The notes under the pieces were generated by a model. It did no database searches, was not told the origin of the DNA, and saw only the letters and a list, made by a program, of their open reading frames with translations. From Gemmatimonadales bacterium (lineage in GTDB: Bacteria; Gemmatimonadota; Gemmatimonadetes; Gemmatimonadales; GWC2-71-9), in the NCBI GenBank assembly GCA_044221045.1, contig JBGAPX010000001.1, positions 56,608 through 120,607 on the forward strand: DNA of 64,000 bases, in the 5' to 3' direction. The translations under genes were made by a program, and so were the position numbers. This document shows, in pieces, positions 1 through 64,000 of the stretch. Numbering within the stretch: position 1 is the stretch's first letter; each line of letters opens with the position of its first letter.

Positions 1-27
1 GCGCATCCGATACCGGGTCCCGGGTGG

Positions 28-312
28 CTAGCGCTCCCACTCCACCAGGCGGGAAATCCGCTGCACCTGGTCCTTGGGCACCACCAGGTGCCGGTGGGCG
101 GCCCGGACCCCGAACTTGAGGGTCTTCCGCAGGAACTCCTCGCGCGAGGCGGCCCCGGGCCCGTCCATGTGCTCGGCCACGTCGTGGAGCAGGACGCCGG
201 CCGGGGTCTCCTCGTGGTAGCGGCCCACGTAGAGGGTGCTGCCGGTGGTCTCCAGGACCACGGTGATGCCGTGGAGCTCGGCGTGGCCCGGGTGAAAGAC
301 GTGCCCCGACAT
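28..312 (-). CDS. small conserved hypothetical protein (94 aa), possible Sm/LSm-like fold; last gene of the suf cluster
   Basis: ORF 28..312; its start overlaps the stop of the upstream bacilliredoxin gene (catca at 310-314); non-repetitive composition; GITVVLETTGSTLYVGRYHEE..GVLLHDV resembles an Sm1 motif (recalled, not searched). Confidence 0.55.
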   Translation of the reverse strand: MSGHVFHPGHAELHGITVVLETTGSTLYVGRYHEETPAGVLLHDVAEHMDGPGAASREEFLRKTLKFGVRAAHRHLVVPKDQVQRISRLVEWER

Positions 313-752
313 CAGACGGCGGACGTGGCGCAGTGCTTGTCGAACGCCGCGGTCAGGCTCCGGGCAATCTCGGCCGGCGCGTGGCCTTCGATCATGTGGC
401 GATGCACGAAGTGCACGACCTCGCCGTCCCGGAACAGCGCCATCGACGGGCTGCTCGGCGCGTAGTCGGCGAAGTACTGCCGGGCCCGCGCGGTGGCTTC
501 CGTGTCCTGCCCGGCGAAGACGGTCACCACCTGCTGCGGGCGGACCCCGTGCTGGAGCGCCAGGGCCAGCGCGGGCCGCGCGCCGCCCGCGGCGCAGCCG
601 CAGACCGAGTTCACCACCACCAGGGTGGTGCCCTTCTGGTCGCCGAGGGCGGCATCGACCTCGGCCACCGTGGTGAGTTCGCGGGCGCCCATGCGGACCA
701 TCTCGTCACGCATCGGCTGCACCATCCGCGGATCGTAGGGCATCTGCTTCAC
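312..752 (-). CDS. bacilliredoxin-like thiol oxidoreductase (YphP/YqiW, DUF1094 family)
   Basis: 146 aa ORF; NSVCGCAAG redox motif (CGC) and length typical of BrxA/BrxB-type proteins. Confidence 0.75.
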   Translation of the reverse strand: MKQMPYDPRMVQPMRDEMVRMGARELTTVAEVDAALGDQKGTTLVVVNSVCGCAAGGARPALALALQHGVRPQQVVTVFAGQDTEATARARQYFADYAPSSPSMALFRDGEVVHFVHRHMIEGHAPAEIARSLTAAFDKHCATSAV

Positions 753-797
753 TCCTTGAAGGTGTCGCGACCGGCGGGGAAGCTCCCGCCCGCCGTG

Positions 798-1253
798 CTA
801 GGTATGGGATCCGGCCGGTTCGTTCCCGGCCTGGTCGCGCAGGGCGCTGCTCAGCGCATGCCACGCGAGGCTGGCGCACTTGACCCGGGCCGGGAACTCC
901 CGCACGCCGGCGAACACCGCCAGCTTGGCCGGCAGGTCATCGGCCGGCCCGCCGGCCCCGGTGACCATCCGGTGGAAGCTGTCGAACATCCGGCCGGCCT
1001 CCGCGAGGGTCTTGCCCTTCACCACGGTGGTCATGAGCGAGGCGGAGGCCTTGGAAATGGCGCACCCGGAGCCCAGAAAGCTCACGTCGGCGATGCGGTC
1101 GCCGTCCAGCTTGAGCCAGACCTTGAGCTGGTCGCCGCAGAGCGGATTGTACCCTTCCGCGGCGCGGTCGGGCGCCTCGAGCTCCCGGTAGTTCCGCGGG
1201 GCCCGGTTGTGGTCGAGGATGAGGCTCTGGTAGAGCTCGCTGGCGTCGGTCAT
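798..1253 (-). CDS. sufU: SUF-type Fe-S scaffold/sulfur acceptor SufU (NifU/IscU-like N-terminal domain)
   Basis: Real start is internal ATG (MTDASELYQSLILDHNRAPRN) of ORF 798..1730; motifs NPLCGD, GSGCAIS, ARVKCASLAW; ATGA overlap with sufS stop at 1250-1253. Confidence 0.9.
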   Translation of the reverse strand: MTDASELYQSLILDHNRAPRNYRELEAPDRAAEGYNPLCGDQLKVWLKLDGDRIADVSFLGSGCAISKASASLMTTVVKGKTLAEAGRMFDSFHRMVTGAGGPADDLPAKLAVFAGVREFPARVKCASLAWHALSSALRDQAGNEPAGSHT

Positions 1254-2518
1254 GCGCCGAACACCCTCCGGGCCTCGCGCAGCCCCGCGACCATCTGGTC
1301 GACCTCCTCGAGGGTATTGTAGGCAGCGAACGACGCCCGGACCGTGCCCGGCACGCCGAAGCGCTCCATCAGGGGCTGGGCGCAATGATGGCTCGCCCGG
1401 ACCGCCACCCCATGCAGGTCGAGCACGGTACCCACGTCGTGCGGGTGGATTCCCTCGAGTACGAACGACAGCACCCCGACCCGGTGGGCGGCGGTGCCGA
1501 TGACGCGGGCACCGGGAAGCGCCGCGACCTGCTCGGTGGCATGGGTGAGCAGCCGGGCCTCGTGCCGTTCCAGGGCCGCCCAGTCGAGCGCCTGGAGCCA
1601 GCGGATGGCCGCGCCCAGGCCGATCACCTGGCTGATGGGCGGCGTCCCCGCCTCGAACCGCGCCGGCACCGGGGCGTAGGTGGTCCTCTCGAAAGTCACC
1701 CGCTGGATCATCCCGCCCCCGCCCTGCCACGGCGGCATCGCCTCGAGCAGCGGCAGCCGGCCGTACAGGAAGCCGACCCCGGTGGGCCCGTACATCTTGT
1801 GCGCGCTGGCGGCGTAGAAGTCGGCGCCGAGCGCCTGCACGTCCACCTGGAGGTGCGGCACCGCCTGGGCGCCGTCCACCACCAGCACGCCGCCCACCGC
1901 ATGCACCCGGTCGGCGAGCTCGCGGACGGGATTCACCGTGCCCAGCACGTTGGAGACGTGGGCCACGGCGACGATGCGCGTGCGGGGCGTCAGGAAGTCC
2001 GGCAGCCGGGCCAGGTCCAGCTCGCCGCGGTCGGTCACGGGCAGCGCCCGGATCCGGGCGCCGGTGGCCTCGGCCACCAGCTGCCAGGGCACGATGTTCG
2101 AGTGGTGCTCCATCGCCGTCAGCAGGATCTCGTCCCCCGCCCGGAGCGCCGACCGCCCGTAGCTCTGCGCCACCAGGTTGAGCGCCGCGGTGGTTCCGGA
2201 GGTGAAGACGATCTCGGCGGCGTCGGCGGCATGGAGGAAGCCGCGCACCTGCTCCCGCACCGCGTCGTAGCGCTGGGTGGCGCGCTGGCTCAGGGTATGG
2301 ACGCCGCGATGGACGTTGGCGTTCTCCAGCAGCGCGAAGTCGGCCTCGGCCTCGACCACCGGGCGGGGCCGCTGGCTGGTGGCGCCATTGTCCAGGTAGG
2401 CCAGCGGCTTCCCGTTGACGCGACCGCGGAGCACGGGGAAGTCGTGCCGGAGCCGGGCCACGTCGAGCTGGCCCGCCTCCGCCTGTGCCGCCACCGCCTG
2501 GCTCCGCACGCTGGTCAT
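1250..2518 (-). CDS. sufS: cysteine desulfurase SufS (class V aminotransferase)
   Basis: 422 aa; PLP-lysine motif SAHKMYGPTGVG and catalytic-Cys motif RASHHCAQP. Confidence 0.95.
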   Translation of the reverse strand: MTSVRSQAVAAQAEAGQLDVARLRHDFPVLRGRVNGKPLAYLDNGATSQRPRPVVEAEADFALLENANVHRGVHTLSQRATQRYDAVREQVRGFLHAADAAEIVFTSGTTAALNLVAQSYGRSALRAGDEILLTAMEHHSNIVPWQLVAEATGARIRALPVTDRGELDLARLPDFLTPRTRIVAVAHVSNVLGTVNPVRELADRVHAVGGVLVVDGAQAVPHLQVDVQALGADFYAASAHKMYGPTGVGFLYGRLPLLEAMPPWQGGGGMIQRVTFERTTYAPVPARFEAGTPPISQVIGLGAAIRWLQALDWAALERHEARLLTHATEQVAALPGARVIGTAAHRVGVLSFVLEGIHPHDVGTVLDLHGVAVRASHHCAQPLMERFGVPGTVRASFAAYNTLEEVDQMVAGLREARRVFGA

Positions 2519-2525
2519 CGTCTTC

Positions 2526-3689
2526 CTAGGCCTCCACCCGCTCCTCGAGCCGCTGCATCACCACCGCCTCGAGCGCCGCCCGGACCGCCTCGTGCGGGAT
2601 CTCCTCCAGCACCTCCGCCGCGAAGGCGTAGGTGAGGATCTTCCGGGCCAGCGCCCCGCCGATGCCGCGGCTCTTGAGGTAGAACGCCGCCTGCTGGTCG
2701 AGGGCGCCCACCGTGGCGCCGTGGGTGCACTTCACGTCGTCGGCGAAGATCTCGAGCTGCGGCTTGGTGTCGATCCGCGCCGTGTCCGAGAGCAGCAGCG
2801 CCCGGTTGGTCTGCTTGGCGTCGGTCTTCTGGGCAATCGGCGTGACATAGATCTTGCCGTTGAACACGCCGTGCGAGCGGCCGTCCAGGATGCCCTTGTA
2901 GATCTCGCGGGTGCCGCAGTCCGGGTGGGCGTGAAGCAGGCTGGTGTGGTTGTCCACCTCCTGCCGGCCGCGGCCCATGTAGAGCCCGAGCATGTGGGCG
3001 TCCACCCCGGGACCGTCCAGGATCACGTCCAGGTTGTTGCGGCAGAGGGCGGCGCCGAAGCTCACCGAGAACGAGAGCCCGTGGCTGTCCCGGCCGTGGC
3101 GGATGTGGGTCGTGCCCACGTGGTAGGCGCGCTCGCTCTCGCGCTGGATCTTGGTGTGCTCCAGCGTCGCGCCGTCCCCGACGATCGCCTCGGTCACGGC
3201 GTTGGTCAGGTAGGCCGCGTCGTCGAGGCCCACGTAGCTCTCCAGCACCGCCACCCGCGCGCCCCGCTCCACCAGGAGGAAGTTGCGCGGGTGCGTCGCG
3301 GCCCCGGCCGCCTGGCCGGCGGTGACGAAGACCGCGTGGATCGGCGCGGTGGCCTGCACCCCGGCCGCCACCCGCACGAACAGGCCGTCCTTCACGAACG
3401 CGGTATTGAGCGCGGTGAAGCCGTTGGCGTCCGGCGTGGCGTAGCGCCCCAGGTGCCGGCCCAGCAGCTCGGACTCGGCGGCCAGCGCGGCGGCGAGCGG
3501 CTGCACCGTGACGCCGGCCGGCAGGGCGGGCAGGGTCGACAGCGCCGGCGTGTACCGGCCGTTCACGAACACCAGGGTGACCACCCCGGGGATGGCGTAG
3601 AGGTAGGGCGCCAGCGCCTCGCGGGTAACCCGGCCCTCCGCCGGCTGCGCCAGACGGAACGGCTCGGCCACGAGCGGCGCCAGGTTCAC
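2526..3689 (-). CDS. sufD: Fe-S cluster assembly protein SufD (5' end unresolved; conserved N-terminus continues upstream without a start codon)
   Basis: 387 aa from GTG; C-terminal FNGKIYV..QKTDAKQTNRALLLS..PQLEIFADDVKCTHGATVG; upstream same frame reads WLAGLRQAGLDRFQAAGFPSSRDEDWRF, see finding. Confidence 0.9.
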   Translation of the reverse strand: MNLAPLVAEPFRLAQPAEGRVTREALAPYLYAIPGVVTLVFVNGRYTPALSTLPALPAGVTVQPLAAALAAESELLGRHLGRYATPDANGFTALNTAFVKDGLFVRVAAGVQATAPIHAVFVTAGQAAGAATHPRNFLLVERGARVAVLESYVGLDDAAYLTNAVTEAIVGDGATLEHTKIQRESERAYHVGTTHIRHGRDSHGLSFSVSFGAALCRNNLDVILDGPGVDAHMLGLYMGRGRQEVDNHTSLLHAHPDCGTREIYKGILDGRSHGVFNGKIYVTPIAQKTDAKQTNRALLLSDTARIDTKPQLEIFADDVKCTHGATVGALDQQAAFYLKSRGIGGALARKILTYAFAAEVLEEIPHEAVRAALEAVVMQRLEERVEA

Positions 3690-3828
3690 GAAGCGCCAGT
3701 CCTCGTCCCGGCTGCTCGGGAAGCCCGCCGCCTGGAAGCGGTCGAGCCCCGCCTGCCGGAGGCCGGCCAGCCAGCCGCCGGCGGGCCGCTCCGGGCCACG
3801 GCCTCGTAGTCCTGGAGGATCACGCCGC

Positions 3829-4596
<768 letters not shown>

Positions 4597-4636
4597 GCAC
4601 AGTGGCCGGCGGGGCGCGCGGTCGCGCGCCCGCCCG

Positions 4637-6081
<1,445 letters not shown>

Positions 6082-6085
<4 letters not shown>

Positions 6086-6807
6086 GCCTGCTCCTCACGG
6101 GCCGGACGCGCCGGCCCCTCCAGGACGGTCAGTGCGGGGCCCGCGCCCGGGAACTGCACCCGGTACTCGCAGGCGGGGCACCCCTCCAGCATGTGCGACT
6201 CGCGATGCACCGCGGCCGCCAGGACCTCCTCCAGGAACCGCCGCTCCGCCGCGCAGATCTCGGGGAAGCGCTCGGCCAGGGCGCGGATGGCGCAGTTGTG
6301 CTCGGTCAGGCGGAGCCCCTGCTCGCCGTCGTGCCACTCCGCCATGTAGCCGCCCGCCACCAGCGCCCGCATCACCACGTCCATCCGCCGCTCCGGCGAG
6401 GCGTCGGTGAGCTCCACCTGGAGCTTGCGGGCCAGGTCGCTGAACCGGGTCTCGAAGGCGCTCACCACCGCCTGGCGGCCCGCCTGCTCCGCCACCCGGT
6501 CCAGCACCTCGGTCAGCAGCTCCTTGTACCGCTGCGGGAAGAGCGCCTCGCCGGTGGCACTCAGGTGCCAGGCGTAGGTCGGCGCCCCGACCCCACGCTG
6601 CTCCCGCCGGTACCCGATCACCGCCTCGGTCTCCAGCTCCCGCAGGTGATGGCGGATGGCATTGGAGGAAAGGCCGAGCTGCTCCGAGAGCTCGCGCGCG
6701 GTGAGCGCGCCGGCGCGCTTGAGCGCCACCAGGATGGCGCCCCGCGGCCCCTTGTACGCGGGCGGGAGCGTCTGCTCGGCGAGTGGCTCGGAGATCGAGG
6801 TACCCAT
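6082..6807 (-). CDS. sufR: SufR-like Fe-S-sensing transcriptional regulator (winged HTH + C-terminal Cys cluster)
   Basis: ORF 6082..6846; N-terminal HTH ([34 protein letters not shown]), C-terminal cysteines HNC..EIC..GCPAC; ATGA overlap with sufB. Start placed at ATG 6807 because the TTG at 6846 is part of a TTGACA -35-like hexamer. Confidence 0.75.
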
Positions 6808-6884
6808 GGCGACCGCAACCCTAAGGCTCGGATCGGGATTTGTCAACTAATTACCAATGAATTGGGGCGAATGTCCAAGTTGTT

Positions 6885-6894
6885 GTTCATGAAC
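6885..6894. promoter_or_regulatory. perfect 10-bp palindrome GTTCATGAAC upstream of sufR
   Basis: Read directly; lies in the lower-GC sufR/def intergenic region, 40-80 nt upstream of the sufR start candidates. Confidence 0.3.
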
Positions 6895-7018
6895 GGCTTT
6901 CGTTGGTGTTTCCGGGATGTCCGCGGCAGGCCGGCCCAGCGACCCTGGGGGTCTCCGGCCCCGCCCCGGACCGGAAACCGGGGTTAGGTGGCCACGCAGA
7001 GGTTGTGATGAGTACTAC

Positions 7019-7032
7019 CAACGTATCTGTTG
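7019..7032. promoter_or_regulatory. CAAC-N6-GTTG palindrome (matches the cyanobacterial SufR-box consensus)
   Basis: CAACgtatctGTTG read directly; GTTG arm overlaps a TTGACA hexamer; between sufR (minus) and def (plus). Confidence 0.35.
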
Positions 7033-7159
7033 ACATGAAAGCGCTTATCGTGCTTCATCCCACCTGCTCCGTTCCCCATTTTCTCGCGTCGTCTCCCGCT
7101 CCCTATTGTGGTCCCCACCCCTTCGTACAAGATTGGGTCGTCTCGTTCCCGGACCCTGG

Positions 7160-7731
7160 ATGACCATTCACCGCATTCGCATGCTCGGCGACCCGATTCT
7201 CCGGACCCGCTGTGAGCCGATCGCCAAGCCGCAGTCGGCGGCGGTGCGCGTGGTGGTCGATGACCTGCGCGAGACGCTGCGGGACTTCCAGTCCCGCTTC
7301 GGGTACGGCCGCGGCATCGCCGCGCCGCAGATCGGCGCGCCGGTCCGCATCGTCTACATCGAGATGGAGCAGCCCTGGCCGCTCATCAATCCGAGATCGT
7401 GGACGTCGGCAACGAGGACTTCACCGTCTGGGACGACTGCTTCTCGTTCCCCAACCTCCTGGTGCGGGTCTCCCGCGCGCACCACATCAAGGTGCGCTAC
7501 CAGGACCAGAAGGGCGCGTGGCACATCGCCGAGCTCGAGGGCGACCGCGCCGAGCTGGTGCAGCACGAGATCGACCACCTCGACGGCGTCCTCGCCGTGG
7601 ACCGCCCGCACGGCCTGGATCCCTTCTGCCTGCGCGAGGAATGGAACCGGCAGCACGCGCACGAGGGCCGCTACGGCGAACCCGAGCCGCGCTCCGAGAG
7701 CTACGCTGTCCCGCTGACCGGACTGCTGTAG
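7160..7731 (+). pseudogene. def: peptide deformylase, one frameshift at ~7391-7395 (probable sequence error)
   Basis: N-terminal part in ORF 7106..7717 (MTIHRIRMLGDPILR.. GIAAPQIG) and C-terminal part in ORF 7399..7731 (DDCFSFP, HEIDHLDG); LINP|EIVDVG junction restored by one extra base in AATCC-GAGATC. Confidence 0.9.
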
Positions 7732-7776
7732 CCCTCCTGGTCGTAACGCTGGGGGAACGGGGCCCGCACCACGGCC

Positions 7777-7834
7777 CCTTCCCCCTTCCCTTTTCCCTCT
7801 TCCCCTTTCCCTCTTCCCGCTTCCCCTGTTCCCC
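7777..7834. repeat. heptamer array, C-rich strand up: (NNTTCCC)x7-8
   Basis: ccttccc ccttccc ttttccc tcttccc ctttccc tcttccc gcttccc; preceded by hairpin GGGGAACGGGGCC/GGCCCCTTCCCCC (7751-7785); between def stop and next ATG (7853). Confidence 0.9.
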
Positions 7835-7852
7835 ATCCCCACCCTGCCGCCG

Positions 7853-8290
7853 ATGCCTTCCCGTCCCCGCTACGCCCCGCACCCGAGTCTCGCCCGCATG
7901 CAGGGAGCGGAGGCCGATCCCGCCGCCTACCTCCGCGCGGCGCCGGGGATGGTCGACGCGATGTACGCCGCCCGCCCCGCCCTGCGGCCGCTCCACGACG
8001 CGCTCGAGGAGCTCGCGCTGGCACTCGGGCCCGACATCCGGCTCTGTCCCAGCCAGACGATCGTGCCGATCTACCGCAAGCACGTGATCGCGCAGATCAA
8101 GCCCGCGACGAAGACCCGGATCGACTTCGGGCTGGCGCTCGGCGCGCTCAAGGGCAAGGGCCGGCTGCTGGATACGGGCGGCTACGCGAAGAAGGACCGG
8201 ATCACCCACCGGATCGCGGTGGCGTCACTGGCGGACCTGGACGACGAACTGCGGGAGTGGCTGCGGCGGGCCTACGAGCTCAACGGCTGA
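7853..8290 (+). CDS. hypothetical protein (DUF5655/DUF4287-like)
   Basis: 145 aa ORF; segment IVPIYRKHVIAQIKPATKTRIDFGLAL..RITHRIAVASLADLDDELREWLRRAY recalls DUF5655 proteins; start uncertain (internal Met alternatives). Confidence 0.55.
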   Translation: MPSRPRYAPHPSLARMQGAEADPAAYLRAAPGMVDAMYAARPALRPLHDALEELALALGPDIRLCPSQTIVPIYRKHVIAQIKPATKTRIDFGLALGALKGKGRLLDTGGYAKKDRITHRIAVASLADLDDELREWLRRAYELNG

Positions 8291-8296
8291 GCGGGG

Positions 8297-8920
8297 TCAT
8301 GGTGCCGCGGCGCGGCGCACCACGCGGCCCCGGGCGTCCATCCGGTCGAGGTTGGCCTGGATGCGCTGCACGTAGTTGAGCGTCTCCTGGTGACGCCAGC
8401 CACGGACTTCAGGCGCCACCAGCGCGATGCTGGTCCACAGCGCCGGGTCGAGCGCGCGGGAGCGCGCCAGGGTGCGGGCCCGCAGGATGGGCACCCGGCC
8501 GGCGTTGTAGCTGGCGAACATGAAGTGCCGGTGGTCGTCCGCGCTCACCGAGTCGCCGAGCCACATGCGCCACAGCCGCCGGTCGTAGTAGATGCCGGCG
8601 GCGATGTTCCACTCGTCGTTGTCGATGGCGGTGAAGTCCGGGTTGCGCGATTGCACCTCGGTGAAGGTGCTCGGCATGAGCTGCATCACCCCGCGGGCGC
8701 CCACCCAGCTGGTGGCGGCGGGGTTGAGGTTGCTCTCGGTCATGCCCTGGGCCTTGAACAGGCGCCAGTCGAAGCCGATGCCGAAGAACCGCTTGCTGTA
8801 CTTGCGGAAGGTGGGGTCGTAGCGGTCGGTGACCGCCTGGGCGCGGAGCGGCAGCCCGAGGAGGAGCGGGAGCAGGGCGGGGAGGAGCCACCGCCCGAGG
8901 GCGCCGCGGAGCCGGGCCAT
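8297..8920 (-). CDS. lytic transglycosylase (SLT domain), secreted
   Basis: Internal start MARLRGALGRWLLPALLPLLLGLPLRAQA (signal) in ORF 8297..9172; catalytic region AQGMTESNLNP..GARGVMQLMPSTF..AGIYY..SYNAG. Confidence 0.85.
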   Translation of the reverse strand: MARLRGALGRWLLPALLPLLLGLPLRAQAVTDRYDPTFRKYSKRFFGIGFDWRLFKAQGMTESNLNPAATSWVGARGVMQLMPSTFTEVQSRNPDFTAIDNDEWNIAAGIYYDRRLWRMWLGDSVSADDHRHFMFASYNAGRVPILRARTLARSRALDPALWTSIALVAPEVRGWRHQETLNYVQRIQANLDRMDARGRVVRRAAAP

Positions 8921-9123
8921 CAGTTGAGCGCGCCGCCGATGATGAGCGCGATCGACACGAAGATCGCGGCGACGAAGATGGCCACCGCGACGTTCCCCTT
9001 GCGCAGCTCCTCCGCGAAATTCACCTCCGGGGTGAGCTTGTCGAAGGCGCGATACGATACGTACATCAGCACCACGCCCAGCGCGGCGTAGAGGAAGTTC
9101 AATCCGATGATGCTCCATTCCAT
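8920..9123 (-). CDS. small membrane protein, DUF350-like
   Basis: 67 aa from MEWSIIGLNFLYAALGVVLMYVSY..; two hydrophobic helices; ATGA overlap with SLT gene start; rest of ORF 8920..9846 is Arg/Gly/Pro-rich artefact. Confidence 0.6.
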   Translation of the reverse strand: MEWSIIGLNFLYAALGVVLMYVSYRAFDKLTPEVNFAEELRKGNVAVAIFVAAIFVSIALIIGGALN

Positions 9124-9198
9124 CGTGCCTCCGGGGCAGGTGGTGCAGGGCGGGTGGCCGGGATGCGTCCAATATGGCAACGGAACCGGCCGAGCGAC

Positions 9199-9786
9199 AT
9201 GCGCCTGACCTCCTGCCTCCTGCTGGCCCTGGCGGCCGCCCCGCTTGGGGCGCAGGCCGCGCCCGACAGCGCCGCCCGGCCCATCGTGGCCGCCGGGGTG
9301 TTCCGCGCCGCCGCGCTGGTCGATTCCGTCTACCTCGACCGCCAGCGCGACAGCGCCACCGTGGACGCCGGGGACTTCACCGCGTACCTCATGGCGCGGC
9401 TGGGGCTCCGGGTGATTCCCCCCGACTTCGGCTTCACCGTCACCGCCGACACGCTGCAGCTCCGCATCGGCGGGCGCATCGCCGACCTGCCGGCCGAGGC
9501 GCGCCAGGCGCTGGCGCAGCTGGTGTACCTGCTGCCGCCCGACAGCCGGCTCGAGGGGCAGGTGGAGCTGCTCCCGGCGGGCCGCGAGGCGGTGCGCTTC
9601 CACCTGCGGGGCGCCGCGGTCCGCGGCATCCCCGTGCCGGAGACGTTCCTGGCACTGCTCATGGCCGACATCGGCCGGAAGTACCCCGCGCTCACCGACA
9701 CCGGCCGCGATCTCTTCGTGCAGGTGCCGCCGGGGGCCGGGATGCGCCTGGTCGCCGGCGGCGTCGCCCTGCGGGGACCGCCCTGA
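9199..9786 (+). CDS. secreted hypothetical protein
   Basis: Start at MRLTSCLLLALAAAPLGAQA (signal peptide) inside ORF 9154..9786; non-repetitive sequence. Confidence 0.6.
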   Translation: MRLTSCLLLALAAAPLGAQAAPDSAARPIVAAGVFRAAALVDSVYLDRQRDSATVDAGDFTAYLMARLGLRVIPPDFGFTVTADTLQLRIGGRIADLPAEARQALAQLVYLLPPDSRLEGQVELLPAGREAVRFHLRGAAVRGIPVPETFLALLMADIGRKYPALTDTGRDLFVQVPPGAGMRLVAGGVALRGPP

Positions 9787-9866
9787 CGGGTTGCGGAAGC
9801 CCGTCTTGTTCGGCAACTTGGCCCCCGGATGCCGCCAGTCATTCACCCGCCGCTCGAGGTTGATCC

Positions 9867-10439
9867 ATGCTGCTCCTCCTGACCACCCTGCTGACCGCCC
9901 CGCCCGTCGCCGTTCCCACCGTCGCCGACACCGGCCGGACCATGAACGGCGTGACCATGCCCGCCACCATCGACGTCGGCGGGCACACGCTGTCGCTCAA
10001 CGGGATGGCGCTGCGCAAGAAGTTCATCATCAAGGTGTACGTGGCCGGGCTCTACGTGGCGGCCCCGTCCAGCAGCGCCGACGAGATCCTGGCCGCCGAC
10101 GCGCCGCGGCAGATGGTCATGCACTTCATCTCCGGGCACGGCACCAAGGACAAGATCTGCGGGGCCTGGAACGACGGCCTCAAGGACAACTCCCCGGGCG
10201 CCGGCGCCGAGCTCAAGCAGCAGTTCGTGGAGCTGTGCGGCATGATGCAGGACCTCAAGAACGGCGAGAGCCTCACCATCACGTACCTGCCCGGCACCGG
10301 CACCACGATCAACATCGCCGGCACCGACAAGGGCACCGTGGCGGGCAAGGACTTCGCCGACGCGATCCTGCGCTGCTGGATCGGCCCCAAGCCGGGCCCC
10401 GGCGAGGGCTTCAAGAAGAACCTGCTCGGCCAGTCCTGA
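9867..10439 (+). CDS. chalcone isomerase-like family protein, secreted
   Basis: 190 aa; N-terminal hydrophobic signal; KFIIKVYVAGLYV.. and FADAILRCWIG typical of bacterial chalcone-isomerase-like (Chalcone_3) proteins. Confidence 0.7.
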   Translation: MLLLLTTLLTAPPVAVPTVADTGRTMNGVTMPATIDVGGHTLSLNGMALRKKFIIKVYVAGLYVAAPSSSADEILAADAPRQMVMHFISGHGTKDKICGAWNDGLKDNSPGAGAELKQQFVELCGMMQDLKNGESLTITYLPGTGTTINIAGTDKGTVAGKDFADAILRCWIGPKPGPGEGFKKNLLGQS

Positions 10440-10442
10440 GCC

Positions 10443-10721
10443 GTGGCCGATCCGGAAGCGGAGCTCCGGGCCCTCTCGGGGGCCCGGCGCCGGGTGGCGC
10501 TGTCGCTCACGGCCGCCATGGTCGTGATCTACTTCGGCTTCCTCGGCCTCATCGCCTGGCAGAAGCCGCTGCTCGGCACCCTGGTGCGCCCCGGGCTCTC
10601 GCTCGGGATCCTGCTCGGCGCCCTGGTGATCGTCTCCTGCTGGGTCCTCACCTGGCTCTACGTCCGCTGGACCAACACCCGCTACGACCCCGAGATCGCC
10701 CGCCTCCGGCGCCTCCTCTGA
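10443..10721 (+). CDS. DUF485 (YjcH-like) inner-membrane protein
   Basis: 92 aa, two TM helices, ends [13 protein letters not shown]; sits directly upstream of actP as in yjcH-actP operons. Confidence 0.8.
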
Positions 10722-10734
10722 CGCCGGCCGCGCC

Positions 10735-12300
10735 ATGATCCTCCTCCAGGTCCCGCAGACCACGGTTGGCGCCCCGAGCCTGGTGGCCAAGGGGTTCTTC
10801 TTCCTCTTCCTGGCCACCACCCTCGGCATCACCTGGTGGGCCGCCCGCCGCACCCGCACCACCGAGCACTTCTACACCGCCGGCCGCACCATCACCGCCC
10901 GGCAGAACGGCGTCGCCCTCGCGGGCGACTACATGAGCGCGGCCTCCTTCCTGGGGATCGCGGGGCTGGTGTCGCTCACCGGCTTCGACGGCCTCATCTA
11001 CTCCACCGGCTGGCTGGTGGGGTGGCCGGTGGTGCTGTTCCTCATCGCCGAGCCGCTGCGGAACCTGGGCAAGTACACCTTCGCCGACGCCGTGACCGTC
11101 CGCTTCCGCCAGAAGCCGGTCCGCCTGGCCGCCGCGGTGGGCACGCTGGCCACCGTGACGCTCTACCTCATTGCCCAGATGGTCGGGGCCGGCGGCCTCA
11201 TCCGGCTCCTGTTCGGGCTGTCGTACGAGACGGCGGTGGTGGTGGTGGGCGCGGCGATGATCGCCTACGTGCTCTTCGGCGGCATGCTGGCCACCACCTG
11301 GGTGCAGATCGTCAAGGCGGGGCTGCTGCTCTCGGGGGCGGCGCTGCTGGCCCTCCTGGTGCTGGCCCGCTTCGACTTCAACCCCGCCCGGCTCTTCGCG
11401 GAGGCGAGCGCGCGCCAGGGCGCCGCGGTGCTCTCGCCAGGCAAGCTGGTGGCCAACCCGCTCGACGCCATCTCGCTCGGGCTGGCGCTGATGTTCGGCA
11501 CCGCGGGGCTGCCGCACATCCTGATGCGCTTCTACACCGTGCCCGACGCCCGCGCCGCGCGCGCCTCGGTGTTCTACGCCACCGGGATCATCGGCAGCTT
11601 CTACCTGCTGACCTTCGTGCTCGGCTTCGGCGCCATGGTGCTGGTGGGGCCTGACGCCATCGCGGCGGTGGACGCCGGCGGCAACATGGCGGCGCCGCTG
11701 CTGGCCGAGCTGCTGGGCGGCACCGCCTTCCTCGGGTTCATCGGGGCGGTGGCCTTCGCCACCATCCTGGCGGTGGTGGCGGGCCTCACGCTCTCCGGTG
11801 CCGCCGCGCTCTCCCACGACCTCTGGGTGAACGTGGTGAAGGGCGGCCAGGCCGACGCGCACGAGCAGCTGCGGGTGGCGCGGATCGCCACCCTGCTGCT
11901 GGGCCTCGTGGCGGTGGCGCTCGGCATCACCTTCAAGGGCCAGAACGTGGCCTTCATGGTGGGGCTGGCCTTCGCCATCGCGGCCAGCGGCAACTTCCCG
12001 GCGCTCATCCTCTCCATCTTCTGGCGCGGCGCCACCACCCGCGGCATCGTCACCGGCATGCTCACCGGCACCGGCGCCACCCTGCTGCTCATCGCCCTCT
12101 CGCCCACGGTGCAGGTGGACCTGCTGCACCACGCGGCGGCCTGGTTCCCGCTCAAGAACCCCGCGCTGGTGACCATGCCGCTAGGCTTCCTGTCGGCCAT
12201 CGTGGTCTCGCGCCTCTTCCCGGAGCCGGCCGCGGCGGAGGCGCATGCCCGGGCCCAGCGCCGCGCCGCCCTCGGCCAGGCGGAGGAGCCCGCGGCGTGA
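10735..12300 (+). CDS. actP: cation/acetate symporter ActP (sodium:solute symporter family), copy 1
   Basis: 521 aa; [39 protein letters not shown]. Confidence 0.9.
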
Positions 12301-13805
12301 CCGCGCAGCTCCTCTTCTTCGCGTTCCTCGCCATCACCCTCGGCATCACCTGGTGGGCCGCCCGGAAGACCCGCACCGCCGACCACTTCTACGCCGCCGG
12401 CCGCAGCATCACCGCCCTGCAGAACGGCTTCGCGCTGGCCGGCGACTACATGAGCGCCTCCTCGTTCCTCGGCATCTCGGGGCTGGTGGCGCTCTCCGGC
12501 TTCGACGGGCTCATCTACGCCGCCGGCGGGCTGGTGGGCTGGCCCATCGTGCTGTTCCTCATCGCCGAGCCGCTGCGCAACCTGGGCAAGTACACCTTTG
12601 CCGATGTGCTGGCCGCGCGGCTCCGGCAGGTGCCGGTGCGGCTGGCGGCCGCGGTCGGCACCCTGGCCACGGTGAGCCTCTACCTGATCGCGCAGATGGT
12701 CGGGGCGGGGGGGCTCATCCGGCTCCTGTTCGGGCTGCCGTACGAGGCGGCGGTGGGCATCGTGGGGGTGGCGATGATCGCCTACGTGCTCTTCGGCGGG
12801 ATGCTCGCCACCACCTGGGTGCAGATCGTCAAGGCGGCGCTGCTGCTGGCGGGGGCGCTGCTGCTCACCGGGCTGGTATTGGCGCAGGTCGGAGCCTCGC
12901 CGCTCCGGCTCTTCGCCGCGGCCGCAGCGCTGCAGGGGCTCGCCGTGCTCGCGCCGGGCAAGCTGGTGGCCAACCCGGTGGACGCCATCTCGCTCGGGCT
13001 GGCGCTCATGTTCGGCACGGCGGGGCTGCCGCACATCCTGATGCGCTTCTACACCGTCCCCGACGCGCGCGCCGCGCGGCGCAGCGTGTTCTTTGCCACC
13101 GGGCTCATCGGGCTGTTCTTCCTGCTCACGTTCGTGATCGGGTTCGGGGCCATGTTGCTGGTGGGGCCGGAGGCCATCCGCGCCGCCGATCCCGGCGGCA
13201 ACATGGCGGCGCCGCTGCTGGCCGAGCGGCTGGGGGGCACCGGGCTGCTGGGGTTCGTGGGGGCGGTGGCGTTCGCCACCATCCTGGCGGTGGTGGCGGG
13301 GCTCACGCTCTCCGGCGCGGCGGCGCTTTCCCACGACCTCTGGGTGCACGTGGTGCGGCGCGGCGTGGCCGACCCGGCGGAGGAGCTCCGCGTGGCGCGG
13401 GTGGCCACCCTGGCGCTCGGGGTGCTGGCGGTGGTGCTCGGCATCACGTTCAAGGGCCAGAACGTGGCGTTCATGGTGGGGCTCGCGTTCGCCATCGCGG
13501 CCAGCGGCAACTTCCCGGCGCTGATGCTCACGCTCTTCTGGCGGGGAGCCACCACGCGCGGCGCGGTGGCGGCCATGCTCACCGGCACGGCGGCGACGCT
13601 GCTGCTCATCTACCTCTCGCCCACCATCCAGGTGGACCTGCTGCACCGCGCCGCGGCGCCCTTCCCGCTCAAGAACCCCGCGATCGTCTCGCTGCCGCTC
13701 GGCTTCCTGGCGGGGGTCGTCGTGTCACGGCTGTGGCCGGAGCCAGCGGCGGCGGCGGCGTTCGAGGGGATGGAGCGGAGGGCGGCGGTGGGGGGGGACC
13801 GGTAG
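12297..13805 (+). CDS. actP: cation/acetate symporter ActP, tandem paralog (copy 2)
   Basis: 502 aa; collinear with copy 1 over its whole length with many identical blocks; 4-nt overlap with copy 1 stop. Confidence 0.9.
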
Positions 13806-13849
13806 GGAGGCTGGGCCGGAAGTTCGCGGGAGCGTAGTTCACTGGAGAG

Positions 13850-13884
13850 TTGTCGCGCGACCAGTCGCATCCGTCGCGCGACAA
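13850..13884. promoter_or_regulatory. perfect 12-bp inverted repeat TTGTCGCGCGAC-N11-GTCGCGCGACAA
   Basis: Read directly; 45 nt after actP2 stop and 130 nt before the RHS start; no T-tract, so either terminator-like hairpin or operator. Confidence 0.4.
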
Positions 13885-13899
13885 GGCTGCGACAAGGCC
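13878..13899. promoter_or_regulatory. 11-bp direct repeat GCGACAAGGCT GCGACAAGGCC
   Basis: Read directly; first copy overlaps the right arm of the 12-bp inverted repeat. Confidence 0.3.
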
Positions 13900-13916
13900 T
13901 TCTCCGGGACGGCGAC

Positions 13917-13934
13917 CAGGGCCGCAAGGCCCTG
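13917..13934 (+). other. stable hairpin CAGGGCC-GCAA-GGCCCTG (GNRA tetraloop)
   Basis: 7-bp GC-rich stem with GCAA loop in the actP2/RHS intergenic region. Confidence 0.4.
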
Positions 13935-14016
13935 TGGTGGCGGCGGATAGGCCTTGGGCCGCGTGTGGCACGCCGCATGACATAGCAGGGAGGCATCCCG
14001 ACTCTGGAGCCTCCCC

Positions 14017-17000
14017 GTGTGTTTCCGCCTGCCCTGGCCGCCCCACCACCCCGTTCTTGCCGCCATCCTCACACTCCTTGCCGGCCTCCCCGTCGCGGTG
14101 CGGGGGCAGATCCAGGCCCCGCTCAGCGGGTGCGCCGGCCTCGACATCACCACGACCCCGACGGGCGTGGTCCGGGCACAGAACACGGGCCCGTACAACC
14201 AGACGTTCACGGTCACCAACTGCGGCAGCACCCCCATCACCGGCATCACCCTGACCTGCGAGCAACTCGCCCCGGTTGCTTGCAGCTCGGTAACGCCGAG
14301 CAGCCGCTCAACCCTGGCGGGCGGGGCGTCGTTCACGGTGACGCTCGCCTACTCTGTCGGCAGCCCCGGGATCGGGCAGGCGTACCTGCGCGCCAGCTGG
14401 GGCGAGGATGACTCCGCCATCGGCATTCTGGGGGTGACCGTGCACGGGCCGCCGATCATCCTCCTGGAGCCGGCCGGCGCTTTCCCAGCCAGCCGCGCAG
14501 TGATCCGCAATCGGATGCCGATTCTACGCGCGCTCATCTCCGCGCAGTACTCCGCGATTGACACCACCAAGACTGTCCTGGCCTGGCGCACCGATACCGT
14601 CACCAGGTGGCGGTCCGATTCCTTGACCGTCGCGCGATGGAATCGGGGGGTGGTCGAATGGGCTGTGGATTCGATCCGCGGGCTGAACGGCACCGGAGCC
14701 GATTCGGCACTCATCACGGTGACGGCCTGTGCCGTGAATACCCTCTGCACCACGGTGACGCGTTGGGCCGTCATCCCGAATGACAGTGTGCCACTGGTGG
14801 GCCTCACGGGAGTTCCCACCGGGAACCTCGCGAGTGCCTTTGCCGCCCCTGCCGGTCCCGGGGTGGGATTCTCCGGGGTGGAGGTGGAGACCGGCCTTGC
14901 CACGGTACCCTACTTCTCCATGAATGCCGCACGGAGCCTGAGCCTCGCCTATTCCACCCGGCAGTCCTATCCCCGGGTCACCGTGCCGGTGGATCTCGAG
15001 GTCCGCTGGCCGACCACCGGGGCACCCGACCAGGTGGTGCTCCGGCTCTTCGATGGCGGAACCAAGCTGGACAGCCTCAAGCTCACCAACCCAACCTGTG
15101 CCACCGGCGGCGCCAAGCGATGCCGCGGGGTCCTGCAGGGCGACTTCTCCGCGACGACCTTCCCGACCCCGACCAGGAAATGGCTCAAGGTCGAGGTCTC
15201 CGTCACCGAGGGGGGTGTCACCAAGACCGCGACCGACTCGGTCGAGGCCGCCCTGGTGGACCGCCGGACTACCATGTATGGCTCGGGGTGGTGGCCTTCA
15301 GTGGCATCCAAGCTCGTCGCGGCCGGGCCCGATCGGCTGCTGGTCGGGGCATCGGGAGCGGTGACGGTGTACCGCGGGATCGGGGACAGCCTCTACATCC
15401 CGCCTCCGGGGAGCTTCGTGCACCTGACGAAGACGGCGGCCGGGTGGGCGCTGCGGGCGCGAGGGGACAGCGCGGTGGTTCGCTTCGACAGCTACGGCCG
15501 GCTCGCGGCGGCGGTGGATCGCAACGGCAATCTGGACTCGCTGGTATACAAGGGCGCCACGGACACGCTCTGGAAGGTGCGCGATCCCGTCGGCTCCGAG
15601 ATCAGCCTGACCTACACCTCCGGCAAACTCTCCCAGATCACCACCTCCGGAGGCCGCACGGCCTCAGTGACCGTCAGCAGCGGCCTCCTCACCGCCTTCA
15701 CCCCCGCCTCCGGCAACGGCGGGGGGTACACTTCGACCTTTGCATACCAGTCGGCGGGCTCCGGCACCGGGACCGTCCTGCTGCAGAAGCGGATCGGGGT
15801 GATCGGCGACACGACCGCGCTGACCTACGACCCGGCGCTGAAGTCCCGGCCCACCCAGGTGGCACTCCCGAAGGTTCGGAACGAGTCCGGCACCGAGGTG
15901 GTGCCGACCATCACCTACACCGCCGTGGAAACGCGGGGCATCGGGACCCTGGTCGCACTCGACAGCAGTGGCGCCTACCTCGAAGTCAGGGATCCCAGGG
16001 GCCATTGGACCCGCTCCTGGCCCAACCGCTGGGGACAGGCCCGGCTCACCTGGGACAGCCTGGGGCGGATCGCGCGAATCGCGCACAACGCCGACGGGTT
16101 CGTACGCTGGAGCGAAGGGCAGGTCGCCGACTCGAGCCGGACCTATGTCAACTACGACGACCTCTGGCGCCTGACGCGCCGGTATCTCGTGCGCCCGGCA
16201 GGGGAGGGCGGGGTGCTCCGGCTGGACAGCCTGGTGTACGACGCCAATCACCGGGTCATCCAGCAAGTGGACGCCAGGGGGCAGGTCTGGAAGACGGACT
16301 TCGACACCAAGGGCAATCCCATCCGCTCGATCAGCCCCAATAGCCCGGGGCCTGACACCACCCGGACCTGGTACCGCGGCGATGGCCTGGTGGACTCGGT
16401 GCTGGCGCCGGGTGAGGTTGCTGCGACCGGATTCCGGTACAGCGCTGGGCCCAAGGTCCTGTACCACACCATCACGCCGAGCCGCGATACCGTGACGCGG
16501 AACATGTTCTGGGATGGCTATGGCAGGGTCTACCAGGTGGATCGAAAGGTCGGCGTCGCGCCTGGCCAGGTGCAGTGGCGCCGGGTCCAGACCTTCTACA
16601 GCTCCTCCTCGAACCTGGTGGATTCCACCCGGATCATCCGCACCGAGAGCTGCGACACTCCCTGTGCCACGCCAACCTGGCCCCTCAGTCCGGACACCGA
16701 TTCGATGCAGGTGCAGCGGGTGGGCTTCCGGTACGACAGGGCCGGCCGCGATTCCGCCCGCATCAACGACCGCGGGATCGCCATGGTCAGCATGCTGGAT
16801 CGCCTGGGCCGGGTGATCAGGTCCTACCCGTACGGCCCTGGCGTGGCCGAGGTGGATTCCTTCGCCTACGATGTCGCGGGGAACCTGAGGAAGACCTGGA
16901 CTCGGCGCGGCCACCTGATCACCGCGGACTACGACAGCCGCAACCGGGACACCTTGAGCGTGGTGCCCACGGTGGGCACCCTGAGAAAGGCGTACACCGG

Positions 17001-19074
17001 ACCCCTGGGTCAGCTGACGCGCATCTGGGTGACGGGGCTGGTGGATTCCGTGGGCAACGCTCGTCCCGATGTGAGCCTCATCTACGATCAGCGTGGGCGC
17101 CTCAAGGCGGATACGGTGTGGAGCGGTACCCAGGCACGGGTCACCACCTACGCCACCGATCGGTACGAACGGGACAGCCTGACCACCGACGCGCTGGGCG
17201 CCTGGCGCATCAAGTACGAGACCATCCGGGGCATCGCCGACACGCTGGCCACCCCGCTGGGAGATACCCTGATCCTGAGCTTCGACCGGCGCGGCCGCCT
17301 GGTGGCGGACTCCATCCGGAACGGAGGCCTGCGGCTCAGCAACGCGATGAGCTACACCACGGACGGGAGCCCCCGGCGGTGGTCCACGGCGATGCACCAG
17401 CCGAGCACCTGGCCGGCGGGTGCCGAGGATCAGGACGCGTTGCAGCAGAACACGCTCCCCGCATTGCAGCCCGTATGGAGCCAGAAGCGCGGGTCGGCGG
17501 GCGCCACGGATACCTTGCGGGCGGAGCTGGCCTACGACGGCTGGGAGCGGCTTGCCACCTGGGCGGGCCTCGGCACCCTCAGCGGCGGAGTGGACGAGAC
17601 CTACGCCTTCGACCGGGCGGGCAACCTCAGCGTGACGACCGAAGCCGGGGCCGGCGCCGAGCAGTTCGATGCCAGCACCAACCGCCTGCTGCGCCGCGCC
17701 AATGGGGCGAGCCGCGCCTGGAACTACAGCTACGACGCCGCGGGCAACCTCATCCAGGCCGTGGATTCGGGGACGGTGAGCATCACCTACACCTACGCCT
17801 ACGACGCCCTCAACCGCCTGGTGCGGGTGGCCCAGGGCCCCACGCTGATCGCGCGCTACGCCTACGATGTCCTCGGGCGGCGCATCGCCAAGCGGGTCTA
17901 TGCCGCCGCCACCGGCGGCACGGTGGGCTTCACCCGGTTCGTGTATCACGGCCGCCAGGTGGCCTTCGAGACCGACTCGGCCGGCAGCACCATCGGCACC
18001 AGGTATGTCTGGGGGCCGGGGACCGACAAGCTCTTCGCCTTCCGCACCTCGGCCTCGGTCACGGACCACTATTATGTGGCGACCGACAAGCTCGGGAGCG
18101 TCCACCAGATCATGAAGCGGGACGGGACCTGGGTCATGAGTTACGCCTACGCGCCCTACGGCCGGCTGACAACCACCTTGGGCTCGGGTGTCACCCTCCG
18201 CTACCGGTGGACCGGCCGGGAATACGACGCCGAGACCGGCTGGTACTTCCACCGGGCGCGGTACTACGACCCCGGGCAGCACCGCTTCGTGCAGGAAGAC
18301 CCCGCGGGGCTGGCGGGGGGCGAGAATCGGTATGCGTATGTGGGGGGGCGGGTGCTGGCCCTGCGTGATCCGTCCGGCCGCTGGGGTGAAGCAGGGCCGC
18401 CGCGACCATTCCCAAACCCTTGTGGCAACGGCGGGTGCTACCAAACCGGCATCTACATCGATGGTATGTTTGCCGAGGGTTGGGGCCTCGGGATGATCAC
18501 GACGGGAAGCATCCACGGGCTCTGGATCACCGGGAACGACGCCAGCAACTACGCGCTGATGCGGTCACGGTATGACGTCTACGTTGCCGCATTCAAGCAG
18601 CAACAGGCTACTGGTCAGGCATCCTCCAACCTCGATGTCCAAGCGTTTTGGTCGAACATCGATGCAATGTCTTTCGACGCATTTGCAGCGACCATGACAG
18701 AATGGGCCCGAGGTACTCTTCTGGGCGGGATCCTTGCACCCGCGATAAACAAGGTGTTCTCTCAGGGGCGGATCGGTGTTAGCGATGTGATTGTCGCGGT
18801 GGCCTCACAGATGATTGGGAAGCGGCTTATTGCGACACAGGGCACCGCGCAGGTTGGGCGGACAATCGTCCTGACTTCCGAGGCCGCGAGGGTTGATGCG
18901 GCGTGGGTTGTGGGCCACGAAGTCCTTCACCAACTGCTCGGACTCTACTACGACCCGAATACCGGGGATCTTTCAGGCGAGAACCTAATCAACAATCTCC
19001 TCCGGCAGATGCTCGGCCGGAACCCACACAGCAACTGGTACGATTCGGCCACATGCAGCGCATGCACACCTTAG
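14017..19074 (+). CDS. RHS/YD-repeat polymorphic toxin, 1685 aa, N-terminal signal sequence
   Basis: GTG start; hydrophobic N-terminus PVLAAILTLLAGLPVAVRGQ; many YD units (YDSYGRL, YDANHRV, YDRAGRD, YDVAGNL, YDQRGRL, YDAAGNL, YDALNRL, YDVLGRR); RHS core end RYYDPGQHRFVQEDPAGLAGGENRYAYVGGRVLALRDPSGR. Confidence 0.9.
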   Translation: MCFRLPWPPHHPVLAAILTLLAGLPVAVRGQIQAPLSGCAGLDITTTPTGVVRAQNTGPYNQTFTVTNCGSTPITGITLTCEQLAPVACSSVTPSSRSTLAGGASFTVTLAYSVGSPGIGQAYLRASWGEDDSAIGILGVTVHGPPIILLEPAGAFPASRAVIRNRMPILRALISAQYSAIDTTKTVLAWRTDTVTRWRSDSLTVARWNRGVVEWAVDSIRGLNGTGADSALITVTACAVNTLCTTVTRWAVIPNDSVPLVGLTGVPTGNLASAFAAPAGPGVGFSGVEVETGLATVPYFSMNAARSLSLAYSTRQSYPRVTVPVDLEVRWPTTGAPDQVVLRLFDGGTKLDSLKLTNPTCATGGAKRCRGVLQGDFSATTFPTPTRKWLKVEVSVTEGGVTKTATDSVEAALVDRRTTMYGSGWWPSVASKLVAAGPDRLLVGASGAVTVYRGIGDSLYIPPPGSFVHLTKTAAGWALRARGDSAVVRFDSYGRLAAAVDRNGNLDSLVYKGATDTLWKVRDPVGSEISLTYTSGKLSQITTSGGRTASVTVSSGLLTAFTPASGNGGGYTSTFAYQSAGSGTGTVLLQKRIGVIGDTTALTYDPALKSRPTQVALPKVRNESGTEVVPTITYTAVETRGIGTLVALDSSGAYLEVRDPRGHWTRSWPNRWGQARLTWDSLGRIARIAHNADGFVRWSEGQVADSSRTYVNYDDLWRLTRRYLVRPAGEGGVLRLDSLVYDANHRVIQQVDARGQVWKTDFDTKGNPIRSISPNSPGPDTTRTWYRGDGLVDSVLAPGEVAATGFRYSAGPKVLYHTITPSRDTVTRNMFWDGYGRVYQVDRKVGVAPGQVQWRRVQTFYSSSSNLVDSTRIIRTESCDTPCATPTWPLSPDTDSMQVQRVGFRYDRAGRDSARINDRGIAMVSMLDRLGRVIRSYPYGPGVAEVDSFAYDVAGNLRKTWTRRGHLITADYDSRNRDTLSVVPTVGTLRKAYTGPLGQLTRIWVTGLVDSVGNARPDVSLIYDQRGRLKADTVWSGTQARVTTYATDRYERDSLTTDALGAWRIKYETIRGIADTLATPLGDTLILSFDRRGRLVADSIRNGGLRLSNAMSYTTDGSPRRWSTAMHQPSTWPAGAEDQDALQQNTLPALQPVWSQKRGSAGATDTLRAELAYDGWERLATWAGLGTLSGGVDETYAFDRAGNLSVTTEAGAGAEQFDASTNRLLRRANGASRAWNYSYDAAGNLIQAVDSGTVSITYTYAYDALNRLVRVAQGPTLIARYAYDVLGRRIAKRVYAAATGGTVGFTRFVYHGRQVAFETDSAGSTIGTRYVWGPGTDKLFAFRTSASVTDHYYVATDKLGSVHQIMKRDGTWVMSYAYAPYGRLTTTLGSGVTLRYRWTGREYDAETGWYFHRARYYDPGQHRFVQEDPAGLAGGENRYAYVGGRVLALRDPSGRWGEAGPPRPFPNPCGNGGCYQTGIYIDGMFAEGWGLGMITTGSIHGLWITGNDASNYALMRSRYDVYVAAFKQQQATGQASSNLDVQAFWSNIDAMSFDAFAATMTEWARGTLLGGILAPAINKVFSQGRIGVSDVIVAVASQMIGKRLIATQGTAQVGRTIVLTSEAARVDAAWVVGHEVLHQLLGLYYDPNTGDLSGENLINNLLRQMLGRNPHSNWYDSATCSACTP
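18382..19071 (+). other. variable C-terminal toxin domain of the RHS protein (230 aa) with HExxH motif
   Basis: Starts after RDPSGR; HEVLH at 18916-18930; GC falls to ~52-55% (counted on lines 18601 and 18661) versus ~68-70% in the repeat shell. Confidence 0.7.
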
Positions 19075-19754
19075 TCGTCATCGTCACGCTGCTAGCGCAC
19101 GCATCCAGCGCAGCAGCTCAATTGAGTTCCACCGCAGTCCCGCGTATTTGTTTCGATCGGGACAGGGTGAGAATCCAGTCTCCGCCCAATGGGTATCCGG
19201 GTGGGGGGCCGAGTATTCCGAGGGCGATCGCCGAGGGTCTTCGGACGGGCACAGCCGGTCGCCTGACCCTTACCGGTGGCATGGAGAGTCCGGGCCTTGA
19301 CTCCCTGTGGGCCGCGGACTCGGCAATGGTGGAGGCGGCACTTGCGACAATTGTCGTGGATCCATTCTGGTATTCCGATCAGGATGCGAGGCTGGCTGGA
19401 GCCCTCTACCTCCACTATTCGGGAAGGCCGGGACCAGTCCTTTCAGCTGCACGTCGGACCATTGGTGAGCCGCGGTGGGTCGATGCGCTCAGTTCAATAA
19501 GCACTCCGCTCGACAAGGACCAGGAAAGGCAGGTGCTGCAAGTCGCTTGTGATGCTGCATGGAGGGTATCAGCCTCACTTGCCGACAGCGCCTATTGGGG
19601 TTCACGATTGGACTCAGGACTTCGACCGAATATCGATCTCCTTTTCCTCGCCCACAGCTTACTCAGTGGTGAACCGGCATCCATGATCGCATCCTTCCTG
19701 CTTCGTGCGGCACCGTTCGAGGCTCCGATCCGATTGAGAGGGGATTCAAGGTAG
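19053..19754 (+). CDS. candidate cognate immunity protein, secreted (233 aa)
   Basis: ATG at 19053 lies 22 nt inside the RHS 3' end; signal peptide MQRMHTLVVIVTLLAHASSAAAQ; same reduced GC as the toxin tip; upstream part of ORF 18903..19754 is out-of-frame RHS sequence. Confidence 0.6.
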   Translation: MQRMHTLVVIVTLLAHASSAAAQLSSTAVPRICFDRDRVRIQSPPNGYPGGGPSIPRAIAEGLRTGTAGRLTLTGGMESPGLDSLWAADSAMVEAALATIVVDPFWYSDQDARLAGALYLHYSGRPGPVLSAARRTIGEPRWVDALSSISTPLDKDQERQVLQVACDAAWRVSASLADSAYWGSRLDSGLRPNIDLLFLAHSLLSGEPASMIASFLLRAAPFEAPIRLRGDSR

Positions 19755-19988
19755 TCGCCAATTGTCCGGTACCCATCGGGACTCCGTGCGGATCAATACG
19801 CGGCTCGCGGCGGCGCCACCGCCAGACGACGCTTAAGAGGAGTCCTTGGCGGGATCCGGCCCTTTGTCCGGAAACCCCGATGAACCCGCTACTAGTTTCG
19901 TCTGTCGTACGGCTTCAGCAGAGTACGTCCGCACATCTACCAGCGAGGAACCACTCCGTCCGGGCAATCACTTGGGAGGTGGGCCAGA

Positions 19989-20531
19989 ATGAGACCCGGA
20001 AAGTTCTGGATCGCGGCAGCCGTCGCATCCGCCACCGCGGGAACGCCGTTGGGCAGCGCCGTCTCACCGGTGCCGGGTCTGTGCGATACAAGCGCGGTGG
20101 CGGCGCCCACGGACCCGCGGAGCGTCGCTCTGTGCTGGCTCGTTCGGAAGTACGCGTCGGAGCGGAGCCACCCCGGGCAAGTGCTGCGGCGGGTAGTGTC
20201 AACAGATCTGCTCGGCACCTTCGGGCAGCCCGAGCGCTCACACGATCCGGGATGGCTGGAATCCCTCAGGCCCCTCGGGCTGGCCGAAACCTGTTCTTGG
20301 CGCGGTGCGTCCGAGTGCCCGACTCGCGAAGTCCGCATTCTGCGCGTAGGTGAACACACCACGGACCCAACCGACACCACGAACAGTCGGGTCGAGGTAC
20401 TCGCGGGAGTTACACTCACGACCGAGGATTGGCCGCTGGGCGGCGGCTTCTACCAGACATTTCGCCTGTCGCTGGTACGCTCCGGCCCTGGGTGGCTGCT
20501 CGTTGACAGTCTGCCGGGGGAAGCCAGCTAG
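19989..20531 (+). CDS. secreted hypothetical protein (180 aa) in the low-GC tail of the RHS locus
   Basis: GGGAGGTGG Shine-Dalgarno-like 8 nt before ATG; N-terminal signal-like MRPGKFWIAAAVASATAG; plausible globular composition. Confidence 0.5.
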   Translation: MRPGKFWIAAAVASATAGTPLGSAVSPVPGLCDTSAVAAPTDPRSVALCWLVRKYASERSHPGQVLRRVVSTDLLGTFGQPERSHDPGWLESLRPLGLAETCSWRGASECPTREVRILRVGEHTTDPTDTTNSRVEVLAGVTLTTEDWPLGGGFYQTFRLSLVRSGPGWLLVDSLPGEAS

Positions 20532-20726
20532 GGGCTTGCGCCCGGCATTGTCCGTTCAGGCAGTCCGTGTGGCGGGATGGCAATAGGCTAGGGCGGACCT
20601 CCCCGAAGCAGGACCACCAGGACGCGCAGACCGGCAGCCGGTTCGGACCCGGGGAGAAGCGTCCGAGCTGCGGAGCTGCGCCCCATTCGCCGCAATGGAC
20701 CCGTATCAGCTTAGGCGAGGACTCCG

Positions 20727-22793
20727 CTAGAACCACTCCCCCAGCCGCACGAACATCCCGTTGCGGCCGTCGCGGGTGATGCCGTACTCCACCCGGATCT
20801 GGCCGATCGGCGTGGCGGCGCCCACGCCGACGCGTCCACCGGTCTGCCACCGGCCGCGGGGCACCGCCGGCCCGCCGGTGGCCACCTGCCCCGACACCGC
20901 CGTCACCCGCGCCGAGAGCGGCCCGAAGAGCGGCCGCTCGAACAGGAGCTCCACCGAGACCTCCCGGTCGCCGCGCCGCTCCCCGACATTGAGGCCCGGG
21001 AAGCCGTCCACGCCACCCAGCGGGAAGGTGCGCTGCACCGGCAGGTCGCGGCCCCAGCCGTAGCGCACCGTGGGCGTGAACCGGAGGCCGGCCACCGGGA
21101 AGACCCGCCGCGCCTCGACCTCCACCCGGCGATAGCGGTCGAGCAGCATCCCCTGCGCCCAGATGCCGCTGGGGCGGTAGCGCGGGCCGCTGCTCACCTG
21201 CAGCACGCCGCCCCACGCCGTCCCCTCCGGCGCGCCACCCTCCGCGTGCCAGGTGTGCACCATGCCGCCGACCTCCACCAGCCACTCCCGCCCGAAGCGC
21301 CGCTCCGCGCCCACGATGCCGCTGAGCTCCCGCACCTTGGTGGACGGCAGGCTGCCGCCCTTCTTGTTGAAGACGCGGACCTCCTCCCGCGCGATCATCC
21401 CGCCGAGCAGCGGCCGCTGCAGCAGCCGGCCGACGCCCGCGGTGCGGAAGTTGAGCGCGAGTTCCTGGCGCAGTTCGCCCAGCACCAGGGTGCCGGAGGT
21501 CTCGACGCGGGGAATGGTGGCGCCGCGGTCCACGCCGCCCACCCACATCTGCCCGCCGAGGTCGTTGTCGTACGCCACGCCGGCCACGCCCACCCGCGGC
21601 GCGGAGGTGCGCACCAGCAGGTCGAGGCGCAGCGCGTCGGCGGGACCGGTGGGCCGCAGCCAGACCTCGCGGAACTCGTCGAGCTGCGCCAGGCGCGTGA
21701 GGTAATCGCGCAGCGCCCCGACCTCGAGGTCGTCACCCTCTTTCAGGCGCAGCTGGCGGCGGATCATGGTCTCGTCGCCGGGGCGGCCGCCCGAGAGGCC
21801 GATCTCCGTGACGTGGTAGAGCGGGCTCTGCCGCGGCTCCAGTGGCGGCGCGCCGCAGAAGGTGCGGCCCTCGAGCGCGGCGCGCGCCGCCTCGTAGCCG
21901 GCGTGGCGGATCTCCCGCTGGTGCAGCTCCCCGAAATCGAGCGGCTGGTAGGAGTCCACCGCCGGCCGGATGAGCAGGTCGCCGGCGCCGAGGGAATCGA
22001 GCGGCTGGGTGAAGAGGTAGGAGACCAGCAGGTCGGCCACGACCAGCGGGTTCTCCCCCTGCACCGAGTCGGGGGGCCGCCAGCTCACGTCGCTCACGAT
22101 GAGCCGCGCCGCGCCCTGGGCCCGCGCCACGCTGATCGGCACGTTGGCGGCGAGGCCGCCGTCCACCAGCTGGCGGCCCTCGATGCGCACCGGGTCGAAC
22201 ACCAGCGGGATCGCCATGCTGGCCCGCACCGCGCGGGCCAGGTCGCCGCTCTCGAGCACCACCGCCGCGCGGGTGCGCAGGTCGGTGGCCACGGCGCGGA
22301 AGGGAATCGGCAGGGAATCGAAGCTGCCACGGGCAAAGAGATTGCCGCGGAGCAGGGCGCGATTGAGGGCGGCGTTCACGCCGGCCTCACGCGCGATGGA
22401 CTGCGCCACCCGGAAGCCGCCGGTGCCCTGCTCCCAGACCACCAGCGGGCGCCGGTCGCCCAGGGCGCGCGGGGTGCGCTGGTCGGCGTTGGTGAACAGC
22501 TCGGCCAGGCCCAGCGAGTCGGCGAGTGTCGCGATCTGGGTGGCGCTGTAGCCGCTGGCGTACATCGCGCCCACGATGGACCCCATGCTGGTGCCCACCA
22601 CGAAGTCGGGCCGCACCCCCAGGCTGTCGAGCACCCGGAGCACGCCGATGTGCGCCAGCCCCTTGGCGCCACCGCCCGACAGCACCAGCCCGAGGGGCCC
22701 CCGGTCGGTGCACTCCTGGGCGCGCAGCACGCCCGGCGCGCCCCCGGACAGGAGGGCGATCATGAAGAACACCAACGCGCTATGGCGGGCCAT
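20727..22793 (-). CDS. PlpD-like patatin phospholipase with POTRA/Omp85 beta-barrel (type Vd autotransporter architecture)
   Basis: Start at MARHSALVFFMIALLSGGAPGVLRAQE; patatin motifs GGGAKG, GTSMGS, DGG; C-terminal barrel ending VRLGEWF (terminal aromatic). Confidence 0.85.
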   Translation of the reverse strand: MARHSALVFFMIALLSGGAPGVLRAQECTDRGPLGLVLSGGGAKGLAHIGVLRVLDSLGVRPDFVVGTSMGSIVGAMYASGYSATQIATLADSLGLAELFTNADQRTPRALGDRRPLVVWEQGTGGFRVAQSIAREAGVNAALNRALLRGNLFARGSFDSLPIPFRAVATDLRTRAAVVLESGDLARAVRASMAIPLVFDPVRIEGRQLVDGGLAANVPISVARAQGAARLIVSDVSWRPPDSVQGENPLVVADLLVSYLFTQPLDSLGAGDLLIRPAVDSYQPLDFGELHQREIRHAGYEAARAALEGRTFCGAPPLEPRQSPLYHVTEIGLSGGRPGDETMIRRQLRLKEGDDLEVGALRDYLTRLAQLDEFREVWLRPTGPADALRLDLLVRTSAPRVGVAGVAYDNDLGGQMWVGGVDRGATIPRVETSGTLVLGELRQELALNFRTAGVGRLLQRPLLGGMIAREEVRVFNKKGGSLPSTKVRELSGIVGAERRFGREWLVEVGGMVHTWHAEGGAPEGTAWGGVLQVSSGPRYRPSGIWAQGMLLDRYRRVEVEARRVFPVAGLRFTPTVRYGWGRDLPVQRTFPLGGVDGFPGLNVGERRGDREVSVELLFERPLFGPLSARVTAVSGQVATGGPAVPRGRWQTGGRVGVGAATPIGQIRVEYGITRDGRNGMFVRLGEWF

Positions 22794-22917
22794 GGGGCAA
22801 ACATAATCGCCCCCTTGCGCCGGGCATCGGTGGGTCATAATACTTGGCCCTCAACGGCGTGATTCCACCCGATTCCGGCGGCCGCTGCCGGCATCACCCT
22901 GATCGAGGAGCAGCAGC

Positions 22918-23181
<264 letters not shown>

Positions 23182-23295
23182 CCGATAGGCCCCGGCCATC
23201 GGCCGATAGAGCCCGTCGACCATGCCACGACCTCCCGCTCCGGCGGGGGGTCGTTCTGCTTCCAGGGACGCGGACGGGCCTGACGGAAAGGAGAG

Positions 23296-23337
23296 ACGCC
23301 CCATTGCCGAACTGCGTTGGCCGCGGCAATGGGGCGT
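23296..23337. terminator. perfect 14-bp stem hairpin between convergent genes (bidirectional terminator candidate)
   Basis: ACGCCCCATTGCCG-N14-CGGCAATGGGGCGT; between ferredoxin (+) and thioesterase/hydrolase (-) 3' ends. Confidence 0.5.
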
Positions 23338-23418
23338 GGAGGGAAGGAATGCAGGCGGAGGTACCGGGGTAACCCCGCCACGCATATAGACGCACCGACC
23401 CCGGGAAAAGTTGCAGCG

Positions 23419-24633
23419 CTAGCCGTGCAGCCCCAGGCCGGTGAGGAAGTCGGCCAGGAGGGCGGTCGCCGCCTCGGGCCGTTCCATCGGCGTCAGGTGG
23501 CCCGCGCCCGGCACCACGGCCAGGCGGGCGCCGGGAATGGCGGTGGCCATGGCCTGGGCGCGGTCCTTGGGGGTGATCTGGTCCTGCTCGCCCACCACCA
23601 CCAGGGTGGGGGTCCGGGTCAGGAGGGGAAGGTCCTGGGTGCTGTCGGGCCGGTCGCGCAGGGCGCCGAGGGCGCCGAGGATGCCGCTGACCGGTGTGGC
23701 CTCCATCATCTTCCGGACCCGCTCCACCAGCGCCGGGTTCTCGGTGGCGGCGGTCGGCGCCAGCATCTTCGGCAGCATCGATTCGGCGATGGCGCGGGCG
23801 CCCCCCTCCCGGGCGAGCCCGGCGGCGGCGTCACGCGCCTTGCGGCCCTCCAGGGTGTCGGCCTCGGAGCGGGTGTCCATCAGCACCATCCCGCGCACCC
23901 GCTCGTGCGCCCGCCGCAGCATCTCGAACGCCACGTAGCCGCCCATCGAGAGTCCGCACAGCACCACCCGCTCCACGCCCAGCGAGTCGAGCAAGGCCAG
24001 CAGGTCCTCGGCATAGGTGGCCATGCTGTAGCCCAGGTCGGGGGCGTCCGACTGCCCCATGCCCCGGAGGTCCGGGGCGATCCGCAGCCACCCCTCGAGG
24101 TGCGCCAGCGGATAGTCCCAGATCGAGTGGTCGAGCGGGTAACCGTGGATGAAGAGCACCGCGGGCCCCTGGCCCCGCACGTCCACGGCCAGGTTCACGC
24201 CGTTGACCGCGACGCGCCGCAGGTTGCCGGCAAGCGGCTTGTCGGCCATCACCTGGGGCAGCGCCTCGGGCACCGGCACCGGCCGGCCCTGCGCGTCCAC
24301 GCACACGAACACCAGTTCCGCCGTTGCGATCAGCGCGTCGTCGCGCAGCCGCCGCCCGGTCTGGCGCAGGGTAAAGCTGGTGCGGCCCAGGTGCACCAGC
24401 ACCTGCGAGAAGCGGAGCACGTCGCCGGGAAAGGCGGGGGCGTGGTACTCGACCACCGACTTCCGCACCGCGGGCCAGGCCCCCTGGCGGGTGAAGAAGT
24501 CCATGCCGGGCCCCCGGGCCAGCGCCTCCCATCGGGCGCGCTCGAACAAGGCGATGAACGACGCCTGGTTCAGGTGCCCGTAGGCATCACACTCGTCGGG
24601 GTAGACCGTCAGGTCGATGTCGGGGGGGGCCAC
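23419..24633 (-). CDS. fusion protein: hotdog-fold acyl-CoA thioesterase (YbgC/4HBT-like) + alpha/beta hydrolase
   Basis: 404 aa; N-terminal YPDECDAYGHLNQASF.. (4HBT-like); C-terminal VLFIHGYPLD, GLSMGG nucleophile elbow, GAGHL. Confidence 0.75.
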   Translation of the reverse strand: MAPPDIDLTVYPDECDAYGHLNQASFIALFERARWEALARGPGMDFFTRQGAWPAVRKSVVEYHAPAFPGDVLRFSQVLVHLGRTSFTLRQTGRRLRDDALIATAELVFVCVDAQGRPVPVPEALPQVMADKPLAGNLRRVAVNGVNLAVDVRGQGPAVLFIHGYPLDHSIWDYPLAHLEGWLRIAPDLRGMGQSDAPDLGYSMATYAEDLLALLDSLGVERVVLCGLSMGGYVAFEMLRRAHERVRGMVLMDTRSEADTLEGRKARDAAAGLAREGGARAIAESMLPKMLAPTAATENPALVERVRKMMEATPVSGILGALGALRDRPDSTQDLPLLTRTPTLVVVGEQDQITPKDRAQAMATAIPGARLAVVPGAGHLTPMERPEAATALLADFLTGLGLHG

Positions 24634-25760
24634 AGCGACTCCGCGTAGCGGTGCGCGTCCCGCAGCACCGGGTGGTCCATCGGGGGCGCCACGAGCGTCG
24701 GGTCAAAGGTATGCCAGAAGCAGACATGCCGGAAGGAACCGGCGAGGCCCCGCACCGCGGCGCAGGCCTTGGCGCTGTAGGTGGCGTCGAGCACGACGCC
24801 CCGTTCCGCCAGGCGGGTGCGCGCCATGGCCGCCGTCGCCGTGTCGTGCCCGTAGCCGGGACCGAGCTGCGTGGCGTCGAGCCTGAGCGCGGCGGCGCCG
24901 GCCGGCGCGCCAAGCAGTGCGCGGGTGCGCGCGGCGAGGGAGAGGATGCGCCGCCGGGTGGTGAACCAGGGGTCGGTGACCCGCACCGCCACGATCGTCA
25001 CCGGCCAGCCGACCAGGTCAGCGCCCACCAGCAGGCCGGCGGCGGTGCCGCCGGAGCCGTAGGGCACGACGATCGCCTCGGGGCGGGGGAGGCCCTCCGT
25101 GCCGACCTGGGCGGCACACTCGAGCAGGGCGTTCACGCTGCCGAGCACGCCCAGCGGCGTGGCACCGCCCGGCGGCAGCCAGGCGACGGGGCCGTGACGC
25201 CGCGCCGCGACCCAGGCCCGCGCCAGCGCCGCCGGCAGGCGCCAGCGCCGCGCGGCCAGGTGCACCCCCGCGCCCGCCACCGTGGTGCCGAGCACCCCGG
25301 CCACCGCGGCCGACCAGGGCTGCGGAAAGAGCGCTACCTCCGCCCGCTGCCCGGTGCCGCCCGTGGCGGCGGCGAGCGCGGCGCACCAGGTGGAGCCGTA
25401 GCCGCCCATCGTGAGCAGCGACGGGCCCGCCGCGGGGAGCAGCCATTCGAGGGCACGCCGCTTGTTGCCACCGGCCTGGTCGTCACGCTTGACCAGGAAC
25501 GAGTCGAGGCCGCACTCCTCCGCCAGGATGGGGTGCGACTCGAGCGGCGAGGGGAGCCGCGCCAGGGGGCGGCGGGGCAGCGGCCGGCGGAGGTGGGCCT
25601 CGAGGGGGAGGGTCACCCCCGCAGGGTACCGCGGGCCGCGAGCGGGGTCCAGTGTGGCGGCGCGGGATTCGGGGGAGCGGGGGAGGCGACTAGATTGCAC
25701 CGTTGCCGTGACGCCCACTTCCACCCGATGCGCCGCCATGCGAGCTGCCCCTGAGCCCAT
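24609..25760 (-). CDS. PLP-dependent enzyme of the ACC deaminase / D-cysteine desulfhydrase family
   Basis: 383 aa ORF (start may be Met8 at 25739); FLVKRDDQAGGNKRRALEWLL with PLP lysine, GGYGSTW. Confidence 0.7.
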   Translation of the reverse strand: MGSGAARMAAHRVEVGVTATVQSSRLPRSPESRAATLDPARGPRYPAGVTLPLEAHLRRPLPRRPLARLPSPLESHPILAEECGLDSFLVKRDDQAGGNKRRALEWLLPAAGPSLLTMGGYGSTWCAALAAATGGTGQRAEVALFPQPWSAAVAGVLGTTVAGAGVHLAARRWRLPAALARAWVAARRHGPVAWLPPGGATPLGVLGSVNALLECAAQVGTEGLPRPEAIVVPYGSGGTAAGLLVGADLVGWPVTIVAVRVTDPWFTTRRRILSLAARTRALLGAPAGAAALRLDATQLGPGYGHDTATAAMARTRLAERGVVLDATYSAKACAAVRGLAGSFRHVCFWHTFDPTLVAPPMDHPVLRDAHRYAESLWPPPTST

Positions 25761-25787
25761 CCCTCACGCCCACGCCGGCGCGCGCGC

Positions 25788-26924
25788 GTGACTGACGCCG
25801 GCGCCGCGGGCGACCTCTACCTCGACACCCAGCCGGCCGTCGACGCCTTCCTCGGCGGGCTGCGCGGCATCCCGCTCCTGGCGGTGGACACCGAGGCCGC
25901 GAGCTTCCATCGCTACCGCGACCGCATCTACCTGATCCAGCTGTCCACCCGGGACCGCACCGCCGTCATCGATCCCGTGGCGGTGCCCGACCTCACGGTC
26001 CTCGGCGCCCTGCTCGCCGATCCCGCCGTCGAGACCCTCTTCCACGACGCCGACTACGACCTCCGCATCCTGCACCGCGACTACGGCTTCACCGCGCGCA
26101 ACCTGTTCGACACCCGGATCGCGGCCCAGCTGCTCAACGAACCCGGCATCGGGCTCGCCGCGCTGCTCGAGAAGTACCTCGGCGTCACCCTCGACAAGAA
26201 GTACCAGCGGGCCGACTGGTCGGTGCGCCCGCTCCTTCCCGAGATGCTGGCCTACGCCGCCGACGACACCCGCTACCTGGCGCAGCTGCGCGACATCCTC
26301 AAGGAGCAGCTCACCGGGATGGGGCGCTGGCACTGGGCGGAGGAGGAGTTCCAGCTGCTGGAGCAGGTACGCTGGAGCGTGAACGGCCCGCCGGAGGAGG
26401 CCTACCTCCGGCTCAAGGGCGCGCGGACCCTGCGCGGCCACCAGCTCGCGGTCCTGCGCGAGCTCTTTGCCTGGCGCGAGGGCGTGGCGAGCCAGCTCGA
26501 CCGGGCGCCGTTCCGGGTGCTGATGAACGACGCCATGCTCAGCATCGCCAGGGCAATGCCGGCCGACGAGACGGCGCTCAAGGAGCTCAAGGCCCTCTCG
26601 CCCGACCAGCTCCGGCGGCGGGGCGCCGACCTGCTGGGGGCGGTGGCGCGGGGCGTGACGGCGCCGGCCGACAGCATCCCGGTGTTCGAGCGGGGACGGC
26701 GGATGGCGCCGGACCTGGCCTACGAGGCGCGGCTGGAGCGGCTCAAGGCCGCCCGCAACCAGGCGGCGGAGGCACTGCCGCTGGCGCCGGGCGTGCTGTG
26801 CGCCAACGGGATCCTCGAGGCGATCGCGCGGCTGGAGCCGAAGGGGGTGCCCGACCTGGCGCAGGTGGAGGGGATGCGGCGGTGGCAGGTGGAGGTGCTG
26901 GGGAAGGCGCTGGTCGGGACCTGA
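25788..26924 (+). CDS. rnd: ribonuclease D (DEDD 3'-5' exonuclease + HRDC)
   Basis: 378 aa; LAVDTEAASFHRYRDRIYLIQLS, HDADYDLRIL, YAADDTRYL. Confidence 0.85.
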   Translation: MTDAGAAGDLYLDTQPAVDAFLGGLRGIPLLAVDTEAASFHRYRDRIYLIQLSTRDRTAVIDPVAVPDLTVLGALLADPAVETLFHDADYDLRILHRDYGFTARNLFDTRIAAQLLNEPGIGLAALLEKYLGVTLDKKYQRADWSVRPLLPEMLAYAADDTRYLAQLRDILKEQLTGMGRWHWAEEEFQLLEQVRWSVNGPPEEAYLRLKGARTLRGHQLAVLRELFAWREGVASQLDRAPFRVLMNDAMLSIARAMPADETALKELKALSPDQLRRRGADLLGAVARGVTAPADSIPVFERGRRMAPDLAYEARLERLKAARNQAAEALPLAPGVLCANGILEAIARLEPKGVPDLAQVEGMRRWQVEVLGKALVGT

Positions 26925-26957
26925 GGCGCGCGGCCGGGCGCGCCACCACCACGCCGG

Positions 26958-27257
26958 TCATCCCCCCAGGAACGCCCGGATCCGCGGGTCCATCCGTTCG
27001 GGCGTCCAGTACGGTTCCCAGACAATCTCGACGCTGACCGAGTTCACGCCCTCGAGGTCCTCGATGGCGCGCTTGACGTCGCCCACGATCTCGGGGCCGG
27101 AGGGACAGCCGGGGGAGGTGAGCGTCATGTTGACGTGCACGTCGCCGGCCTCGCTCACGGTGATGTCGTAGATCAGGCCGATGTCGACCACGTTGAGGTT
27201 GAGCTCCGGGTCCTTGACCCCGCGGAGCGCCTTCCGGACCGTTTCTGGTGTCTGCAT
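26958..27257 (-). CDS. sufT: DUF59/MIP18-family Fe-S assembly factor (SufT-like)
   Basis: 99 aa; VKDPELNLNVVDIGLIY, TLTSPGCPSGP. Confidence 0.85.
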   Translation of the reverse strand: MQTPETVRKALRGVKDPELNLNVVDIGLIYDITVSEAGDVHVNMTLTSPGCPSGPEIVGDVKRAIEDLEGVNSVSVEIVWEPYWTPERMDPRIRAFLGG

Positions 27258-27304
27258 GCTGCCTCCCGCCTCAATCCTAGTGCGGTGGTCGGGAAGGGGC
27301 TACG

Positions 27305-27751
27305 GGTTGGGGGATTGGGCGGTTAGGCGGGTAGGCGGTTGGGAGGTACTGAGGGCCTTTGGGAGCGGCGCAGCCGCGACCCGGGCCCGAGGGAGAGGGC
27401 GATTAGGCGCGACTCCCGGCCCCGGGAGCGTAGCGGCCGCGACCCGGGCCCGCGGGAGAGGGCGATTGGGCGCGACCGCCCCGGGGAGCGGCGGAGCTCC
27501 TGATCAGTCTCGCGGGAGTCTCTTGGGGCGCCTCCCGGGCGCTGAATATCCACTCCGGAGCAACGAACCGCCCAACCGCCGAACCGTCGGCGCACGCACT
27601 CGCGGAAAATCCGCCGGCGCGGCGAATCGGCCGCGGAGGCCCCGGGAAAAGCCGCGCGGCTCCTCTGGCGGGAGTCCCTGGGGGCGTTCCCGGGGTGCTG
27701 AAAACATTCCCGGAGGCCCGAACCGCCCAACCGACGAACCGCCCAACCGTC
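27305..27751. repeat. complex non-coding repeat region: octamer array + 2.3 tandem copies of a 60-63-nt core unit + two ~80-nt direct repeats ending in CCGCCCAA units
   Basis: (GGTTGGGG GATTGGGC GGTTAGGC GGGTAGGC GGTTGGGA) 27305-27344; GGGAGCG..GCGACCCGGGCCCG.GGGAGAGGGCGATT.GGCG at 27361, 27424, 27484; GGGAGTC.CT.GGGGCG..CCCGGG.GCTGAA..A...CCGGAG...GAACCGCCCAACCG at 27511-27587 and 27667-27751. Confidence 0.9.
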
Positions 27752-27780
27752 TGACGACCCGAAATTTCCGCCGGACAGCG

Positions 27781-28935
27781 TTACGGCGCCGCGGAACGGG
27801 CGAGCGCGTCGGCGAGGGCCCCGCGGACGCCGCGCAGGGCGCGGATGGAATTCCCGACCCGCGGTGCGTAGCTCCGGTTGGTGAGGAACACGACGAAGAG
27901 GTCGCGGGCGGGATCCGCCCAGAGCAGGGTGCCGGTCCAGCCGGTGTGGCCGAAGGCGGCGTCGGAGAGTTCGGAACCGTAGGCGGAGTCGCAGGGCCTG
28001 GGGCAGGGCTCGCCGGCGCCGTTGGCGCGGTGGGGCGGACGCTCCCAGCCGAGGAGGCGCGTGGCGCCGGCGCCGGCGGGGGAGAGGAAGAGCCGCGCGG
28101 TGGCGGGCGAGAGGATCCGCACCCCCTCCAGTTCTCCTTCACCCAGCCAGAGCCGGAGGTAGCGCGCCAGGTCCGCACCCGTCCCGAACAGCCCCGCGTG
28201 CCCCGCCGCGCCCCCGAAGCGTGCCGCGTTCTGGTCGTTGACGGTGCAGCAGACCGGCCGCCCGCGGTACTGTCCCGTCGGCGCCGTCCGTTCCCGGGCC
28301 GCCGCCGGCACCCCGTAGCCGGTGTGCATCATCCCCGCCGGGCCGAGCACCGCCCGGGGCACGTAGCGCCCCAGCGGCTCGCCGCTCACCGTCTCCACCA
28401 GCAGGCCGAGCAGCAGGAAGTTGAGGTCGCTGTATTCCACCGCGGCGCCGGGCGCGCGGCGGAGCGGGGTACGGTAGAGCAGGGCAATGGCGCTGTCGCG
28501 GCCCTGGGTGAGGCGGAAGAACTCCACGTAGGCGGGGAGGCCGGAGGTGTGGTCGAGGAGCATGCGGACGGTGACCCGCCCCTTGGCCCCGCCGGCAAAC
28601 CGCGGCAGGTAGCGCTCCACCGGCGCGTCGAGCGCCACCGTTCCCTCCTCCACCAGCCGCGCCACCGCCGGCATCGTCCCCACCACCTTGGTGAGGCTGG
28701 CCAGGTCGTAGCGGGTAGAGTCGGGATCGGGCACCGGCGACGCCGCGGACCAGGTGAGGTGGCCGTAGCCCTTCTGGTAGCGGATGCCGGCGCGGCCGCC
28801 CACCACGAGCACGGCGCCCGGATAGATGCCACGGCGGATGCCGGACTCGACGATCGAATCCGCCACCCGGTACTGCTGCGCCCCGAGCGCCGCCGGCAGC
28901 AGCGCCGCCGCCACCAGCCTCCTCCACCGCAACAT
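27781..28935 (-). CDS. serine hydrolase, beta-lactamase/transpeptidase-like (class C-like), secreted
   Basis: Start at MLRWRRLVAAALLPAALGAQQ inside ORF 27781..29064; SxxK motif ASLTKVV; the N-terminal GGSAARRLGGSATRRLG of the long ORF is translated octamer array. Confidence 0.8.
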   Translation of the reverse strand: MLRWRRLVAAALLPAALGAQQYRVADSIVESGIRRGIYPGAVLVVGGRAGIRYQKGYGHLTWSAASPVPDPDSTRYDLASLTKVVGTMPAVARLVEEGTVALDAPVERYLPRFAGGAKGRVTVRMLLDHTSGLPAYVEFFRLTQGRDSAIALLYRTPLRRAPGAAVEYSDLNFLLLGLLVETVSGEPLGRYVPRAVLGPAGMMHTGYGVPAAARERTAPTGQYRGRPVCCTVNDQNAARFGGAAGHAGLFGTGADLARYLRLWLGEGELEGVRILSPATARLFLSPAGAGATRLLGWERPPHRANGAGEPCPRPCDSAYGSELSDAAFGHTGWTGTLLWADPARDLFVVFLTNRSYAPRVGNSIRALRGVRGALADALARSAAP

Positions 28936-28950
28936 GCACCCTCCCTTCAC

Positions 28951-29054
28951 GCCGAGCCGCCGAGCCGCCGAGTCGCCGAGCCGCCGAGCCGCCGAGTCGC
29001 CGAGTCGCCGAGTCGCCGAGCCGCCGAGCCGCCGAGCCGCCGAGCCGCCGAGCT
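28951..29054. repeat. octamer array (GCCGAGYC)x13
   Basis: 13 contiguous 8-nt units (9x GCCGAGCC/GCCGAGCT, 4x GCCGAGTC); last unit ends on the TGA of the matrixin gene; followed by one CCGCCCAA unit. Confidence 0.95.
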
Positions 29055-29830
29055 CACCGCCCAATGAACCCCGTCGGCAGCTCGTACAGGAGCCGCAGCG
29101 AGAACCGGTCCCGGTCGCTCAGGGCCAGCGCCGTGGCGATCGGGTACATCACGTCGTCGGCGCGACTCGAGTGCGGCAGGCCCAGGGCATGCCCGATCTC
29201 GTGCAGCGCCACGGCGCGGCGGCTCTCCGGCGGCAGCGGCCGCCCCGACGACGGGGAGCGGGTCACCAGCGTGAGCACGGTGCGGCGGATCCGGCCCCCG
29301 CGGTCCCAGGTGACGTCGGTGACCCCGGCGCGGTCGGCCTCGAGGGTGTCGGCCCACTGGATGAGGAAGTCGGCCTGGCTGCTGTCGTCCTCCGCCAGCC
29401 AGCGGAGCCCCACCGCGGCGGGGTTCCAGGCGTCGAGGGCCCAGCGCACGTCATTCACCATCTCGGGGAGGAAGCCGCTGGCGCCCCCGGGGACGATGGC
29501 CACCCGGATCACGTGCATGCCCCCGGGCCAGTGCCGCACGATCGAATCGGTCTCGGAGAAGAGCGAGTCGAGGAAGTGCCGTTCCACCTGGGCCTGGAGC
29601 TGGGTGCGGACGCCGACCCGGGAGAGGGAGTCGAGCGGGACGATGCCGGGCAGCTCGAGCGGCGGCCCGGCCCGGTGATCGCGCGCGGGGTCGAGGGTGA
29701 GGTCGGCCCGCGCGGCCGGGGCGGGGGGCGTGCCGGCCGCCGCGCCCGCCGGGCGCGGGGCCTGGAGCCGCTCCCAGACGGCGAGGCCCACCAGGGTGAG
29801 CAGGATCAGCAGCAGCAGGCGGCGGAGCAT
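29054..29830 (-). CDS. matrixin-like zinc metalloprotease (M10 family), membrane-anchored/secreted
   Basis: Start at MLRRLLLLILLTLVGLAVW inside ORF 29054..30007; HEIGHALGLPHS zincin motif. Confidence 0.8.
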   Translation of the reverse strand: MLRRLLLLILLTLVGLAVWERLQAPRPAGAAAGTPPAPAARADLTLDPARDHRAGPPLELPGIVPLDSLSRVGVRTQLQAQVERHFLDSLFSETDSIVRHWPGGMHVIRVAIVPGGASGFLPEMVNDVRWALDAWNPAAVGLRWLAEDDSSQADFLIQWADTLEADRAGVTDVTWDRGGRIRRTVLTLVTRSPSSGRPLPPESRRAVALHEIGHALGLPHSSRADDVMYPIATALALSDRDRFSLRLLYELPTGFIGR

Positions 29831-29957
29831 GGACGGGGAATATCGGGCCCCGGGCGATCCGGGCGCCACCGCTGGCGCCCAAGTGTGTGTCCCCCTAGAA
29901 TTTCGCCGACCGCACAGCCCCTGTCCGCCCCCGTCCCATCCGGGAGTTCTCCCGCTC

Positions 29958-32222
29958 GTGGCTTCCGTCCTGTCGCGCGCCCTGATCCGCTGGCGCTGGG
30001 CCATCATCGTCGTCTGGGCGGTGATCGGCTACGTCGCGGCGGAGAAGTCCCCCCAGGTCGTGCAGGTGCTCAACGTGCGCGGCGGCACCCGGGAGCCCAC
30101 CGAGGCGGGCGCGGCCGACATCCTGCTCCGGACGCGCTTCGCGCGGCCGCTCAACGACTTCTTCGCCGTCACCCTCGAGGCGCCCGCGCCGGTGGACAGC
30201 GGGCCCGGCGCGCTGCTGCTCGACAGCCTCCTCGCCAAGTTCGGGCGCCAGCCCTGGCTCGGCACCGTCGCGTCGTTCCGGAGCACCGGCGATTCCACGT
30301 TCATCAGCGGGGACGGCCGCACCACCTTCGTGGTGGTGGCGGTGAACGCGGACAAGGGCGACAGCGTGGCGAAGCTGGTGGCACCGGTCCGCGCCCTGGT
30401 GCAGGAGTCGTTCCGGCAGACGGGGGTGGATAGCGCCACGCACCGGGTCCGGGTCACCGGCCGCTCCCCGCTCGACCTCGACGTGCGCACCGTGGTGGCC
30501 GCCGACAGCAAGCGGGGGGAGCTCCGCCTGCTGCCGCTCACGGCGGGGATCCTGCTGCTCGCCTTCGGGGCGCTGGTGGCGGCGGTGCTGCCGCTCATCA
30601 TCGGGTTCCTGGCCATCTGGGTCACCCTCGCGGTGGTGGTGATCCTCGCCGACTACACGCCGATGTCGGTCTTCGTGCTCAACATGACGACCATGCTCGG
30701 CCTCGGCGTGGGCATCGACTACTCCCTGCTCATCGTCACCCGCTTCCGCGAGGAGCTCAACCGCGGGCTGCGGCGCCAGGAGGCGGCCGCCCGCGCGCTC
30801 AGCACCGCCGGCGCCGCGGTGCTCACCTCGGGGATGACGGTGGTGGTGGGCTTCGCGGCGCTGCTGCTCACGCCGCTGGTGGAGACCCAGTCGGTGGGGA
30901 TCGGCGGGCTGGTGGTGGTGGCGGTCGCCGTGGCGCTCTCGACCACGCTGCTCCCGGCGCTGCTGGCGGTGCTGGGCCGGCAGATCGACCGGCCCCGCTG
31001 GCTGGCGCGGCGGCTCACCTGGTACCACGCCCCCGGCGCCTGGGAGAAGTGGGCCCGCAGCCTCTCCCGCAACCCGCTCCGCGCCCTCACCCTCGGCGGG
31101 ACGGTGATCGCGCTGCTCACTGCCCCGGTGTTCTGGATCCGGATCGGGCTGCCGGCCCGCAACTGGTGGCCCACCGCCACGGAGGCCGGCCAGGGGGTGC
31201 AGACCCTCGAGGCCATGGGCGTGGCCAACATCATCCTGCCGGTGCGGATGGTGATCGAGCTGCCCGAGGGCCAGAGCGCGGTCTCCGCGGCCAGCCTGCG
31301 CGGGCTCCGGGCGCTGTCCGATTCGCTCAAGGCCGACGGCCGGGTGGCCCAGGTGCGCAGCCTGGTGGACCTCGAGCCGGGGATGGGCATCCTCGAGTAC
31401 TCGATCCTCTACGGCAACCTCGAGGACGCCCGCGCCCGCTACGGCGGCTTCCTCGACGCCTACCTCTCCACCGACCAGCGGGTGACGCTGATCGACGTGG
31501 TGCTCCGGGACACCACCAGCCTCACCTCGGGGATGGACCTCTCGCGCCACGCGCGGACCCTGGCCCGGACCCCGCCCAAGCAGCTGCGCGGCGCCACGAT
31601 CGTGGTGGGGGGCTACACCGCGGCGAGCCTCGACCTGCAGGACGTGCTGCTGCGCCGCTTCCCGATGCTGGTGGTGCTGATCCTGGGCTGCACCGGGCTC
31701 ATGCTCGCCATCGTGTTCCGCTCCGTGCTGGTGCCGATCAAGGCGGTCATCATGAACACCCTCTCGGTGAGTGCCACCTTCGGCCTCATCGTGCTGGTGT
31801 TCCAGCACGGCATCGGCGCCGGCCTCTTCGGCCTCGACGGCCCCACCTCGGCCATCTTCGTGGTGGTCCCGGTGCTGGTCTTCGCCGTGGTGTTCGGCCT
31901 CAGCATGGACTACGAGGTGTTCCTGCTGGCCCGGGTCAAGGAGGCGTTCGACAAGACCGGCAACAACGAGAAGGCCACCGAGGAGGGGCTCTCGGCCACC
32001 GCCTCGGTGATTACCAGCGCGGCGCTGATCATGATCCTGGTCTTCGGGGTGTTCGCCTTCGCCCGGGTGCTGGCGATGCAGTTCCTGGGCTTCGGGCTGG
32101 CGGTCGCGGTGCTGCTCGACGCCACGATCATCCGGATGGTGCTGGTGCCCGCCATCATGCACCTGGCGGGCGAATGGAACTGGTGGCCGGGCTACCGGCG
32201 CAAGCCCAAGGCCACGACATGA
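29958..32222 (+). CDS. MMPL-family (RND superfamily) membrane transporter
   Basis: GTG start (VASVLSRALIRWRWAIIVVWAVIG) inside ORF 29697..32222; two 6-TM bundles with GVGIDYSLLIVTRFREE and GLSMDYEVFLLARVKE. Confidence 0.85.
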   Translation: MASVLSRALIRWRWAIIVVWAVIGYVAAEKSPQVVQVLNVRGGTREPTEAGAADILLRTRFARPLNDFFAVTLEAPAPVDSGPGALLLDSLLAKFGRQPWLGTVASFRSTGDSTFISGDGRTTFVVVAVNADKGDSVAKLVAPVRALVQESFRQTGVDSATHRVRVTGRSPLDLDVRTVVAADSKRGELRLLPLTAGILLLAFGALVAAVLPLIIGFLAIWVTLAVVVILADYTPMSVFVLNMTTMLGLGVGIDYSLLIVTRFREELNRGLRRQEAAARALSTAGAAVLTSGMTVVVGFAALLLTPLVETQSVGIGGLVVVAVAVALSTTLLPALLAVLGRQIDRPRWLARRLTWYHAPGAWEKWARSLSRNPLRALTLGGTVIALLTAPVFWIRIGLPARNWWPTATEAGQGVQTLEAMGVANIILPVRMVIELPEGQSAVSAASLRGLRALSDSLKADGRVAQVRSLVDLEPGMGILEYSILYGNLEDARARYGGFLDAYLSTDQRVTLIDVVLRDTTSLTSGMDLSRHARTLARTPPKQLRGATIVVGGYTAASLDLQDVLLRRFPMLVVLILGCTGLMLAIVFRSVLVPIKAVIMNTLSVSATFGLIVLVFQHGIGAGLFGLDGPTSAIFVVVPVLVFAVVFGLSMDYEVFLLARVKEAFDKTGNNEKATEEGLSATASVITSAALIMILVFGVFAFARVLAMQFLGFGLAVAVLLDATIIRMVLVPAIMHLAGEWNWWPGYRRKPKATT

Positions 32223-32228
32223 ACTGAA

Positions 32229-32323
32229 GGGAAGCGGGAAGCGCGAAGGACGTGTTGGCCCACCGCGGGCTTCCACGTCCTTCCCTATTCCCGCTTCCCG
32301 TTTCCCTCTTCCCGCTTCCCCCC
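32229..32323. repeat. inverted heptamer arrays forming a long hairpin between convergent genes (bidirectional terminator candidate)
   Basis: GGGAAGCGGGAAGCGCGAAGGACGTG (32229-32254) pairs with CACGTCCTTCCCTATTCCCGCTTCCC (32274-32299), then GTTTCCC TCTTCCC GCTTCCC; 6 nt after MMPL stop, 8 nt before pilin stop. Confidence 0.85.
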
Positions 32324-32331
32324 GATTCAAA

Positions 32332-32718
32332 TCACGAGCAGCTGATCGCCCCGTCGTTCGTCGCCGAGCCGACCGGCACCGCATTCCCCACGACCACGTA
32401 GCACTGCTTGGTGACCTTCGGGTTGGCCACGCTCCCGGACCAGCCGGAGGCGGTGGCCTCGTGGATCGTGATGGTGTTGCCGGCGGTGTAGTTGGGGTTG
32501 AGCGAGTCGGTGGTGGCGCTGTAGAAGCGGTGGTCGAAGTAGAACGCTTCCTGCTCCTCGGTGACGGCCCGCAGGTCGGAGGTCATGCTGGCGATGGTGG
32601 CCTTGTCCTTGGTGTTCTGCAGCCGGGCGAACGCCAGCGTGGCCAGGATGCCGATCACCACCATGACCATCAGCATCTCGATGATGGTGAAACCACGCCG
32701 GGTGGGGTCGTGTCGCAT
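32332..32718 (-). CDS. type IV pilin-like protein (prepilin N-terminal cleavage/methylation domain)
   Basis: 128 aa from MRHDPTRRGFTIIEMLMVMVVIGILA; C-terminal Cys pair (KQC..ISC); GAGGA RBS; 11 nt downstream of polA stop; remainder of ORF 32332..35130 is a polA shadow frame. Confidence 0.85.
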   Translation of the reverse strand: MRHDPTRRGFTIIEMLMVMVVIGILATLAFARLQNTKDKATIASMTSDLRAVTEEQEAFYFDHRFYSATTDSLNPNYTAGNTITIHEATASGWSGSVANPKVTKQCYVVVGNAVPVGSATNDGAISCS

Positions 32719-32729
32719 GCGGGAGTTCC

Positions 32730-35528
32730 TCAGTGTTTGGCCTCGAGCCAGTTGTCCCCCACCCCCACCTCCACCACCAGCGGGACCTTGAGCGCCGCCG
32801 CCCCCTCCATGTGCCGGCGCACCAGCGCCACCGCCTCGTCGACTGCGGCGGTTTCGGCCTCGAGGACCAGTTCGTCGTGCACCTGTAGCAACAACCGGGC
32901 CGGGAGCCGGGATTCGGCCAGGGCGGCGTGGATCCGGACCATGGCCACCTTGATCAGGTCGGCCGCCGACCCCTGGAGCGGGGTGTTCTGGGCGGTCCGC
33001 TCGGCGAAGGCCCGCAGGTTGAAGTTCTTCTCGTTGATCTCCGGGATGTAGCGCCGCCGGCCGAAGAGGGTCTCGACGTACCCATGCTCCCGGGCCAGCC
33101 GGACCTGCAGGTCGAGGTAGGCCCGCACCCCGGCGAAGCGCTCGAAATACTGCTGGATGAAGGTCCGGGCCTCCTCCTGCGTGATCCCCAGCTGCCGGGA
33201 GAGGGCGAACGGGCCCTGGCCGTAGATCGTGCCGAAGTTGATGGTCTTGGCCCGCGACCGCATCTCGCTGGTCACCTGGGCCAGTGGCACCCCGAAGATC
33301 ACCGCCGCGGTCTGGCGGTGGATGTCGCCGCCGGAGCGGAACGCCTCGATGAAGGCCGGGTCCTCGGAGAGGTGGGCCATGAGCCGCAGCTCGATCTGCG
33401 AGTAGTCCGCCACCACGAAGCGGCACCCCGGCTTGGGCACGAAGCCCTTGCGGATCTCCTCGCCCCGCGGGGAGCGCACCGGGATGTTCTGCAGGTTCGG
33501 ATCGGACGAGGAGAGCCGGCCGGTGGCGGCGCCGGTCTGGTTGAAGCTGGTGTGGATCCGGCCGGTGGAGCGGTTCACGCGGGTGGGGAGCACGTCCACG
33601 TACGTGCTCTTGAGCTTCTGCACCTCGCGGTACTCCAGGATCAGCCCCGGCACCTCGTGCCCCAGGGCCGAGAGCTGCTCCAGCACGTCGGCGTCGGTGG
33701 AGGGGCCGGTCTTGGTCTTCTTGAGCACCGGCAGCTGCAGCTTCTCGAACAGGAGCGCGGCGAGCTGCTTCGGGGAGTTGAGGTTGACGGTGGCCCCGGC
33801 GGCCTGGGCGATCTTCGCCTCGAGCGCCACCAGGTCGGTGGTAAGCTCCACGGACACCCGGCTGAACAGCACGGGGTCGATCGCGATGCCGTCCCACTCC
33901 ATGTCCACCAGCACCGGCACCAGCGGCATCTCGAGGTCGCGCAGCAGCGGCTCGAGCCCCATCTCCCGCAGCGACGGCGCGAAGAACTGGTGCAGCGCCA
34001 GCACGGTTGCGCTGTCGGCGCCGCAGTACGCGGCCGCCTCCGCCACCGGGACCTCGGCGAAGGGGATCTGCGCCTTGCCCTTGCCGGTGAGGTCGGTGTA
34101 GCTCCGCATGCCGCGGCCCAGGTGCTCCAGGCTCAGGGTGTCGATGGCGTGCGAGCGGCGGCCCGGGTCGAGCACGAAGCTGGCGAGCATGGAGTCGTAG
34201 GCCGCGCCCGCCAGCTCCACCCCGGCCCGGCGCAGCACCTGCCAGTCGTACTTGAGGTTGTGGCCCGCCTTGGGCACCGCCGGGTCGCGCAGCAGCGCCA
34301 CCAGCCCCGCGCACGCGGGGTCGGTGAGCGGCGGCAGGTTGCGCACCGGGTCGGGGGCCGCCAGTTCCCCCGCCGGGGGCCGGTGCCCGAAGGGCAGGTA
34401 CCAGACCTCGTCCGGCGCCGCCGCCAGCGACAGCCCGATGAGCTCGGCGTCGTGCGGCTCGAGCGAGCTGGTCTCGGTGTCGAGCGCCACCAGCGGCGCC
34501 CGCCGCAGCCGCTCGAGCAGCGCGGGCAGCCCCGCGGGGTCGTCGAGCACCGGCACCGCCATCCCCGCCGCGTCCTCCCGGCCCGCGGCGGGGGCCGCCG
34601 CCGCTGCCGCCGGCGCGGCCGCGGCCTCGGCGGCGCCCTCCAGCCGCTTGGCCAGGGTGTAGAACTCGAGCTCGCTCACCACCCGCAGCAGCTCCGCCCG
34701 GTCCGGCTCCTGCTCGGCCAGCGCCGCCGGGTCGAGCGTCACCGGCACGTCGCGCTTGATGGTCACCAGCTCCCGCGACAGCCGCGCGTCGGCGGCGTGC
34801 TGCTCCAGCGCCTCGCGGGAGCGCTTGCCCTTCACCTCGCCGGTGCGGCCCAGCATCGCCTCCAGGCTCCCGAACTGCGTGAGCAGCTCCACCGCGCCCT
34901 TGCTGCCGATGCCCTTCACCCCGGGCACGTTGTCGGAGGCGTCGCCCACCAGCGCCAGGTAGTCCACCACCTGCCCCGGCGGCACGCCGAGGCGGTCGGC
35001 GGCGTTGGACTCGTCCACCCAGAGCTCGTCCACCGCGCCGGGACCGCCCCGGCCCGGGTTGAGCAGCGCCACCCGCGGGCCGATCAGCTGGTAGAAGTCC
35101 TTGTCGCCCGAGACCACCACCACCTGCCACCCCTGGTCCACCCCCAGCCGCGCCATGGTGCCGATGACGTCGTCCGCCTCGTACCCCTGGACCGCCACCA
35201 CCGGCACCCGGAAGGCATGCAGCAGCTGCTCGATCCGCACCACCGAGCGGTCGAACTCGGCCTGCAGCTCGTCGTCGAGCTTCTCGCGGGTGGACTTGTA
35301 TTCGGGGTAGAGCGCGGTGCGGAAGGAGTCACCCGCGTCGTGCACCCAGGCCAGGTACTCCGGCCGGTACTTCTCCCGCAGCCGCAGCAGGAAGTTCACC
35401 ACCCCCCACGCGGCGGAGGTGTTCTCACCCCGGGTGGTGCGGAGCGGGCGGGTGATGAGGGCGAAGAAGGCCCGGTAGATCAGGGCATAACCGTCGATGA
35501 GGAACAGCTGGGGGGGCGAATGCGGCAT
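32730..35528 (-). CDS. polA: DNA polymerase I
   Basis: 932 aa; 5'-nuclease LFLIDGYALIYRAFFA, 3'-5' exo ALDTETSSLEP, polymerase DYSQIELRLMAHLS and QVHDELVLEA. Confidence 0.97.
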   Translation of the reverse strand: MPHSPPQLFLIDGYALIYRAFFALITRPLRTTRGENTSAAWGVVNFLLRLREKYRPEYLAWVHDAGDSFRTALYPEYKSTREKLDDELQAEFDRSVVRIEQLLHAFRVPVVAVQGYEADDVIGTMARLGVDQGWQVVVVSGDKDFYQLIGPRVALLNPGRGGPGAVDELWVDESNAADRLGVPPGQVVDYLALVGDASDNVPGVKGIGSKGAVELLTQFGSLEAMLGRTGEVKGKRSREALEQHAADARLSRELVTIKRDVPVTLDPAALAEQEPDRAELLRVVSELEFYTLAKRLEGAAEAAAAPAAAAAAPAAGREDAAGMAVPVLDDPAGLPALLERLRRAPLVALDTETSSLEPHDAELIGLSLAAAPDEVWYLPFGHRPPAGELAAPDPVRNLPPLTDPACAGLVALLRDPAVPKAGHNLKYDWQVLRRAGVELAGAAYDSMLASFVLDPGRRSHAIDTLSLEHLGRGMRSYTDLTGKGKAQIPFAEVPVAEAAAYCGADSATVLALHQFFAPSLREMGLEPLLRDLEMPLVPVLVDMEWDGIAIDPVLFSRVSVELTTDLVALEAKIAQAAGATVNLNSPKQLAALLFEKLQLPVLKKTKTGPSTDADVLEQLSALGHEVPGLILEYREVQKLKSTYVDVLPTRVNRSTGRIHTSFNQTGAATGRLSSSDPNLQNIPVRSPRGEEIRKGFVPKPGCRFVVADYSQIELRLMAHLSEDPAFIEAFRSGGDIHRQTAAVIFGVPLAQVTSEMRSRAKTINFGTIYGQGPFALSRQLGITQEEARTFIQQYFERFAGVRAYLDLQVRLAREHGYVETLFGRRRYIPEINEKNFNLRAFAERTAQNTPLQGSAADLIKVAMVRIHAALAESRLPARLLLQVHDELVLEAETAAVDEAVALVRRHMEGAAALKVPLVVEVGVGDNWLEAKH

Positions 35529-35580
35529 GGGGGGAATGTGCCGCGCCGACGCCGGAGGGGGTAGGGCGGGGGGGAGACGA

Positions 35581-35631
35581 CGGGAAACGGGAAACGGGAA
35601 GCGGGAAGCGGAACGACGGGGCCTGCGCCCC
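35581..35631. repeat. heptamer array (CGGGAAA x2, CGGGAAG x2, CGGAACG) plus GGGGC-CTGC-GCCCC hairpin
   Basis: Read directly; between GWxTD gene stop (35671) and polA start (35528); preceded by G-rich GGAGGGGGTAGGGCGGGGGGGAG. Confidence 0.85.
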
Positions 35632-35670
35632 TGGTCTAACGCCGTCCGATCCCGCGTCCCGCGGTCGGCC

Positions 35671-37023
35671 TCAGTCCGCCTGGCGCGACAGCCGGGCCAT
35701 CACCCGTTCCAGTTCCGCGCGGGAACCGGGGGTCAGCCGGTAGCGGCTGAAGCCGGTCTCGTCCACGAAGTAGAGCACCAGCTGGTACCCGGTGTAGCCC
35801 CAGCGGATCAGGCGCCCCTCGCTGGCGGGACTGGCGTCGAAGATCTCGTCCGGCTCGCCGAGGCGGATGTAGACCTCGCCCCGGTCGGTGCGCCAGCCGG
35901 CGACGCCCTCGTCGCGGAAGCGCTGGTTGGCGCGCGCCAGCCGGGCGAAGTACTGGTCGAGCGCCTCGTTGGCGGGCGTGGCGGTGTTGGGGTCGGAGGC
36001 GTGATAGAACCGCTTCCAGGCCTCACCCCGCTCGGCGGCGGGGGCCTTGCGCAGCGAGTCGAGTCCCGGCGAGGGCGTGAAGTAGCGCAGCAGCGCCACC
36101 AGGTCGTCGAAGTTGGTGACCACCCATCCCTGCGAGAACGACACCACGGCGATGGTGCTGTCCTGGACCTGGCCGCTCCCCACCACGATGTGCAGCTCGC
36201 CGAGCGGGGCGGAGTCAGGGGTGAAGCGGATGAGCGCGCTCTCCACCGCCTGGCCGCCGGCGAAGCGCAGCGAGTCGATGCGGATCACGCTGTCGCGCAT
36301 GTCGCGGAGCACCACGGGCACGGTGGTGGGTCCGGTGAGGCCGTACGCCTCGACGTAGGCCGCGGCGGTGTCCCCGCCGTACGCCACGGTGCCGCGCGGG
36401 TTGAGGATGATGGCCAGCGGCGCGGCGCGGGTGGTGCGCCCGCTGCTCTGGTACACCAGCCGCGGCGCGGAGACGGTGCCCGCCGCGAACGCCGGCGCCT
36501 GGTACACCCCCTCGGCCCGGCCGGTGCGGGCGCCGAGCTGGTCGATCACCTGCAGCACCAGCCGGTAGTTGCCCGGGGCGAGCGTGAGACCATCCTGGTA
36601 CAGCACGCTCTCGTCATTGCGCTGGGTCTCGGCGAACGTCCCCACCCGGACCGTCTGGTCCTTGGCCGCCACGATCGTGGCCCCGCCACCCACCGGGGTG
36701 GCGGAGAACTCCACCCGGTACCGGGCGGCGAAGGCATCGCCGTCCTTCTGGAAGGCCAGGTTGCGGCTCTCGAGCGACAGGCCCATCAGCGCCACGGTGG
36801 AGTCGCCGGGACCGCCGAAGAAGCCCACCTCGGCCACGAAGGGGAGCGGCGGGCCGGCCGTGAGCCGCCCCAGCCGCCGGTACACCGAGGTGAGGTCCAG
36901 CATCTGGGTCAGGGTCTGGCCCTGGTTGGGCTGCGGCTGGCTCCCCACCCGGCCCCACGAACCACAGCCGGTGAGCGCGAGGGCGGCGAGGACGGCGACG
37001 GCGGCAGTGGGTCGGGGCATCAT
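35671..37023 (-). CDS. GWxTD domain-containing lipoprotein
   Basis: 450 aa; lipobox LALTGC; C-terminal GWRTDRGEVYIRLGEPDEIFD. Confidence 0.8.
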   Translation of the reverse strand: MMPRPTAAVAVLAALALTGCGSWGRVGSQPQPNQGQTLTQMLDLTSVYRRLGRLTAGPPLPFVAEVGFFGGPGDSTVALMGLSLESRNLAFQKDGDAFAARYRVEFSATPVGGGATIVAAKDQTVRVGTFAETQRNDESVLYQDGLTLAPGNYRLVLQVIDQLGARTGRAEGVYQAPAFAAGTVSAPRLVYQSSGRTTRAAPLAIILNPRGTVAYGGDTAAAYVEAYGLTGPTTVPVVLRDMRDSVIRIDSLRFAGGQAVESALIRFTPDSAPLGELHIVVGSGQVQDSTIAVVSFSQGWVVTNFDDLVALLRYFTPSPGLDSLRKAPAAERGEAWKRFYHASDPNTATPANEALDQYFARLARANQRFRDEGVAGWRTDRGEVYIRLGEPDEIFDASPASEGRLIRWGYTGYQLVLYFVDETGFSRYRLTPGSRAELERVMARLSRQAD

Positions 37024-37108
37024 GACCTAGCTTAGTGATCGTGGTGGAAGAGCGTCAAGCAACGGCTGCTTGCTCCCCCATTGGAGCGGGACTAGCTTGG
37101 AGCATCCC

Positions 37109-37996
37109 ATGAGTCAGGACAGCCTCATCGGCCGGACGATCGCGGGGTACCGCCTCCTCGCCCACGTGGGCGAGGGCGGAACCGCCACCGTCTACAAGGC
37201 CGAACACCCCGAGACCGGTATCGCCGCCGTGAAGGTCCTGCGCACCCGCCTGGCGCAGGATCCGGTGGCCATCAAGCGCTTCCTGCGGGAGGCGGAATTC
37301 GGCACCCGCGTCAGCCACCCGAACATCGTCAAGACCTACGCCTACGGCCAGACCGAGGACCTGTATTACCTCGCCATGGAGTGGGTCGAGGGCGAGGCGC
37401 TGGAGAAGTTCGCGATCCGCTCCGGGCAACTGGCGCCCGCGCTGGTGAGCCACATCATCGAGCAGATCGGCGGGGCGCTCACCGCCGCGCACTCCCAGGG
37501 CATCATCCACCGGGACCTCAAGCCCGCCAACATCCAGTACAACCCCGAAACCCAGCGCGCGGTCCTGCTCGACTTCGGCATCGCCCGCGACGCCGACCTC
37601 AAGCCCGAGGAGCGGCTCACCCGCACCGGGTTCTTCGTGGGGACCCTGCAGTACGTGGCCCCCGAGGCGCTCTCCGGCGAGCTGGTCAGCGAGCAGGCCG
37701 ACGTCTACAGCCTCGCCACGATCGCCTACTACCTCCTCACCAGCGCGCTGCCCTACAACGGCCGCTCCCCCCGGGAGCTGTTCCAGCAGCTGCTCACCCA
37801 GCCGCCCACGCCGCTCAACCAGGCGGTGAAGGGACTCAAGTTCCCGGTGGCCGTGGAAGAGGCCATCATGGCCGGCCTGGAACGGGACCTGAGCAAGCGC
37901 AGCAAGACGGTTGACGAGTTCACCGCCCGACTTTGCACCGCGCTGCGTCAGGGCGGCGAACGCAAGAGCTTTCTCAAGAGCCTCTTCGGCAAATGA
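37109..37996 (+). CDS. Ser/Thr protein kinase (kinase domain only)
   Basis: Start at MSQDSLIGRTIAGYRLL inside ORF 37070..37996; GEGGTATVYKA, HRDLKPANI, DFGIARD, GTLQYVAPE. Confidence 0.85.
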   Translation: MSQDSLIGRTIAGYRLLAHVGEGGTATVYKAEHPETGIAAVKVLRTRLAQDPVAIKRFLREAEFGTRVSHPNIVKTYAYGQTEDLYYLAMEWVEGEALEKFAIRSGQLAPALVSHIIEQIGGALTAAHSQGIIHRDLKPANIQYNPETQRAVLLDFGIARDADLKPEERLTRTGFFVGTLQYVAPEALSGELVSEQADVYSLATIAYYLLTSALPYNGRSPRELFQQLLTQPPTPLNQAVKGLKFPVAVEEAIMAGLERDLSKRSKTVDEFTARLCTALRQGGERKSFLKSLFGK

Positions 37997-38547
37997 CCAC
38001 CGCGGATGCCGCCGCGCTCGACCGACTGCTGCTGGCGCGGTCCGTCAAGCGGGGCCACTTCGTGCTCGCCTCCGGCCGCACCTCCACGTTCTACATCGAT
38101 TGCCGGCTCACCACCATGGCCGCCGAGGGGCTGGTGCTCATCGGCCAGCTGGGGCTCGCCGCCCTGCGCGAGGCCGGCTGGGCGCCCCGCAGCATCGGCG
38201 GGCTCACCATGGGCGCCGACCCGGTGGCCTACGCCATCGCCGCCGCCAGCGTGGGCCGCCCCCCGATCGTCGATGCCTTCAGCGTCCGCAAGGAGGCCAA
38301 GGCCCACGGCACCGGCCGCCGGGTGGAGGGGAACTTCACCGCCGGCGACGCCGTGGTCGTGGTCGAGGACGTGATCACCACCGGCGGCTCCGCCCTCAAG
38401 GCCATCGAGTCCATCCGCGAGGAGGGCGGCACCGTGCTGGGGGTGCTGGCCGTGGTCGACCGCGAGGAAGGCGGACGGGCCACCCTGGAAGCGGCTGGCC
38501 ACAAGGTAGTTGCGTTGACGACTTCCACGAGACTCGGCCTCAAGTAG
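37993..38547 (+). CDS. pyrE: orotate phosphoribosyltransferase
   Basis: Start MTTADAAALDRLLL.. overlaps kinase stop (ATGA); PRPP motif VVVVEDVITTGGS. Confidence 0.9.
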   Translation: MTTADAAALDRLLLARSVKRGHFVLASGRTSTFYIDCRLTTMAAEGLVLIGQLGLAALREAGWAPRSIGGLTMGADPVAYAIAAASVGRPPIVDAFSVRKEAKAHGTGRRVEGNFTAGDAVVVVEDVITTGGSALKAIESIREEGGTVLGVLAVVDREEGGRATLEAAGHKVVALTTSTRLGLK

Positions 38548-38562
38548 GCGCCGGTCCCCGGT

Positions 38563-39444
38563 TCAGCGCTTCGCGCCCCGGGCCAGGGGCCGGAAGCGCT
38601 GCCACACCTCCCGGTAGGGCTCCACCATCAGCACCAGGAACCGGTCGAGCGCCGCGTCGAAGGGAAAACGCCGGCGCAGCTCCGACGTGGTGATCCCCAT
38701 CAAGCCCCGCACATGCCGGCCGAGACTCTGGGGAGACGAGTAGTCGAGCCGGTACGCCACGTCGGCGACGGTGTAACCCTGCCGCTCGAAGAGCAGCGTG
38801 GCATGCACCAGCCGCATCGCGGCCAGGTAGCTCTTGGGGGACGGCAGGCCGGCCCGCCCGAACCTGGACATGAGCGTGGTCGCGGGAATGCCGAGCTGGG
38901 CGGCGAACTGGAGCGCGGTGGGCACCTCGGGGGCCAGGCGGATGAGGGCCTCGAAGAAGAGCCGGGTGTCGGGCGGGGCGTCATCGCCCAGGGCGGCGAG
39001 GACCGGGCCCTGGATGCGGGCGGCGTCGCGGGTGGCGGGCTGGCCGAGGAGGCTGCGCAGCCGGTGCCACCCCTCGGGGCCGGTGACGTCGATGACCTGC
39101 CGCACGCCGCTCGCGCCGAGGTGGAGCAGGACCTCCGAGCCGCGCGGGTCGTGGCTGCTCACCAGGGCGACGGTGGGGATGCCGGGGAAGCCGCGCACCA
39201 GGTGGCCCAGGGAGTCGAACTGCTGCTCCGGGCACTGGTGCACCGAGACCAGGACGGCGTCCACCGGGCGCTCCCGGACGGTGCGGATGGCCTCGGGGAT
39301 GGACTCGCGGTGGACGAGCGAAAACCAGCCGGTGCCCGCGGCATCGAGCCGCTGCCGCTCCTCGGGCCGGAGCACGGTGGCGACGATGGGGGCGGCGGGA
39401 CGCGGCGGCATGGGGGCATCCAGGTGGAGGATGGCCGCCAGCAT
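38563..39444 (-). CDS. AraC-family transcriptional regulator with N-terminal receiver-like domain
   Basis: 293 aa; C-terminal AraC HTH (LQFAAQLGIPATTLMSRF..VADVAYRLDYSSPQSLGRHVRGLMGITTSELRR). Confidence 0.7.
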   Translation of the reverse strand: MLAAILHLDAPMPPRPAAPIVATVLRPEERQRLDAAGTGWFSLVHRESIPEAIRTVRERPVDAVLVSVHQCPEQQFDSLGHLVRGFPGIPTVALVSSHDPRGSEVLLHLGASGVRQVIDVTGPEGWHRLRSLLGQPATRDAARIQGPVLAALGDDAPPDTRLFFEALIRLAPEVPTALQFAAQLGIPATTLMSRFGRAGLPSPKSYLAAMRLVHATLLFERQGYTVADVAYRLDYSSPQSLGRHVRGLMGITTSELRRRFPFDAALDRFLVLMVEPYREVWQRFRPLARGAKR

Positions 39445-39590
39445 AGGGTGGAGTGCTCAACCTTCGTTCAATCACGGGGTGGCGCAGGCTGCAACCTTGG
39501 CGGGGCCCGGCGCGTCAGGGCTCAAGGGGGGTCCCGTCCACCAGGGGGCCCCGGTAGGCGTCTCCCGTCTCTCGACCTAAGTTCAGGACC

Positions 39591-42500
39591 ATGACCGAGC
39601 CGCCGGAACTGATGGCCCGCCTGCAGGCCGCGCTTGGGGCACAGTACCGCATCGAGCGGGCGCTGGGCCACGGCGGCATGGGCGTGGTCTTCCTGGCGCG
39701 CGACACCACCCTCGACCGCCCGGTGGCGGTGAAGGTGGTGCATCCCGAACTCGCGGTACACACCACCATCACGGAGCGGTTCCTCGCCGAGGCGCGCATG
39801 ATCGCGCGGCTGCGGCATCCCGGCATCGTGGCGGTGCACACCGCGGGCGAGGCGACCGGCGTCTTCTACTACGTCATGGACTACGTCCCCGGCGAGAGCC
39901 TGCGGCAGCGGCTGCAGCGGGAGGGGGCGCTGCCGGTGGACCAGGTGGAGCGGATCGTGGCCGACCTGGCCGACGCGCTCGACGCCGCGGGCCGCGCGGG
40001 GCTGGTGCACCGCGACGTGAAGCCGGAGAACATCCTCCTCGACGAGGGATCCGGCCGCGCCATGCTGGCCGACTTCGGCATCGCGCGGGTGATGGCGGGC
40101 GAGGGCGACGGCGCCCGCACCGCGCAGGGCGTGGCGGTGGGCACCCCGACGTACATGAGTCCCGAGCAGGCGGCGGGGGAGCAGGTCGACGCCCGCAGCG
40201 ACCTGTACGCGCTCGGCGTGGTGGCGTACGAGATGCTCACCGGCCGGCCCCCCTTCCGCGCCGAGAACGCGGCCGCGGTGGCCTCCAAGCACCTGGCCGA
40301 GGTGGCGGCGCCGGTGGCGGGGAAGCGGCCCGAGACGCCGGCGTCACTGGCGCACGCGGTGACCCGGGCGCTGGAGAAGGACCCGGCGCGGCGGTGGCAG
40401 ACCGGCGCCGAGATGCGCGATGCCGCGCAGGGCCGGACCAGCGCGCCGGCGCCGCCGACCCGCGGCCGCCGCGTCGGGCTGGTCGCCGCCGCCCTCGGCC
40501 TGGCGCTGCTGGTGGTGGGGTTCCTGGCCCTGCGCCCCGGCGGCCCGCCGGAAGGGGTGAACCCGCGGCACTCGATCCTGGTGCTGCCCTTCGACAACCA
40601 GCGGCAGGACCCGACGGTGGAGTGGCTGCGCGACGGCAGCGTCAGCATGCTGGCGCTCAACCTGTCGCAGTGGACCGACCTGACCGTGGTGGACCACGAG
40701 CGGCTGCACGACCTGCTGGCGCGCCGCAAGCTCGACCCGCGGGCGGCGCCCGGGCTCGAGATGGCGCGGCGGCTGGCCCGCGACGCCGGGGCCTGGACGG
40801 TGGTGCTCGGGGAATTCACCCGGGTGGGCGACTCGCTGCACCTGCTGGCGCGGGTGTTCGACGTGGCGAGCGGGGCGCGGGTGGACGCGGCCGAGGTGCA
40901 CGGCCGCCCCGGCGACGACGCCCGGCCGCTGTTCGACCAGCTGGCCCTGCGGCTGCTCAACATCTCCGGCGCGCCGGCCGGGATGACCGCCGACCTGGCG
41001 CGGGTGACCACCCCGTCCATCGAGGCCTATCGCGCCTACCTCGCCGGCATGGACGACCTCAACCGCTGGAACCTCGGCGCCGCGGAGCAGGGCTTCCGGC
41101 GCGCGGTCGAGACCGACACCAGCTTCGGCCTGGCCTACTACCGGCTCTCGCTCACCCGCGGCTGGCTCGCCGGCCCCGCCGATTCCCTCGGGCTGGTCTC
41201 GATCCAGCGGGCCACCCGGTTCGCGGGCCGCCTGCCCGAGCACGACCGCGCGATGATCGGCGCCTACCGGCTGTTCCTCGAGGGGGACTACGCCCGCGGG
41301 CAGGCGGCGTACGGGGCGCTGCTGGCCAAGGACTCCACCGACGCCGACGCCTGGTACGGGCTGGGCGACGCCTGGTTCCACGACACGGCCAGCACCAACG
41401 TGGCGAGCCGGATGACCCGCTCGCTGCGCGCCTTCAAGCGGACCCTCGCGCTGGACCCGGAATACTTCCTGGCCTTCGAGCACGTGGCGTGGATCTACCG
41501 CCAGGCGGCGCAGGACAAGCCGTTCATGGCGCTGCTGCCCAACGACTCGCTGGTCTCGCCGGGGCGCGAGGGGGGCCGGCCGGGCCTTGATTCGTTCGCG
41601 CTGGCGCAGGCGATCCGCCGCGCCCGGACCGACGGCATCGCCAGCGCGCGCGACTGGATGTCGCGGCAGCCGGACAACGACCATGCCCAGAACGCGCTGC
41701 TCTACGCCCTGCTGGCGTCCGACGACCGGGCCCAGGCGCTGCGCGAGATGGACCGGCTCCGGCTGGCGCCCGAGGGCCGCGACCGGGCCGACCTGCCCTT
41801 CCTCCGGGGGCGGGTGCTCGCCGCCACCGGCGAGACCCGTGAGGCGCTCAAGGCCGTCGCGGGCGCGCTCGACACCCTGACGGCCGGCGACTTCGACGTG
41901 ACCCGCCTGCCGATCACCGCGGTGGGCGAGGTGGCCGGCGGCGCCAACCTGCTCGGGTACGCGGGCAAGGTGGAGCTGGCGGGCAAGAGCCTGACGCTCG
42001 CGGCGGAGGTGAGCGCGGGCTACATGCCCTCCGCCCAGCAGTCGCAGCGGCTGCACGGCCGCACCCTGTACGACTACCTGCTGCAGAGCCACCTGTTCAC
42101 GGCGCTGGGCGCGCCCGCGGCGCGGCTGCAGCCGCTGTGGGACGACGTGGCGGACAGCGCCCGCCGCGCCCCGCGCGGCAACCGCGCCGCGATCGTCAAC
42201 TACGGCTGGGCGGCGGCGATGGGGCTGTTCCTGCAGGACCCGTCGGACCCGCGCCCGCTCGAGGAGCTGCAGGCCCTCGACGGCAATCCCACGCCGCCCG
42301 AGCTGCAGGCCCTCACCGCGCTCGACCGGGGCGACTCGACCCGGGCCCGCGCCCTGCTGGCGCTGCCGGACTCCGCCACCCCGCCGGTCTACCACAAGCG
42401 GCCCCAGTGGTGGGGCTACCGCCACATGATCGCGGCCCACGCCTGGCACGCCCTGGGCGACGACACCCGCGCCCTGGCCTCGCTCGAGATCTTCGCGCCG

Positions 42501-42716
42501 GAGCACTTCTCCCAGGAGGGATTCGACGTGCGCTGGCTGCTGCTGGGCCAGGCCCGGGTGCTGCGCGGGGAGATCTACGAGGGGCAGGGCAAGCCCGACC
42601 TGGCCCGGAAGGAGTACGAGGGGGCGCTGGCCCAGTGGGAGGACGCCGACAGCACCCTCACCCCCCTGATCGGCCGGGTGCGCACCCGGCTGGCCGGCCT
42701 GGCCGGCCCGGGGTAG
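39591..42716 (+). CDS. Ser/Thr protein kinase with TM segment and large TolB-N-like/TPR sensor region
   Basis: 1041 aa; HRDVKPENILL, DFGIARV, GTPTYMSPEQ; TM VGLVAAALGLALLVVGFLAL; C-terminal TPR-like repeats. Confidence 0.9.
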   Translation: MTEPPELMARLQAALGAQYRIERALGHGGMGVVFLARDTTLDRPVAVKVVHPELAVHTTITERFLAEARMIARLRHPGIVAVHTAGEATGVFYYVMDYVPGESLRQRLQREGALPVDQVERIVADLADALDAAGRAGLVHRDVKPENILLDEGSGRAMLADFGIARVMAGEGDGARTAQGVAVGTPTYMSPEQAAGEQVDARSDLYALGVVAYEMLTGRPPFRAENAAAVASKHLAEVAAPVAGKRPETPASLAHAVTRALEKDPARRWQTGAEMRDAAQGRTSAPAPPTRGRRVGLVAAALGLALLVVGFLALRPGGPPEGVNPRHSILVLPFDNQRQDPTVEWLRDGSVSMLALNLSQWTDLTVVDHERLHDLLARRKLDPRAAPGLEMARRLARDAGAWTVVLGEFTRVGDSLHLLARVFDVASGARVDAAEVHGRPGDDARPLFDQLALRLLNISGAPAGMTADLARVTTPSIEAYRAYLAGMDDLNRWNLGAAEQGFRRAVETDTSFGLAYYRLSLTRGWLAGPADSLGLVSIQRATRFAGRLPEHDRAMIGAYRLFLEGDYARGQAAYGALLAKDSTDADAWYGLGDAWFHDTASTNVASRMTRSLRAFKRTLALDPEYFLAFEHVAWIYRQAAQDKPFMALLPNDSLVSPGREGGRPGLDSFALAQAIRRARTDGIASARDWMSRQPDNDHAQNALLYALLASDDRAQALREMDRLRLAPEGRDRADLPFLRGRVLAATGETREALKAVAGALDTLTAGDFDVTRLPITAVGEVAGGANLLGYAGKVELAGKSLTLAAEVSAGYMPSAQQSQRLHGRTLYDYLLQSHLFTALGAPAARLQPLWDDVADSARRAPRGNRAAIVNYGWAAAMGLFLQDPSDPRPLEELQALDGNPTPPELQALTALDRGDSTRARALLALPDSATPPVYHKRPQWWGYRHMIAAHAWHALGDDTRALASLEIFAPEHFSQEGFDVRWLLLGQARVLRGEIYEGQGKPDLARKEYEGALAQWEDADSTLTPLIGRVRTRLAGLAGPG

Positions 42717-42758
42717 CCCCCCTGACCCCAGCCGGTCCCCTCACGTATCTTTCCCACA

Positions 42759-43158
42759 CAGGCTGGACGTGATGGTCGCGGGCCGGGCAACCGGTCCCGA
42801 GGAAAGTCCGAGCTCCACCGGGTAGACTGCCAGGTAACGCCTGGGCGCCGCAAGGCGACGGACAGGGCCACAGAAAACAGACCGCCTCCGGCGCGAGCCG
42901 GGGGTAAGGGTGAAACGGTGGGGTAAGAGCCCACCGCCCCGAGCGCAAGCAAGGGGGCACGGCAACCCCCAGTCGGTGCAAGGCCAAATAAGCGGCGAGG
43001 TGTGACCCACACCGCCCATGGGACGACGGGGCTTGCCCCGGGATTCCAAGCCGCGGGTAGGCTGCTCGAGGCGGCCGGCGACGGCCGTCCCAGATAGATG
43101 ACCATCTCCCGGAGGGGCAACCCCGAGGGAAACAGAACTCGGCTTACGGTCTGGCCTG
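42759..43158 (+). ncRNA. rnpB: RNase P RNA, bacterial class A
   Basis: Universal motifs GAGGAAAGTCCGAGCTCCAC, ACAGAAAACAGACCGCC, GGTAAGGGTGAAACGGTGGGGTAAGAGCCCACC, ACAGAACTCGGCTTAC; P1 pairing CAGGCTGGACG / CGGTCTGGCCTG defines the ends (+-5 nt). Confidence 0.93.
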
Positions 43159-43252
43159 GGGCCGGGGATCCGCGGGGGAGCGCGCGTCGTGCGCCGCCCG
43201 GGGCGCCCCGGCCCTCCCGTCCCCCGGGCGCCCGGGGTAGGTTCCTGAGTCA

Positions 43253-43510
43253 GTGTCCAGCAGGGTGTCACGCATGAGTCGATCGCCGTCGTCGCCGGAT
43301 CGGAACAAGCCGTACCCGGATTCGTGGGAGCAGGTGGCGGAACTGCGGGTGTTCCGGACCGCGGCCACGGACTGGGACCGGCTCGCCACCTGGCGGCAGG
43401 ACATGTGGAAGCGCGGCTGGCGGCTCCTCAAGGTCACCAGCGACGAGGTGGAGCTGGTGGCCGTCTTCGGCAAGACCAAGGCCGACCTGCAGTCGCCGGC
43501 CTCTCTCTAG
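43253..43510 (+). CDS. small hypothetical protein (85 aa; start may be 43274)
   Basis: ORF with balanced composition (DSWEQVAELRVFRTAATDWDRLATWRQDMWKRGWRLLKVTSDEVELVAVFGK); no family recognised. Confidence 0.45.
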   Translation: MSSRVSRMSRSPSSPDRNKPYPDSWEQVAELRVFRTAATDWDRLATWRQDMWKRGWRLLKVTSDEVELVAVFGKTKADLQSPASL

Positions 43511-43544
43511 TCGCAGTCCATCTCCCCATCACACAGAGGAAGTC

Positions 43545-44315
43545 ATGACGGTTCGTCCCTGGCTGGTCGCCCTGGTCAGCGTGAGCGCCCTCGCGGCGTG
43601 GACCGATGCGGCCCCCGCGGGTCCGGCGCGGTACCGGGTCGAGGTGAAGACCGCGGTCACGCAGGACCTCACCGCGGTGGGACAGGGTGAGCAGAAGCAG
43701 GAGTTCACCAACACCGGGTTCGTGACCGTGACGATGAAGGACAGCGCCGGCGGGCAGGCGGTGACGATCGTGCTCGACTCGCTGCTGCCGGGCGAGGGCT
43801 CGCCCTTCGTCGGGGAGATGGCGACGGGCGCGGCGGGCACCACCTGGACCGGGTTCCGGCAGCCGAACGGCCGGGTGAAGGAGCTCAAGAGCGGCTCCGA
43901 GAACCCCGCCGCCAACACCATGCAGGGCGTGCTGCAGCAGCTGCTGCCGCCGATGAAGGCCGGCACCCGCGAGGGCCAGGCGTGGACCGACACCACCGAG
44001 TCGGACAACGACGGCGTGGCGGTCCGCACCGTGACGAACTTCCAGACCACGGGCGAGACCGTGAACGGCGCCAAGGTGCTGCGGCTGGCGGGCGCGTCGA
44101 GCACGGCGATGTCCGGGCAGCAGAACGGCCCGCAGGGGAGCATGAGCCTCGAGGGGAACGGCACCGCCACCTCGAGCTGGCTCGTGGCCACCGACGGCAC
44201 CTGCCTCTCGTCGTCGTTCGCCGGCACCCAGAACATCGCGGTCACCGTGGCCCAGCTCCCCGAGCCGATCCCGGTGACGGTGAAGCTCGAGGGCTCCACC
44301 ACGCTGCTCAAATAG
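43545..44315 (+). CDS. secreted hypothetical protein (256 aa)
   Basis: Signal peptide MTVRPWLVALVSVSALAAWTDA; beta-rich sequence; paralog of next gene. Confidence 0.65.
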   Translation: MTVRPWLVALVSVSALAAWTDAAPAGPARYRVEVKTAVTQDLTAVGQGEQKQEFTNTGFVTVTMKDSAGGQAVTIVLDSLLPGEGSPFVGEMATGAAGTTWTGFRQPNGRVKELKSGSENPAANTMQGVLQQLLPPMKAGTREGQAWTDTTESDNDGVAVRTVTNFQTTGETVNGAKVLRLAGASSTAMSGQQNGPQGSMSLEGNGTATSSWLVATDGTCLSSSFAGTQNIAVTVAQLPEPIPVTVKLEGSTTLLK

Positions 44316-44317
44316 CC

Positions 44318-45199
44318 ATGCGCCACGGCTGGCGGGTCGCGGGGCTGCTCCTGGGCGCGGCATGCGCCTCGGGGGGCCCCGCGAGCCGTCCCGGGGGTCC
44401 CGCCCCGGCCCCGCCCGCCACGCCCCGCCCCAGCGTCGACCCGGTGCGCACCACGCCGGCGCCGCCGGTGGCGCTGCGCTACCCGCGCAGCGGCGGCGGC
44501 ATCGTCCGCTACGCGTTCCACCGCCGCGACTCGCTCACCGCCACGATGCCCAGCGGCGAGACCCAGGTGCAGCAGCTGGCGCGGACGGCGTACCTCACGC
44601 TCACCCTGGTGCACGCCGACAGCGGCAGCCGCATCACCGCGGTGGTCGACTCGGTGCGCCCCGACAGCGGCTTCGCCTTCGCCGCGCTGCTGCTCGACAG
44701 CGCCCGCGCCGCGCGCTGGACCGCCTGGCGCGACACCGCGGGCCACACCCGCGTGGACGCCGGCACCTCGCCCTCGCTCGCGGCGAGCCAGATCCGCGAC
44801 GAGCTGCAGCTGCTCTTCCCCCCGCTGCCGCCGCAGGGCGCGCTGCCCGGCGCCCGCTGGACCGACTCCACCACCATGGACGGCCGGGTGAGCGCCTTCG
44901 CCGCCACCGAGGTGGTGCACAGCCAGCTCGCCGCCGGCACCGCGCTCAGCGCCGCCGGGGCGGTGCCGGTGGAGGTGCTGCGCAGCCGCGCCGCGAGCGG
45001 CACCGGCACCCAGTTCGGCCAGCCGATCAGCGTGGCCGGCACCGGCGCCGACAGCCTGGCCTACCAGCTGTTCCCCGACGGCCGCGTGGTGCAGGTGGAA
45101 GGCCGCCGCTGGACCGACCTGGTGGTGAGCCTCCCGACGATCGGGCAGTCGGTGCCGGCGCGGGAATCCTCGACGCTCCTGTTCACGCTGCTGCGCTGA
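44318..45199 (+). CDS. hypothetical lipoprotein (293 aa), paralog of 43545..44315
   Basis: Start MRHGWRVAGLLLGAACAS (lipobox) inside ORF 43982..45199; shared block LL(F/P)PP..G..G..WTD(S/T)T with upstream gene. Confidence 0.65.
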   Translation: MRHGWRVAGLLLGAACASGGPASRPGGPAPAPPATPRPSVDPVRTTPAPPVALRYPRSGGGIVRYAFHRRDSLTATMPSGETQVQQLARTAYLTLTLVHADSGSRITAVVDSVRPDSGFAFAALLLDSARAARWTAWRDTAGHTRVDAGTSPSLAASQIRDELQLLFPPLPPQGALPGARWTDSTTMDGRVSAFAATEVVHSQLAAGTALSAAGAVPVEVLRSRAASGTGTQFGQPISVAGTGADSLAYQLFPDGRVVQVEGRRWTDLVVSLPTIGQSVPARESSTLLFTLLR

Positions 45200-45207
45200 G
45201 GCCCGGC

Positions 45208-46104
45208 ATGCGCCGCGCCCTCACCGTGCTCCTCGCCCTGGCGGCGCTGTTCGTGGCGTGGCTCTTCGCCATCTGGCCGCCCCCCCTCTGGTACCGCACC
45301 CACTGGCCCCGGCAGACCGCCTTCATGGCGATGCGCGCCGGCGACACCGTGCCGGTGCTGTACCGCCCCGTGCCGCTCGATTCCATCGCCCCGGTGATGC
45401 AGGACGCCGTGATCATCGGCGAGGACAACAACTTCCGCATCCACGGCGGGCTCGACTACCTGGCGCTGGCCCACGCGCTGGGCTACCAGCGCCGGACCTT
45501 CGCCTGGGACAACCCGCGCGACCGCCGGGAGCTCACCGCCCTGCTGCCCCACGCCTGGAGCCGGCGCGACAAGCTGCGCGGCGCCAGCACGATCTCGCAG
45601 CAGCTGGCCAAGAACCTCTACCTCAGCGCCTCCCGCAACCCGCTCCGCAAGGTGAAGGAGGCGGTGATCACCTGGCGGCTGGAGTCGGCGCTGGGGAAGG
45701 ACCGGATCATGGAGCTCTACCTGAACATCGTGGAGCTCGGCCGCGGCACCTGGGGGGTCGAGGCGGCGAGCCAGCGCTACTTCAAGCGCAGCGCCCGCCA
45801 GCTCACCACCGAGCAGGCCGCGGCGCTGGCCGGCGCGCTGCCGTTCCCGCTCTCGTCCAACCCCGGCTACCGCCCGGGCCGGATGCGCTGGCGCCAGAAC
45901 CTGATCCTGCGCCGGCTGCGGGGGGAGGCGGTGGAGGTGCCGAAGGTGGAGACCGAGACCGAACCGCCGGCGGTGGCGACGGACTCCACGGCGGCGCTCC
46001 CCGACACCGCGCCAGCGCCCCTGGAAGCCCCGCCGCCCGACGAACCGGTCCCGGTCGATACCCTGCCCGCCCCGGCCGACACGGCGGCGGAGGCGGCCCC
46101 CTGA
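45208..46104 (+). CDS. mtgA: monofunctional peptidoglycan glycosyltransferase (GT51)
   Basis: Start MRRALTVLLALAALFVAWL inside ORF 44362..46104; GT51 motifs IIGEDNNFRIHGGLD, ASTISQQLAKNLYL, RKVKEAVITWRLE; Pro/Ala-rich tail. Confidence 0.85.
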   Translation: MRRALTVLLALAALFVAWLFAIWPPPLWYRTHWPRQTAFMAMRAGDTVPVLYRPVPLDSIAPVMQDAVIIGEDNNFRIHGGLDYLALAHALGYQRRTFAWDNPRDRRELTALLPHAWSRRDKLRGASTISQQLAKNLYLSASRNPLRKVKEAVITWRLESALGKDRIMELYLNIVELGRGTWGVEAASQRYFKRSARQLTTEQAAALAGALPFPLSSNPGYRPGRMRWRQNLILRRLRGEAVEVPKVETETEPPAVATDSTAALPDTAPAPLEAPPPDEPVPVDTLPAPADTAAEAAP

Positions 46105-46934
46105 TGCGGAAGCGGCTGCAGCTGTTCACCGTGCGGACGGCGATGCGCACCCTGGGCCGGGTGGCCCCGGAGCGCGCCGCCCGGCTGGCCGAACGGCTCT
46201 TCACCCGGCCGCCCCGCGCCGCGGCCCGACCCCACGAGGACGACTTCCTGGCCACCGGCACCCCGTTCGAGCTGCCCATCAGCGTGGGGACGCTGGCGGC
46301 GTGGCGCTGGGGCGAGGGGCCGACGGTGCTGCTGGTGCATGGGTGGGCCAGCCGCGCCGCGCGCTTCCGGGTGCTGGTGCCGCGGCTGGTGGCGGCCGGC
46401 TTCTCCGCCGTGGCCTACGACGGTCCCGCCCACGGCCGCTCGCCGGGGCAGTACACCAGCCTGCCGGAGTACGCCGCCGCCCTGCTCGAGGTGAGCCGGC
46501 AGCTGGGGCCGCTGCACGCGGCGGTGGGACACTCGCTCGGTGGGGGCGCCATCGCGGTGGCGCTGGCGCGCGGGCTCTCGCTGCAGCGCGCGGCGCTGAT
46601 CGCGCCCTTCGCCGCGCCGCCGGAGTTCTTCGACCAGTTCGCCGACCACGTGGCGCTCCCGCCCAAGGCGCGCGCACGGCTGCGCACCAACCTGGAGCGG
46701 CGCTACAAGCTCAAGTACGGCGACCTCTACGTGCCGCACCTGGCCACCGCGTTCACCATCCCGGCGCTGGTGGTCCACGACCGCGACGACACGGACATCC
46801 CCATCGGCTACGGCAAGGCGATCGCGGAGGCGTGGCCGGGGGCCACCTTCGTGCGCACCGAGGGGCTGGGCCACCACGCGATCATGCGGGACCCGGGCGT
46901 GATGGACCGGGTGGCGGCGTTCATCGCGGGCTGA
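46104..46934 (+). CDS. alpha/beta hydrolase
   Basis: Start MRKRLQLFTVRT.. overlaps mtgA stop (TGATG) inside ORF 45258..46934; VLLVHGW, GHSLGG nucleophile elbow, GLGHHAI. Confidence 0.75.
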   Translation: MRKRLQLFTVRTAMRTLGRVAPERAARLAERLFTRPPRAAARPHEDDFLATGTPFELPISVGTLAAWRWGEGPTVLLVHGWASRAARFRVLVPRLVAAGFSAVAYDGPAHGRSPGQYTSLPEYAAALLEVSRQLGPLHAAVGHSLGGGAIAVALARGLSLQRAALIAPFAAPPEFFDQFADHVALPPKARARLRTNLERRYKLKYGDLYVPHLATAFTIPALVVHDRDDTDIPIGYGKAIAEAWPGATFVRTEGLGHHAIMRDPGVMDRVAAFIAG

Positions 46935-46956
46935 GGCGCGCACTGCGGTGCGCGCC
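46935..46956. terminator. perfect 9-bp stem/tetraloop hairpin between convergent genes
   Basis: GGCGCGCAC-TGCG-GTGCGCGCC immediately after the hydrolase stop and 4 nt before the stop of the minus-strand gene. Confidence 0.5.
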
Positions 46957-46960
46957 GGGG

Positions 46961-47293
46961 TCAGAGCAGGCCGGTGAGCAGCGCGTAGTTGAGGGCCATC
47001 GCCGCCAGGGCCACGCCCAGCACGGCCTTCCAGCGCGGCGTAAGCAGGTCCATCCCCTGCAGCTGCGAGATGTCCTCCCCCCGCTCCAGCCGTTCCTGCC
47101 GGTAGCCCTTGAACAGCACCAGCCCGATGCCCAGCACCACGAAGGCGGGGCCGGCCAGCCCCGCAAGCATGGAAAACTGGCCCTCTTCACGGGCCTGCAC
47201 CCAGGCCTGGTTGGTCATCCACGCGCTGGCGACGGCCATGGCGAGGCCGATGCCGCGCCGGGCCATGGGGGGAGGGTTGTTCTTGAGGTCCAT
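46961..47293 (-). CDS. small membrane protein (110 aa)
   Basis: ORF with three hydrophobic segments (IGLAMAVASAW, LAGLAGPAFVVLGIGLVLF, AVLGVALAAMALNYALLTGLL). Confidence 0.6.
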   Translation of the reverse strand: MDLKNNPPPMARRGIGLAMAVASAWMTNQAWVQAREEGQFSMLAGLAGPAFVVLGIGLVLFKGYRQERLERGEDISQLQGMDLLTPRWKAVLGVALAAMALNYALLTGLL

Positions 47294-47429
47294 GGGGGAG
47301 AAGGAGAGAAAAGGGAAACGGGAAGAGGGAAACGGGAAGGGGGAACTGCTCGCCCAATCGCCCAGCCGCCGAGCCGCCGAGCCGCCGAGCCGCCGAGCCG
47401 CCGAGCCGCCGAGCCGCCGAGCCGCCTAC
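47294..47429. repeat. composite array: ~8 heptamers (GGGAARN) then 10 octamers (TCGCCCAA TCGCCCAG (CCGCCGAG)x7 CCGCCTAC)
   Basis: Fills the whole gap between arginase stop (TAG 47426-47428, inside last unit) and the ATG of the downstream membrane protein (47293). Confidence 0.95.
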
Positions 47430-48304
47430 AGAATCTGCTTCCCGAACGCCGACTGGACCAGTTCCACGGCGAACTCGGCGGAGCGGTTGCGATCGTCGAG
47501 GATGGGGTTCACCTCGACCATCTCGAGCGAGGTGACGACCCGGGCGGCGGCGAGCGACTCCATGAGCAGCTGGGCCTCGCGGTAGTCGAGGCCGCCCTTG
47601 ACCGGGGTGCCGACGCCGGGCGCGAGCGACGGATCCACGGCGTCGAGGTCGAAGCTCACGTGGACGTAGTCGGTGTCCTTGGTGACCTGGGCGAGCGCCT
47701 TCTCCATGACGATGTGGATGCCATGGCGGTCGATGTCGGCGATGGTGTAGACGTGCACGCCGAGCCGGCGCAGGTGCTCGCGCTCGCCGTCATCCACGCT
47801 GCGGATCCCCACCAGCGCCACGTGGCCCGGTTCCACCTTGCGGAAGCGGCCGGCGATCCGGCCCAGCGGCGCGGGGCCCAGGCCGAGCAGCGCGGCGAGC
47901 GGCATGCCGTGGACGTTGCCGGAGGGCGAGGTCTTCGGGGTGTTGATGTCGCTGTGCGCGTCGACCCAGAGCACGCCGACCTTCCGGCCCTTGCTCCGGG
48001 CGTGGGCCGCCACGCCGGAAATGGTGCCCACCGCGATCGAGTGGTCGCCGCCGAGCACCAGGGGGACGTGGCCCCGCGCCAGCACGGCGCGCACCCGCTC
48101 GGCCAGGCGGGTGTTGGCCTGGACGATCTCCGCGAGGTAGCGCGCCCGGCGGTCGCCGACGCGCATGACCTCCATGTTGCGGATGTCGAGGTCGCCCTCG
48201 TCGATGACGGTGTAGCCCTGCTCGCGCAGGCGGTCGTTGAGGCCGGCGATGCGGATGGCGGAGGGACCCATGTCCACGCCGCGACGCCCGGACCCGAGGT
48301 CCAT
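47426..48304 (-). CDS. rocF: arginase-family ureohydrolase (arginase-like); true start probably ATG 48345 in another frame
   Basis: 292 aa; GGDHSIAVGTISG, WVDAHSDINTP, SFDLDAVDP; upstream in frame reads HAPRPQAIHIIGVP with no start, see finding. Confidence 0.85.
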   Translation of the reverse strand: MDLGSGRRGVDMGPSAIRIAGLNDRLREQGYTVIDEGDLDIRNMEVMRVGDRRARYLAEIVQANTRLAERVRAVLARGHVPLVLGGDHSIAVGTISGVAAHARSKGRKVGVLWVDAHSDINTPKTSPSGNVHGMPLAALLGLGPAPLGRIAGRFRKVEPGHVALVGIRSVDDGEREHLRRLGVHVYTIADIDRHGIHIVMEKALAQVTKDTDYVHVSFDLDAVDPSLAPGVGTPVKGGLDYREAQLLMESLAAARVVTSLEMVEVNPILDDRNRSAEFAVELVQSAFGKQIL

Positions 48305-48348
48305 GGGGACGCCGATGATGTGGATGGCTTGGGGGCGCGGGGCATGAG

Positions 48349-48438
48349 GGCGGCTCGGCGGCTCGGCGACTCGGCGGCTCGGACTCCGGTCGGCCGGTCG
48401 GGAAGGCCGAGCCGACCAGCCGTCCAGCCGCCGAGCCG
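48349..48438. repeat. inverted octamer arrays (GGCGGCTC x4-5 versus CCGAGCCG-type) forming an imperfect hairpin
   Basis: GGCGGCTC GGCGGCTC GGCGACTC GGCGGCTC GGACTCCG ... GGCCGAGCCGACCAGCCGTCCAGCCGCCGAGCCG; ends 5 nt before dnaN stop. Confidence 0.85.
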
Positions 48439-48443
48439 TCAGA

Positions 48444-49559
48444 TCAGTCCACCAACCGGAGCGGCATGACCAGCGTCAGGTACGCCGCCGGGTCGTTCCA
48501 GCCCACCGGTTCGCAGGTGGCGGCGCGCTCGGGGCCCTTGAAGGTCATGCGCACCTCGTCGGTGGGCATGTACTTCATGATCTCGAGCAGGTAGGCGGCG
48601 TTGGGGCCGATCTCCATGGTCTCGCCGTCGTAGCTCACCGACAGCTCCTCCTGGGCCTCGCCCAGGTCCGGGGTCTGCACCGAGAGCTTGCAGGAGCCGT
48701 TGGCGAGTCCCATGCGGATGCGGTGGGTCTGGTCGCTGGCGACGATGCTCATGCGCTTGAGGGCCGAGGCGAGGGCCGCCTTGTCGGCGGTCATCATCTT
48801 GTCGTTCTCGCGCGGGATCACCTGCTCGTAGTTCGGGTACGGCCCCTCGATGAGCCGGGTGTAGACCTGGGTGGTCGCAGAGCGGAAGCCGAGGTGGTTC
48901 TCGCTCTTGGCGATCTCGAGCTCGTCCTGGTCGCCGAAGAGGCGGCGGATCTGGTCCAGCGCCTTGGGCGGGATGATGAGGTCGGCCTGGCCCTTGCCGA
49001 TGCCGGCGGTGACGGGCACGTCCATCCGGGCCAGCCGGTGGCCGTTGGTGGCCACCATGCGCATCCGCTCGGGCCGGAGCTCCCACAGCACGCCGTTCAG
49101 GATGGGGCGGCTCTCCTCCGTGCTGGCGGCGAACGCGACGTGGGAGACCAGCTTCTGGACGTCGCCGGCCTTGGAGCGCCAGGCGGCGTCGAACTTGACG
49201 GCGGGGAAGGCCGGGAATTCCTCGCGGGGGAGGCCCAGCAGCCGGAACTTGGAGCGGCCGCACTCGATGGTGGCCCGCTGCTCGCCCGAGCTGGTGAGGC
49301 GGATGGCCGCGCTCGGCAGCTCCCGGACGATGTCCGAGAGCTTCTTGGCCGGCAGGGTGATCGCGCCTTCCTGGTCCACGCTGGCCGGCACCGTGGTGCT
49401 GACCGCGATGTCGAGGTCGGTCCCGGAGAGCCGGAGCCCGTCGCCGGTGGCCTCGAGCAGCACGTTCGAGAGCACCGGCAGGGTGGTCTTCGTGGGAATC
49501 GAGGCGGTGACGGCTTGCAGTCCTTCCTGGAACTGCTCCCGCGTGATCGTGAACTTCAT
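48444..49559 (-). CDS. dnaN: DNA polymerase III beta sliding clamp
   Basis: Start MKFTITREQFQEGLQAV inside ORF 48444..49760; 371 aa; ends LVMPLRLVD. Confidence 0.95.
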   Translation of the reverse strand: MKFTITREQFQEGLQAVTASIPTKTTLPVLSNVLLEATGDGLRLSGTDLDIAVSTTVPASVDQEGAITLPAKKLSDIVRELPSAAIRLTSSGEQRATIECGRSKFRLLGLPREEFPAFPAVKFDAAWRSKAGDVQKLVSHVAFAASTEESRPILNGVLWELRPERMRMVATNGHRLARMDVPVTAGIGKGQADLIIPPKALDQIRRLFGDQDELEIAKSENHLGFRSATTQVYTRLIEGPYPNYEQVIPRENDKMMTADKAALASALKRMSIVASDQTHRIRMGLANGSCKLSVQTPDLGEAQEELSVSYDGETMEIGPNAAYLLEIMKYMPTDEVRMTFKGPERAATCEPVGWNDPAAYLTLVMPLRLVD

Positions 49560-49774
49560 CCCGTTCCTCGGCGTGCAAGAAGTACTACTGTTTCCCTGTT
49601 TACTTAAACTAGTAGTAACAGTAGGCGGTGGGGATATGTCGACACCGGCCCCAACTCCGCGCCGCGTCACCGGTTGCCCGGTTCCGGCCCTGTGGACCGG
49701 CTGTGGAGGGCGGGGACGGCATCCGGAGAAGTGCCCAGTTGTCACAGCAACATCTCCCATGTCCGCGTGGACAA
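49560..49774. other. candidate oriC segment (dnaA-dnaN intergenic): AT-rich element plus DnaA-box-like 9-mers
   Basis: AT-rich 49576-49624 (aagaagtactactgtttccctgtttacttaaactagtagtaacagtag, with CTACTGTT/AACAGTAG inverted repeat); TGTGGACCG 49691, TGTGGAG 49702, TTGTCACAG 49739, CGTGGACAA 49766. Confidence 0.5.
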
Positions 49775-51133
49775 CTACTGTGCAATCAGTTCCGTGCGCG
49801 CGCTTTCGATGCGGTCGCGGAAGCTGCGGTCGCGGGCCATCTGGCGCTGGACCTTGTCCACGCTGTGGATCACCGTGGAGTGGTCGCGCCCGCCGAGGCC
49901 TGCCCGATCTCGATCAGCTGCATCTGCAGGATGTCGCGGGCCAGGACATAACGATCCTGGCGCGGCACCAGGAGTCTTGATCGGGCCTTGAGGCGCAACT
50001 GCTCGAGGTCACCCCCAGCGCCAGGCCACGACGTCCTGGATCGGTCGATGGTGGGAAAAGTCGCAGGGTGGCCGCGAGGTCGTCCCAGGCGGATCTTGTC
50101 GGCCAGGGCCTCGCAGGCCAGCTCGATCGGCCTCGCGGTGTGAGCAAGCGAAGAGCAGCAGCTTGATGATGCAGCCCTCGGGCTCGGACGTTGGAGCGGA
50201 CGTGCTCGGCGATGAACCGGAGCACGTCGTCCGGGATGGTCATCTCGAGTGGTCCTGCTCCACCAGCTGCCGCGCAGGATGGCGATCCGGTGCTCGAGGT
50301 CGCTGGCCGATGTCGCAAACCCACCATGCCCCACTCGAAGCGGCTCACCAGCCGGGCCTCGGGCCCGGGATCTCGCGCGGGGGGCCGGTCGGAGGTCAGG
50401 ACGATCTGCTTCCCCGCCTCGTACAGGGCGTTGAAGGTGTGGAAGAACTCCTCCTGGGTACCTCGCCCTCGGAAGTGCACGTCGTCCACCCAGGAAGGGT
50501 CGATGTCTGCCGGTAGCGCTTGCTGACTCCCGGCATGGTGCGGCGCGAGATCCCTCGATCCTCATTGATGAACAACCGGCGCTCACGTACAGCACCCAGT
50601 GCCAGGGCTGCGGCGCAGCGCCAATGGCCGTGCGCGATCATGCTGCATCCGGAACAGGTCTTGCCCAGCCCCGGTGGCGCCGTAGATGAACAGGGGTTGT
50701 AGGTCTTGCCCGGGGCCTCGACCGCGGCGTGGGCGGCGCGGCGGCCAACTGGTTCGACTTGCCGATGGCCAGGTCAGGCTGTAGCGCTCGTTGAGCGGCT
50801 GGTTGCTCAGGTTGGACGCCACCAGGCGTAGCCGCCCGACGGGGGCTCGGCGGTTATCCTCCCCTGGGGCCGCCGCTGCCGGTCCTCCTGGACCCGGAAG
50901 GTGACCGTCACGGGCTTCCCCGCCACGGACTCCGCCAGCCGGGAGAGCAGGGCCCCGTGGTTGGTCTCGTTCCACTTGGCCGCGAACTCGTCGGGCACGG
51001 CGATGACCAGCCGGTCGTCCTCGAGGGCGACGGCTTCGGTGGGCTCGAGCCAGGCGCGCACGACCTTGTCGGGTAGCTTCTGCCCGGCTTCGTCGAGGAT
51101 GCGCTTCCAGATGTCTTTGGCGGACTGCTGCAT
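49775..51133 (-). pseudogene. dnaA: chromosomal replication initiator DnaA, reading frame broken at least 10 times
   Basis: Recognisable DnaA blocks are scattered over all three minus frames: MQQSAKDIWKRILDE.. (ORF 50807..51133), LNERY / PLFIYGATG (50583..50975), GTQEEFFHTFNALYEAGKQIVLTSDRPP, ARLVSRFEWGMV (49914..50489), LEHRIAILR, IELACEALADKI (49870..50595), GGRDHSTVIHSVDKVQRQMARDRSFRDRIESARTELIAQ* (short frame ending TAG 49775). Confidence 0.9.
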
Positions 51134-51186
51134 GCCACTCAGGAGAGATGAGGCGTTAGCAAGGGTGGCCGAACGTACGGGCCGGA

Positions 51187-51195
51187 TGTGGAAAA
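51187..51195. promoter_or_regulatory. DnaA-box-like 9-mer TGTGGAAAA (8/9 to TGTGGATAA)
   Basis: Read directly in the divergent dnaA/rpmH intergenic region. Confidence 0.35.
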
Positions 51196-51259
51196 GTCAA
51201 CCTTGACCCGAACGGGGGGTCCTGGCTAGGTTTGCAGGCTCATTTGAGGGGATTTTCCG

Positions 51260-51421
51260 ATGAATCCGTCATACCGTCCGCGCAACAAGCGCCGGGTCGC
51301 GAAGCATGGCTTCCGGGCCCGCATGTCCACCCGCTGGGGCCGCGAGACCCTGTCCCGCCGCCGCAAGAAGGGGCGGAAGCAGCTCGTGGTGAGCATCGGC
51401 TCCAAAGACGGGAGCCGCTGA
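51260..51421 (+). CDS. rpmH: 50S ribosomal protein L34 (53 aa, C-terminally longer than usual)
   Basis: Not in ORF track (<60 aa); translated by hand: [53 protein letters not shown]; canonical HGFRARMST core. Confidence 0.9.
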
Positions 51422-51759
51422 CGCCAGGCGAACGGCGGCCGCGGTCGAGCCGCCTCGCGGGCCGGGCCGAACGGCTCCGGTGCCTCGAGCAGGGTCGCCG
51501 GCGCCGGCAGCGCTTGCTGGAGTTCATCTGGATGGACAACATGGTGGGCCACCCACGGATGGGACTGATCGTTCCGAAGTTCCAGTCCACGGCGGTGGCC
51601 CGCAATCGTTTACGGCGGCGCCTGCAGGAGCTGTGGCGCCGGGAGGTCCAGCCCAGGCAGGGCGGGCGGGACCTCCTGATCCGGGCCCGGAAGGAAGCCT
51701 ACGGCGTGCCGTTCCAGACGCTCAGGACCGAGCTGCTGACATGGGTGGGCGGGCTGTGA
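51418..51759 (+). CDS. rnpA: ribonuclease P protein component; start codon unresolved
   Basis: Frame of ORF 51232..51759; conserved [41 protein letters not shown]; no ATG/GTG/TTG in frame between rpmH and the conserved N-terminus (only CTG at 51418). Confidence 0.7.
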
Positions 51760-52070
51760 TGCTCGGCGGCTCGGCGGCTCGGCGACTCGGCGGCTCGGCG
51801 GATCGGCACCTCTTTCCCCGGCCCACCACGCCCCTCGGCTGGCTGCAGGCGCCGCTCACCTGGCTCAGCATCCTCCTCATCCGTCTCTACCAGCTCGTCA
51901 TCTCCCCGGGCCTCCCCTCGAGCTGCCGCTTTGCGCCCAGCTGTTCGGCGTACACGCTCGAGGCGGTGCAGCGCCACGGTGCCCTCCGGGGCATCTGGCT
52001 CGGCGCCCGCCGGCTCGATCGCGCCATCAGCCATGCTCGAGGCGGCCAGTTCCCTGACCCCGACGCATAG
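51759..52070 (+). CDS. yidD: membrane protein insertion efficiency factor YidD, with octamer array in codons 2-17
   Basis: ATG overlaps rnpA stop (TGATG); LIRLYQLVISPGLPSSCRFAPSCSAYTLEAVQRHGALRG; N-terminal LGGSAARRLGGSADRH is encoded by the array. Confidence 0.75.
   Translation: MLGGSAARRLGGSADRHLFPRPTTPLGWLQAPLTWLSILLIRLYQLVISPGLPSSCRFAPSCSAYTLEAVQRHGALRGIWLGARRLDRAISHARGGQFPDPDA
51761..51808. repeat. octamer array (GCTCGGCG x3, ACTCGGCG, GCTCGGCG, GATCGGCA) inside the yidD 5' end
   Basis: Six contiguous 8-nt units = 48 nt = 16 codons. Confidence 0.9.
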
Positions 52071-52175
52071 GCACTCATGGACCGCCGTGTGATCTGGGCG
52101 ATCGGCCTGATGATGATCATCGCCATCGCCCCCACCTTCTTCCTCAAGCCGCCGGCCAAGCCGGTGGTGTAGAAA

Positions 52176-52238
52176 CCGCCGATTCGGCGGCTCAGGCGGC
52201 TCGGTGACTCGACGGCTCGGCGGCTCGGCGACTCGGCC
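52176..52238. repeat. octamer array (7 degenerate GCTCGGCG-type units) starting with palindrome CCGCCGATTCGGCGG, inside yidC right after the TAG
   Basis: TTCGGCGG CTCAGGCG GCTCGGTG ACTCGACG GCTCGGCG GCTCGGCG ACTCGGCC. Confidence 0.85.
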
Positions 52239-52517
52239 GAAGTGCTTGGACGCGACAGCGCGTTCGGGCCCGTCGGCACCGTCGAGGCCGACGGCGCCAT
52301 CCGCCCCGCGGCCGACACGGTCGTGGTCTCGAGCCCGCTCTACCGCTACGAGTTGAGCACCCGCGGCGGCGCCCTGGTGCAGGCCACGCTGGCCCGGTAC
52401 AACGCCCTCGACCCTCGGGAAGGGCAAGCCGGTCGAGCTGCTGACCGCCCCGATCCACCAGCTCGCGATCAACGTGGGGAACGACACCCTGTCGCTGGCC
52501 GAGTGGGACTTCACGGT

Positions 52518-52549
52518 GCTCGGCGGCTCGGCGGCTCGGCGGCTCGAGG
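52518..52549. repeat. octamer array (GCTCGGCG x3, GCTCGAGG) inside the yidC periplasmic domain
   Basis: Encodes VLGGSAARRLEA in the yidC frame. Confidence 0.85.
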
Positions 52550-53780
52550 CGAAGGGGCAGCCCCAGGACCTGGTGCTCACCGGCGGCCGCGGCGGCGCGC
52601 AGGTGGAGCTCACCTACACCTTCCGCCCCGACGACTACCTGATCGGCGTGCGCGGCCGGGTCACCGGCCTCGGGCCGGTGGGCGGGCACCTGCTGATCGA
52701 CATGGGCAGCGGCTTCCGCCAGACCGAGGCCGACAGCGCCGCCAACTACTACGAGTTCGGCCTGGTCACCAAGACCGACGAGTCGAAGCTCACCAAGTTC
52801 TCCTCGCTCAAGCCGCTGGAGCGGCGCACCCTGGAGGGGCCGCTGGAGTGGGCGGCGGTCAAGGCCAAGTACTTCGTGGCCGCGGTGCTGGTGGTGGATT
52901 CCGGCGCGGCCCCGCTCTCCGGCGCCACGGCACAGGCGCTGCCGGCCGCCAAGAAGCCGACCCACGCCGCGGTGACCTTCGGGATGCCCATCGCCGCCGC
53001 CGGCGACTTCCAGTACCGCTTCTACCTGGGCCCGATGGAGTACCCGCGGCTCAAGGCGATCGGTCACGGCTTCTACGACATCAATCCCTACGGCTGGCCC
53101 GGCTTCCGCACCATGATCCGCCCGATCGCGGTGGGCGCGCGGTGGCTGCTGGTGTCCATGCACGAGAACCTGGGCCTGGCCTACGGCATCGTGCTGGTGC
53201 TGTTCGGGGTGCTGATCCGGATCGTGCTGTGGCCGCTCAACCAGAAGGGCATGCGCGCCAGCATCCGGATGCAGGGCCTGCAGCCCGAGATGCAGCGGAT
53301 CCAGGACAAGTACAAGGAAGACCCCGCGCGGATGCAGAAGGAAGTGATGGAGCTGTACAAGCGCGAGGGCGTGAACCCCTTCAGCGGCTGCTGGCCGCTG
53401 CTGCTGCCCTGGCCCATCCTGCTGGCGCTGTTCTTCGTGCTGTCGAACTCGATCGAGCTGCGCGGGCAGGCGTTCCTGTGGCTCCCCGACCTGGCGCTCA
53501 AGGACCCGCTCTACGTCATCCCGGTGGTGATGGGGCTGTCGATGTTCGCGGTGAACAAGGTCGGCATGATGGGCATGCCGCCCAACCCGCAGTCGAAGAT
53601 GATGCTGTACTTCCTGCCGGTGATGATGACGGTGATGTTCCTGAACTTCGCGTCGGGACTCAACCTGTACTACGCGGTGCAGAACCTCGTCAGCATCCCG
53701 CAGCAGTGGTACCTGGCCAAGGAGCGGCTCAAGGCCAAGCCGCCGGAAGTCGGCACGAAGAAGGGCTGACGGCGCGCCGA

Positions 53781-53863
53781 CGGGAAACGGAAAACGGGAA
53801 GCGGGAAGGCACGGAGCTCACCTCGCCTTCCCGCTTCCCTTTTCCCGTTTCCCGGTAGTTTTT
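53781..53863 (+). terminator. intrinsic terminator built from inverted heptamer arrays: 30-nt arms (28/30 paired) + T5
   Basis: CGGGAAACGGAAAACGGGAAGCGGGAAGGC (53781-53810), 14-nt loop, GCCTTCCCGCTTCCCTTTTCCCGTTTCCCG (53825-53854), then GTAGTTTTT; 11 nt after yidC stop. Confidence 0.7.
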
Positions 53864-53878
53864 CCTTCTCCTACGACC

Positions 53879-55188
53879 ATGCTCTCGGACCCCATCGTCG
53901 CCCTCGCCACCCCGCCCGGCCGCTCCGCGCTCGCGGTGATCCGGCTCTCGGGCGCGGGGGCGTTCGGGATCGCGGCGCGGGTCATCCCCGGCTTCCGCGC
54001 CGACCCGCCGCGCACCGCGCATTACGCCGCCTTCCGCGACGCCGCCGGCCAGCTGATCGACCGGGGGATCTACCTGGTGTTCGCCGGCCCGCGCTCCGAG
54101 ACCGGCGAGGACGTGGTGGAGTTCCAGTGCCACGGCGGGCTCGCGGTGCCGGCGCGGCTGGTGGCGGCGATCGAGGCCGCCGGCGCGCGCCCCGCCCACC
54201 CGGGGGAGTTCACCCGCCGCGCGGTGATGCACGGGAAGCTCGACCTGCTCCAGGCCGAGGCGCTGGGCGACCTCATCGATGCCGAGGCGCCGGCGCAGGC
54301 CCGCGCCGCGCTGGTGCAGCTGGAGGGCGGGCTCTCCCGCCGGATCGCGGCGCTCCCCGCGCCGGGCTGGTGGAGCTGCTGGCGCTGCTCGCGTACGACG
54401 TGGACTTCCCCGAGGAAGACGACGGCCCCGTTGCCCGCGACCGGATCGAGGCCGCCCGCGCCACCGTGCTCGCCGGGGTGGAGCAGCTGCTCGGCACCGC
54501 GCCGCTCGCCGACCGGGTGCGCCGCGGCGCGCTGGTGGTGCTGGCCGGCCCGCCCAACGCCGGCAAGTCGTCGCTGTTCAACGCCCTGCTCGGGAGCGAA
54601 CGGGCGCTGGTCACCGAGATCCCCGGCACCACCCGCGACGCCATCGAGGCCCACGTGGAGTTCCACGGCTGGCCCATCCGCCTGGTGGATACCGCCGGCC
54701 TCGGCGAGGCCACCGACCGGCTCGACGCGCTGGGCCAGGCGATGGGCCGGCGATTCGTGGAGGGGGCGGATCTGGTGGTGGAGCTGGGCGGCCTGGCGGT
54801 TCGGCGGCTCGGCGGTTCGGAGGCTGCACCGCTGCTGGTCCGCGCCAAGGCCGACCTGGGTGGCGAGGGGGAGGGGCTCCCGGTGTCGGCGGTGACGGGG
54901 CAGGGGCTCGCGGAGCTCAAGCGCGCCATCGTCGCGCGGCTGTTCCAGTCCGGCGCCGGCTTCGCCGACCTGGAGCCGGCGCTCACCCGCGAGCGGCACC
55001 GGGTGGCGCTCAGTACCGCGCGCGACGCCCTCGCGGCCACCGCCACCCAACTCGGCCCCCGTGGCGAGGCGGTGCTCGCCGCACATCACGTGCAGGAGGC
55101 GGTGCGCGCACTCGATGGCCTGGTGGGAGTGGTGGATGTGGAGGAGGTGCTGGACCGGGTGTTTGCGAGTTTTTGCGTGGGGAAGTAG
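53879..55188 (+). pseudogene. mnmE: tRNA modification GTPase MnmE, single frameshift in the C4 run at 54355-54358 (probable sequence error)
   Basis: N-terminal half in ORF 53879..54895 (MLSDPIVALATPPGRSALAVIRLSG, GKLDLLQAEALGDLI), C-terminal half in ORF 54127..55188 (GPPNAGKSSLFNALLG, DTAGL, ..FCVGK*); total 1310 nt = 437 codons minus 1 nt. Confidence 0.9.
54787..54826. repeat. octamer array (GGCGGCCT GGCGGTTC GGCGGCTC GGCGGTTC GGAGGCTG) inside the mnmE G-domain
   Basis: Encodes ELGGLAVRRLGGSEA between the ADLVV and LLVRAKADL strands. Confidence 0.85.
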
Positions 55189-55198
55189 GCCCGACGGA

Positions 55199-55323
55199 CG
55201 GGAAGCGGGAAACGGGAAGCGGGAAGCGGAACCGCCGATCCCCGCGGCTTTCGCCGGCGCCCGGGAACCCGAGCCGTCTTGCTGAGTAGCGCCCTCTTCC
55301 CGCTTCCCGCTTCCCTTTTCCCG
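55199..55323. repeat. inverted heptamer arrays separated by a 61-nt spacer
   Basis: CGGGAAG CGGGAAA CGGGAAG CGGGAAG CGGAACC (55199-55233) ... CTCTTCC CGCTTCC CGCTTCC CTTTTCC CG (55294-55323); 10 nt after mnmE stop, 9 nt before the next ATG. Confidence 0.9.
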
Positions 55324-55332
55324 TTGGTGCCC

Positions 55333-56124
55333 ATGCGCCTCTCCAGCCTCCACGTCTACCCTGTTAAGTCCTGCGCCGGCCTGAGTCCCTCCAGCTGGCC
55401 GGTAGACGCCCTCGGCTTCCAGTACGACCGCCGCTGGATGGTGACCACGCCGCGAGGGCAGTTCCTGACGCAGCGCGAGGTGCCGGCGCTGGCGCTGGTG
55501 ACGCCGGAGATCCGGCCGCCGCACCTGGTCCTGCGCTTCCCCGGCCTGCCCGACCTGGTGACGGCGCTGGCCCCCATGGGCGGCCGGCCCGTGGCCACGC
55601 AGGTCTGGGACGACCCGCTCCGCGTGGTGGCGCCCGACCACAAGGCCGATGCCTGGTTCTCCGACGTGGTGGAGCAGGAGGCGGTGCTGGCCTGGTTCCC
55701 CGAGACGGTGGTCCGCCCGGTGAACACCGACTGGGCCCCGCGCGGCGGCCGCACCGGCTTCGCCGATGGGTTTCCCTTCCTGCTGGCGGGCGAGGCCTCG
55801 CTGGCCGACCTCAACGCCCGGCTGGCCACGCCGCTCCCCATGAACCGCTTCCGGCCCAACCTGGTGGTGTCAGGCAGCGCGCCCTTCGCCGAGGATGGCT
55901 GGCGCGAGGTCGTGATCGGCGGCATCGCGATGGAGGTGGTGAAGCCCTGCGCCCGCTGCGTGATCACCACCACCGACCAGGCCACCGGCCGGCGCATGGG
56001 CGACGAGCCGCTGCGCACCCTGGCCACGTTCCGACGCCAGGACCAGAAGGTGATGTTCGGGCAGAACGTGGTGCACTATGGGACGGGAACGCTTCAGGTG
56101 GGCGATGAGGTGAGCGTCGGGTAG
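55333..56124 (+). CDS. MOSC domain-containing protein (YcbX-like)
   Basis: Start MRLSSLHVYPVKSCAGL inside ORF 55279..56124; RFRPNLVV, VKPCARCVITTTDQATG. Confidence 0.85.
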   Translation: MRLSSLHVYPVKSCAGLSPSSWPVDALGFQYDRRWMVTTPRGQFLTQREVPALALVTPEIRPPHLVLRFPGLPDLVTALAPMGGRPVATQVWDDPLRVVAPDHKADAWFSDVVEQEAVLAWFPETVVRPVNTDWAPRGGRTGFADGFPFLLAGEASLADLNARLATPLPMNRFRPNLVVSGSAPFAEDGWREVVIGGIAMEVVKPCARCVITTTDQATGRRMGDEPLRTLATFRRQDQKVMFGQNVVHYGTGTLQVGDEVSVG

Positions 56125-56130
56125 ATTGCC

Positions 56131-56218
56131 GGGAAGCGGGAAGCGGGAAGCGGGAAGCGGGAAGCGGGAAGCGGGAAGCGGGAGGCGGCGGACTCCGCTT
56201 CCCGTTTCCCGTTTCCCG
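56131..56218. repeat. (GGGAAGC)x7 + GGGAGGC, short loop, then (GCTTCCC GTTTCCC GTTTCCC)
   Basis: Seven perfect units 56131-56179; partial complementary arm 56194-56218; 6 nt after the MOSC stop. Confidence 0.95.
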
Positions 56219-56253
56219 TCTAGTCTTCACCCAATCTCACCCCAGCGACATCC

Positions 56254-57051
56254 ATGACCCCCACCCTCCTCGGCATCCCGTGGGATGCGAGCTCGTCGTT
56301 CCAGCGCGGGCCGGCGCAGGCGCCGGCTGCCGTCCGCGCCGCCCTCCGCTCCGATTCCAGCAACGGCTGGAACGAGGAGCTGGTGGACGCCCGCGCGCTG
56401 CTCCAGGACGCCGGCGACCTGGCGCTCCCCGCCGACGGCCCGCTGCCGCTCGAGGCGATCACCGCCGGCGCCCGCGCGCTGCTCGACGCCGGCGCGACGC
56501 CGGTCTTCCTGGGCGGCGACCATTCGGTGACCTGGCCGCTGGTCCGCGCGGTACGGCCCCGCCACGAGCGGCTCACGATCTTCCACCTCGACGCCCACCC
56601 CGACCTCTACGACGAACTCGACGGCCGGCGCGACAGTCACGCCTGCCCCTTCGCGCGGATCCTCGAGGAGGGCGGCGCCAATCACCTGGTGCAGGCGGGG
56701 ATCCGCACCCTCAACGCGCACCAGCGCGACCAGGCCCGCCGCTTCGGGGTGGAGATGGTGCAGATGCGCCAGGGACTCGAGGCGATGGTCACCGCCGCCC
56801 GCCGCCTGGCCGGGCCGGTCTACCTGTCCGTCGACCTCGACGCGCTCGACCCGGCCTTCGTCCCCGGGATCAGTCACCCCGAACCGGGCGGGCTCAGCAC
56901 CCGCGAGCTGCTCACGATCCTGCAGGCGATCCCCAAGGGCCGGATCGTGGCGGCCGACGTGGTGGAACTCAACCCCGCCAACGACCTGCGCGACCTCACG
57001 GCCAGGGTGGCGGCGAAGGTGGTTGGGGAGATCGTGGGGAGGTTGGGGTAG
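56254..57051 (+). CDS. speB: agmatinase-like ureohydrolase
   Basis: 265 aa; GGDHSVTWP, HLDAHPDLY, SVDLDALDPAFVPGISHPEPGGL. Confidence 0.85.
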   Translation: MTPTLLGIPWDASSSFQRGPAQAPAAVRAALRSDSSNGWNEELVDARALLQDAGDLALPADGPLPLEAITAGARALLDAGATPVFLGGDHSVTWPLVRAVRPRHERLTIFHLDAHPDLYDELDGRRDSHACPFARILEEGGANHLVQAGIRTLNAHQRDQARRFGVEMVQMRQGLEAMVTAARRLAGPVYLSVDLDALDPAFVPGISHPEPGGLSTRELLTILQAIPKGRIVAADVVELNPANDLRDLTARVAAKVVGEIVGRLG

Positions 57052-57058
57052 GAACAGC

Positions 57059-57323
57059 GGGAAGCGGGAAGCGGGAAGCGGGAAGCGGGAAGCGGGAAAC
57101 GGGAAACGGGAAACGGGAAACGGGAAACGGGAAGGGGGAAAGGGGGAAAGGGAAGCGGGAAGGGGAACCCGCGAGAGCCAGGGGAGTACATCAAACCGCC
57201 CAACCGCCACTCCCTCGCGCCCGGGTCGCCGCTACGCGGCTCCCGAAGGGCGCTCGGTCGCCGCCCTACCGCCCTACCGCCCTACCGCCTTACCGCCTTA
57301 CCGCCCTACCGCCTACCGCCCCT
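57059..57323. repeat. largest composite element: (GGGAAGC)5 (GGGAAAC)5 + ~5 degenerate heptamers, conserved core, (CCGCCCTA/CCGCCTTA)x8
   Basis: Heptamers 57059-57170; core ..CCGCCCAACCGCCACTCCCTCGCGCCCGGGTCGCCGCTACGCGGCTCCCGAAGGGCGCTCGGTCGCCG 57195-57260; octamers 57261-57323; fills the gap between convergent speB and CDGSH genes. Confidence 0.95.
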
Positions 57324-57510
57324 CGTTATGCGACCCATCGCAGAACGGCTTGGACTTGGAGCGGCCGCAGCCGCAGAGCTTGACGGTGCCGGGCTTCTTG
57401 GGAGTGGGCTGGGGGATTTCGCGGCCGTCGCCATCGACGAGGACGACCGGCGTTTCGATGAGGATGCTGCCGGAGGGCTTGATGGTGATGCGGACCGGCG
57501 TGTCGCTCAT
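57313..57510 (-). CDS. CDGSH iron-sulfur domain protein (65 aa)
   Basis: MSDTPVRITIKPSGSILIE..CGCGRSKSKPFCDGSH; last codons and TAG stop lie within the octamer array; ATGA overlap with upstream gene. Confidence 0.85.
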   Translation of the reverse strand: MSDTPVRITIKPSGSILIETPVVLVDGDGREIPQPTPKKPGTVKLCGCGRSKSKPFCDGSHNEGR

Positions 57511-58451
57511 GCCGTCTGGACGCCCCGGGCCTGGTCTTCGGCGGCCTGGAACTCCTGGGCGCTGGCGCGCAGCGCCTGCGCGATGCCCCGCTCCTGCACC
57601 AGGGCCTCGGACATCCGGTGGCCGAGGTAGTAGCCGGAGCGCTCGGGGAGAACGCGGCCGGCGACGAGGCGGGCGGAGGGGCTCATGCCGCCGCTCAGGT
57701 AGCGGAGCCGGAGCCCGATGCCGCGGCCCTCGAGCTCGGGCTCGACGACGCGGCGGAGCAGGGACTCGAGCTCGCGCAGGCGGCGGTACTGGCGGCGGGG
57801 GTAGCCGAAGTAATTGGCCGGGTCGAGGCCGGGCGCCACCGCCTGGGCGGCGTGGACGGCCAGGCCCTCGTTGAGCAGCAGCTCGCGCAGGGTGGCGCGG
57901 CTGCCGGTGACCCAGTAGTCGTAGTAGCCGCCCTGGTCGGCCACGATGCGCTTGAGCTCGCTCTGGCTCTGGGGCGAGGTGTACCGGACGCAGTGCGCCA
58001 GCTCGTGCGCCACCCACAGCGGGATGAGCTCCGGCGGCAGGCCCATGCCGTAGGTCTCGGGGTTGGCGCGCCCGGTGAAGTGCTCCAGGCAGATGAACGC
58101 CACGCCCCGCCCGCCCACCACCAGCTCGCCCGCGTTGGCCGCGCCCATCCCGACCATCAGGTACACGTCCGTGGGCCGGTCGACGCCCAGCAGGTCCTCG
58201 GACTGCGCGATCGCGTCCTCGACGATGCCCGCGACGTCCGAGCTCTCGAGCAGTTCGTAGAGGTCGGAGCGGTCGGCGTTGAGCGCGTGGGTCATCACCG
58301 CGCGCGCCTGCTGGCTCTCGAGGTCCAGCACGTAGTTGTGCCAGTACGCGGAGAGGACGGCGCGATGTGCGTTCAGGTACTGCTCGAACGCGGCTTCGCG
58401 GTCTGTGGCTTTCAGGACGGAGAGGAATTCGGGGACGAGATTGATCAGCAC
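57507..58451 (-). CDS. predicted zinc-dependent protease (DUF2268-like, HExxH)
   Basis: GTG start (VLINLVPEFLSVL) inside ORF 57507..59978; WVAHELAHCVRY; upstream part of the long ORF is Arg/Gly/Pro-rich artefact. Confidence 0.65.
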   Translation of the reverse strand: MLINLVPEFLSVLKATDREAAFEQYLNAHRAVLSAYWHNYVLDLESQQARAVMTHALNADRSDLYELLESSDVAGIVEDAIAQSEDLLGVDRPTDVYLMVGMGAANAGELVVGGRGVAFICLEHFTGRANPETYGMGLPPELIPLWVAHELAHCVRYTSPQSQSELKRIVADQGGYYDYWVTGSRATLRELLLNEGLAVHAAQAVAPGLDPANYFGYPRRQYRRLRELESLLRRVVEPELEGRGIGLRLRYLSGGMSPSARLVAGRVLPERSGYYLGHRMSEALVQERGIAQALRASAQEFQAAEDQARGVQTA

Positions 58452-58562
58452 GTGCGCAAATATCGGCGGTTCGCGTGGAGGCGCAAGGTCTCTTCTCCCT
58501 GCTGGAATTGTCCGGGCGTCTTGACAGTGGCGGACCGAGTGTGAGACAGCGCACAGATCGAA

Positions 58563-58693
58563 GGCGGTTGGGCGGTTGGGCGGTTGGGCGGTTGGGCGGT
58601 TGGGCGATTGGGCGACTGGGCGACTGGACGGCGCAGATGCCTTGGCCTCGCCTTCCCGCTTCCCTCTTCCCTTTTCCCTTTTCCCTCTTCCCG
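58563..58693. repeat. composite array: (GGCGGTTG)x5 GGCGATTG (GGCGACTG)x2, spacer, (NNCTTCC)x6
   Basis: Octamers 58563-58629, heptamers 58650-58693; ends flush with the TGA (58694) of the BTAD regulator gene. Confidence 0.95.
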
Positions 58694-61600
58694 TCAGTTC
58701 CCCCCCAGCTGCGCGACCCGGATCCTCGCCCGCTCCACCCGCGCCCGGTAGATCGGGTCGGCATCGCTCCAGTTCTTGAGCACCTGGCGGTAGCGGGTGA
58801 CGGCGCTGTCGCGCTCGCCGGCGGCGTCCCAGGCCAGGGCGCCGAGCTCGAGGAGCTCGGTGGTGGTGGCGTAGGTCTGGGAGGCGTCGAGTCCGCCGCG
58901 GCGGGCGGCGTCGGCCCAGTAGGCGGCCTCGCGGGGGCGGTTGAGGCGCAGCAGGACCTTGGCCAGCTCGATGTTGGTGCGGGTGTAGCCGCTGGTCGGG
59001 CTCCAGATGGCCTGACGGAATTCGGCCGCGGCCTGCTCCAGCTGGCCCCGCGCCGCGTAGAGCAGGCCGCGCACGTGATGGTGGGCCCGGCCGTCGCGGC
59101 CGTAGCTGTTCCGCTGGCCCCAGACCTCGATGCTGTCGGCGATGCGTGGCAGGGGCGCGGTGTCGCCGGCGGCGGCGAGGGCGGTGCTCCGGAGCAGCTG
59201 GGTCCACACCAGGTTGCGGGCCACCTGCGAGCGGGTGGTGTCCCGGGGGCTGCGCGAGACGGAATCGAACGTCGCCGCCGCGCGGCGGAAGTCGCCCAGC
59301 TCGTACCAGGCCTGCGCCTCGAAGAGGGCGCTGTAGGGCGCGGCGCCTCGGGGGAAGGGATCCTCGAGGCCCCGGAGCCGGTGGGCCCACTCCAGGCCCT
59401 CGCGCGGCTTCCCCTGCATGCGATGGCTGATGCTCAGCCACTTGTAGCCCTCGCCGGGGAGCTTGCCGTGCGCCAGCTGGGTGTAGTAGCTGTCCGCCGC
59501 GGCGAAGTCGCCCATGCGGAGCCACACCTGCACCCGGAAGCCGTCGCGCACCAGGCCGGGGTCGCGGGCGATGACGACCTGGTCGGCGGTGAGCGCCTCG
59601 CGGTACCGGCCCGCGAGCATGAGCACCCAGCTGACCTGCCCCGCCGGCCCCGCCGCCTGCGGCTGGGCCCGCTGCCACTCCTCCGCGGTGCGGAGCGCGG
59701 CCGGCAGCGAGTCCATGTAGGCGTAGGTGCTGACGAGCATGAGGTAGGCGATGCAGGCATGGCAGCGCACCGGCGGGCCATCCTTGCGCTCGCTGGCCCG
59801 GAGCGAGAGCGAGTCCATCCGGATGACCTTCCGCAGCGGCTCGACCGCGCCCAGGAAGTCCCCGCTCGAGTTCCGCGCCGCCGCGAGCCAGGTGTAGCCC
59901 TCCGGCTCGGTGGGGTAGCGCACGGTGAGGCTCTCCGCCACCGCGATCCGGTTGGGCGCGTCCACCGCCGCGCTCCACCCCGCCAGGATGGTGAGCCGCT
60001 CCCGTTCCGAGGCCCGCGCCGAGAGCCGCACCGCCCGCTCCAGGCCGCGGATGAGGTTGACGTCGTTGAAGCTCCCCTGCGTCGTCGCCAGCCAGTAGGC
60101 GGCCATCGCGAAGGTGGAGTCCTCCTGCAAGGCCTGCTCCATCAGGCGCGCGCCCGCCTCGCCGTCGCCGCGGAAGAGGGCGCGCAGCCCTTCCTCATAG
60201 AACCGGTACGCCACCAGGGAGCGGGTGGTGACCTCGGCGATGCTGCCATTGGCGGCGCTGTCGATCCCCTCGGTGATGCTGCGCCGCGCCTCCTCCACCA
60301 GCCCGAAGAGGTCGCCCGCCTCCGCCGAGTAGCTCTCGGTCACGCCGCCGGTGGCGAGGTTGGTGCGGGTGAGGTCGAGCCGCAGCCGGCCGTCGGGCCG
60401 GCGGTAGAGGGCGCCGTCGATCAGCTCGGTGGCACCGGCGGCGCGCGCGGCGCGCACGGCGCTCGCCGCGGAATCGCCGGGGCCGCCCGATTGCGCCATG
60501 AGCTCGTACATCCGCGCGGTGCTGATGACCTGCAGCGCGCGGCTGCGCGCCAGGTCGGTGGCGAGCATGTCGCCGAGCGGGCGCGCCAGGCCCTCGCCGC
60601 TCCGGGTGTAGTCCTTGATCATCCCCACCGCCACCACCGGCGCCGCGGCGCCCGCGCCGAGCTCGTCCCGGAACACCCGCACCCGCATCACGCCCGCCAC
60701 CAGCAGGCCGAGGACGAGGCCGATGGCGATGCCGAGGCGGGTGGAGGTTCGGCGGAGAAACGGCTTGCGGGGCGGCAGGGCCGCCAGCGGCTCGGCGGCT
60801 CGGCGACTCGGCGGCTCGACCTGCGGACGGGGGCGGGCGTACTCGTCGGTGTAGCCGGAGATGAGCTTGCGGCCCGAGGGCTCCGGCACCGGCGCCGGCC
60901 GGGTGACGGCGGGGGTGCCGGGGATGGTGGAGATGGGGACGGAGGCGAGCGGCTCGGCGGCTCGGCGACTCGGCGGCTCGGCGGCTTGGCGGCTCGGCGG
61001 CTCGACCGTTTCCCGCACTCTCTCGCCCCCGGGTCGCGCTGACGCGCTCCCGAAGGGGGCTCGGTCGCCGCTTCCCGCTTCCCGCAGTTGATCTGCCAGC
61101 CGCTTCACCTCCGGGTCCGGCTCCAGCTCCAGTTCCTGCCGCAGCAGCATCTCGTACACCCGGTAGTGCTGCAGGGCGGCGGCGCGGTCGCCGACGGCGG
61201 CGAGGGCCTGCATCAGGCCGAGTGCGCTCCGGGCGTTGAGCGGGTCGGCGTTGGCGAGGAGGCGCCAGTAGCCGAGGGCGGTGCGGGGATCGCCGGCGGA
61301 GGAGGTGTCGCGGGCCAGCCGCTCCACGGCGGCGATGTAGTCGTGCGCCAGCGCGGCGCGTTCGCTCTCGGCCCAGCGCTCGAACTCGGGGGCCTCGTCG
61401 AGGTAGATGCCGTCGAGGAAGGGGCCCTTGTAGAGCGCGACCGCGTCGGCGAGGCGCTGCTCCTTGAGCGCCTGGCGGAAGCGGGCCAGGTCGCTGTCGC
61501 AGAGGTCGGGGTTGAGCCGGAGGTCGGTGGTGCCGAGCACCAGGTCCTCGGCGCCCAGGTCGCGGCGCAGGGCGTAGACCGTCTGGGCGAGGTTCTTCCG

Positions 61601-61792
61601 GGCCCGCTCCAGGTCGGACTCGGGCCACAGGAGGCTGAGCAGCTTCTCGCGCGAGAGGCCGCGCTCGCCGGCGGCGGCGAGGAGGGCCAGCAGCGCCAGG
61701 CGGCGGCGCTGGGCGCCGGCGCCCGCGGCCGGGGCGCCGCCCCGCTGGACGCCCAGGCCGCCGAAGGTGACGAGGAGGAGCGGTGGGCTCAT
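58694..61792 (-). CDS. BTAD/SARP-like winged-helix transcriptional regulator with TM segment and TolB-N-like/TPR sensor region (1032 aa)
   Basis: N-terminus RRLALLALLAAAGERGLSREKLLSLLWPE..; BTAD block ALYKGPFLDGIYLDEAPEFERWAESERAAL..ALQHYRVYEMLLRQELELEPD; TM LGIAIGLVLGLLVAGV; TPR-like C-terminus. Confidence 0.85.
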   Translation of the reverse strand: MSPPLLLVTFGGLGVQRGGAPAAGAGAQRRRLALLALLAAAGERGLSREKLLSLLWPESDLERARKNLAQTVYALRRDLGAEDLVLGTTDLRLNPDLCDSDLARFRQALKEQRLADAVALYKGPFLDGIYLDEAPEFERWAESERAALAHDYIAAVERLARDTSSAGDPRTALGYWRLLANADPLNARSALGLMQALAAVGDRAAALQHYRVYEMLLRQELELEPDPEVKRLADQLREAGSGDRAPFGSASARPGGERVRETVEPPSRQAAEPPSRRAAEPLASVPISTIPGTPAVTRPAPVPEPSGRKLISGYTDEYARPRPQVEPPSRRAAEPLAALPPRKPFLRRTSTRLGIAIGLVLGLLVAGVMRVRVFRDELGAGAAAPVVAVGMIKDYTRSGEGLARPLGDMLATDLARSRALQVISTARMYELMAQSGGPGDSAASAVRAARAAGATELIDGALYRRPDGRLRLDLTRTNLATGGVTESYSAEAGDLFGLVEEARRSITEGIDSAANGSIAEVTTRSLVAYRFYEEGLRALFRGDGEAGARLMEQALQEDSTFAMAAYWLATTQGSFNDVNLIRGLERAVRLSARASERERLTILAGWSAAVDAPNRIAVAESLTVRYPTEPEGYTWLAAARNSSGDFLGAVEPLRKVIRMDSLSLRASERKDGPPVRCHACIAYLMLVSTYAYMDSLPAALRTAEEWQRAQPQAAGPAGQVSWVLMLAGRYREALTADQVVIARDPGLVRDGFRVQVWLRMGDFAAADSYYTQLAHGKLPGEGYKWLSISHRMQGKPREGLEWAHRLRGLEDPFPRGAAPYSALFEAQAWYELGDFRRAAATFDSVSRSPRDTTRSQVARNLVWTQLLRSTALAAAGDTAPLPRIADSIEVWGQRNSYGRDGRAHHHVRGLLYAARGQLEQAAAEFRQAIWSPTSGYTRTNIELAKVLLRLNRPREAAYWADAARRGGLDASQTYATTTELLELGALAWDAAGERDSAVTRYRQVLKNWSDADPIYRARVERARIRVAQLGGN
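60787..60818. repeat. octamer array (GCGGCTCG x2, GCGACTCG, GCGGCTCG) inside the BTAD regulator linker
   Basis: Encodes VEPPSRRAAEPLAAL on the minus strand. Confidence 0.85.
60949..61084. repeat. composite element inside the BTAD regulator CDS: (GCGGCTCG)x7, conserved core, (CTTCCCG)x2
   Basis: Core ACCGTTTCCCGCACTCTCTCGCCCCCGGGTCGCGCTGACGCGCTCCCGAAGGGGGCTCGGTCGCCG 61005-61070; translated as EAGSGDRAPFGSASARPGGERVRETVEPPSRQAAEPPSRRAAEPLA. Confidence 0.9.
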
Positions 61793-62445
61793 GCGGCGCC
61801 GGCCAGCGCCCGCCGGGCGCGCTCGAGGTTCCGCCGGGCGGCGGCCTCGAAGCGGGCCCGGAACGGCGCCGTGCTATAGATGAAAGGGCGGGAGAGGAAC
61901 CGCTCCAGCACCGCGTCGCGGCCGGCGCGGAAATCCGGCGCCGGCACCCCGGCGTATTCGGCCCGGATCTGCCGCTCGTACTCATCGTAGCGCGCCGGCA
62001 CCGCGCCGAGGATGGCGAGGTCGATGTCCACCAGGAGCGCCTCCGCCGGGGTCTCGGGGGGCAGGTCGTGCCGGGTGGCGAGGATCAGCCGCTCGATCCG
62101 GCGCACGATGTCGGGTGCCGCGCCGGCTCCACGCAACACCTCAGAGGCCCACGTCGCGCTGGCCTGCTCGTTGTCGGAGCGACGGGTGTCGTAGACCGCA
62201 TCGTGGAACCAGAGCGCCACCGCCACCTCCCCGCCTGACGTTCCCGCCGCCGCCGCCAGCTCCCCCGCCTCTTCGAGCCGCTCGAAACACTCCCCCAGGT
62301 GCTGGAGGGAGTGATAGGCGCGGTCGGGCGCACGGTACGCCGCGATCACCTGGTCCCTGACGGCGGGCGCGGGGGCCGGGAGGCCGAGGGCGGCCCAACT
62401 GCGGTCCCATCGGGACGCCGCGTCGAAAGGCTTGCCGGGCAACAC
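61789..62445 (-). CDS. HD-superfamily predicted metal-dependent phosphohydrolase (COG4339-like)
   Basis: 218 aa; YHSLQHLGECF, ALWFHDAVYD, LVDIDLAILG, IRAEYAGVP; ATGA overlap with the BTAD gene start. Confidence 0.7.
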   Translation of the reverse strand: MLPGKPFDAASRWDRSWAALGLPAPAPAVRDQVIAAYRAPDRAYHSLQHLGECFERLEEAGELAAAAGTSGGEVAVALWFHDAVYDTRRSDNEQASATWASEVLRGAGAAPDIVRRIERLILATRHDLPPETPAEALLVDIDLAILGAVPARYDEYERQIRAEYAGVPAPDFRAGRDAVLERFLSRPFIYSTAPFRARFEAAARRNLERARRALAGAA

Positions 62446-62452
62446 GTTGCGT

Positions 62453-62507
62453 CAGGTGATCGGCAGGTGATCGCAGGGTGAAGGGGAATTCATGGGCAGG
62501 TGAACGC
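62453..62507. promoter_or_regulatory. helical-turn-phased direct repeats CAGGTGATCGG / CAGGTGATCG / CAGGGTGAAGG ... CAGGTGAACGC
   Basis: Starts at 62453, 62464, 62474 and 62497; directly upstream of the HD/BTAD operon start (62445). Confidence 0.4.
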
Positions 62508-62543
62508 CGGGCCTATTGTAGCCCGCGTAGCAGATGGGAGCAA

Positions 62544-62663
62544 GCGGCGGCTCGGCGGCTCGGCGGCTCGGCGGTTCGGGGGTTCGGGGGTTCGGGGGTG
62601 CGGCGGTGCGGTCTCGAACCGCCCAACCGCCTAACCGCCCAACCGCCGAACCGCCCAACCGCC
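62544..62663. repeat. inverted octamer arrays: (TCGGCGGC/TCGGGGGT/GCGGCGGT)x9 facing (GAACCGCC/CAACCGCC/TAACCGCC)x6
   Basis: GGCGGTTC-type units are the reverse complement of GAACCGCC units, giving a long imperfect hairpin; 36 nt upstream of a lipoprotein gene with AAAGGAGA RBS. Confidence 0.9.
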
Positions 62664-62699
62664 CGACACCAAACTCAAACAAGTAAAGGAGACCAGGCA

Positions 62700-63284
62700 A
62701 TGCGGGGCACCAGGTGGATGGCGACGATGGCGACGATGGCGGCGGTGGCGGTTCTCACGGCCTGCGGTGGCGATGGCAACGGCAGCGTGGGCCCGGGGAA
62801 CGGCGGGGCGGGGTTCTCGGCGGACGTGCAGGGGGACATCGAGACCTCCATCAAGGGCGACGCGCTGTACGGCAACGCCAGCGACCCCGAGGCGGGGACG
62901 ATCTTCGCCATCGAGATGTCGGAGGATGACTCGACCGGCGGCGGGCTGATCCAGCTGATCCGGATCGGCGCCGGGATGCCGGCGGTGGGCAACTACCAGC
63001 TGACCGACGCGGTGAACGGCACCCCACAGGAGGGTGACTGGGTGGCGGCGGCCTATGACAGCGACCACGGGCAGCTGACCGCGATCTTCGCCGCCACCAG
63101 CGGCTCGGTCAAGGTGACGCGCAACAGCAACGGCGCCTACGAGGGCACGTTCGACTTCATCGCCATCGGCGGGGCGCTGTCCGACCCGACCACCGAGATG
63201 ACGATCGCGGTGAACGGCCGCTTCAAGGCGACGCAGTCGCCCGGCTCGGCGGTGCGGTCGCTGCCGCGGGTGCGGAGCCGGTAA
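62700..63284 (+). CDS. hypothetical lipoprotein (194 aa)
   Basis: Start MRGTRWMATMATMAAVAVLTACGG (lipobox) inside ORF 62478..63284; strong RBS AAAGGAGA 8 nt upstream. Confidence 0.7.
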   Translation: MRGTRWMATMATMAAVAVLTACGGDGNGSVGPGNGGAGFSADVQGDIETSIKGDALYGNASDPEAGTIFAIEMSEDDSTGGGLIQLIRIGAGMPAVGNYQLTDAVNGTPQEGDWVAAAYDSDHGQLTAIFAATSGSVKVTRNSNGAYEGTFDFIAIGGALSDPTTEMTIAVNGRFKATQSPGSAVRSLPRVRSR

Positions 63285-63769
63285 TGCGCGCGGGCCGCGC
63301 CGTCCTCGGACTGTGCCTGGTGCTCGGGGGGTGCCGCGAGGCGCCGGTCCCGGCCACCCGGGTGGCGGTCCGGCTGGACCGCGGCCCCGCGGCCGGGAGC
63401 TACGAAGGCACCGCCAGCCGGCCGGCCTGCGTGCTGGCCCCGACGGGCCCCGGCAGCGTGGCGGTGCAGTTCACCGACTGGACCGGCCCCAAGCACGGGC
63501 TGCGCAGTCTGTCCCTGGTGGTGCCGTCGCCGGCGCGGCCCACCGACTTCTACCTCGGCATGGTGTTCGGCGACTTCTTCGCCGGGCAGGTGCTCGAGAT
63601 CGACACCCGCGCGACCACTCCGGTCCCGCGCGGGCATGGCCAGGTCGCGGTGCAGTCCAGCAGCCGCACGACCACCGTGACCGTCACCGGAGAAACCGAC
63701 AGCGCCGTGACGCTCACGGCGACCATCACCTGTCTCAACCCGAATGGAACGGAAGGAACCGACTCATGA
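63284..63769 (+). CDS. hypothetical lipoprotein (161 aa)
   Basis: MRAGRAVLGLCLVLGGC lipobox; TAATG overlap with upstream gene. Confidence 0.65.
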   Translation: MRAGRAVLGLCLVLGGCREAPVPATRVAVRLDRGPAAGSYEGTASRPACVLAPTGPGSVAVQFTDWTGPKHGLRSLSLVVPSPARPTDFYLGMVFGDFFAGQVLEIDTRATTPVPRGHGQVAVQSSSRTTTVTVTGETDSAVTLTATITCLNPNGTEGTDS

Positions 63770-64000
63770 TGCGCGCTCCCCTCTCCCCGACGCGGTACGT
63801 GACCTCCGTGGTCCTCACCGCCGGCGCCGCCGTGGCCCTCATGGGCATGAGCGGCCCCAAGCCCGCGCCCAAGGCGCCGACCTCGCTCCGGATCGTGGCC
63901 CGCGACTTCGGCTACGACCTCCCGGCCAGCGTCCCCTCCGGTCCCACGCGGATCGAGCTGGTGAACGGCGGCCACGACCTGCACCACGCGCAGCTGGTGC
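63766..64000 (+). CDS. hypothetical membrane-anchored protein, 5' fragment (runs off the window)
   Basis: Hand-translated: MMRAPLSPTRYVTSVVLTAGAAVALMG..LRIVARDFGYDLPASVPSGPTRIELVNGGHDLHHAQLV; ATG overlaps upstream stop (ATGA); open to the window end. Confidence 0.45.
   Translation, partial: MMRAPLSPTRYVTSVVLTAGAAVALMGMSGPKPAPKAPTSLRIVARDFGYDLPASVPSGPTRIELVNGGHDLHHAQLV

Follow-up and report, generated by a model that had tools for sequence, protein, structure and literature searches.

Results

Octamer arrays inside and between genes

The analyzed DNA (the window) is a stretch of 64,000 nucleotides from a Gemmatimonadales genome with a GC content of 71.5%. It carries tandem arrays of an octamer between genes and, in frame, inside yidD, yidC (twice), mnmE and the gene of a BTAD/SARP regulator (CDS 58694-61792 on the minus strand). 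The features discussed below, with the extents given by TRF, are:

28950..29053, minus strand: longest array, 13 units, 104 nt (TRF), intergenic, directly upstream of a beta-lactamase-family gene
47359..47426, minus strand: intergenic array of the same unit, 8.5 copies (TRF), copy number polymorphic between relatives
48349..48440, no strand assigned: two octamer arrays, inverted to each other and located downstream of dnaN, which form a long hairpin (dG -66 kcal/mol, z -4.5)
51761..51808, plus strand: yidD array, about six units of GCTCGGCG, codons 2-17 (CDS 51759-52070); TRF 51761-51807, 5.9 copies
52170..52194, plus strand: window errors in yidC; TA added at 52170-52171 makes a TAG, A added at 52194 restores the frame
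52181..52238, plus strand: yidC linker array between TM1 and P1, about seven units with a 24-nt super-period; TRF 52184-52237, 6.6 copies
52518..52549, plus strand: yidC P1 array in a beta-hairpin turn, 3.6 perfect units, VLGGSAARRLEA; TRF 52518-52546, 3.6 copies, 100% match
54787..54826, plus strand: mnmE array in a G-domain loop, units GGCGGCTC and GGCGGTTC; TRF 54795-54820, 3.2 copies
60787..60818, plus strand: regulator array 1, four units, read antisense as EPPSRRAAEPL; TRF 60787-60818, 4.0 copies
60949..61004, plus strand: regulator array 2, seven units, encoding EPPSRQAAEPPSRRAAEPL; TRF 60949-61004, 7.0 copies

TRF analysis of the whole window recovered period-8 arrays at all five sites and at the coordinates given in the preliminary description; the period-8 arrays of the window have 3.2-13 copies and 80-100% match. 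Two-unit matches to the GGCGGCTC family with at most two mismatches number 50 against 1.19 expected, and the maximum in 100 shuffles was 4. The arrays are confirmed as true tandem repeats, far above chance. The unit has the form GGCG-R-Y-T-N and is free of stop codons in all six frames; three copies of it add up to 24 nt. Translation of the arrays yields a peptide with a period of eight residues, in which Ala, Gly, Ser, Arg and Leu are abundant; on the opposite strand the abundant residues are Glu, Pro, Ser, Arg and Ala. The coding repeat was rightly described as intergenic-type: its units are identical to those of the intergenic arrays at 28950-29053, 47359-47426 and 48349-48440. The copy numbers 13 and 8.5 of the first two are not multiples of three. 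The start codon of the beta-lactamase-family gene beside the first of them lies at 28935.

All six coding arrays stand in one orientation within 10 kb adjoining dnaA, and the other 50 kb of the window have none. The unit reads CGCCGAGC left of about 48 kb and GGCGGCTC right of it, a possible replication-strand polarity; the left side contributes no more than three or four arrays, the GC skew is noisy, and gene orientation is a confounder.

Between genes, many of the arrays come as inverted pairs, which form hairpins. The RNA folding of such pairs gives z values of -4.5 to -6.6 against shuffles, whereas the coding arrays are no more stable than their shuffled versions (z 0 to +1.2), and a role of the coding arrays in RNA structure was dropped on this ground. 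When compared with REP/BIME- or MITE-like elements, the coding arrays are single-armed and their fuzzy ends run into native codons, as at the P1 seed described below, while inverted pairs exist between genes. Rfam covariance models applied to the whole window matched only the RNase P RNA at 42759-43162 and nothing at the arrays. Formation of a G-quadruplex would not be expected from the GGCGGCTC unit, which is without G-tracts.

Sequence errors and true reading frames

The yidC gene as given in the window has an in-frame TAG at 52170-52172, directly before the linker array, which the preliminary description passed over. Pairwise and multiple alignments with one relative (L001, 97.5-99% identical) and five other assemblies identified it as the result of the TA insertion, which is compensated by the additional A at 52194. 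These two insertions also explain the reading 'KPPIRRLRRLG' of the linker: the array is indeed in frame, but half of the peptide quoted for it was an artefact of window indels, and the true peptide is TAADSAARRLGDSTARRLGDSAE, given as DSAARRLGDSTARRLGDSAE for the array at 52181-52238. Other errors of the window are a 2-nt deletion at 52411 (yidC), an additional CC at 54355 (mnmE), some 40 indels in dnaA and errors at the 3' end of yidD (52022-52045). MnmE is truncated in the public annotation of a genome that is apparently this one.

The yidD, yidC and mnmE ORFs are intact in the assemblies L001, L084, L085, L086, L087, L089, L004 and L002/L003, with the arrays or their degenerate derivatives in frame. 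Since these assemblies, which represent the same and sister lineages, are independent in both sample and pipeline (ENA megahit contigs, JGI contigs and NCBI MAGs), the arrays are neither assembly artefacts nor located outside the true reading frames.

Arrays of YidD and YidC

The yidD ATG at 51759 overlaps the TGA of rnpA (TGATG). The Pfam YidD domain (PF01809) begins at residue 35, the array-encoded residues form an N-terminal tail ahead of it, and there is no alternative in-frame ATG, GTG or TTG between the yidD ATG and the domain. The yidD array is identical in L001, L084 and L085, degenerate with about the same length in L086, L087 and L004 (3 nt longer in the last), and absent in L002. 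In YidC (PF14849/PF02096) the linker array is degenerate in L004 and, in L087, shorter by 9 nt; L002 and L005 have a single period of it, and L007, L008 and L006 have none. The description of the host genes as essential holds for yidC; yidD and mnmE are housekeeping genes that are not essential in E. coli; only yidC is.

The P1 array peptide shares the frame of the conserved downstream protein. At this site outgroups have PSARRL (TCG GCT CGG CGG CTG) without the extra 12 nt, and the sequences indicate that the array grew by these 12 nt around the native seed TCG GCT CGG CGG CTG. Six alleles of the same length were found among nine close relatives. The window and L085 have the array in perfect form; in L001, L084 and L086 it carries 5-7 substitutions, although its immediate flanks are identical. 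Flank haplotypes are shuffled among relatives.

The MnmE loop and the regulator linker

The mnmE array peptide ELGGLAVRRLGGSEA is in frame with the conserved downstream protein (PF10396/PF12631/PF01926). It lies between beta4 (ADLVVE) and the G4 motif (xKADL), replacing helix alpha3; more distant Gemmatimonadales have a helix region of conserved length ('AGRPLGEDE...') instead, and their YidD tails are unrelated. The comparison with distant orthologues shows that the MnmE, YidC P1 and YidD tail segments are lineage-specific rather than conserved sequence. They had been regarded as insertions, and this holds as far as lineage specificity is concerned, but not in the sense of a simple insertion, as the P1 array grew from a native seed and the MnmE site is a hypervariable loop with octamer arrays of different units in at least nine loci of the clade. 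The units and peptides of this loop differ between sister species, and its alleles, at least five within one species, include LGGLAVRRLGGSEAAPLL, LGGSAARRLGGSASGRLA, LGGSATRRPGGSASGWLA and DDGSAGGRLGDSAIGRL. Amino-acid diversity is 0.25 in the loop and 0.027 in the rest of the protein, a difference of about 10 times.

Among 29 full-length, near-identical (94-97%) MnmE proteins 28 have 435 aa and one has 443 aa. The DNA of the longer one (L084) contains exactly 24 extra nucleotides of array, TTGGGCGGCTCGGCGGCTCGGCGA, which equal three units or one GGSAARRL period. The mnmE segment of the window is identical to that of L087 and L089, L087 belonging to a 91% lineage. Hypermutation as the cause of the differences between the mnmE arrays of the window and L001 was rejected, because the segment is part of a recombination mosaic. 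Judging from these sequences, homologous recombination between strains is demonstrably active in the lineage.

Both regulator arrays follow the BTAD domain (residues 107-237) and precede the TM helix, in the interdomain linker, where the minus-strand gene reads them as EPPSRRAA. The search for homologues of the N-terminal half was swamped by BTAD paralogues without conspecific orthologues, and the comparison of this gene covers four assemblies. In array 1, L004 carries four GCGATTGG units at the same place and with the same length: all four units are GCGGCTCG in the window and differ at the same three positions. Array 2 consists partly of GGCGGTTG units in L004 and has other octamer-like units in L087 and L089.

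When mapped on predicted YidC and MnmE structures, the segments fall on a disordered linker, a strand-turn-strand site and a low-pLDDT loop. In the AF2 models, which are of moderate quality (mean pLDDT 59.5 and 70.7), YidC residues 23-60 are without secondary structure, at a pLDDT under 50, the P1 site is strand-turn-strand, and the MnmE segment of residues 302-318 connects beta4 to beta5 and drops below a pLDDT of 50 at 305-313. Coding arrays occupy only permissive segments: the YidD tail, the YidC linker, the P1 hairpin, the MnmE loop and the interdomain linker of the regulator.

Length changes and the clade-wide census

Length differences of coding arrays among relatives are only 3, 9, 24 and 39 nt. 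The expectation that any single-unit change in them is a frameshift is in line with this, as the arrays differ by multiples of three nucleotides only, the natural 24-nt allele included. Between genes the picture is different. In the short-read assemblies L001, L085 and L086 all indels are intergenic and array indels are whole units (7, 14, 16, 21 and 44 nt); when the window is included, intergenic arrays differ by 7, 14, 16, 21, 32 and 44 nt. The 47359-47426 array has 4.5 copies in L001, two more units (16 nt) in L085 and TAATCGCC units in L086. It is a composite array with a gradient of unit variants, and a AATCGCCC unit is left at its edge.

In 1.36 Mb of related loci TRF found 126 arrays of period 7 and 138 of period 8, compared with five each of periods 6 and 10. 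Non-coding location was assigned to 121 of 122 period-7 and 103 of 120 period-8 arrays at related loci, so that only about 15% of the octamer arrays there are coding; these counts are approximate, since the strict classifier overlooks arrays close to the start of a gene (yidD, yidC linker) and took the 47359 array for coding. Metagenome arrays with at least four perfect units included no coding case under a strict test (0/64 classifiable) and four doubtful ones under a lax test (4/64), so that at least 60 of the 64 are non-coding. The arrays belong to a clade-wide surplus of 7- and 8-nt microsatellites, mainly non-coding.

Discussion

Our data are best explained if the coding arrays are slippage-prone octanucleotide microsatellites filtered by selection, and the encoded peptides are passengers and not functional modules; we give this reading a probability of roughly 0.7. 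Octanucleotide long simple sequence repeats pervade this Gemmatimonadales lineage, mostly between genes, with replication slippage as the probable mutational engine, and a minority of arrays would have arisen or spread inside ORFs. There a stop-free unit with a three-unit period of 24 nt results in a harmless 8-residue periodic peptide. Selection would keep arrays only in disordered or loop-tolerant segments and at a net length divisible by three, out-of-frame unit changes being purged, and the arrays would go on evolving as units turn over, point mutations arise and strains recombine homologously. Within these limits the peptides may well be selectively neutral.

Several observations fit less well with the slippage model. 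What the compared assemblies show is differences in length, not slippage itself. The same unit is present at several loci, and the parallel change of four regulator units at constant length is awkward for stepwise 8-nt slippage in an ORF; it hints at gene conversion or three-unit turnover. The same-orientation cluster of six coding arrays by dnaA is not predicted by simple random seeding. That an array persists at the MnmE site throughout a clade of family rank could point to some benefit.

One could argue that the arrays are actively homogenized, the coding ones being overwritten or re-perfected from other arrays by ectopic gene conversion, template switching or a trans-acting factor that recognizes the unit. 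This is unlikely in our opinion, even though the four-unit switch of regulator array 1, the P1 array that is perfect in some relatives and substituted in others between identical flanks, and the grouping of coding arrays within 10 kb in one orientation all agree with it. Unit variants also recur within a genome: GGCGATTG-type units are found at four sites of L004, and L007 and L009 have heptamer or octamer 'house' units. However, most of the allele patterns can be accounted for by strain-level recombination, visible in the mnmE segment shared with L087 and in the shuffled P1 flanks. Gradients of unit variants, for example the AATCGCCC edge, look like ordinary local mutation and slippage, and no candidate factor was identified. 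A wider version is similarly doubtful, namely that the arrays are a continuing source of disordered loops and linkers in core proteins, homogenized by an active inter-locus process that is possibly replication-oriented around oriC and overwrites coding sequence. If true, such overwriting would explain the regulator switch, the re-perfected P1 array and the same-orientation coding cluster near dnaA.

It is improbable that GGSAARRL and EPPSRRAA have been recruited as functional linkers, flexible or rich in Arg, which selection maintains, for instance because they contact membranes or RNA. An array or an array-derived low-complexity loop does occupy the same MnmE site in many species, the YidD tail array persists in degenerate form across lineages down to about 91% identity, and all sites hold about the same length in close relatives. 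Nevertheless, the peptide sequence is not conserved, as the MnmE alleles listed above and others illustrate, the diversity of this loop far exceeds that of the rest of the protein, units are switched wholesale between relatives, and model confidence in the array segments is low. L007/L008, and also L006, naturally lack the yidC linker array, and L002 lacks the yidD array, which argues that these arrays may be dispensable. The preliminary description left a choice between tolerated and exapted peptides: tolerance is supported, exaptation is not.

Phase variation is not supported either, and we regard it as very improbable that unit gain or loss toggles yidD, yidC, mnmE or the regulator. Every single-unit change of an 8-nt array shifts the frame, but no out-of-frame variant was present in 29 full-length MnmE proteins or in the consensus assemblies (8 at yidD, yidC and mnmE, 4 at the regulator), in which rare variants would not show, and the sole length variant found was that of 24 additional nt. 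Moreover, yidC is essential in E. coli, and the host genes are housekeeping genes, not surface or host-interaction ones. The position of the yidD array directly after the start codon is nonetheless the classic one for such loci, also according to Lin and Kussell as cited in PMC4692102.

Finally, mis-assembly or sequencing error as the origin of the arrays or frames, suggested by the many indels of the low-quality window, one of them inside the yidC linker array, is refuted by identical or homologous arrays in independent assemblies with all ORFs intact.

Non-triplet microsatellites are normally held to be incompatible with coding sequence except as on/off switches, and here an 8-nt repeat is carried in frame. 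If the slippage and selection reading is correct, the arrays are a clean natural example of slippage-prone DNA creating and remodelling disordered loops in conserved bacterial proteins, in which purifying selection quantizes the permitted length changes. The array positions would mark insertion-tolerant sites in YidC and MnmE. In practical terms, such arrays can mislead gene callers and are a pitfall in long-read assembly.

Comparison with known repeat systems

No relevant publication turned up when the literature was searched for the octamer string and for tandem or octanucleotide repeats in Gemmatimonadetes; a 'tandem repeat' in a Gemmatirosa genome note concerns an unrelated 53-kb assembly issue.

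Phase-variable contingency loci of Haemophilus and Neisseria (PMC2651432, PMC11868660) likewise have a non-triplet repeat within an ORF, and in yidD it is also near the 5' end. The differences are that no out-of-frame alleles were seen here, that the genes are housekeeping or essential, and that the organism is free-living, from soil or sludge. The tandem repeats of Borg elements, as outlined in the preprint (bioRxiv 10.1101/2022.05.18.492195), are comparable as fast-evolving repeats in ORFs that add low-complexity, probably disordered peptide. Unlike in the Borg repeats as presented there, the unit is not divisible by three, which leaves only three-unit steps viable, the hosts are core housekeeping genes, and selection on the peptide is not evident for the octamer arrays.

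The G-rich GGGNATC heptamers of Xanthomonas and Nostoc (PMC4692102), the cyanobacterial STRR heptamers and the TAACTGA repeats of Beggiatoaceae (PMC4679880) are lineage-specific dispersed short tandem units as well. The units and period are different in our case, many intergenic arrays are inverted pairs forming hairpins, and those reports did not focus on repeats in frame within conserved genes.

The closest resemblance is to LSSR5-11, the repeats with 5-11-nt units described from large bacterial genomes of high GC content (Mrazek et al., 2007, as summarized in PMC4679880 and PMC4692102). The octamer arrays show the same iterations in excess of chance, whole-unit copy variation and mainly non-coding location. 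According to these summaries both are tandem units of 7-8 nt in a high-GC non-pathogen, mostly intergenic, with whole-unit variation between strains and with heptamers and octamers dominant. The summaries also state that LSSR5-11 units in coding regions are those divisible by three. Set against this account, the 8-nt unit in frame in housekeeping genes, acting as an effective 24-nt repeat and persisting across species, is different. The octamer arrays are an unusual variant of the known long simple sequence repeats.

Results

Arrays, host genes and sequence errors

Tandem Repeats Finder detected period-8 arrays at every site named in the preliminary description, and a two-unit octamer probe (2 mismatches allowed) matched the window, which has a G+C content of 71.5%, 50 times versus 1.19 expected from shuffles. 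The unit of the coding arrays also builds intergenic arrays. The frames that we found agree with the in-frame reading claimed for yidD (codons 2-17), the P1 domain of yidC, the G domain of mnmE, and the regulator. The source is a Gemmatimonadales bacterium, and the closest YidC and MnmE homologues in our searches were all Gemmatimonadales MAG proteins. A bacterial class A RNase P RNA lies at 42759-43162 (+) (Rfam RF00010, 262 bits).

28950-29053, intergenic octamer array, 13 units, upstream of a beta-lactamase-family gene (start 28935)
47359-47426, intergenic octamer array, 8.5 units
48349-48440, inverted pair of intergenic octamer arrays
51261-51422, rpmH
end at 51759, rnpA
51759-52070, yidD
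52077-53769, yidC
53879-55188, mnmE
58694-61792, minus strand, Trans_reg_C/BTAD regulator, 1032 aa

Alignment with conspecific short-read contigs showed that the window is rich in assembly-type indel errors, and dnaA, yidD, yidC and mnmE are broken. The differences from L001, an ENA megahit contig 97.5-99% identical to the window, are as follows.

49733-50823, about 40 indels in dnaA
52022-52045, C-terminal Cys-His motif of yidD scrambled
52170, TA inserted in yidC, giving an in-frame TAG directly ahead of the linker array
52194, A inserted within the yidC linker array
52411, 2 nt deleted in yidC
54355, CC inserted in mnmE

The peptide KPPIRRLRRLG, previously read from the yidC linker (between TM1 and P1), arises from the two yidC insertions; its true form is TAADSAARRLGDSTARRLGDSAE (protein P0001). 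A public 272-aa MnmE fragment (P0121) is 100% identical to the window, which suggests that the deposited genome annotation carries the mnmE frameshift. The arrays themselves are not artefacts, because intact ORFs with arrays or degenerate derivatives occur in other assemblies: L001, L084, L085 and L086 (all megahit contigs, about 96-97.5% identical to the window), the NCBI MAG loci L087 and L089 (about 91%), the related locus L004 (about 92%) and, at about 84%, L002/L003, which were assembled independently of each other.

Location and variation of the coding arrays

The yidD array occupies a variable N-terminal tail preceding the conserved LFPRPR...YQ core. It is the same in the window, L001, L084 and L085; L086, L087 and L004 have a degenerate version of about unchanged length, longer by 3 nt in L004, and in L002 the site holds unrelated sequence. 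In the window species the yidC linker array consists of two 24-nt periods, and L002 and the related locus L005 have a single one. The L004 version is degenerate and that of L087 is shorter by 9 nt; L007, L008, L006 and the outgroups lack the array, and the distant L060 has an independent one in reversed orientation. At the P1 site the outgroups encode PSARRL (TCG GCT CGG CGG CTG), with about 1.5 units already present, and the ingroup is 12 nt longer. Nine close relatives carry six alleles of equal length here. The window, L085, L002 and L005 have a perfect array, and 5-9 substitutions are present in L001, L084/L086, L087, L089 and L004.

In AlphaFold models of moderate quality, the YidC linker array lies in a stretch (residues 23-60) that has pLDDT below 50 and is without secondary structure, and the P1 array lies in a strand-turn-strand (residues 146-158). 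In MnmE, beta4 (298-302) and beta5 (317-321) flank the array, with pLDDT below 50 at 305-313; in a Ras-like fold, helix alpha3 would occupy this place. Distant Gemmatimonadales show an 'AGRPLGEDE...' helix region and a spacing from DTAG to xKADL that is fixed at 62 residues. In the window's clade the loop is hypervariable (56-79 residues), and octamer arrays of differing units encode it in at least nine loci. The G4 motif is [A/S/T]KADL clade-wide, versus canonical NKxD (window 54838-54855). Other Gemmatimonadales have peptides with a seven-residue period at these permissive sites, namely QQSTANR/QPSAADS... in the yidC linker of L058 and SHQPSAV/SHQPSAP in the mnmE loop of L014, which suggests that genes can likewise carry heptamer arrays in frame, as 21-nt repeats.

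Both regulator arrays lie between the BTAD domain (residues 107-237) and a TM helix. The first reads GCGATTGG x4 in L004 versus GCGGCTCG x4 in the window, at equal length; L087 has different octamer-like units.

Length changes and recombination

Among L001, L085 and L086 all indels are intergenic, and those in arrays are whole units (7, 14, 16, 21, 44 nt). Coding arrays differ among relatives by 3, 9, 24 or 39 nt. Full-length, near-identical MnmE proteins have 435 aa in 28 of 29 cases; the other (P0150, 443 aa) has one additional GGSAARRL, and its DNA (L084) an array longer by exactly 24 nt. A metagenome scan for four perfect octamer units matched at least 120 contigs, and none of the 64 classifiable arrays was coding by a strict test (4 doubtful by a lax one).

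Amino-acid diversity of the MnmE loop is about tenfold that of the remaining protein (0.25 versus 0.027). The window's mnmE is a recombination mosaic, since its G-domain segment (54700-54900) is identical to L087/L089 and the sequence on either side is of the L001 type (97.5-99%). Haplotypes flanking the yidC P1 array are shuffled. Part of the apparent array hypervariability is thus recombination.

Intergenic arrays

The related loci (1.36 Mb) contain 126 period-7 and 138 period-8 arrays and just 5 each of periods 6 and 10 by TRF; therefore, 7- and 8-nt microsatellites are in general excess across the clade. At orthologous positions the unit sequence varies from lineage to lineage.

Many intergenic arrays are inverted pairs, with long hairpins directly past stop codons (dG -58 to -79 kcal/mol, z -4.5 to -6.6 against shuffles), which look like terminators made of tandem repeats; coding arrays are single-armed, with no folding stability above shuffles. 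Near-perfect heptamer or octamer hairpins lie at 48349-48440, 53780-53854, 55199-55323 and 56130-56219; a U-run follows the one after yidC, and arm lengths show whole-unit differences among strains. Non-complementary G-rich and C-rich neighbours are found at 57056-57321, (AGCGGGA)x16 beside (CCGCCCTA)x7.8, and at 58563-58692, (GGCGGTTG)x7.5 beside (CTTCCCT)x5.9. Read along the plus strand, every intergenic pair begins with its G-rich array.

The array orthologous to 47359-47426 has TAATCGCC/AACCGCC units in L086 (about 96% identical) and L004, and GAGCCGCC in the window, where one AATCGCCC unit is kept at the edge; units have thus been replaced inside one array (concerted evolution). The GGCGGCTC-family unit stands on the plus strand as its complement left of about 48 kb (8548, 28950, 47359) and as GGCGGCTC to the right (48349-62611), including both arrays in the minus-strand regulator gene. 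The segment at 48.4-51.4 kb holds dnaN, dnaA and rpmH, and the skew in GC becomes positive near 46-48 kb. The switch may reflect a replication-linked polarity, the data points being few.

Discussion

The best-supported explanation is that the arrays are microsatellites prone to slippage, on which selection for reading frame and permissive location acts as a filter. Slippage would generate the arrays, selection would retain coding ones in frame and at permissive locations, and the encoded peptides would be passengers.

Three features are not explained by simple local slippage: all four regulator-array units changed in parallel, identical unit variants recur at several loci within one genome, and the six coding arrays share one orientation and cluster within 10 kb of dnaA. 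There is therefore room for inter-locus gene conversion among arrays, which we consider unlikely. We find no support for phase variation, since the compared sequences include no out-of-frame alleles and the host genes are housekeeping genes. The earlier proposal that the insertions were exapted is likewise unsupported, because the peptides are not conserved.

The arrays fit with the long simple sequence repeats of 5-11-nt units known from large GC-rich genomes, with heptamers dominant and units in genes usually divisible by three (Mrazek et al. 2007, via PMC4679880, PMC4692102; also PMC1853098). In their dispersal and their avoidance of coding DNA they are comparable to the heptamer families of Xanthomonas, Nostoc and Beggiatoaceae, and in adding low-complexity segments to proteins they are like Borg tandem repeats. 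What is unusual in comparison with the 5-11-nt repeats is that an 8-nt unit is kept in frame in core genes, effectively as a 24-nt repeat, and the population data back this three-unit quantum.

Follow-up and report, generated by a model that had tools for sequence, protein, structure and literature searches.

The locus and its repeats

Within the window (the whole stretch of 64,000 nucleotides that was analysed, with a GC content of 72% and slippage-prone arrays throughout), an arginase/agmatinase-family gene and a zf-CDGSH gene converge on a short intergenic region in which a heptamer array, a hairpin-forming core (copy A) and an octamer array follow one another. The G-rich strand of the heptamer array begins 5 nt past the arginase-family stop codon. 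Three further copies of the core lie elsewhere in the window, one (copy B) inside a gene for a BTAD/SARP-TM-TPR regulator and two (C1 and C2) in tandem. The features are listed below; the stems and bulge of copy A are placed by fold and pair covariation.

27338-27409, minus strand: core copy C1, outer stem GGGCC/GGCCC; intact, with a degenerate 3' flank; 50.5 bits
27410-27472, minus strand: core copy C2, a degenerate tandem direct duplicate of C1; 25.6 bits, E=0.001
56254-57051, plus strand: arginase/agmatinase-family gene, left neighbour of copy A; orthologue (PF00491) in the relatives L089 and L090
57056-57167, plus strand: heptamer array (GGGAAGC)5(GGGAAAC)5 with degenerate units; TRF period 7, 16.1 copies
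57196-57208, plus strand: left bracketing octamer unit(s) CCGCCCAACCGCC, of the CCGCC+NNN class that brackets copies in all genomes
57209-57261, plus strand: core copy A, running from ACTCCCTCG through the hairpin to CTCGGTCGC; 68.6 bits to model R1
57217-57222 and 57248-57253, plus strand: outer stem of copy A
57223-57225 (GGG) and 57242-57244 (CCC), plus strand: middle stem of copy A
57228-57232 and 57236-57240, plus strand: inner stem of copy A, with loop TAC
57245-57247, plus strand: bulge GAA of copy A
57261-57321, plus strand: octamer array (CCGCCCTA/CCGCCTTA), 7.8 units, overlapping the zf-CDGSH stop codon (57313-57315, minus strand)
57313-57510, minus strand: zf-CDGSH gene (65 aa), right neighbour of copy A; orthologue (PF09360) in L089 and L090
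58694-61792, minus strand: BTAD/SARP-TM-TPR regulator gene (1032 aa; PF03704, PF00486; 631 homologues), hosting copy B and two octamer arrays in linkers
60787-60818, plus strand: octamer array (GCGGCTCG)4, in the second linker of the BTAD protein
60949-61004, plus strand: octamer array (GCGGCTCG)7 in the same ORF, whose translation gives 8-residue repeats of the EPPSRRAA type
61017-61068, plus strand: core copy B, outer stem GCCCCC/GGGGGC; 79.1 bits
61068-61085, plus strand: heptamer units (CCGCTTC), 2.6 copies, flanking core B opposite the octamer array

The motif CCCGGGTCGC-N5-16-CTCCC occurs four times in the window against 0.02 expected, and a covariance-model scan with its filters off returned copies A, B, C1 and C2 only. 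An earlier note on this DNA had listed the arrays, core A, a second core and inverted tandem copies, all of which lie where it placed them: its near-identical core in a coding region is copy B, inside the 1032-aa ORF, and its inverted tandem copies near 27.4 kb, next to octamers, are two copies spaced 63 nt apart that adjoin (GGCGGTTA)2.9. The pattern GCGNCCCGGGNCGC given in that note matches no core, even at one mismatch.

Structure of the core

The element is a single imperfect hairpin in three segments, with copies of 53-62 nt. An outer stem of 6 bp is followed by a middle stem (GGG/CCC) and an inner stem of 4-5 bp, and the hairpin is interrupted by an internal loop fixed as TC/T and by a 3-nt bulge rich in purines. 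It is flanked by nearly invariant single-stranded sequences, ACTCCCTCG on the 5' side (often longer, as GCCCTGAAGGACTCCCTCG) and CTCGGTCGC on the 3' side. Across several genera-level MAGs the flanks and bulges are more strongly conserved than the stems.

Covariation supports this structure. Among 79 distinct copies, 95.9% of cells are paired, compared with 85.5% in shuffled alignments and no more than 65% once the partner is shifted along, and the covariation score is 0.218 compared with 0.058 for the shuffled set. The outer and inner stems vary by compensatory substitutions, with at least six Watson-Crick variants of the outer stem; pair 23-58 is CG in 53 copies, GC in 26 and unpaired in none, while pairs 24-57 (GC 53, CG 19), 25-56 (CG 65, GC 6, UA 1) and 35-43 (GC 56, CG 21, AU 1) behave similarly. 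In DNA palindromes, compensatory changes can also arise without selection, via template switching between the arms. The fold proposed earlier, a palindrome centred on CCCGGG that contains a CCC-GAA-GGG mini-hairpin, is contradicted by these pairings: GGGCGC pairs with the upstream GCGCCC and CCC with the upstream GGG, so that GAA is a bulge. The folding signal of single copies is weak on the plus reading (z from -0.2 to -1.8), and for the reverse strand of copy A the fold is more stable than in shuffled sequence (z=-3.3).

Range and dispersal of the family

The full element was found in about 45 of the 88 genome-scan loci, all of these approximately 45 in Gemmatimonadales/Gemmatimonadota MAGs. 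In a metagenome scan with constraints on the 3' half of the element alone, 77 of 77 matches carry the 5' flank and the complementary 5' stem strand, both of which had been left free. With contexts counted from covariance-model coordinates, more than 117 are non-redundant, and the carriers found were Gemmatimonadota in every case; by extrapolation there are probably many copies per genome. A scan of viral contigs gave no core copies, and hence no evidence for a phage vehicle. A literature search for tandem, palindromic, REP or RAYT repeats in Gemmatimonadetes, subscription journals being outside its scope, yielded no description, and the core family of these uncultured bacteria is apparently undescribed so far.

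This dispersal bears on the simplest explanation, namely that local duplication or slippage without dispersal, or chance similarity, produced three GC-rich loci. The high GC content of the window, its many slippage-prone arrays and the local tandem duplication C1/C2 are all in keeping with such an origin. However, copies dispersed over many MAGs and metagenomes, their presence in unrelated genes and the excess of the motif within the window refute it, and we assign it practically no probability.

Close doublets are direct tandems with a spacing of 63-69 nt (C1/C2, L008, L063, L025, L121, L153 and L157). In two loci, L049 and L004, oppositely oriented copies are present too, separated by 170 nt to 1.2 kb. 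The ORFs between these opposite copies resemble, by eye, a Uma2-type endonuclease, a DUF2075-like helicase and an NYN-like protein, and none looks like a transposase. A tblastn search with E. coli RayT, a Y1/HUH enzyme of the kind whose gene usually has REPs on its flanks, gave no match in the window and all sampled loci (approximately 1.1 Mb).

Copies inside genes

Between 11 and 25% of the copies are intragenic and in frame; counted strictly, 10 of 94 contexts fall within an ORF. Copy B is in frame and antisense within the BTAD/SARP-TPR gene, where it is translated as ..SGDRAPFGSASARPGGERVRE.., and the neighbouring array at 60949-61004 has a different unit in L090 (GGTCGGAC) and L089 (AACCGCC/GAGCCGCC). 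Elsewhere, Pfam domains are recognised on both sides of the in-frame copy in a TPP enzyme (L048), a class-III aminotransferase (L016), DnaE (L010) and a PurL-like protein (L083), and an M1 peptidase (L006) also carries a copy within its ORF. In MutS2 (L056) the copy is followed by the MutS_V domain, with coding signal on either side, and L022 and L056, which are different genomes, both carry a copy at one and the same mutS2 position. In-frame copies are tolerated even within essential genes.

Filled and empty sites in relatives

Presence or absence of the core differs between close relatives. The site of copy A is filled in the window and in L089 and empty at the orthologous site in L090, where a heptamer array of the window's type stands without a core. 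The site of copy B is filled in the window, L090/P0002 and L102, and empty in L089/P0001 (97% amino acid identity) and L091/P0003; core B splits a run of heptamers that is unbroken in L091. At both sites the relatives differ by replaced segments, not by clean insertions. Truncated or degenerate cores were also found in L090 (12635-12683) and in L018, where the window has none.

The sole clean filled/empty case is a gabT-like gene, in which the copy is present in L016 and absent from L166/L167 at 92% nucleotide identity. What separates them is a discrete block of 60 nt lying within an octamer array, (GGCGGACG)n, and no duplication of 3 nt or longer accompanies it. Since the closest homologues inspected (P0122, P0123, P0124, P0127, P0131 and P0134) are without the block, the insertion is the derived state. 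At other copies the direct repeats are the array unit itself, identical at every copy in one genome.

The earlier note had argued for a mobile, templated or RNA-encoding element in preference to independent slippage. For the core, its mobile reading is supported by the further copies, the covariation and the presence/absence polymorphism, while the fixed composite, the RNA-encoding function and the fold that it proposed are not supported.

The flanking 7- and 8-nt arrays

Every core copy is bracketed on each side by at least one array unit in direct orientation. All octamer units consist of GGCGG and three variable nucleotides. By-eye counts place about 14 of 18 copies of the CCCCC/GGGGG core variant next to CTTCCCG heptamers, and 15 of 15 copies of the GGCCC/GGGCC variant next to octamers only. 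This bracketing, together with the correlation between core sub-variant and unit type, is the real part of the composite idea. The fixed succession of heptamer array, core and octamer array that had been proposed is not upheld: the flanking arrays differ from copy to copy, occur without a core at about 30 places in the window, and are already present at orthologous empty sites (site A and gabT). The octamer array to the right of copy A has an orthologous array in both L089 and L090.

Arrays cover 11.6% of intergenic compared with 0.5% of coding bases, and their length differs by one unit either way between genomes that are 98.4% identical. Where inverted arrays neighbour each other, the pair folds into a very stable hairpin (z from -4 to -5.5). 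The heptamer array beside copy A obeys the G-strand positional rule given for GGGNATC repeats, and nine heptamer arrays checked by eye against the ORF calls all fit it, so placed as would be expected of G-quadruplex-type repeats; the quadruplex itself is putative.

Several of these observations would also suit a single active repeat-writing system that makes both hairpin and arrays, in which an enzyme would nick or prime at the hairpin or at GGCGG/GGGAA motifs and then add or homogenise genome-specific 7-8-nt units by templated or snap-back synthesis. Each copy is bracketed by the typical unit of its own genome, as at the shared mutS2 site, where the unit is GGACCGGC in L056 and GGCTCGGC in L022; the octamers share their GGCGG; orthologous inverted array pairs have switched unit in step on the two arms, with GGCGGTT(G/C/A)/AACCGCC in the window and GGCGGTA(T/G)/TACCGCC in L090; and arrays stand in coding loops, where none are expected. 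However, all of this also follows from ordinary slippage combined with ectopic gene conversion between dispersed repeats, single-unit steps between nearly identical genomes are typical of slippage, no candidate enzyme is linked to the loci examined, and arrays far outnumber cores. We therefore consider such a system improbable.

Orientation, transcription and RNA

Copies lie antisense to transcription more often than sense (33 versus 13, p=0.0045), a bias that is not predicted by a purely selfish, orientation-blind element. Stop codons were rejected as the cause of the antisense bias within ORFs, the mean number of open frames being 2.36 for sense and 2.38 for antisense. Both orientations occur in each context class, and convergent gene pairs outnumber divergent ones around the copies (17 versus 7). 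With respect to replication, the window and its syntenic relatives offer five independent sites, and at four of them ACTCCC reads on the inferred lagging-strand template, with oriC placed between dnaA and rpmH; the sites are too few for a conclusion on strand bias.

At the RNA level, Rfam 15 gave no match to the core at the gathering threshold, and hits with E up to 10 were chance hits outside it. No canonical terminator or promoter was found at the core, which has no U-tract, its 3' flank being CTCGGTCGC. Strand asymmetry of wobble pairs, which was sought to choose an RNA strand, was not found either, with 6 G·T and 8 A·C mismatches, both equally rare. A small RNA gene or cis-regulatory RNA motif yielding a discrete structured transcript would be consistent with the covarying structure, the conserved unpaired nucleotides and the folding of the reverse strand of copy A. 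However, besides the Rfam, promoter and terminator results and the rarity of wobble pairs, the copies are found in either orientation, some of them inside ORFs and some as tandem pairs, and their position relative to start codons is inconsistent, which makes such an RNA very unlikely. The suggestion that the element encodes an RNA is accordingly not supported, in view also of the in-frame intragenic copies, and the best reading of the mismatch, Rfam and terminator/promoter results is that the core acts at the level of DNA, not RNA.

A further rival is a structural element that serves the host. As RNA, it might protect 3' ends or attenuate transcription from one gene to the next; as DNA, it might provide a site for a nucleoid or topology protein, as is known from E. 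coli REP/BIME. In either case host selection would keep the copies. The fact that the flanks hardly vary across genera, and are conserved more strongly than the stems, and the mutS2 position shared by two genomes could reflect a host-level function instead of mobility; the excess of convergent gene pairs, the moderate orientation bias and the very stable inverted array pairs nearby point the same way. Set against this are the missing U-tract or canonical terminator, copies within essential ORFs that are necessarily transcribed and translated through, the lack of G·U enrichment, the occurrence of both orientations in each context class, and intergenic sites that are filled or empty in 97-98% identical relatives with their neighbour genes unchanged. 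On this evidence a host-serving element seems unlikely.

Origin and implications of the repeats

The core is probably a lineage-specific, non-autonomous palindromic repeat acting at the DNA level, of a REP/RPE-like kind, that has been inserted into arrays or copied between them. The 7- and 8-nt arrays would then form a separate, far more abundant and slippage-prone microsatellite layer, which may provide landing pads or homology for the core. By one route, a trans-acting HUH/Y1 transposase of the RAYT or IS200/IS605 kind would recognise the folded single strand and the conserved flanks. By another, copies would be transferred between arrays with the array units as homology, a transfer that would account for the link between core sub-variant and type of flanking unit.

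The Gemmatimonadota, which abound in wastewater and soil, have received little study. In their Gemmatimonadales MAGs, assembly errors, mis-called ORFs and variation between strains concentrate at these elements and arrays, and the covariance model can be used for masking or genotyping copies. The sub-variants that track the array unit, together with arrays that pre-exist at empty sites, offer a tractable system for target choice and spread of small non-autonomous repeats. If the repeat-writing account were true after all, an enzyme-driven or templated microsatellite generator, working beside a recognised hairpin or motif (GGCGG+NNN, GGGAA+NN), would be remodelling intergenic regions and protein linkers, those of essential enzymes included, in place of passive slippage and a selfish repeat.

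Comparison with known repeat families

Intrinsic terminators differ from the core in having a T/U tract after the hairpin. MITEs differ in that the core is one continuous hairpin without separate terminal inverted repeats, its flanks beyond the stem pairing over 2 bp only, and in that the gabT filled/empty pair has no target-site duplication of 3 nt or more. PATEs derived from IS200/IS605 carry a subterminal hairpin at each end and insert, duplicating nothing, on the 3' side of a tetra- or pentanucleotide that is fixed. The core has one hairpin only and likewise no duplication at gabT; to its left there is always an array unit of CCGCC- or CCCG-type, as a fixed target would allow, though this does not prove one.

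The flanking heptamers, and not the core, recall the GGGNATC G4 repeats of Xanthomonas and Nostoc, for which the excerpts of PMC4692102 drawn on here describe a G-strand located after the stop codon (sense) or upstream of the ORF (antisense). Both have a 7-nt unit with a G3 tract (here (GGGAAGC)n), a strongly intergenic location and a variable unit number, whereas the Gemmatimonadales unit is distinct in sequence and its arrays are often inverted pairs that form long hairpins. As abundant lineage-specific intergenic 7-nt tandem repeats they also resemble the TAACTGA heptamers of Beggiatoaceae and cyanobacteria and the cyanobacterial STRR, which according to the abstract of PMC4679880 are AT-rich and lie just upstream of start codons; that abstract does not mention a hairpin core.

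REP/REPIN sequences are mobilised by RAYTs (PMC3337134, PMC3116915), carry a GTAG head and form inverted doublets, and the RAYT papers found do not mention Gemmatimonadetes. Like REPs, the core is a short imperfect hairpin with conserved flanking nucleotides and many dispersed copies, mostly extragenic and enriched at gene 3' ends, with sub-families within one genome and no target duplication in its sole clean case. However, the GTAG (GT[AG]G) head is absent from the core consensus on either strand, the flanks being ACTCCCTCG and CTCGGTCGC, close doublets are direct tandems in place of the inverted ones of REPINs, and the intragenic share of 11-25% sets it apart.

With respect to functional class, the element resembles the RPEs of Rickettsia. 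In the excerpts of PMC10969869 used here (citing Ogata et al. 2000, 2002), these are palindromic, dispersed repeats of approximately 100-150 bp in AT-rich Rickettsia, found between genes and in frame in unrelated housekeeping genes, lineage-restricted and with no transposase encoded within. The Gemmatimonadales element differs in its length of 53-62 nt, its occurrence in a lineage of 72% GC and its nesting in microsatellite arrays, no relationship in sequence to RPEs is to be expected, and the excerpts of PMC4692102, PMC4679880 and PMC10969869 do not mention such nesting of a hairpin element. Like an RPE, the element is lineage-restricted, has no internal transposase, and occurs both between genes and in frame in unrelated genes whose ORF is preserved, adding a peptide in loops or linkers and leaving the protein intact. 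It constitutes a second, independent case of Rickettsia-type tolerance of in-frame palindromes in housekeeping proteins, in a free-living and GC-rich lineage.

Core copies in the window

The heptamer array, palindromic core and octamer array that an earlier note had listed from sequence alone were all found in the window (GC content 72%) by direct reading of 56800-57600, 60800-61300 and 27200-27700 together with Tandem Repeats Finder.

Core copies, adjoining arrays and neighbouring genes
56254-57051, + strand: arginase-family gene, left of copy A (synteny with Pfam-labelled orthologues)
57056-57167: heptamer array, 16 units (Tandem Repeats Finder and reading)
57196-57208: CCGCCCAACCGCC (reading)
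57209-57261: core copy A (reading and covariance model)
57261-57321: octamer array, 7.8 units (Tandem Repeats Finder and reading)
57313-57510, - strand: zf-CDGSH gene, right of copy A (synteny with Pfam-labelled orthologues)
58694-61792, - strand: BTAD/SARP-TM-TPR regulator gene, 1032 aa, host of copy B
61017-61068: core copy B, near-identical to A, between (GCGGCTCG)7 and (CCGCTTC)2.6
27338-27472: two tandem core copies, on the strand opposite to A

Copy A is intergenic between two convergent genes. Copy B lies in the linker following the BTAD domain of its host, where it is translated as SGDRAPFGSASARPGGERVRE; 631 homologues of this regulator are of about equal length. Four instances of the motif CCCGGGTCGC-N5-16-CTCCC are present in the window against 0.02 expected, and when the entire window was scanned with the covariance model, filters off, only these four cores came up (79.1, 68.6, 50.5 and 25.6 bits), none of which matches the pattern GCGNCCCGGGNCGC given in the earlier note.

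Structure of the core

The core folds as one imperfect hairpin with an outer stem (GCGCCC/GGGCGC in copy A), a middle stem (GGG/CCC) and an inner stem (GCCGC/GCGGC), leaving unpaired a TC/T internal loop, a 3-nt purine-rich bulge and a variable loop. Across 79 distinct copies, 95.9% of cells pair compared with 85.5% after shuffling, and sliding the 3' partner strand gives at most 65% pairing. Covariation in these copies scores 0.218, compared with 0.058 after shuffling, with a smaller set concordant. Four pairs are G-C in some copies and C-G in others, with few unpaired cells or none, and the outer stem has at least six Watson-Crick variants (GCCCCC/GGGGGC, GGGCCC/GGGCCC, GCGCCC/GGGCGC, GCGGCC/GGCCGC, GCGTCC/GGACGC and GCCGCC/GGCGGC). 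The previously suggested CCC-GAA-GGG mini-hairpin is refuted, as the post-bulge G covaries with a C far upstream. Single-copy folding gives z of -0.2 to -1.8 in the + reading; for copy A read on the reverse strand, z is -3.3. Such energies are unremarkable in a GC-rich background, and hence the evidence for structure is comparative. Among non-canonical cells, G·T (6) and A·C (8) are equally rare, which is more consistent with a DNA palindrome, able to fold on either strand, than with an RNA.

Range of the family

Protein homologues place the window in Gemmatimonadales; its closest relatives are L089, an ENA contig (98.4% nt identity), and L090 (GCA_016717475.1; 89% aa identity in the BTAD protein). 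A genome scan with a pattern specifying 21 bases, one genome per species, returned 88 loci, about 45 of which are Gemmatimonadales/Gemmatimonadota MAGs with the whole element; these also carry the 3' flank CTCGGTCGC, though the pattern did not require it. The remaining loci are chance matches in coding sequence of other GC-rich phyla. When only the 3' half of the core was constrained, a metagenome scan gave 77 matches on 72 contigs, and every one of the 77 carries the 5' flank (..CCCTGAAGGA)CTCCCTCG, which the search left free, together with a 5' stem strand that complements the 3' strand. No copy was found in the viral contigs scanned and no matching family in Rfam. Full-text literature searches, with subscription journals outside their scope, returned no description of Gemmatimonadetes repeats of this kind, and the REPIN/RAYT papers found there do not mention the phylum.

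Arrays and their link to the core

Arrays with 7- or 8-nt units are found at about 30 sites across the window and are not special to this locus; they cover 11.6% of intergenic bases versus 0.5% of coding bases. They are independent of the core, since they far outnumber cores, pre-exist at empty sites and vary by single units between 98.4%-identical genomes. All cores nevertheless have, on either side and in direct orientation, one or more array units of the type that characterises their genome: CCGCCGAG for SMAG_U3977, GGCGGAC(N) for OBJ2, GGCGGCTC for the MFD MAGs, and CTTCCCG or AA(C/T)CGCCC for STL-GEM4 and the window. Core sub-variants follow the unit, CCCCC/GGGGG mostly with heptamers and GGCCC/GGGCC with octamers only.

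Arrays frequently form inverted pairs (window 48349-48440, 53780-53868, 55199-55323, 56130-56219 and 62545-62664), in which a G-rich arm, a short loop and a complementary C-rich arm make very long hairpins (DNA folding z of -5.5 and -4.1 for the two pairs folded). Their place is conserved between relatives while the unit is altered on both arms, for example GGCGGTT(G/C/A)/AACCGCC in the window and GGCGGTA(T/G)/TACCGCC in L090. The (GGGAAGC)n heptamers obey the positional rules that have been reported for GGGNATC quadruplex-type repeats (PMC4692102).

A promoter-like TTGCTC-N17-TACAAT (minus strand, ~62500-62545), conserved in the window, L089 and L090 and unreported by a consensus promoter scan, directly adjoins a hypervariable inverted array pair; at 62717-62750 a 9-nt repeat (GATGGCGAC) is present 3.8 times at the start of a coding region, one unit shorter in L089. 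Synteny with L090 identifies ~48400-55200 as a replication-origin neighbourhood (dnaN and dnaA on the - strand; rpmH-rnpA-yidD-yidC-trmE on the + strand), with octamer arrays at 51761-51807 and 52184-52237 just downstream of a short ORF (51514-51759) assigned by the same synteny to the rpmH-rnpA region, and at 52518-52546 and 54795-54820 inside or beside the yidC and trmE regions. A second repeat family in relatives, GGGAT(C/T)CCTCGGTCGCTGCGCTCCCTCGG(G/A)ATGACAG, absent from the window, is frequently situated 20-45 nt upstream of cores of the heptamer type and has CCCTCG, GGTCGC and GCTCCC in common with the core (L004 1498-1514, 5753-5769 and 6698-6714; L060 5586-5602; L079 3876-3892; L096, L101, L112, L142 and L151).

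Elsewhere the window holds a class A bacterial RNase P RNA (42759-43162, + strand, 261.9 bits), two adjacent paralogous genes of ~520 and ~500 aa (10735-13805; 300-nt blocks 83-86% identical, offset 1517 nt), and, within 14017-20726, a very long ORF (1686 aa by the ORF caller) that extends into DNA of low GC (0.615 at 18-20 kb) and is followed by 1.65 kb without a confident ORF.

Presence and absence between relatives

Site A is filled in the window and L089 and empty in L090, where matching octamer and heptamer arrays surround a different 30-nt spacer. Site B is filled in the window, L090 and L102 and empty in L089, whose host protein is 97% identical overall to that of the window, and in L091, which has an unbroken heptamer run where the core interrupts in filled genomes; filled and empty versions of this site differ by replacement of a segment, not by a clean insertion. 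A truncated core in L090 (12635-12683) and a degenerate one in STL-GEM4 (L018) each occupy a position at which the window has arrays alone. In L090 (~12700-12960) three copies of a ~75-nt tandem repeat fill the spacer that separates the BTAD gene from the DUF2268 gene; in the window this spacer holds only heptamer and octamer arrays.

The cleanest case is a gabT-like gene, in which L016 carries a 60-nt block, GCCCTAACGGACTCCC...CTCGGTCG, and the L166/L167 orthologue, 92% identical, has an unbroken (GGCGGACG)3 array in its place; this pair shows no target duplication measuring 3 nt or more. The block is missing in the closest homologues inspected (P0122, P0123, P0124, P0127, P0131 and P0134), indicating that the insertion is derived and the array older than the core. 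Across Gemmatimonadota this aminotransferase has a hypervariable CYRC...CC loop (P0135-P0139, P0186, P0189, P0200, P0205), which in several genomes holds array-encoded peptide repeats, such as DVATSPGR x3 in P0135.

Copies inside genes and orientation

Under a strict test, which asked for coding signal in a single frame to either side of the core, 10 of 94 evaluable contexts place it within an ORF, and about 25% do so under a looser gene call. Pfam shows the host ORF continuing on both sides in a TPP enzyme (L048), a class-III aminotransferase (L016), DnaE (L010) and a PurL-like protein (L083); in MutS2 (L056) the MutS_V domain follows the core, which has coding signal to either side. Further hosts are an M1 peptidase (L006) and the BTAD regulator of the window. 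Translated octamer arrays yield 8-residue repeats such as EPPSRRAA. Two different MAGs (L022 5066-5137 and L056 7166-7237) share a core at the equivalent mutS2 position, ~20 codons upstream of the Walker A motif, and in both cases the flanking octamer unit is that of the genome concerned. Either the insertion is old and was retained while its flanks were homogenised, or the site is an insertion hotspot.

In 117 non-redundant contexts, 17 gene pairs around cores are convergent versus 7 divergent. Where direction is definable, the ACTCCC...GGTCGC reading is antisense to local transcription in 33 cases and sense in 13 (p=0.0045); the ratio is 16:3 within ORFs and 17:10 where co-directional genes lie on both sides. 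Stop codons fail to account for the bias, which may stem from peptide tolerability, from strand-specific insertion or from RNA-level selection.

Nature of the element and comparison with known repeats

The core is best supported as a non-autonomous DNA-level palindromic repeat family, which would land in, or be copied between, microsatellite arrays. Two mobilising mechanisms are candidates. Spread by a hairpin-recognising HUH/Y1 enzyme is favoured by the conserved single-stranded flanks and the lack of target duplication, and array-homology gene conversion by the linkage of core variant to unit type. No RAYT was found in ~1.1 Mb covering the window and collected loci rather than whole genomes. 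REP/REPIN elements have a GTAG head and inverted doublets, and MITEs have terminal inverted repeats and target duplications; the core has none of these, and the family is therefore assigned to neither. On the best-supported reading it functions like REP elements and the Rickettsia palindromic elements (RPE), the latter as characterised in a MITE review (PMC10969869).
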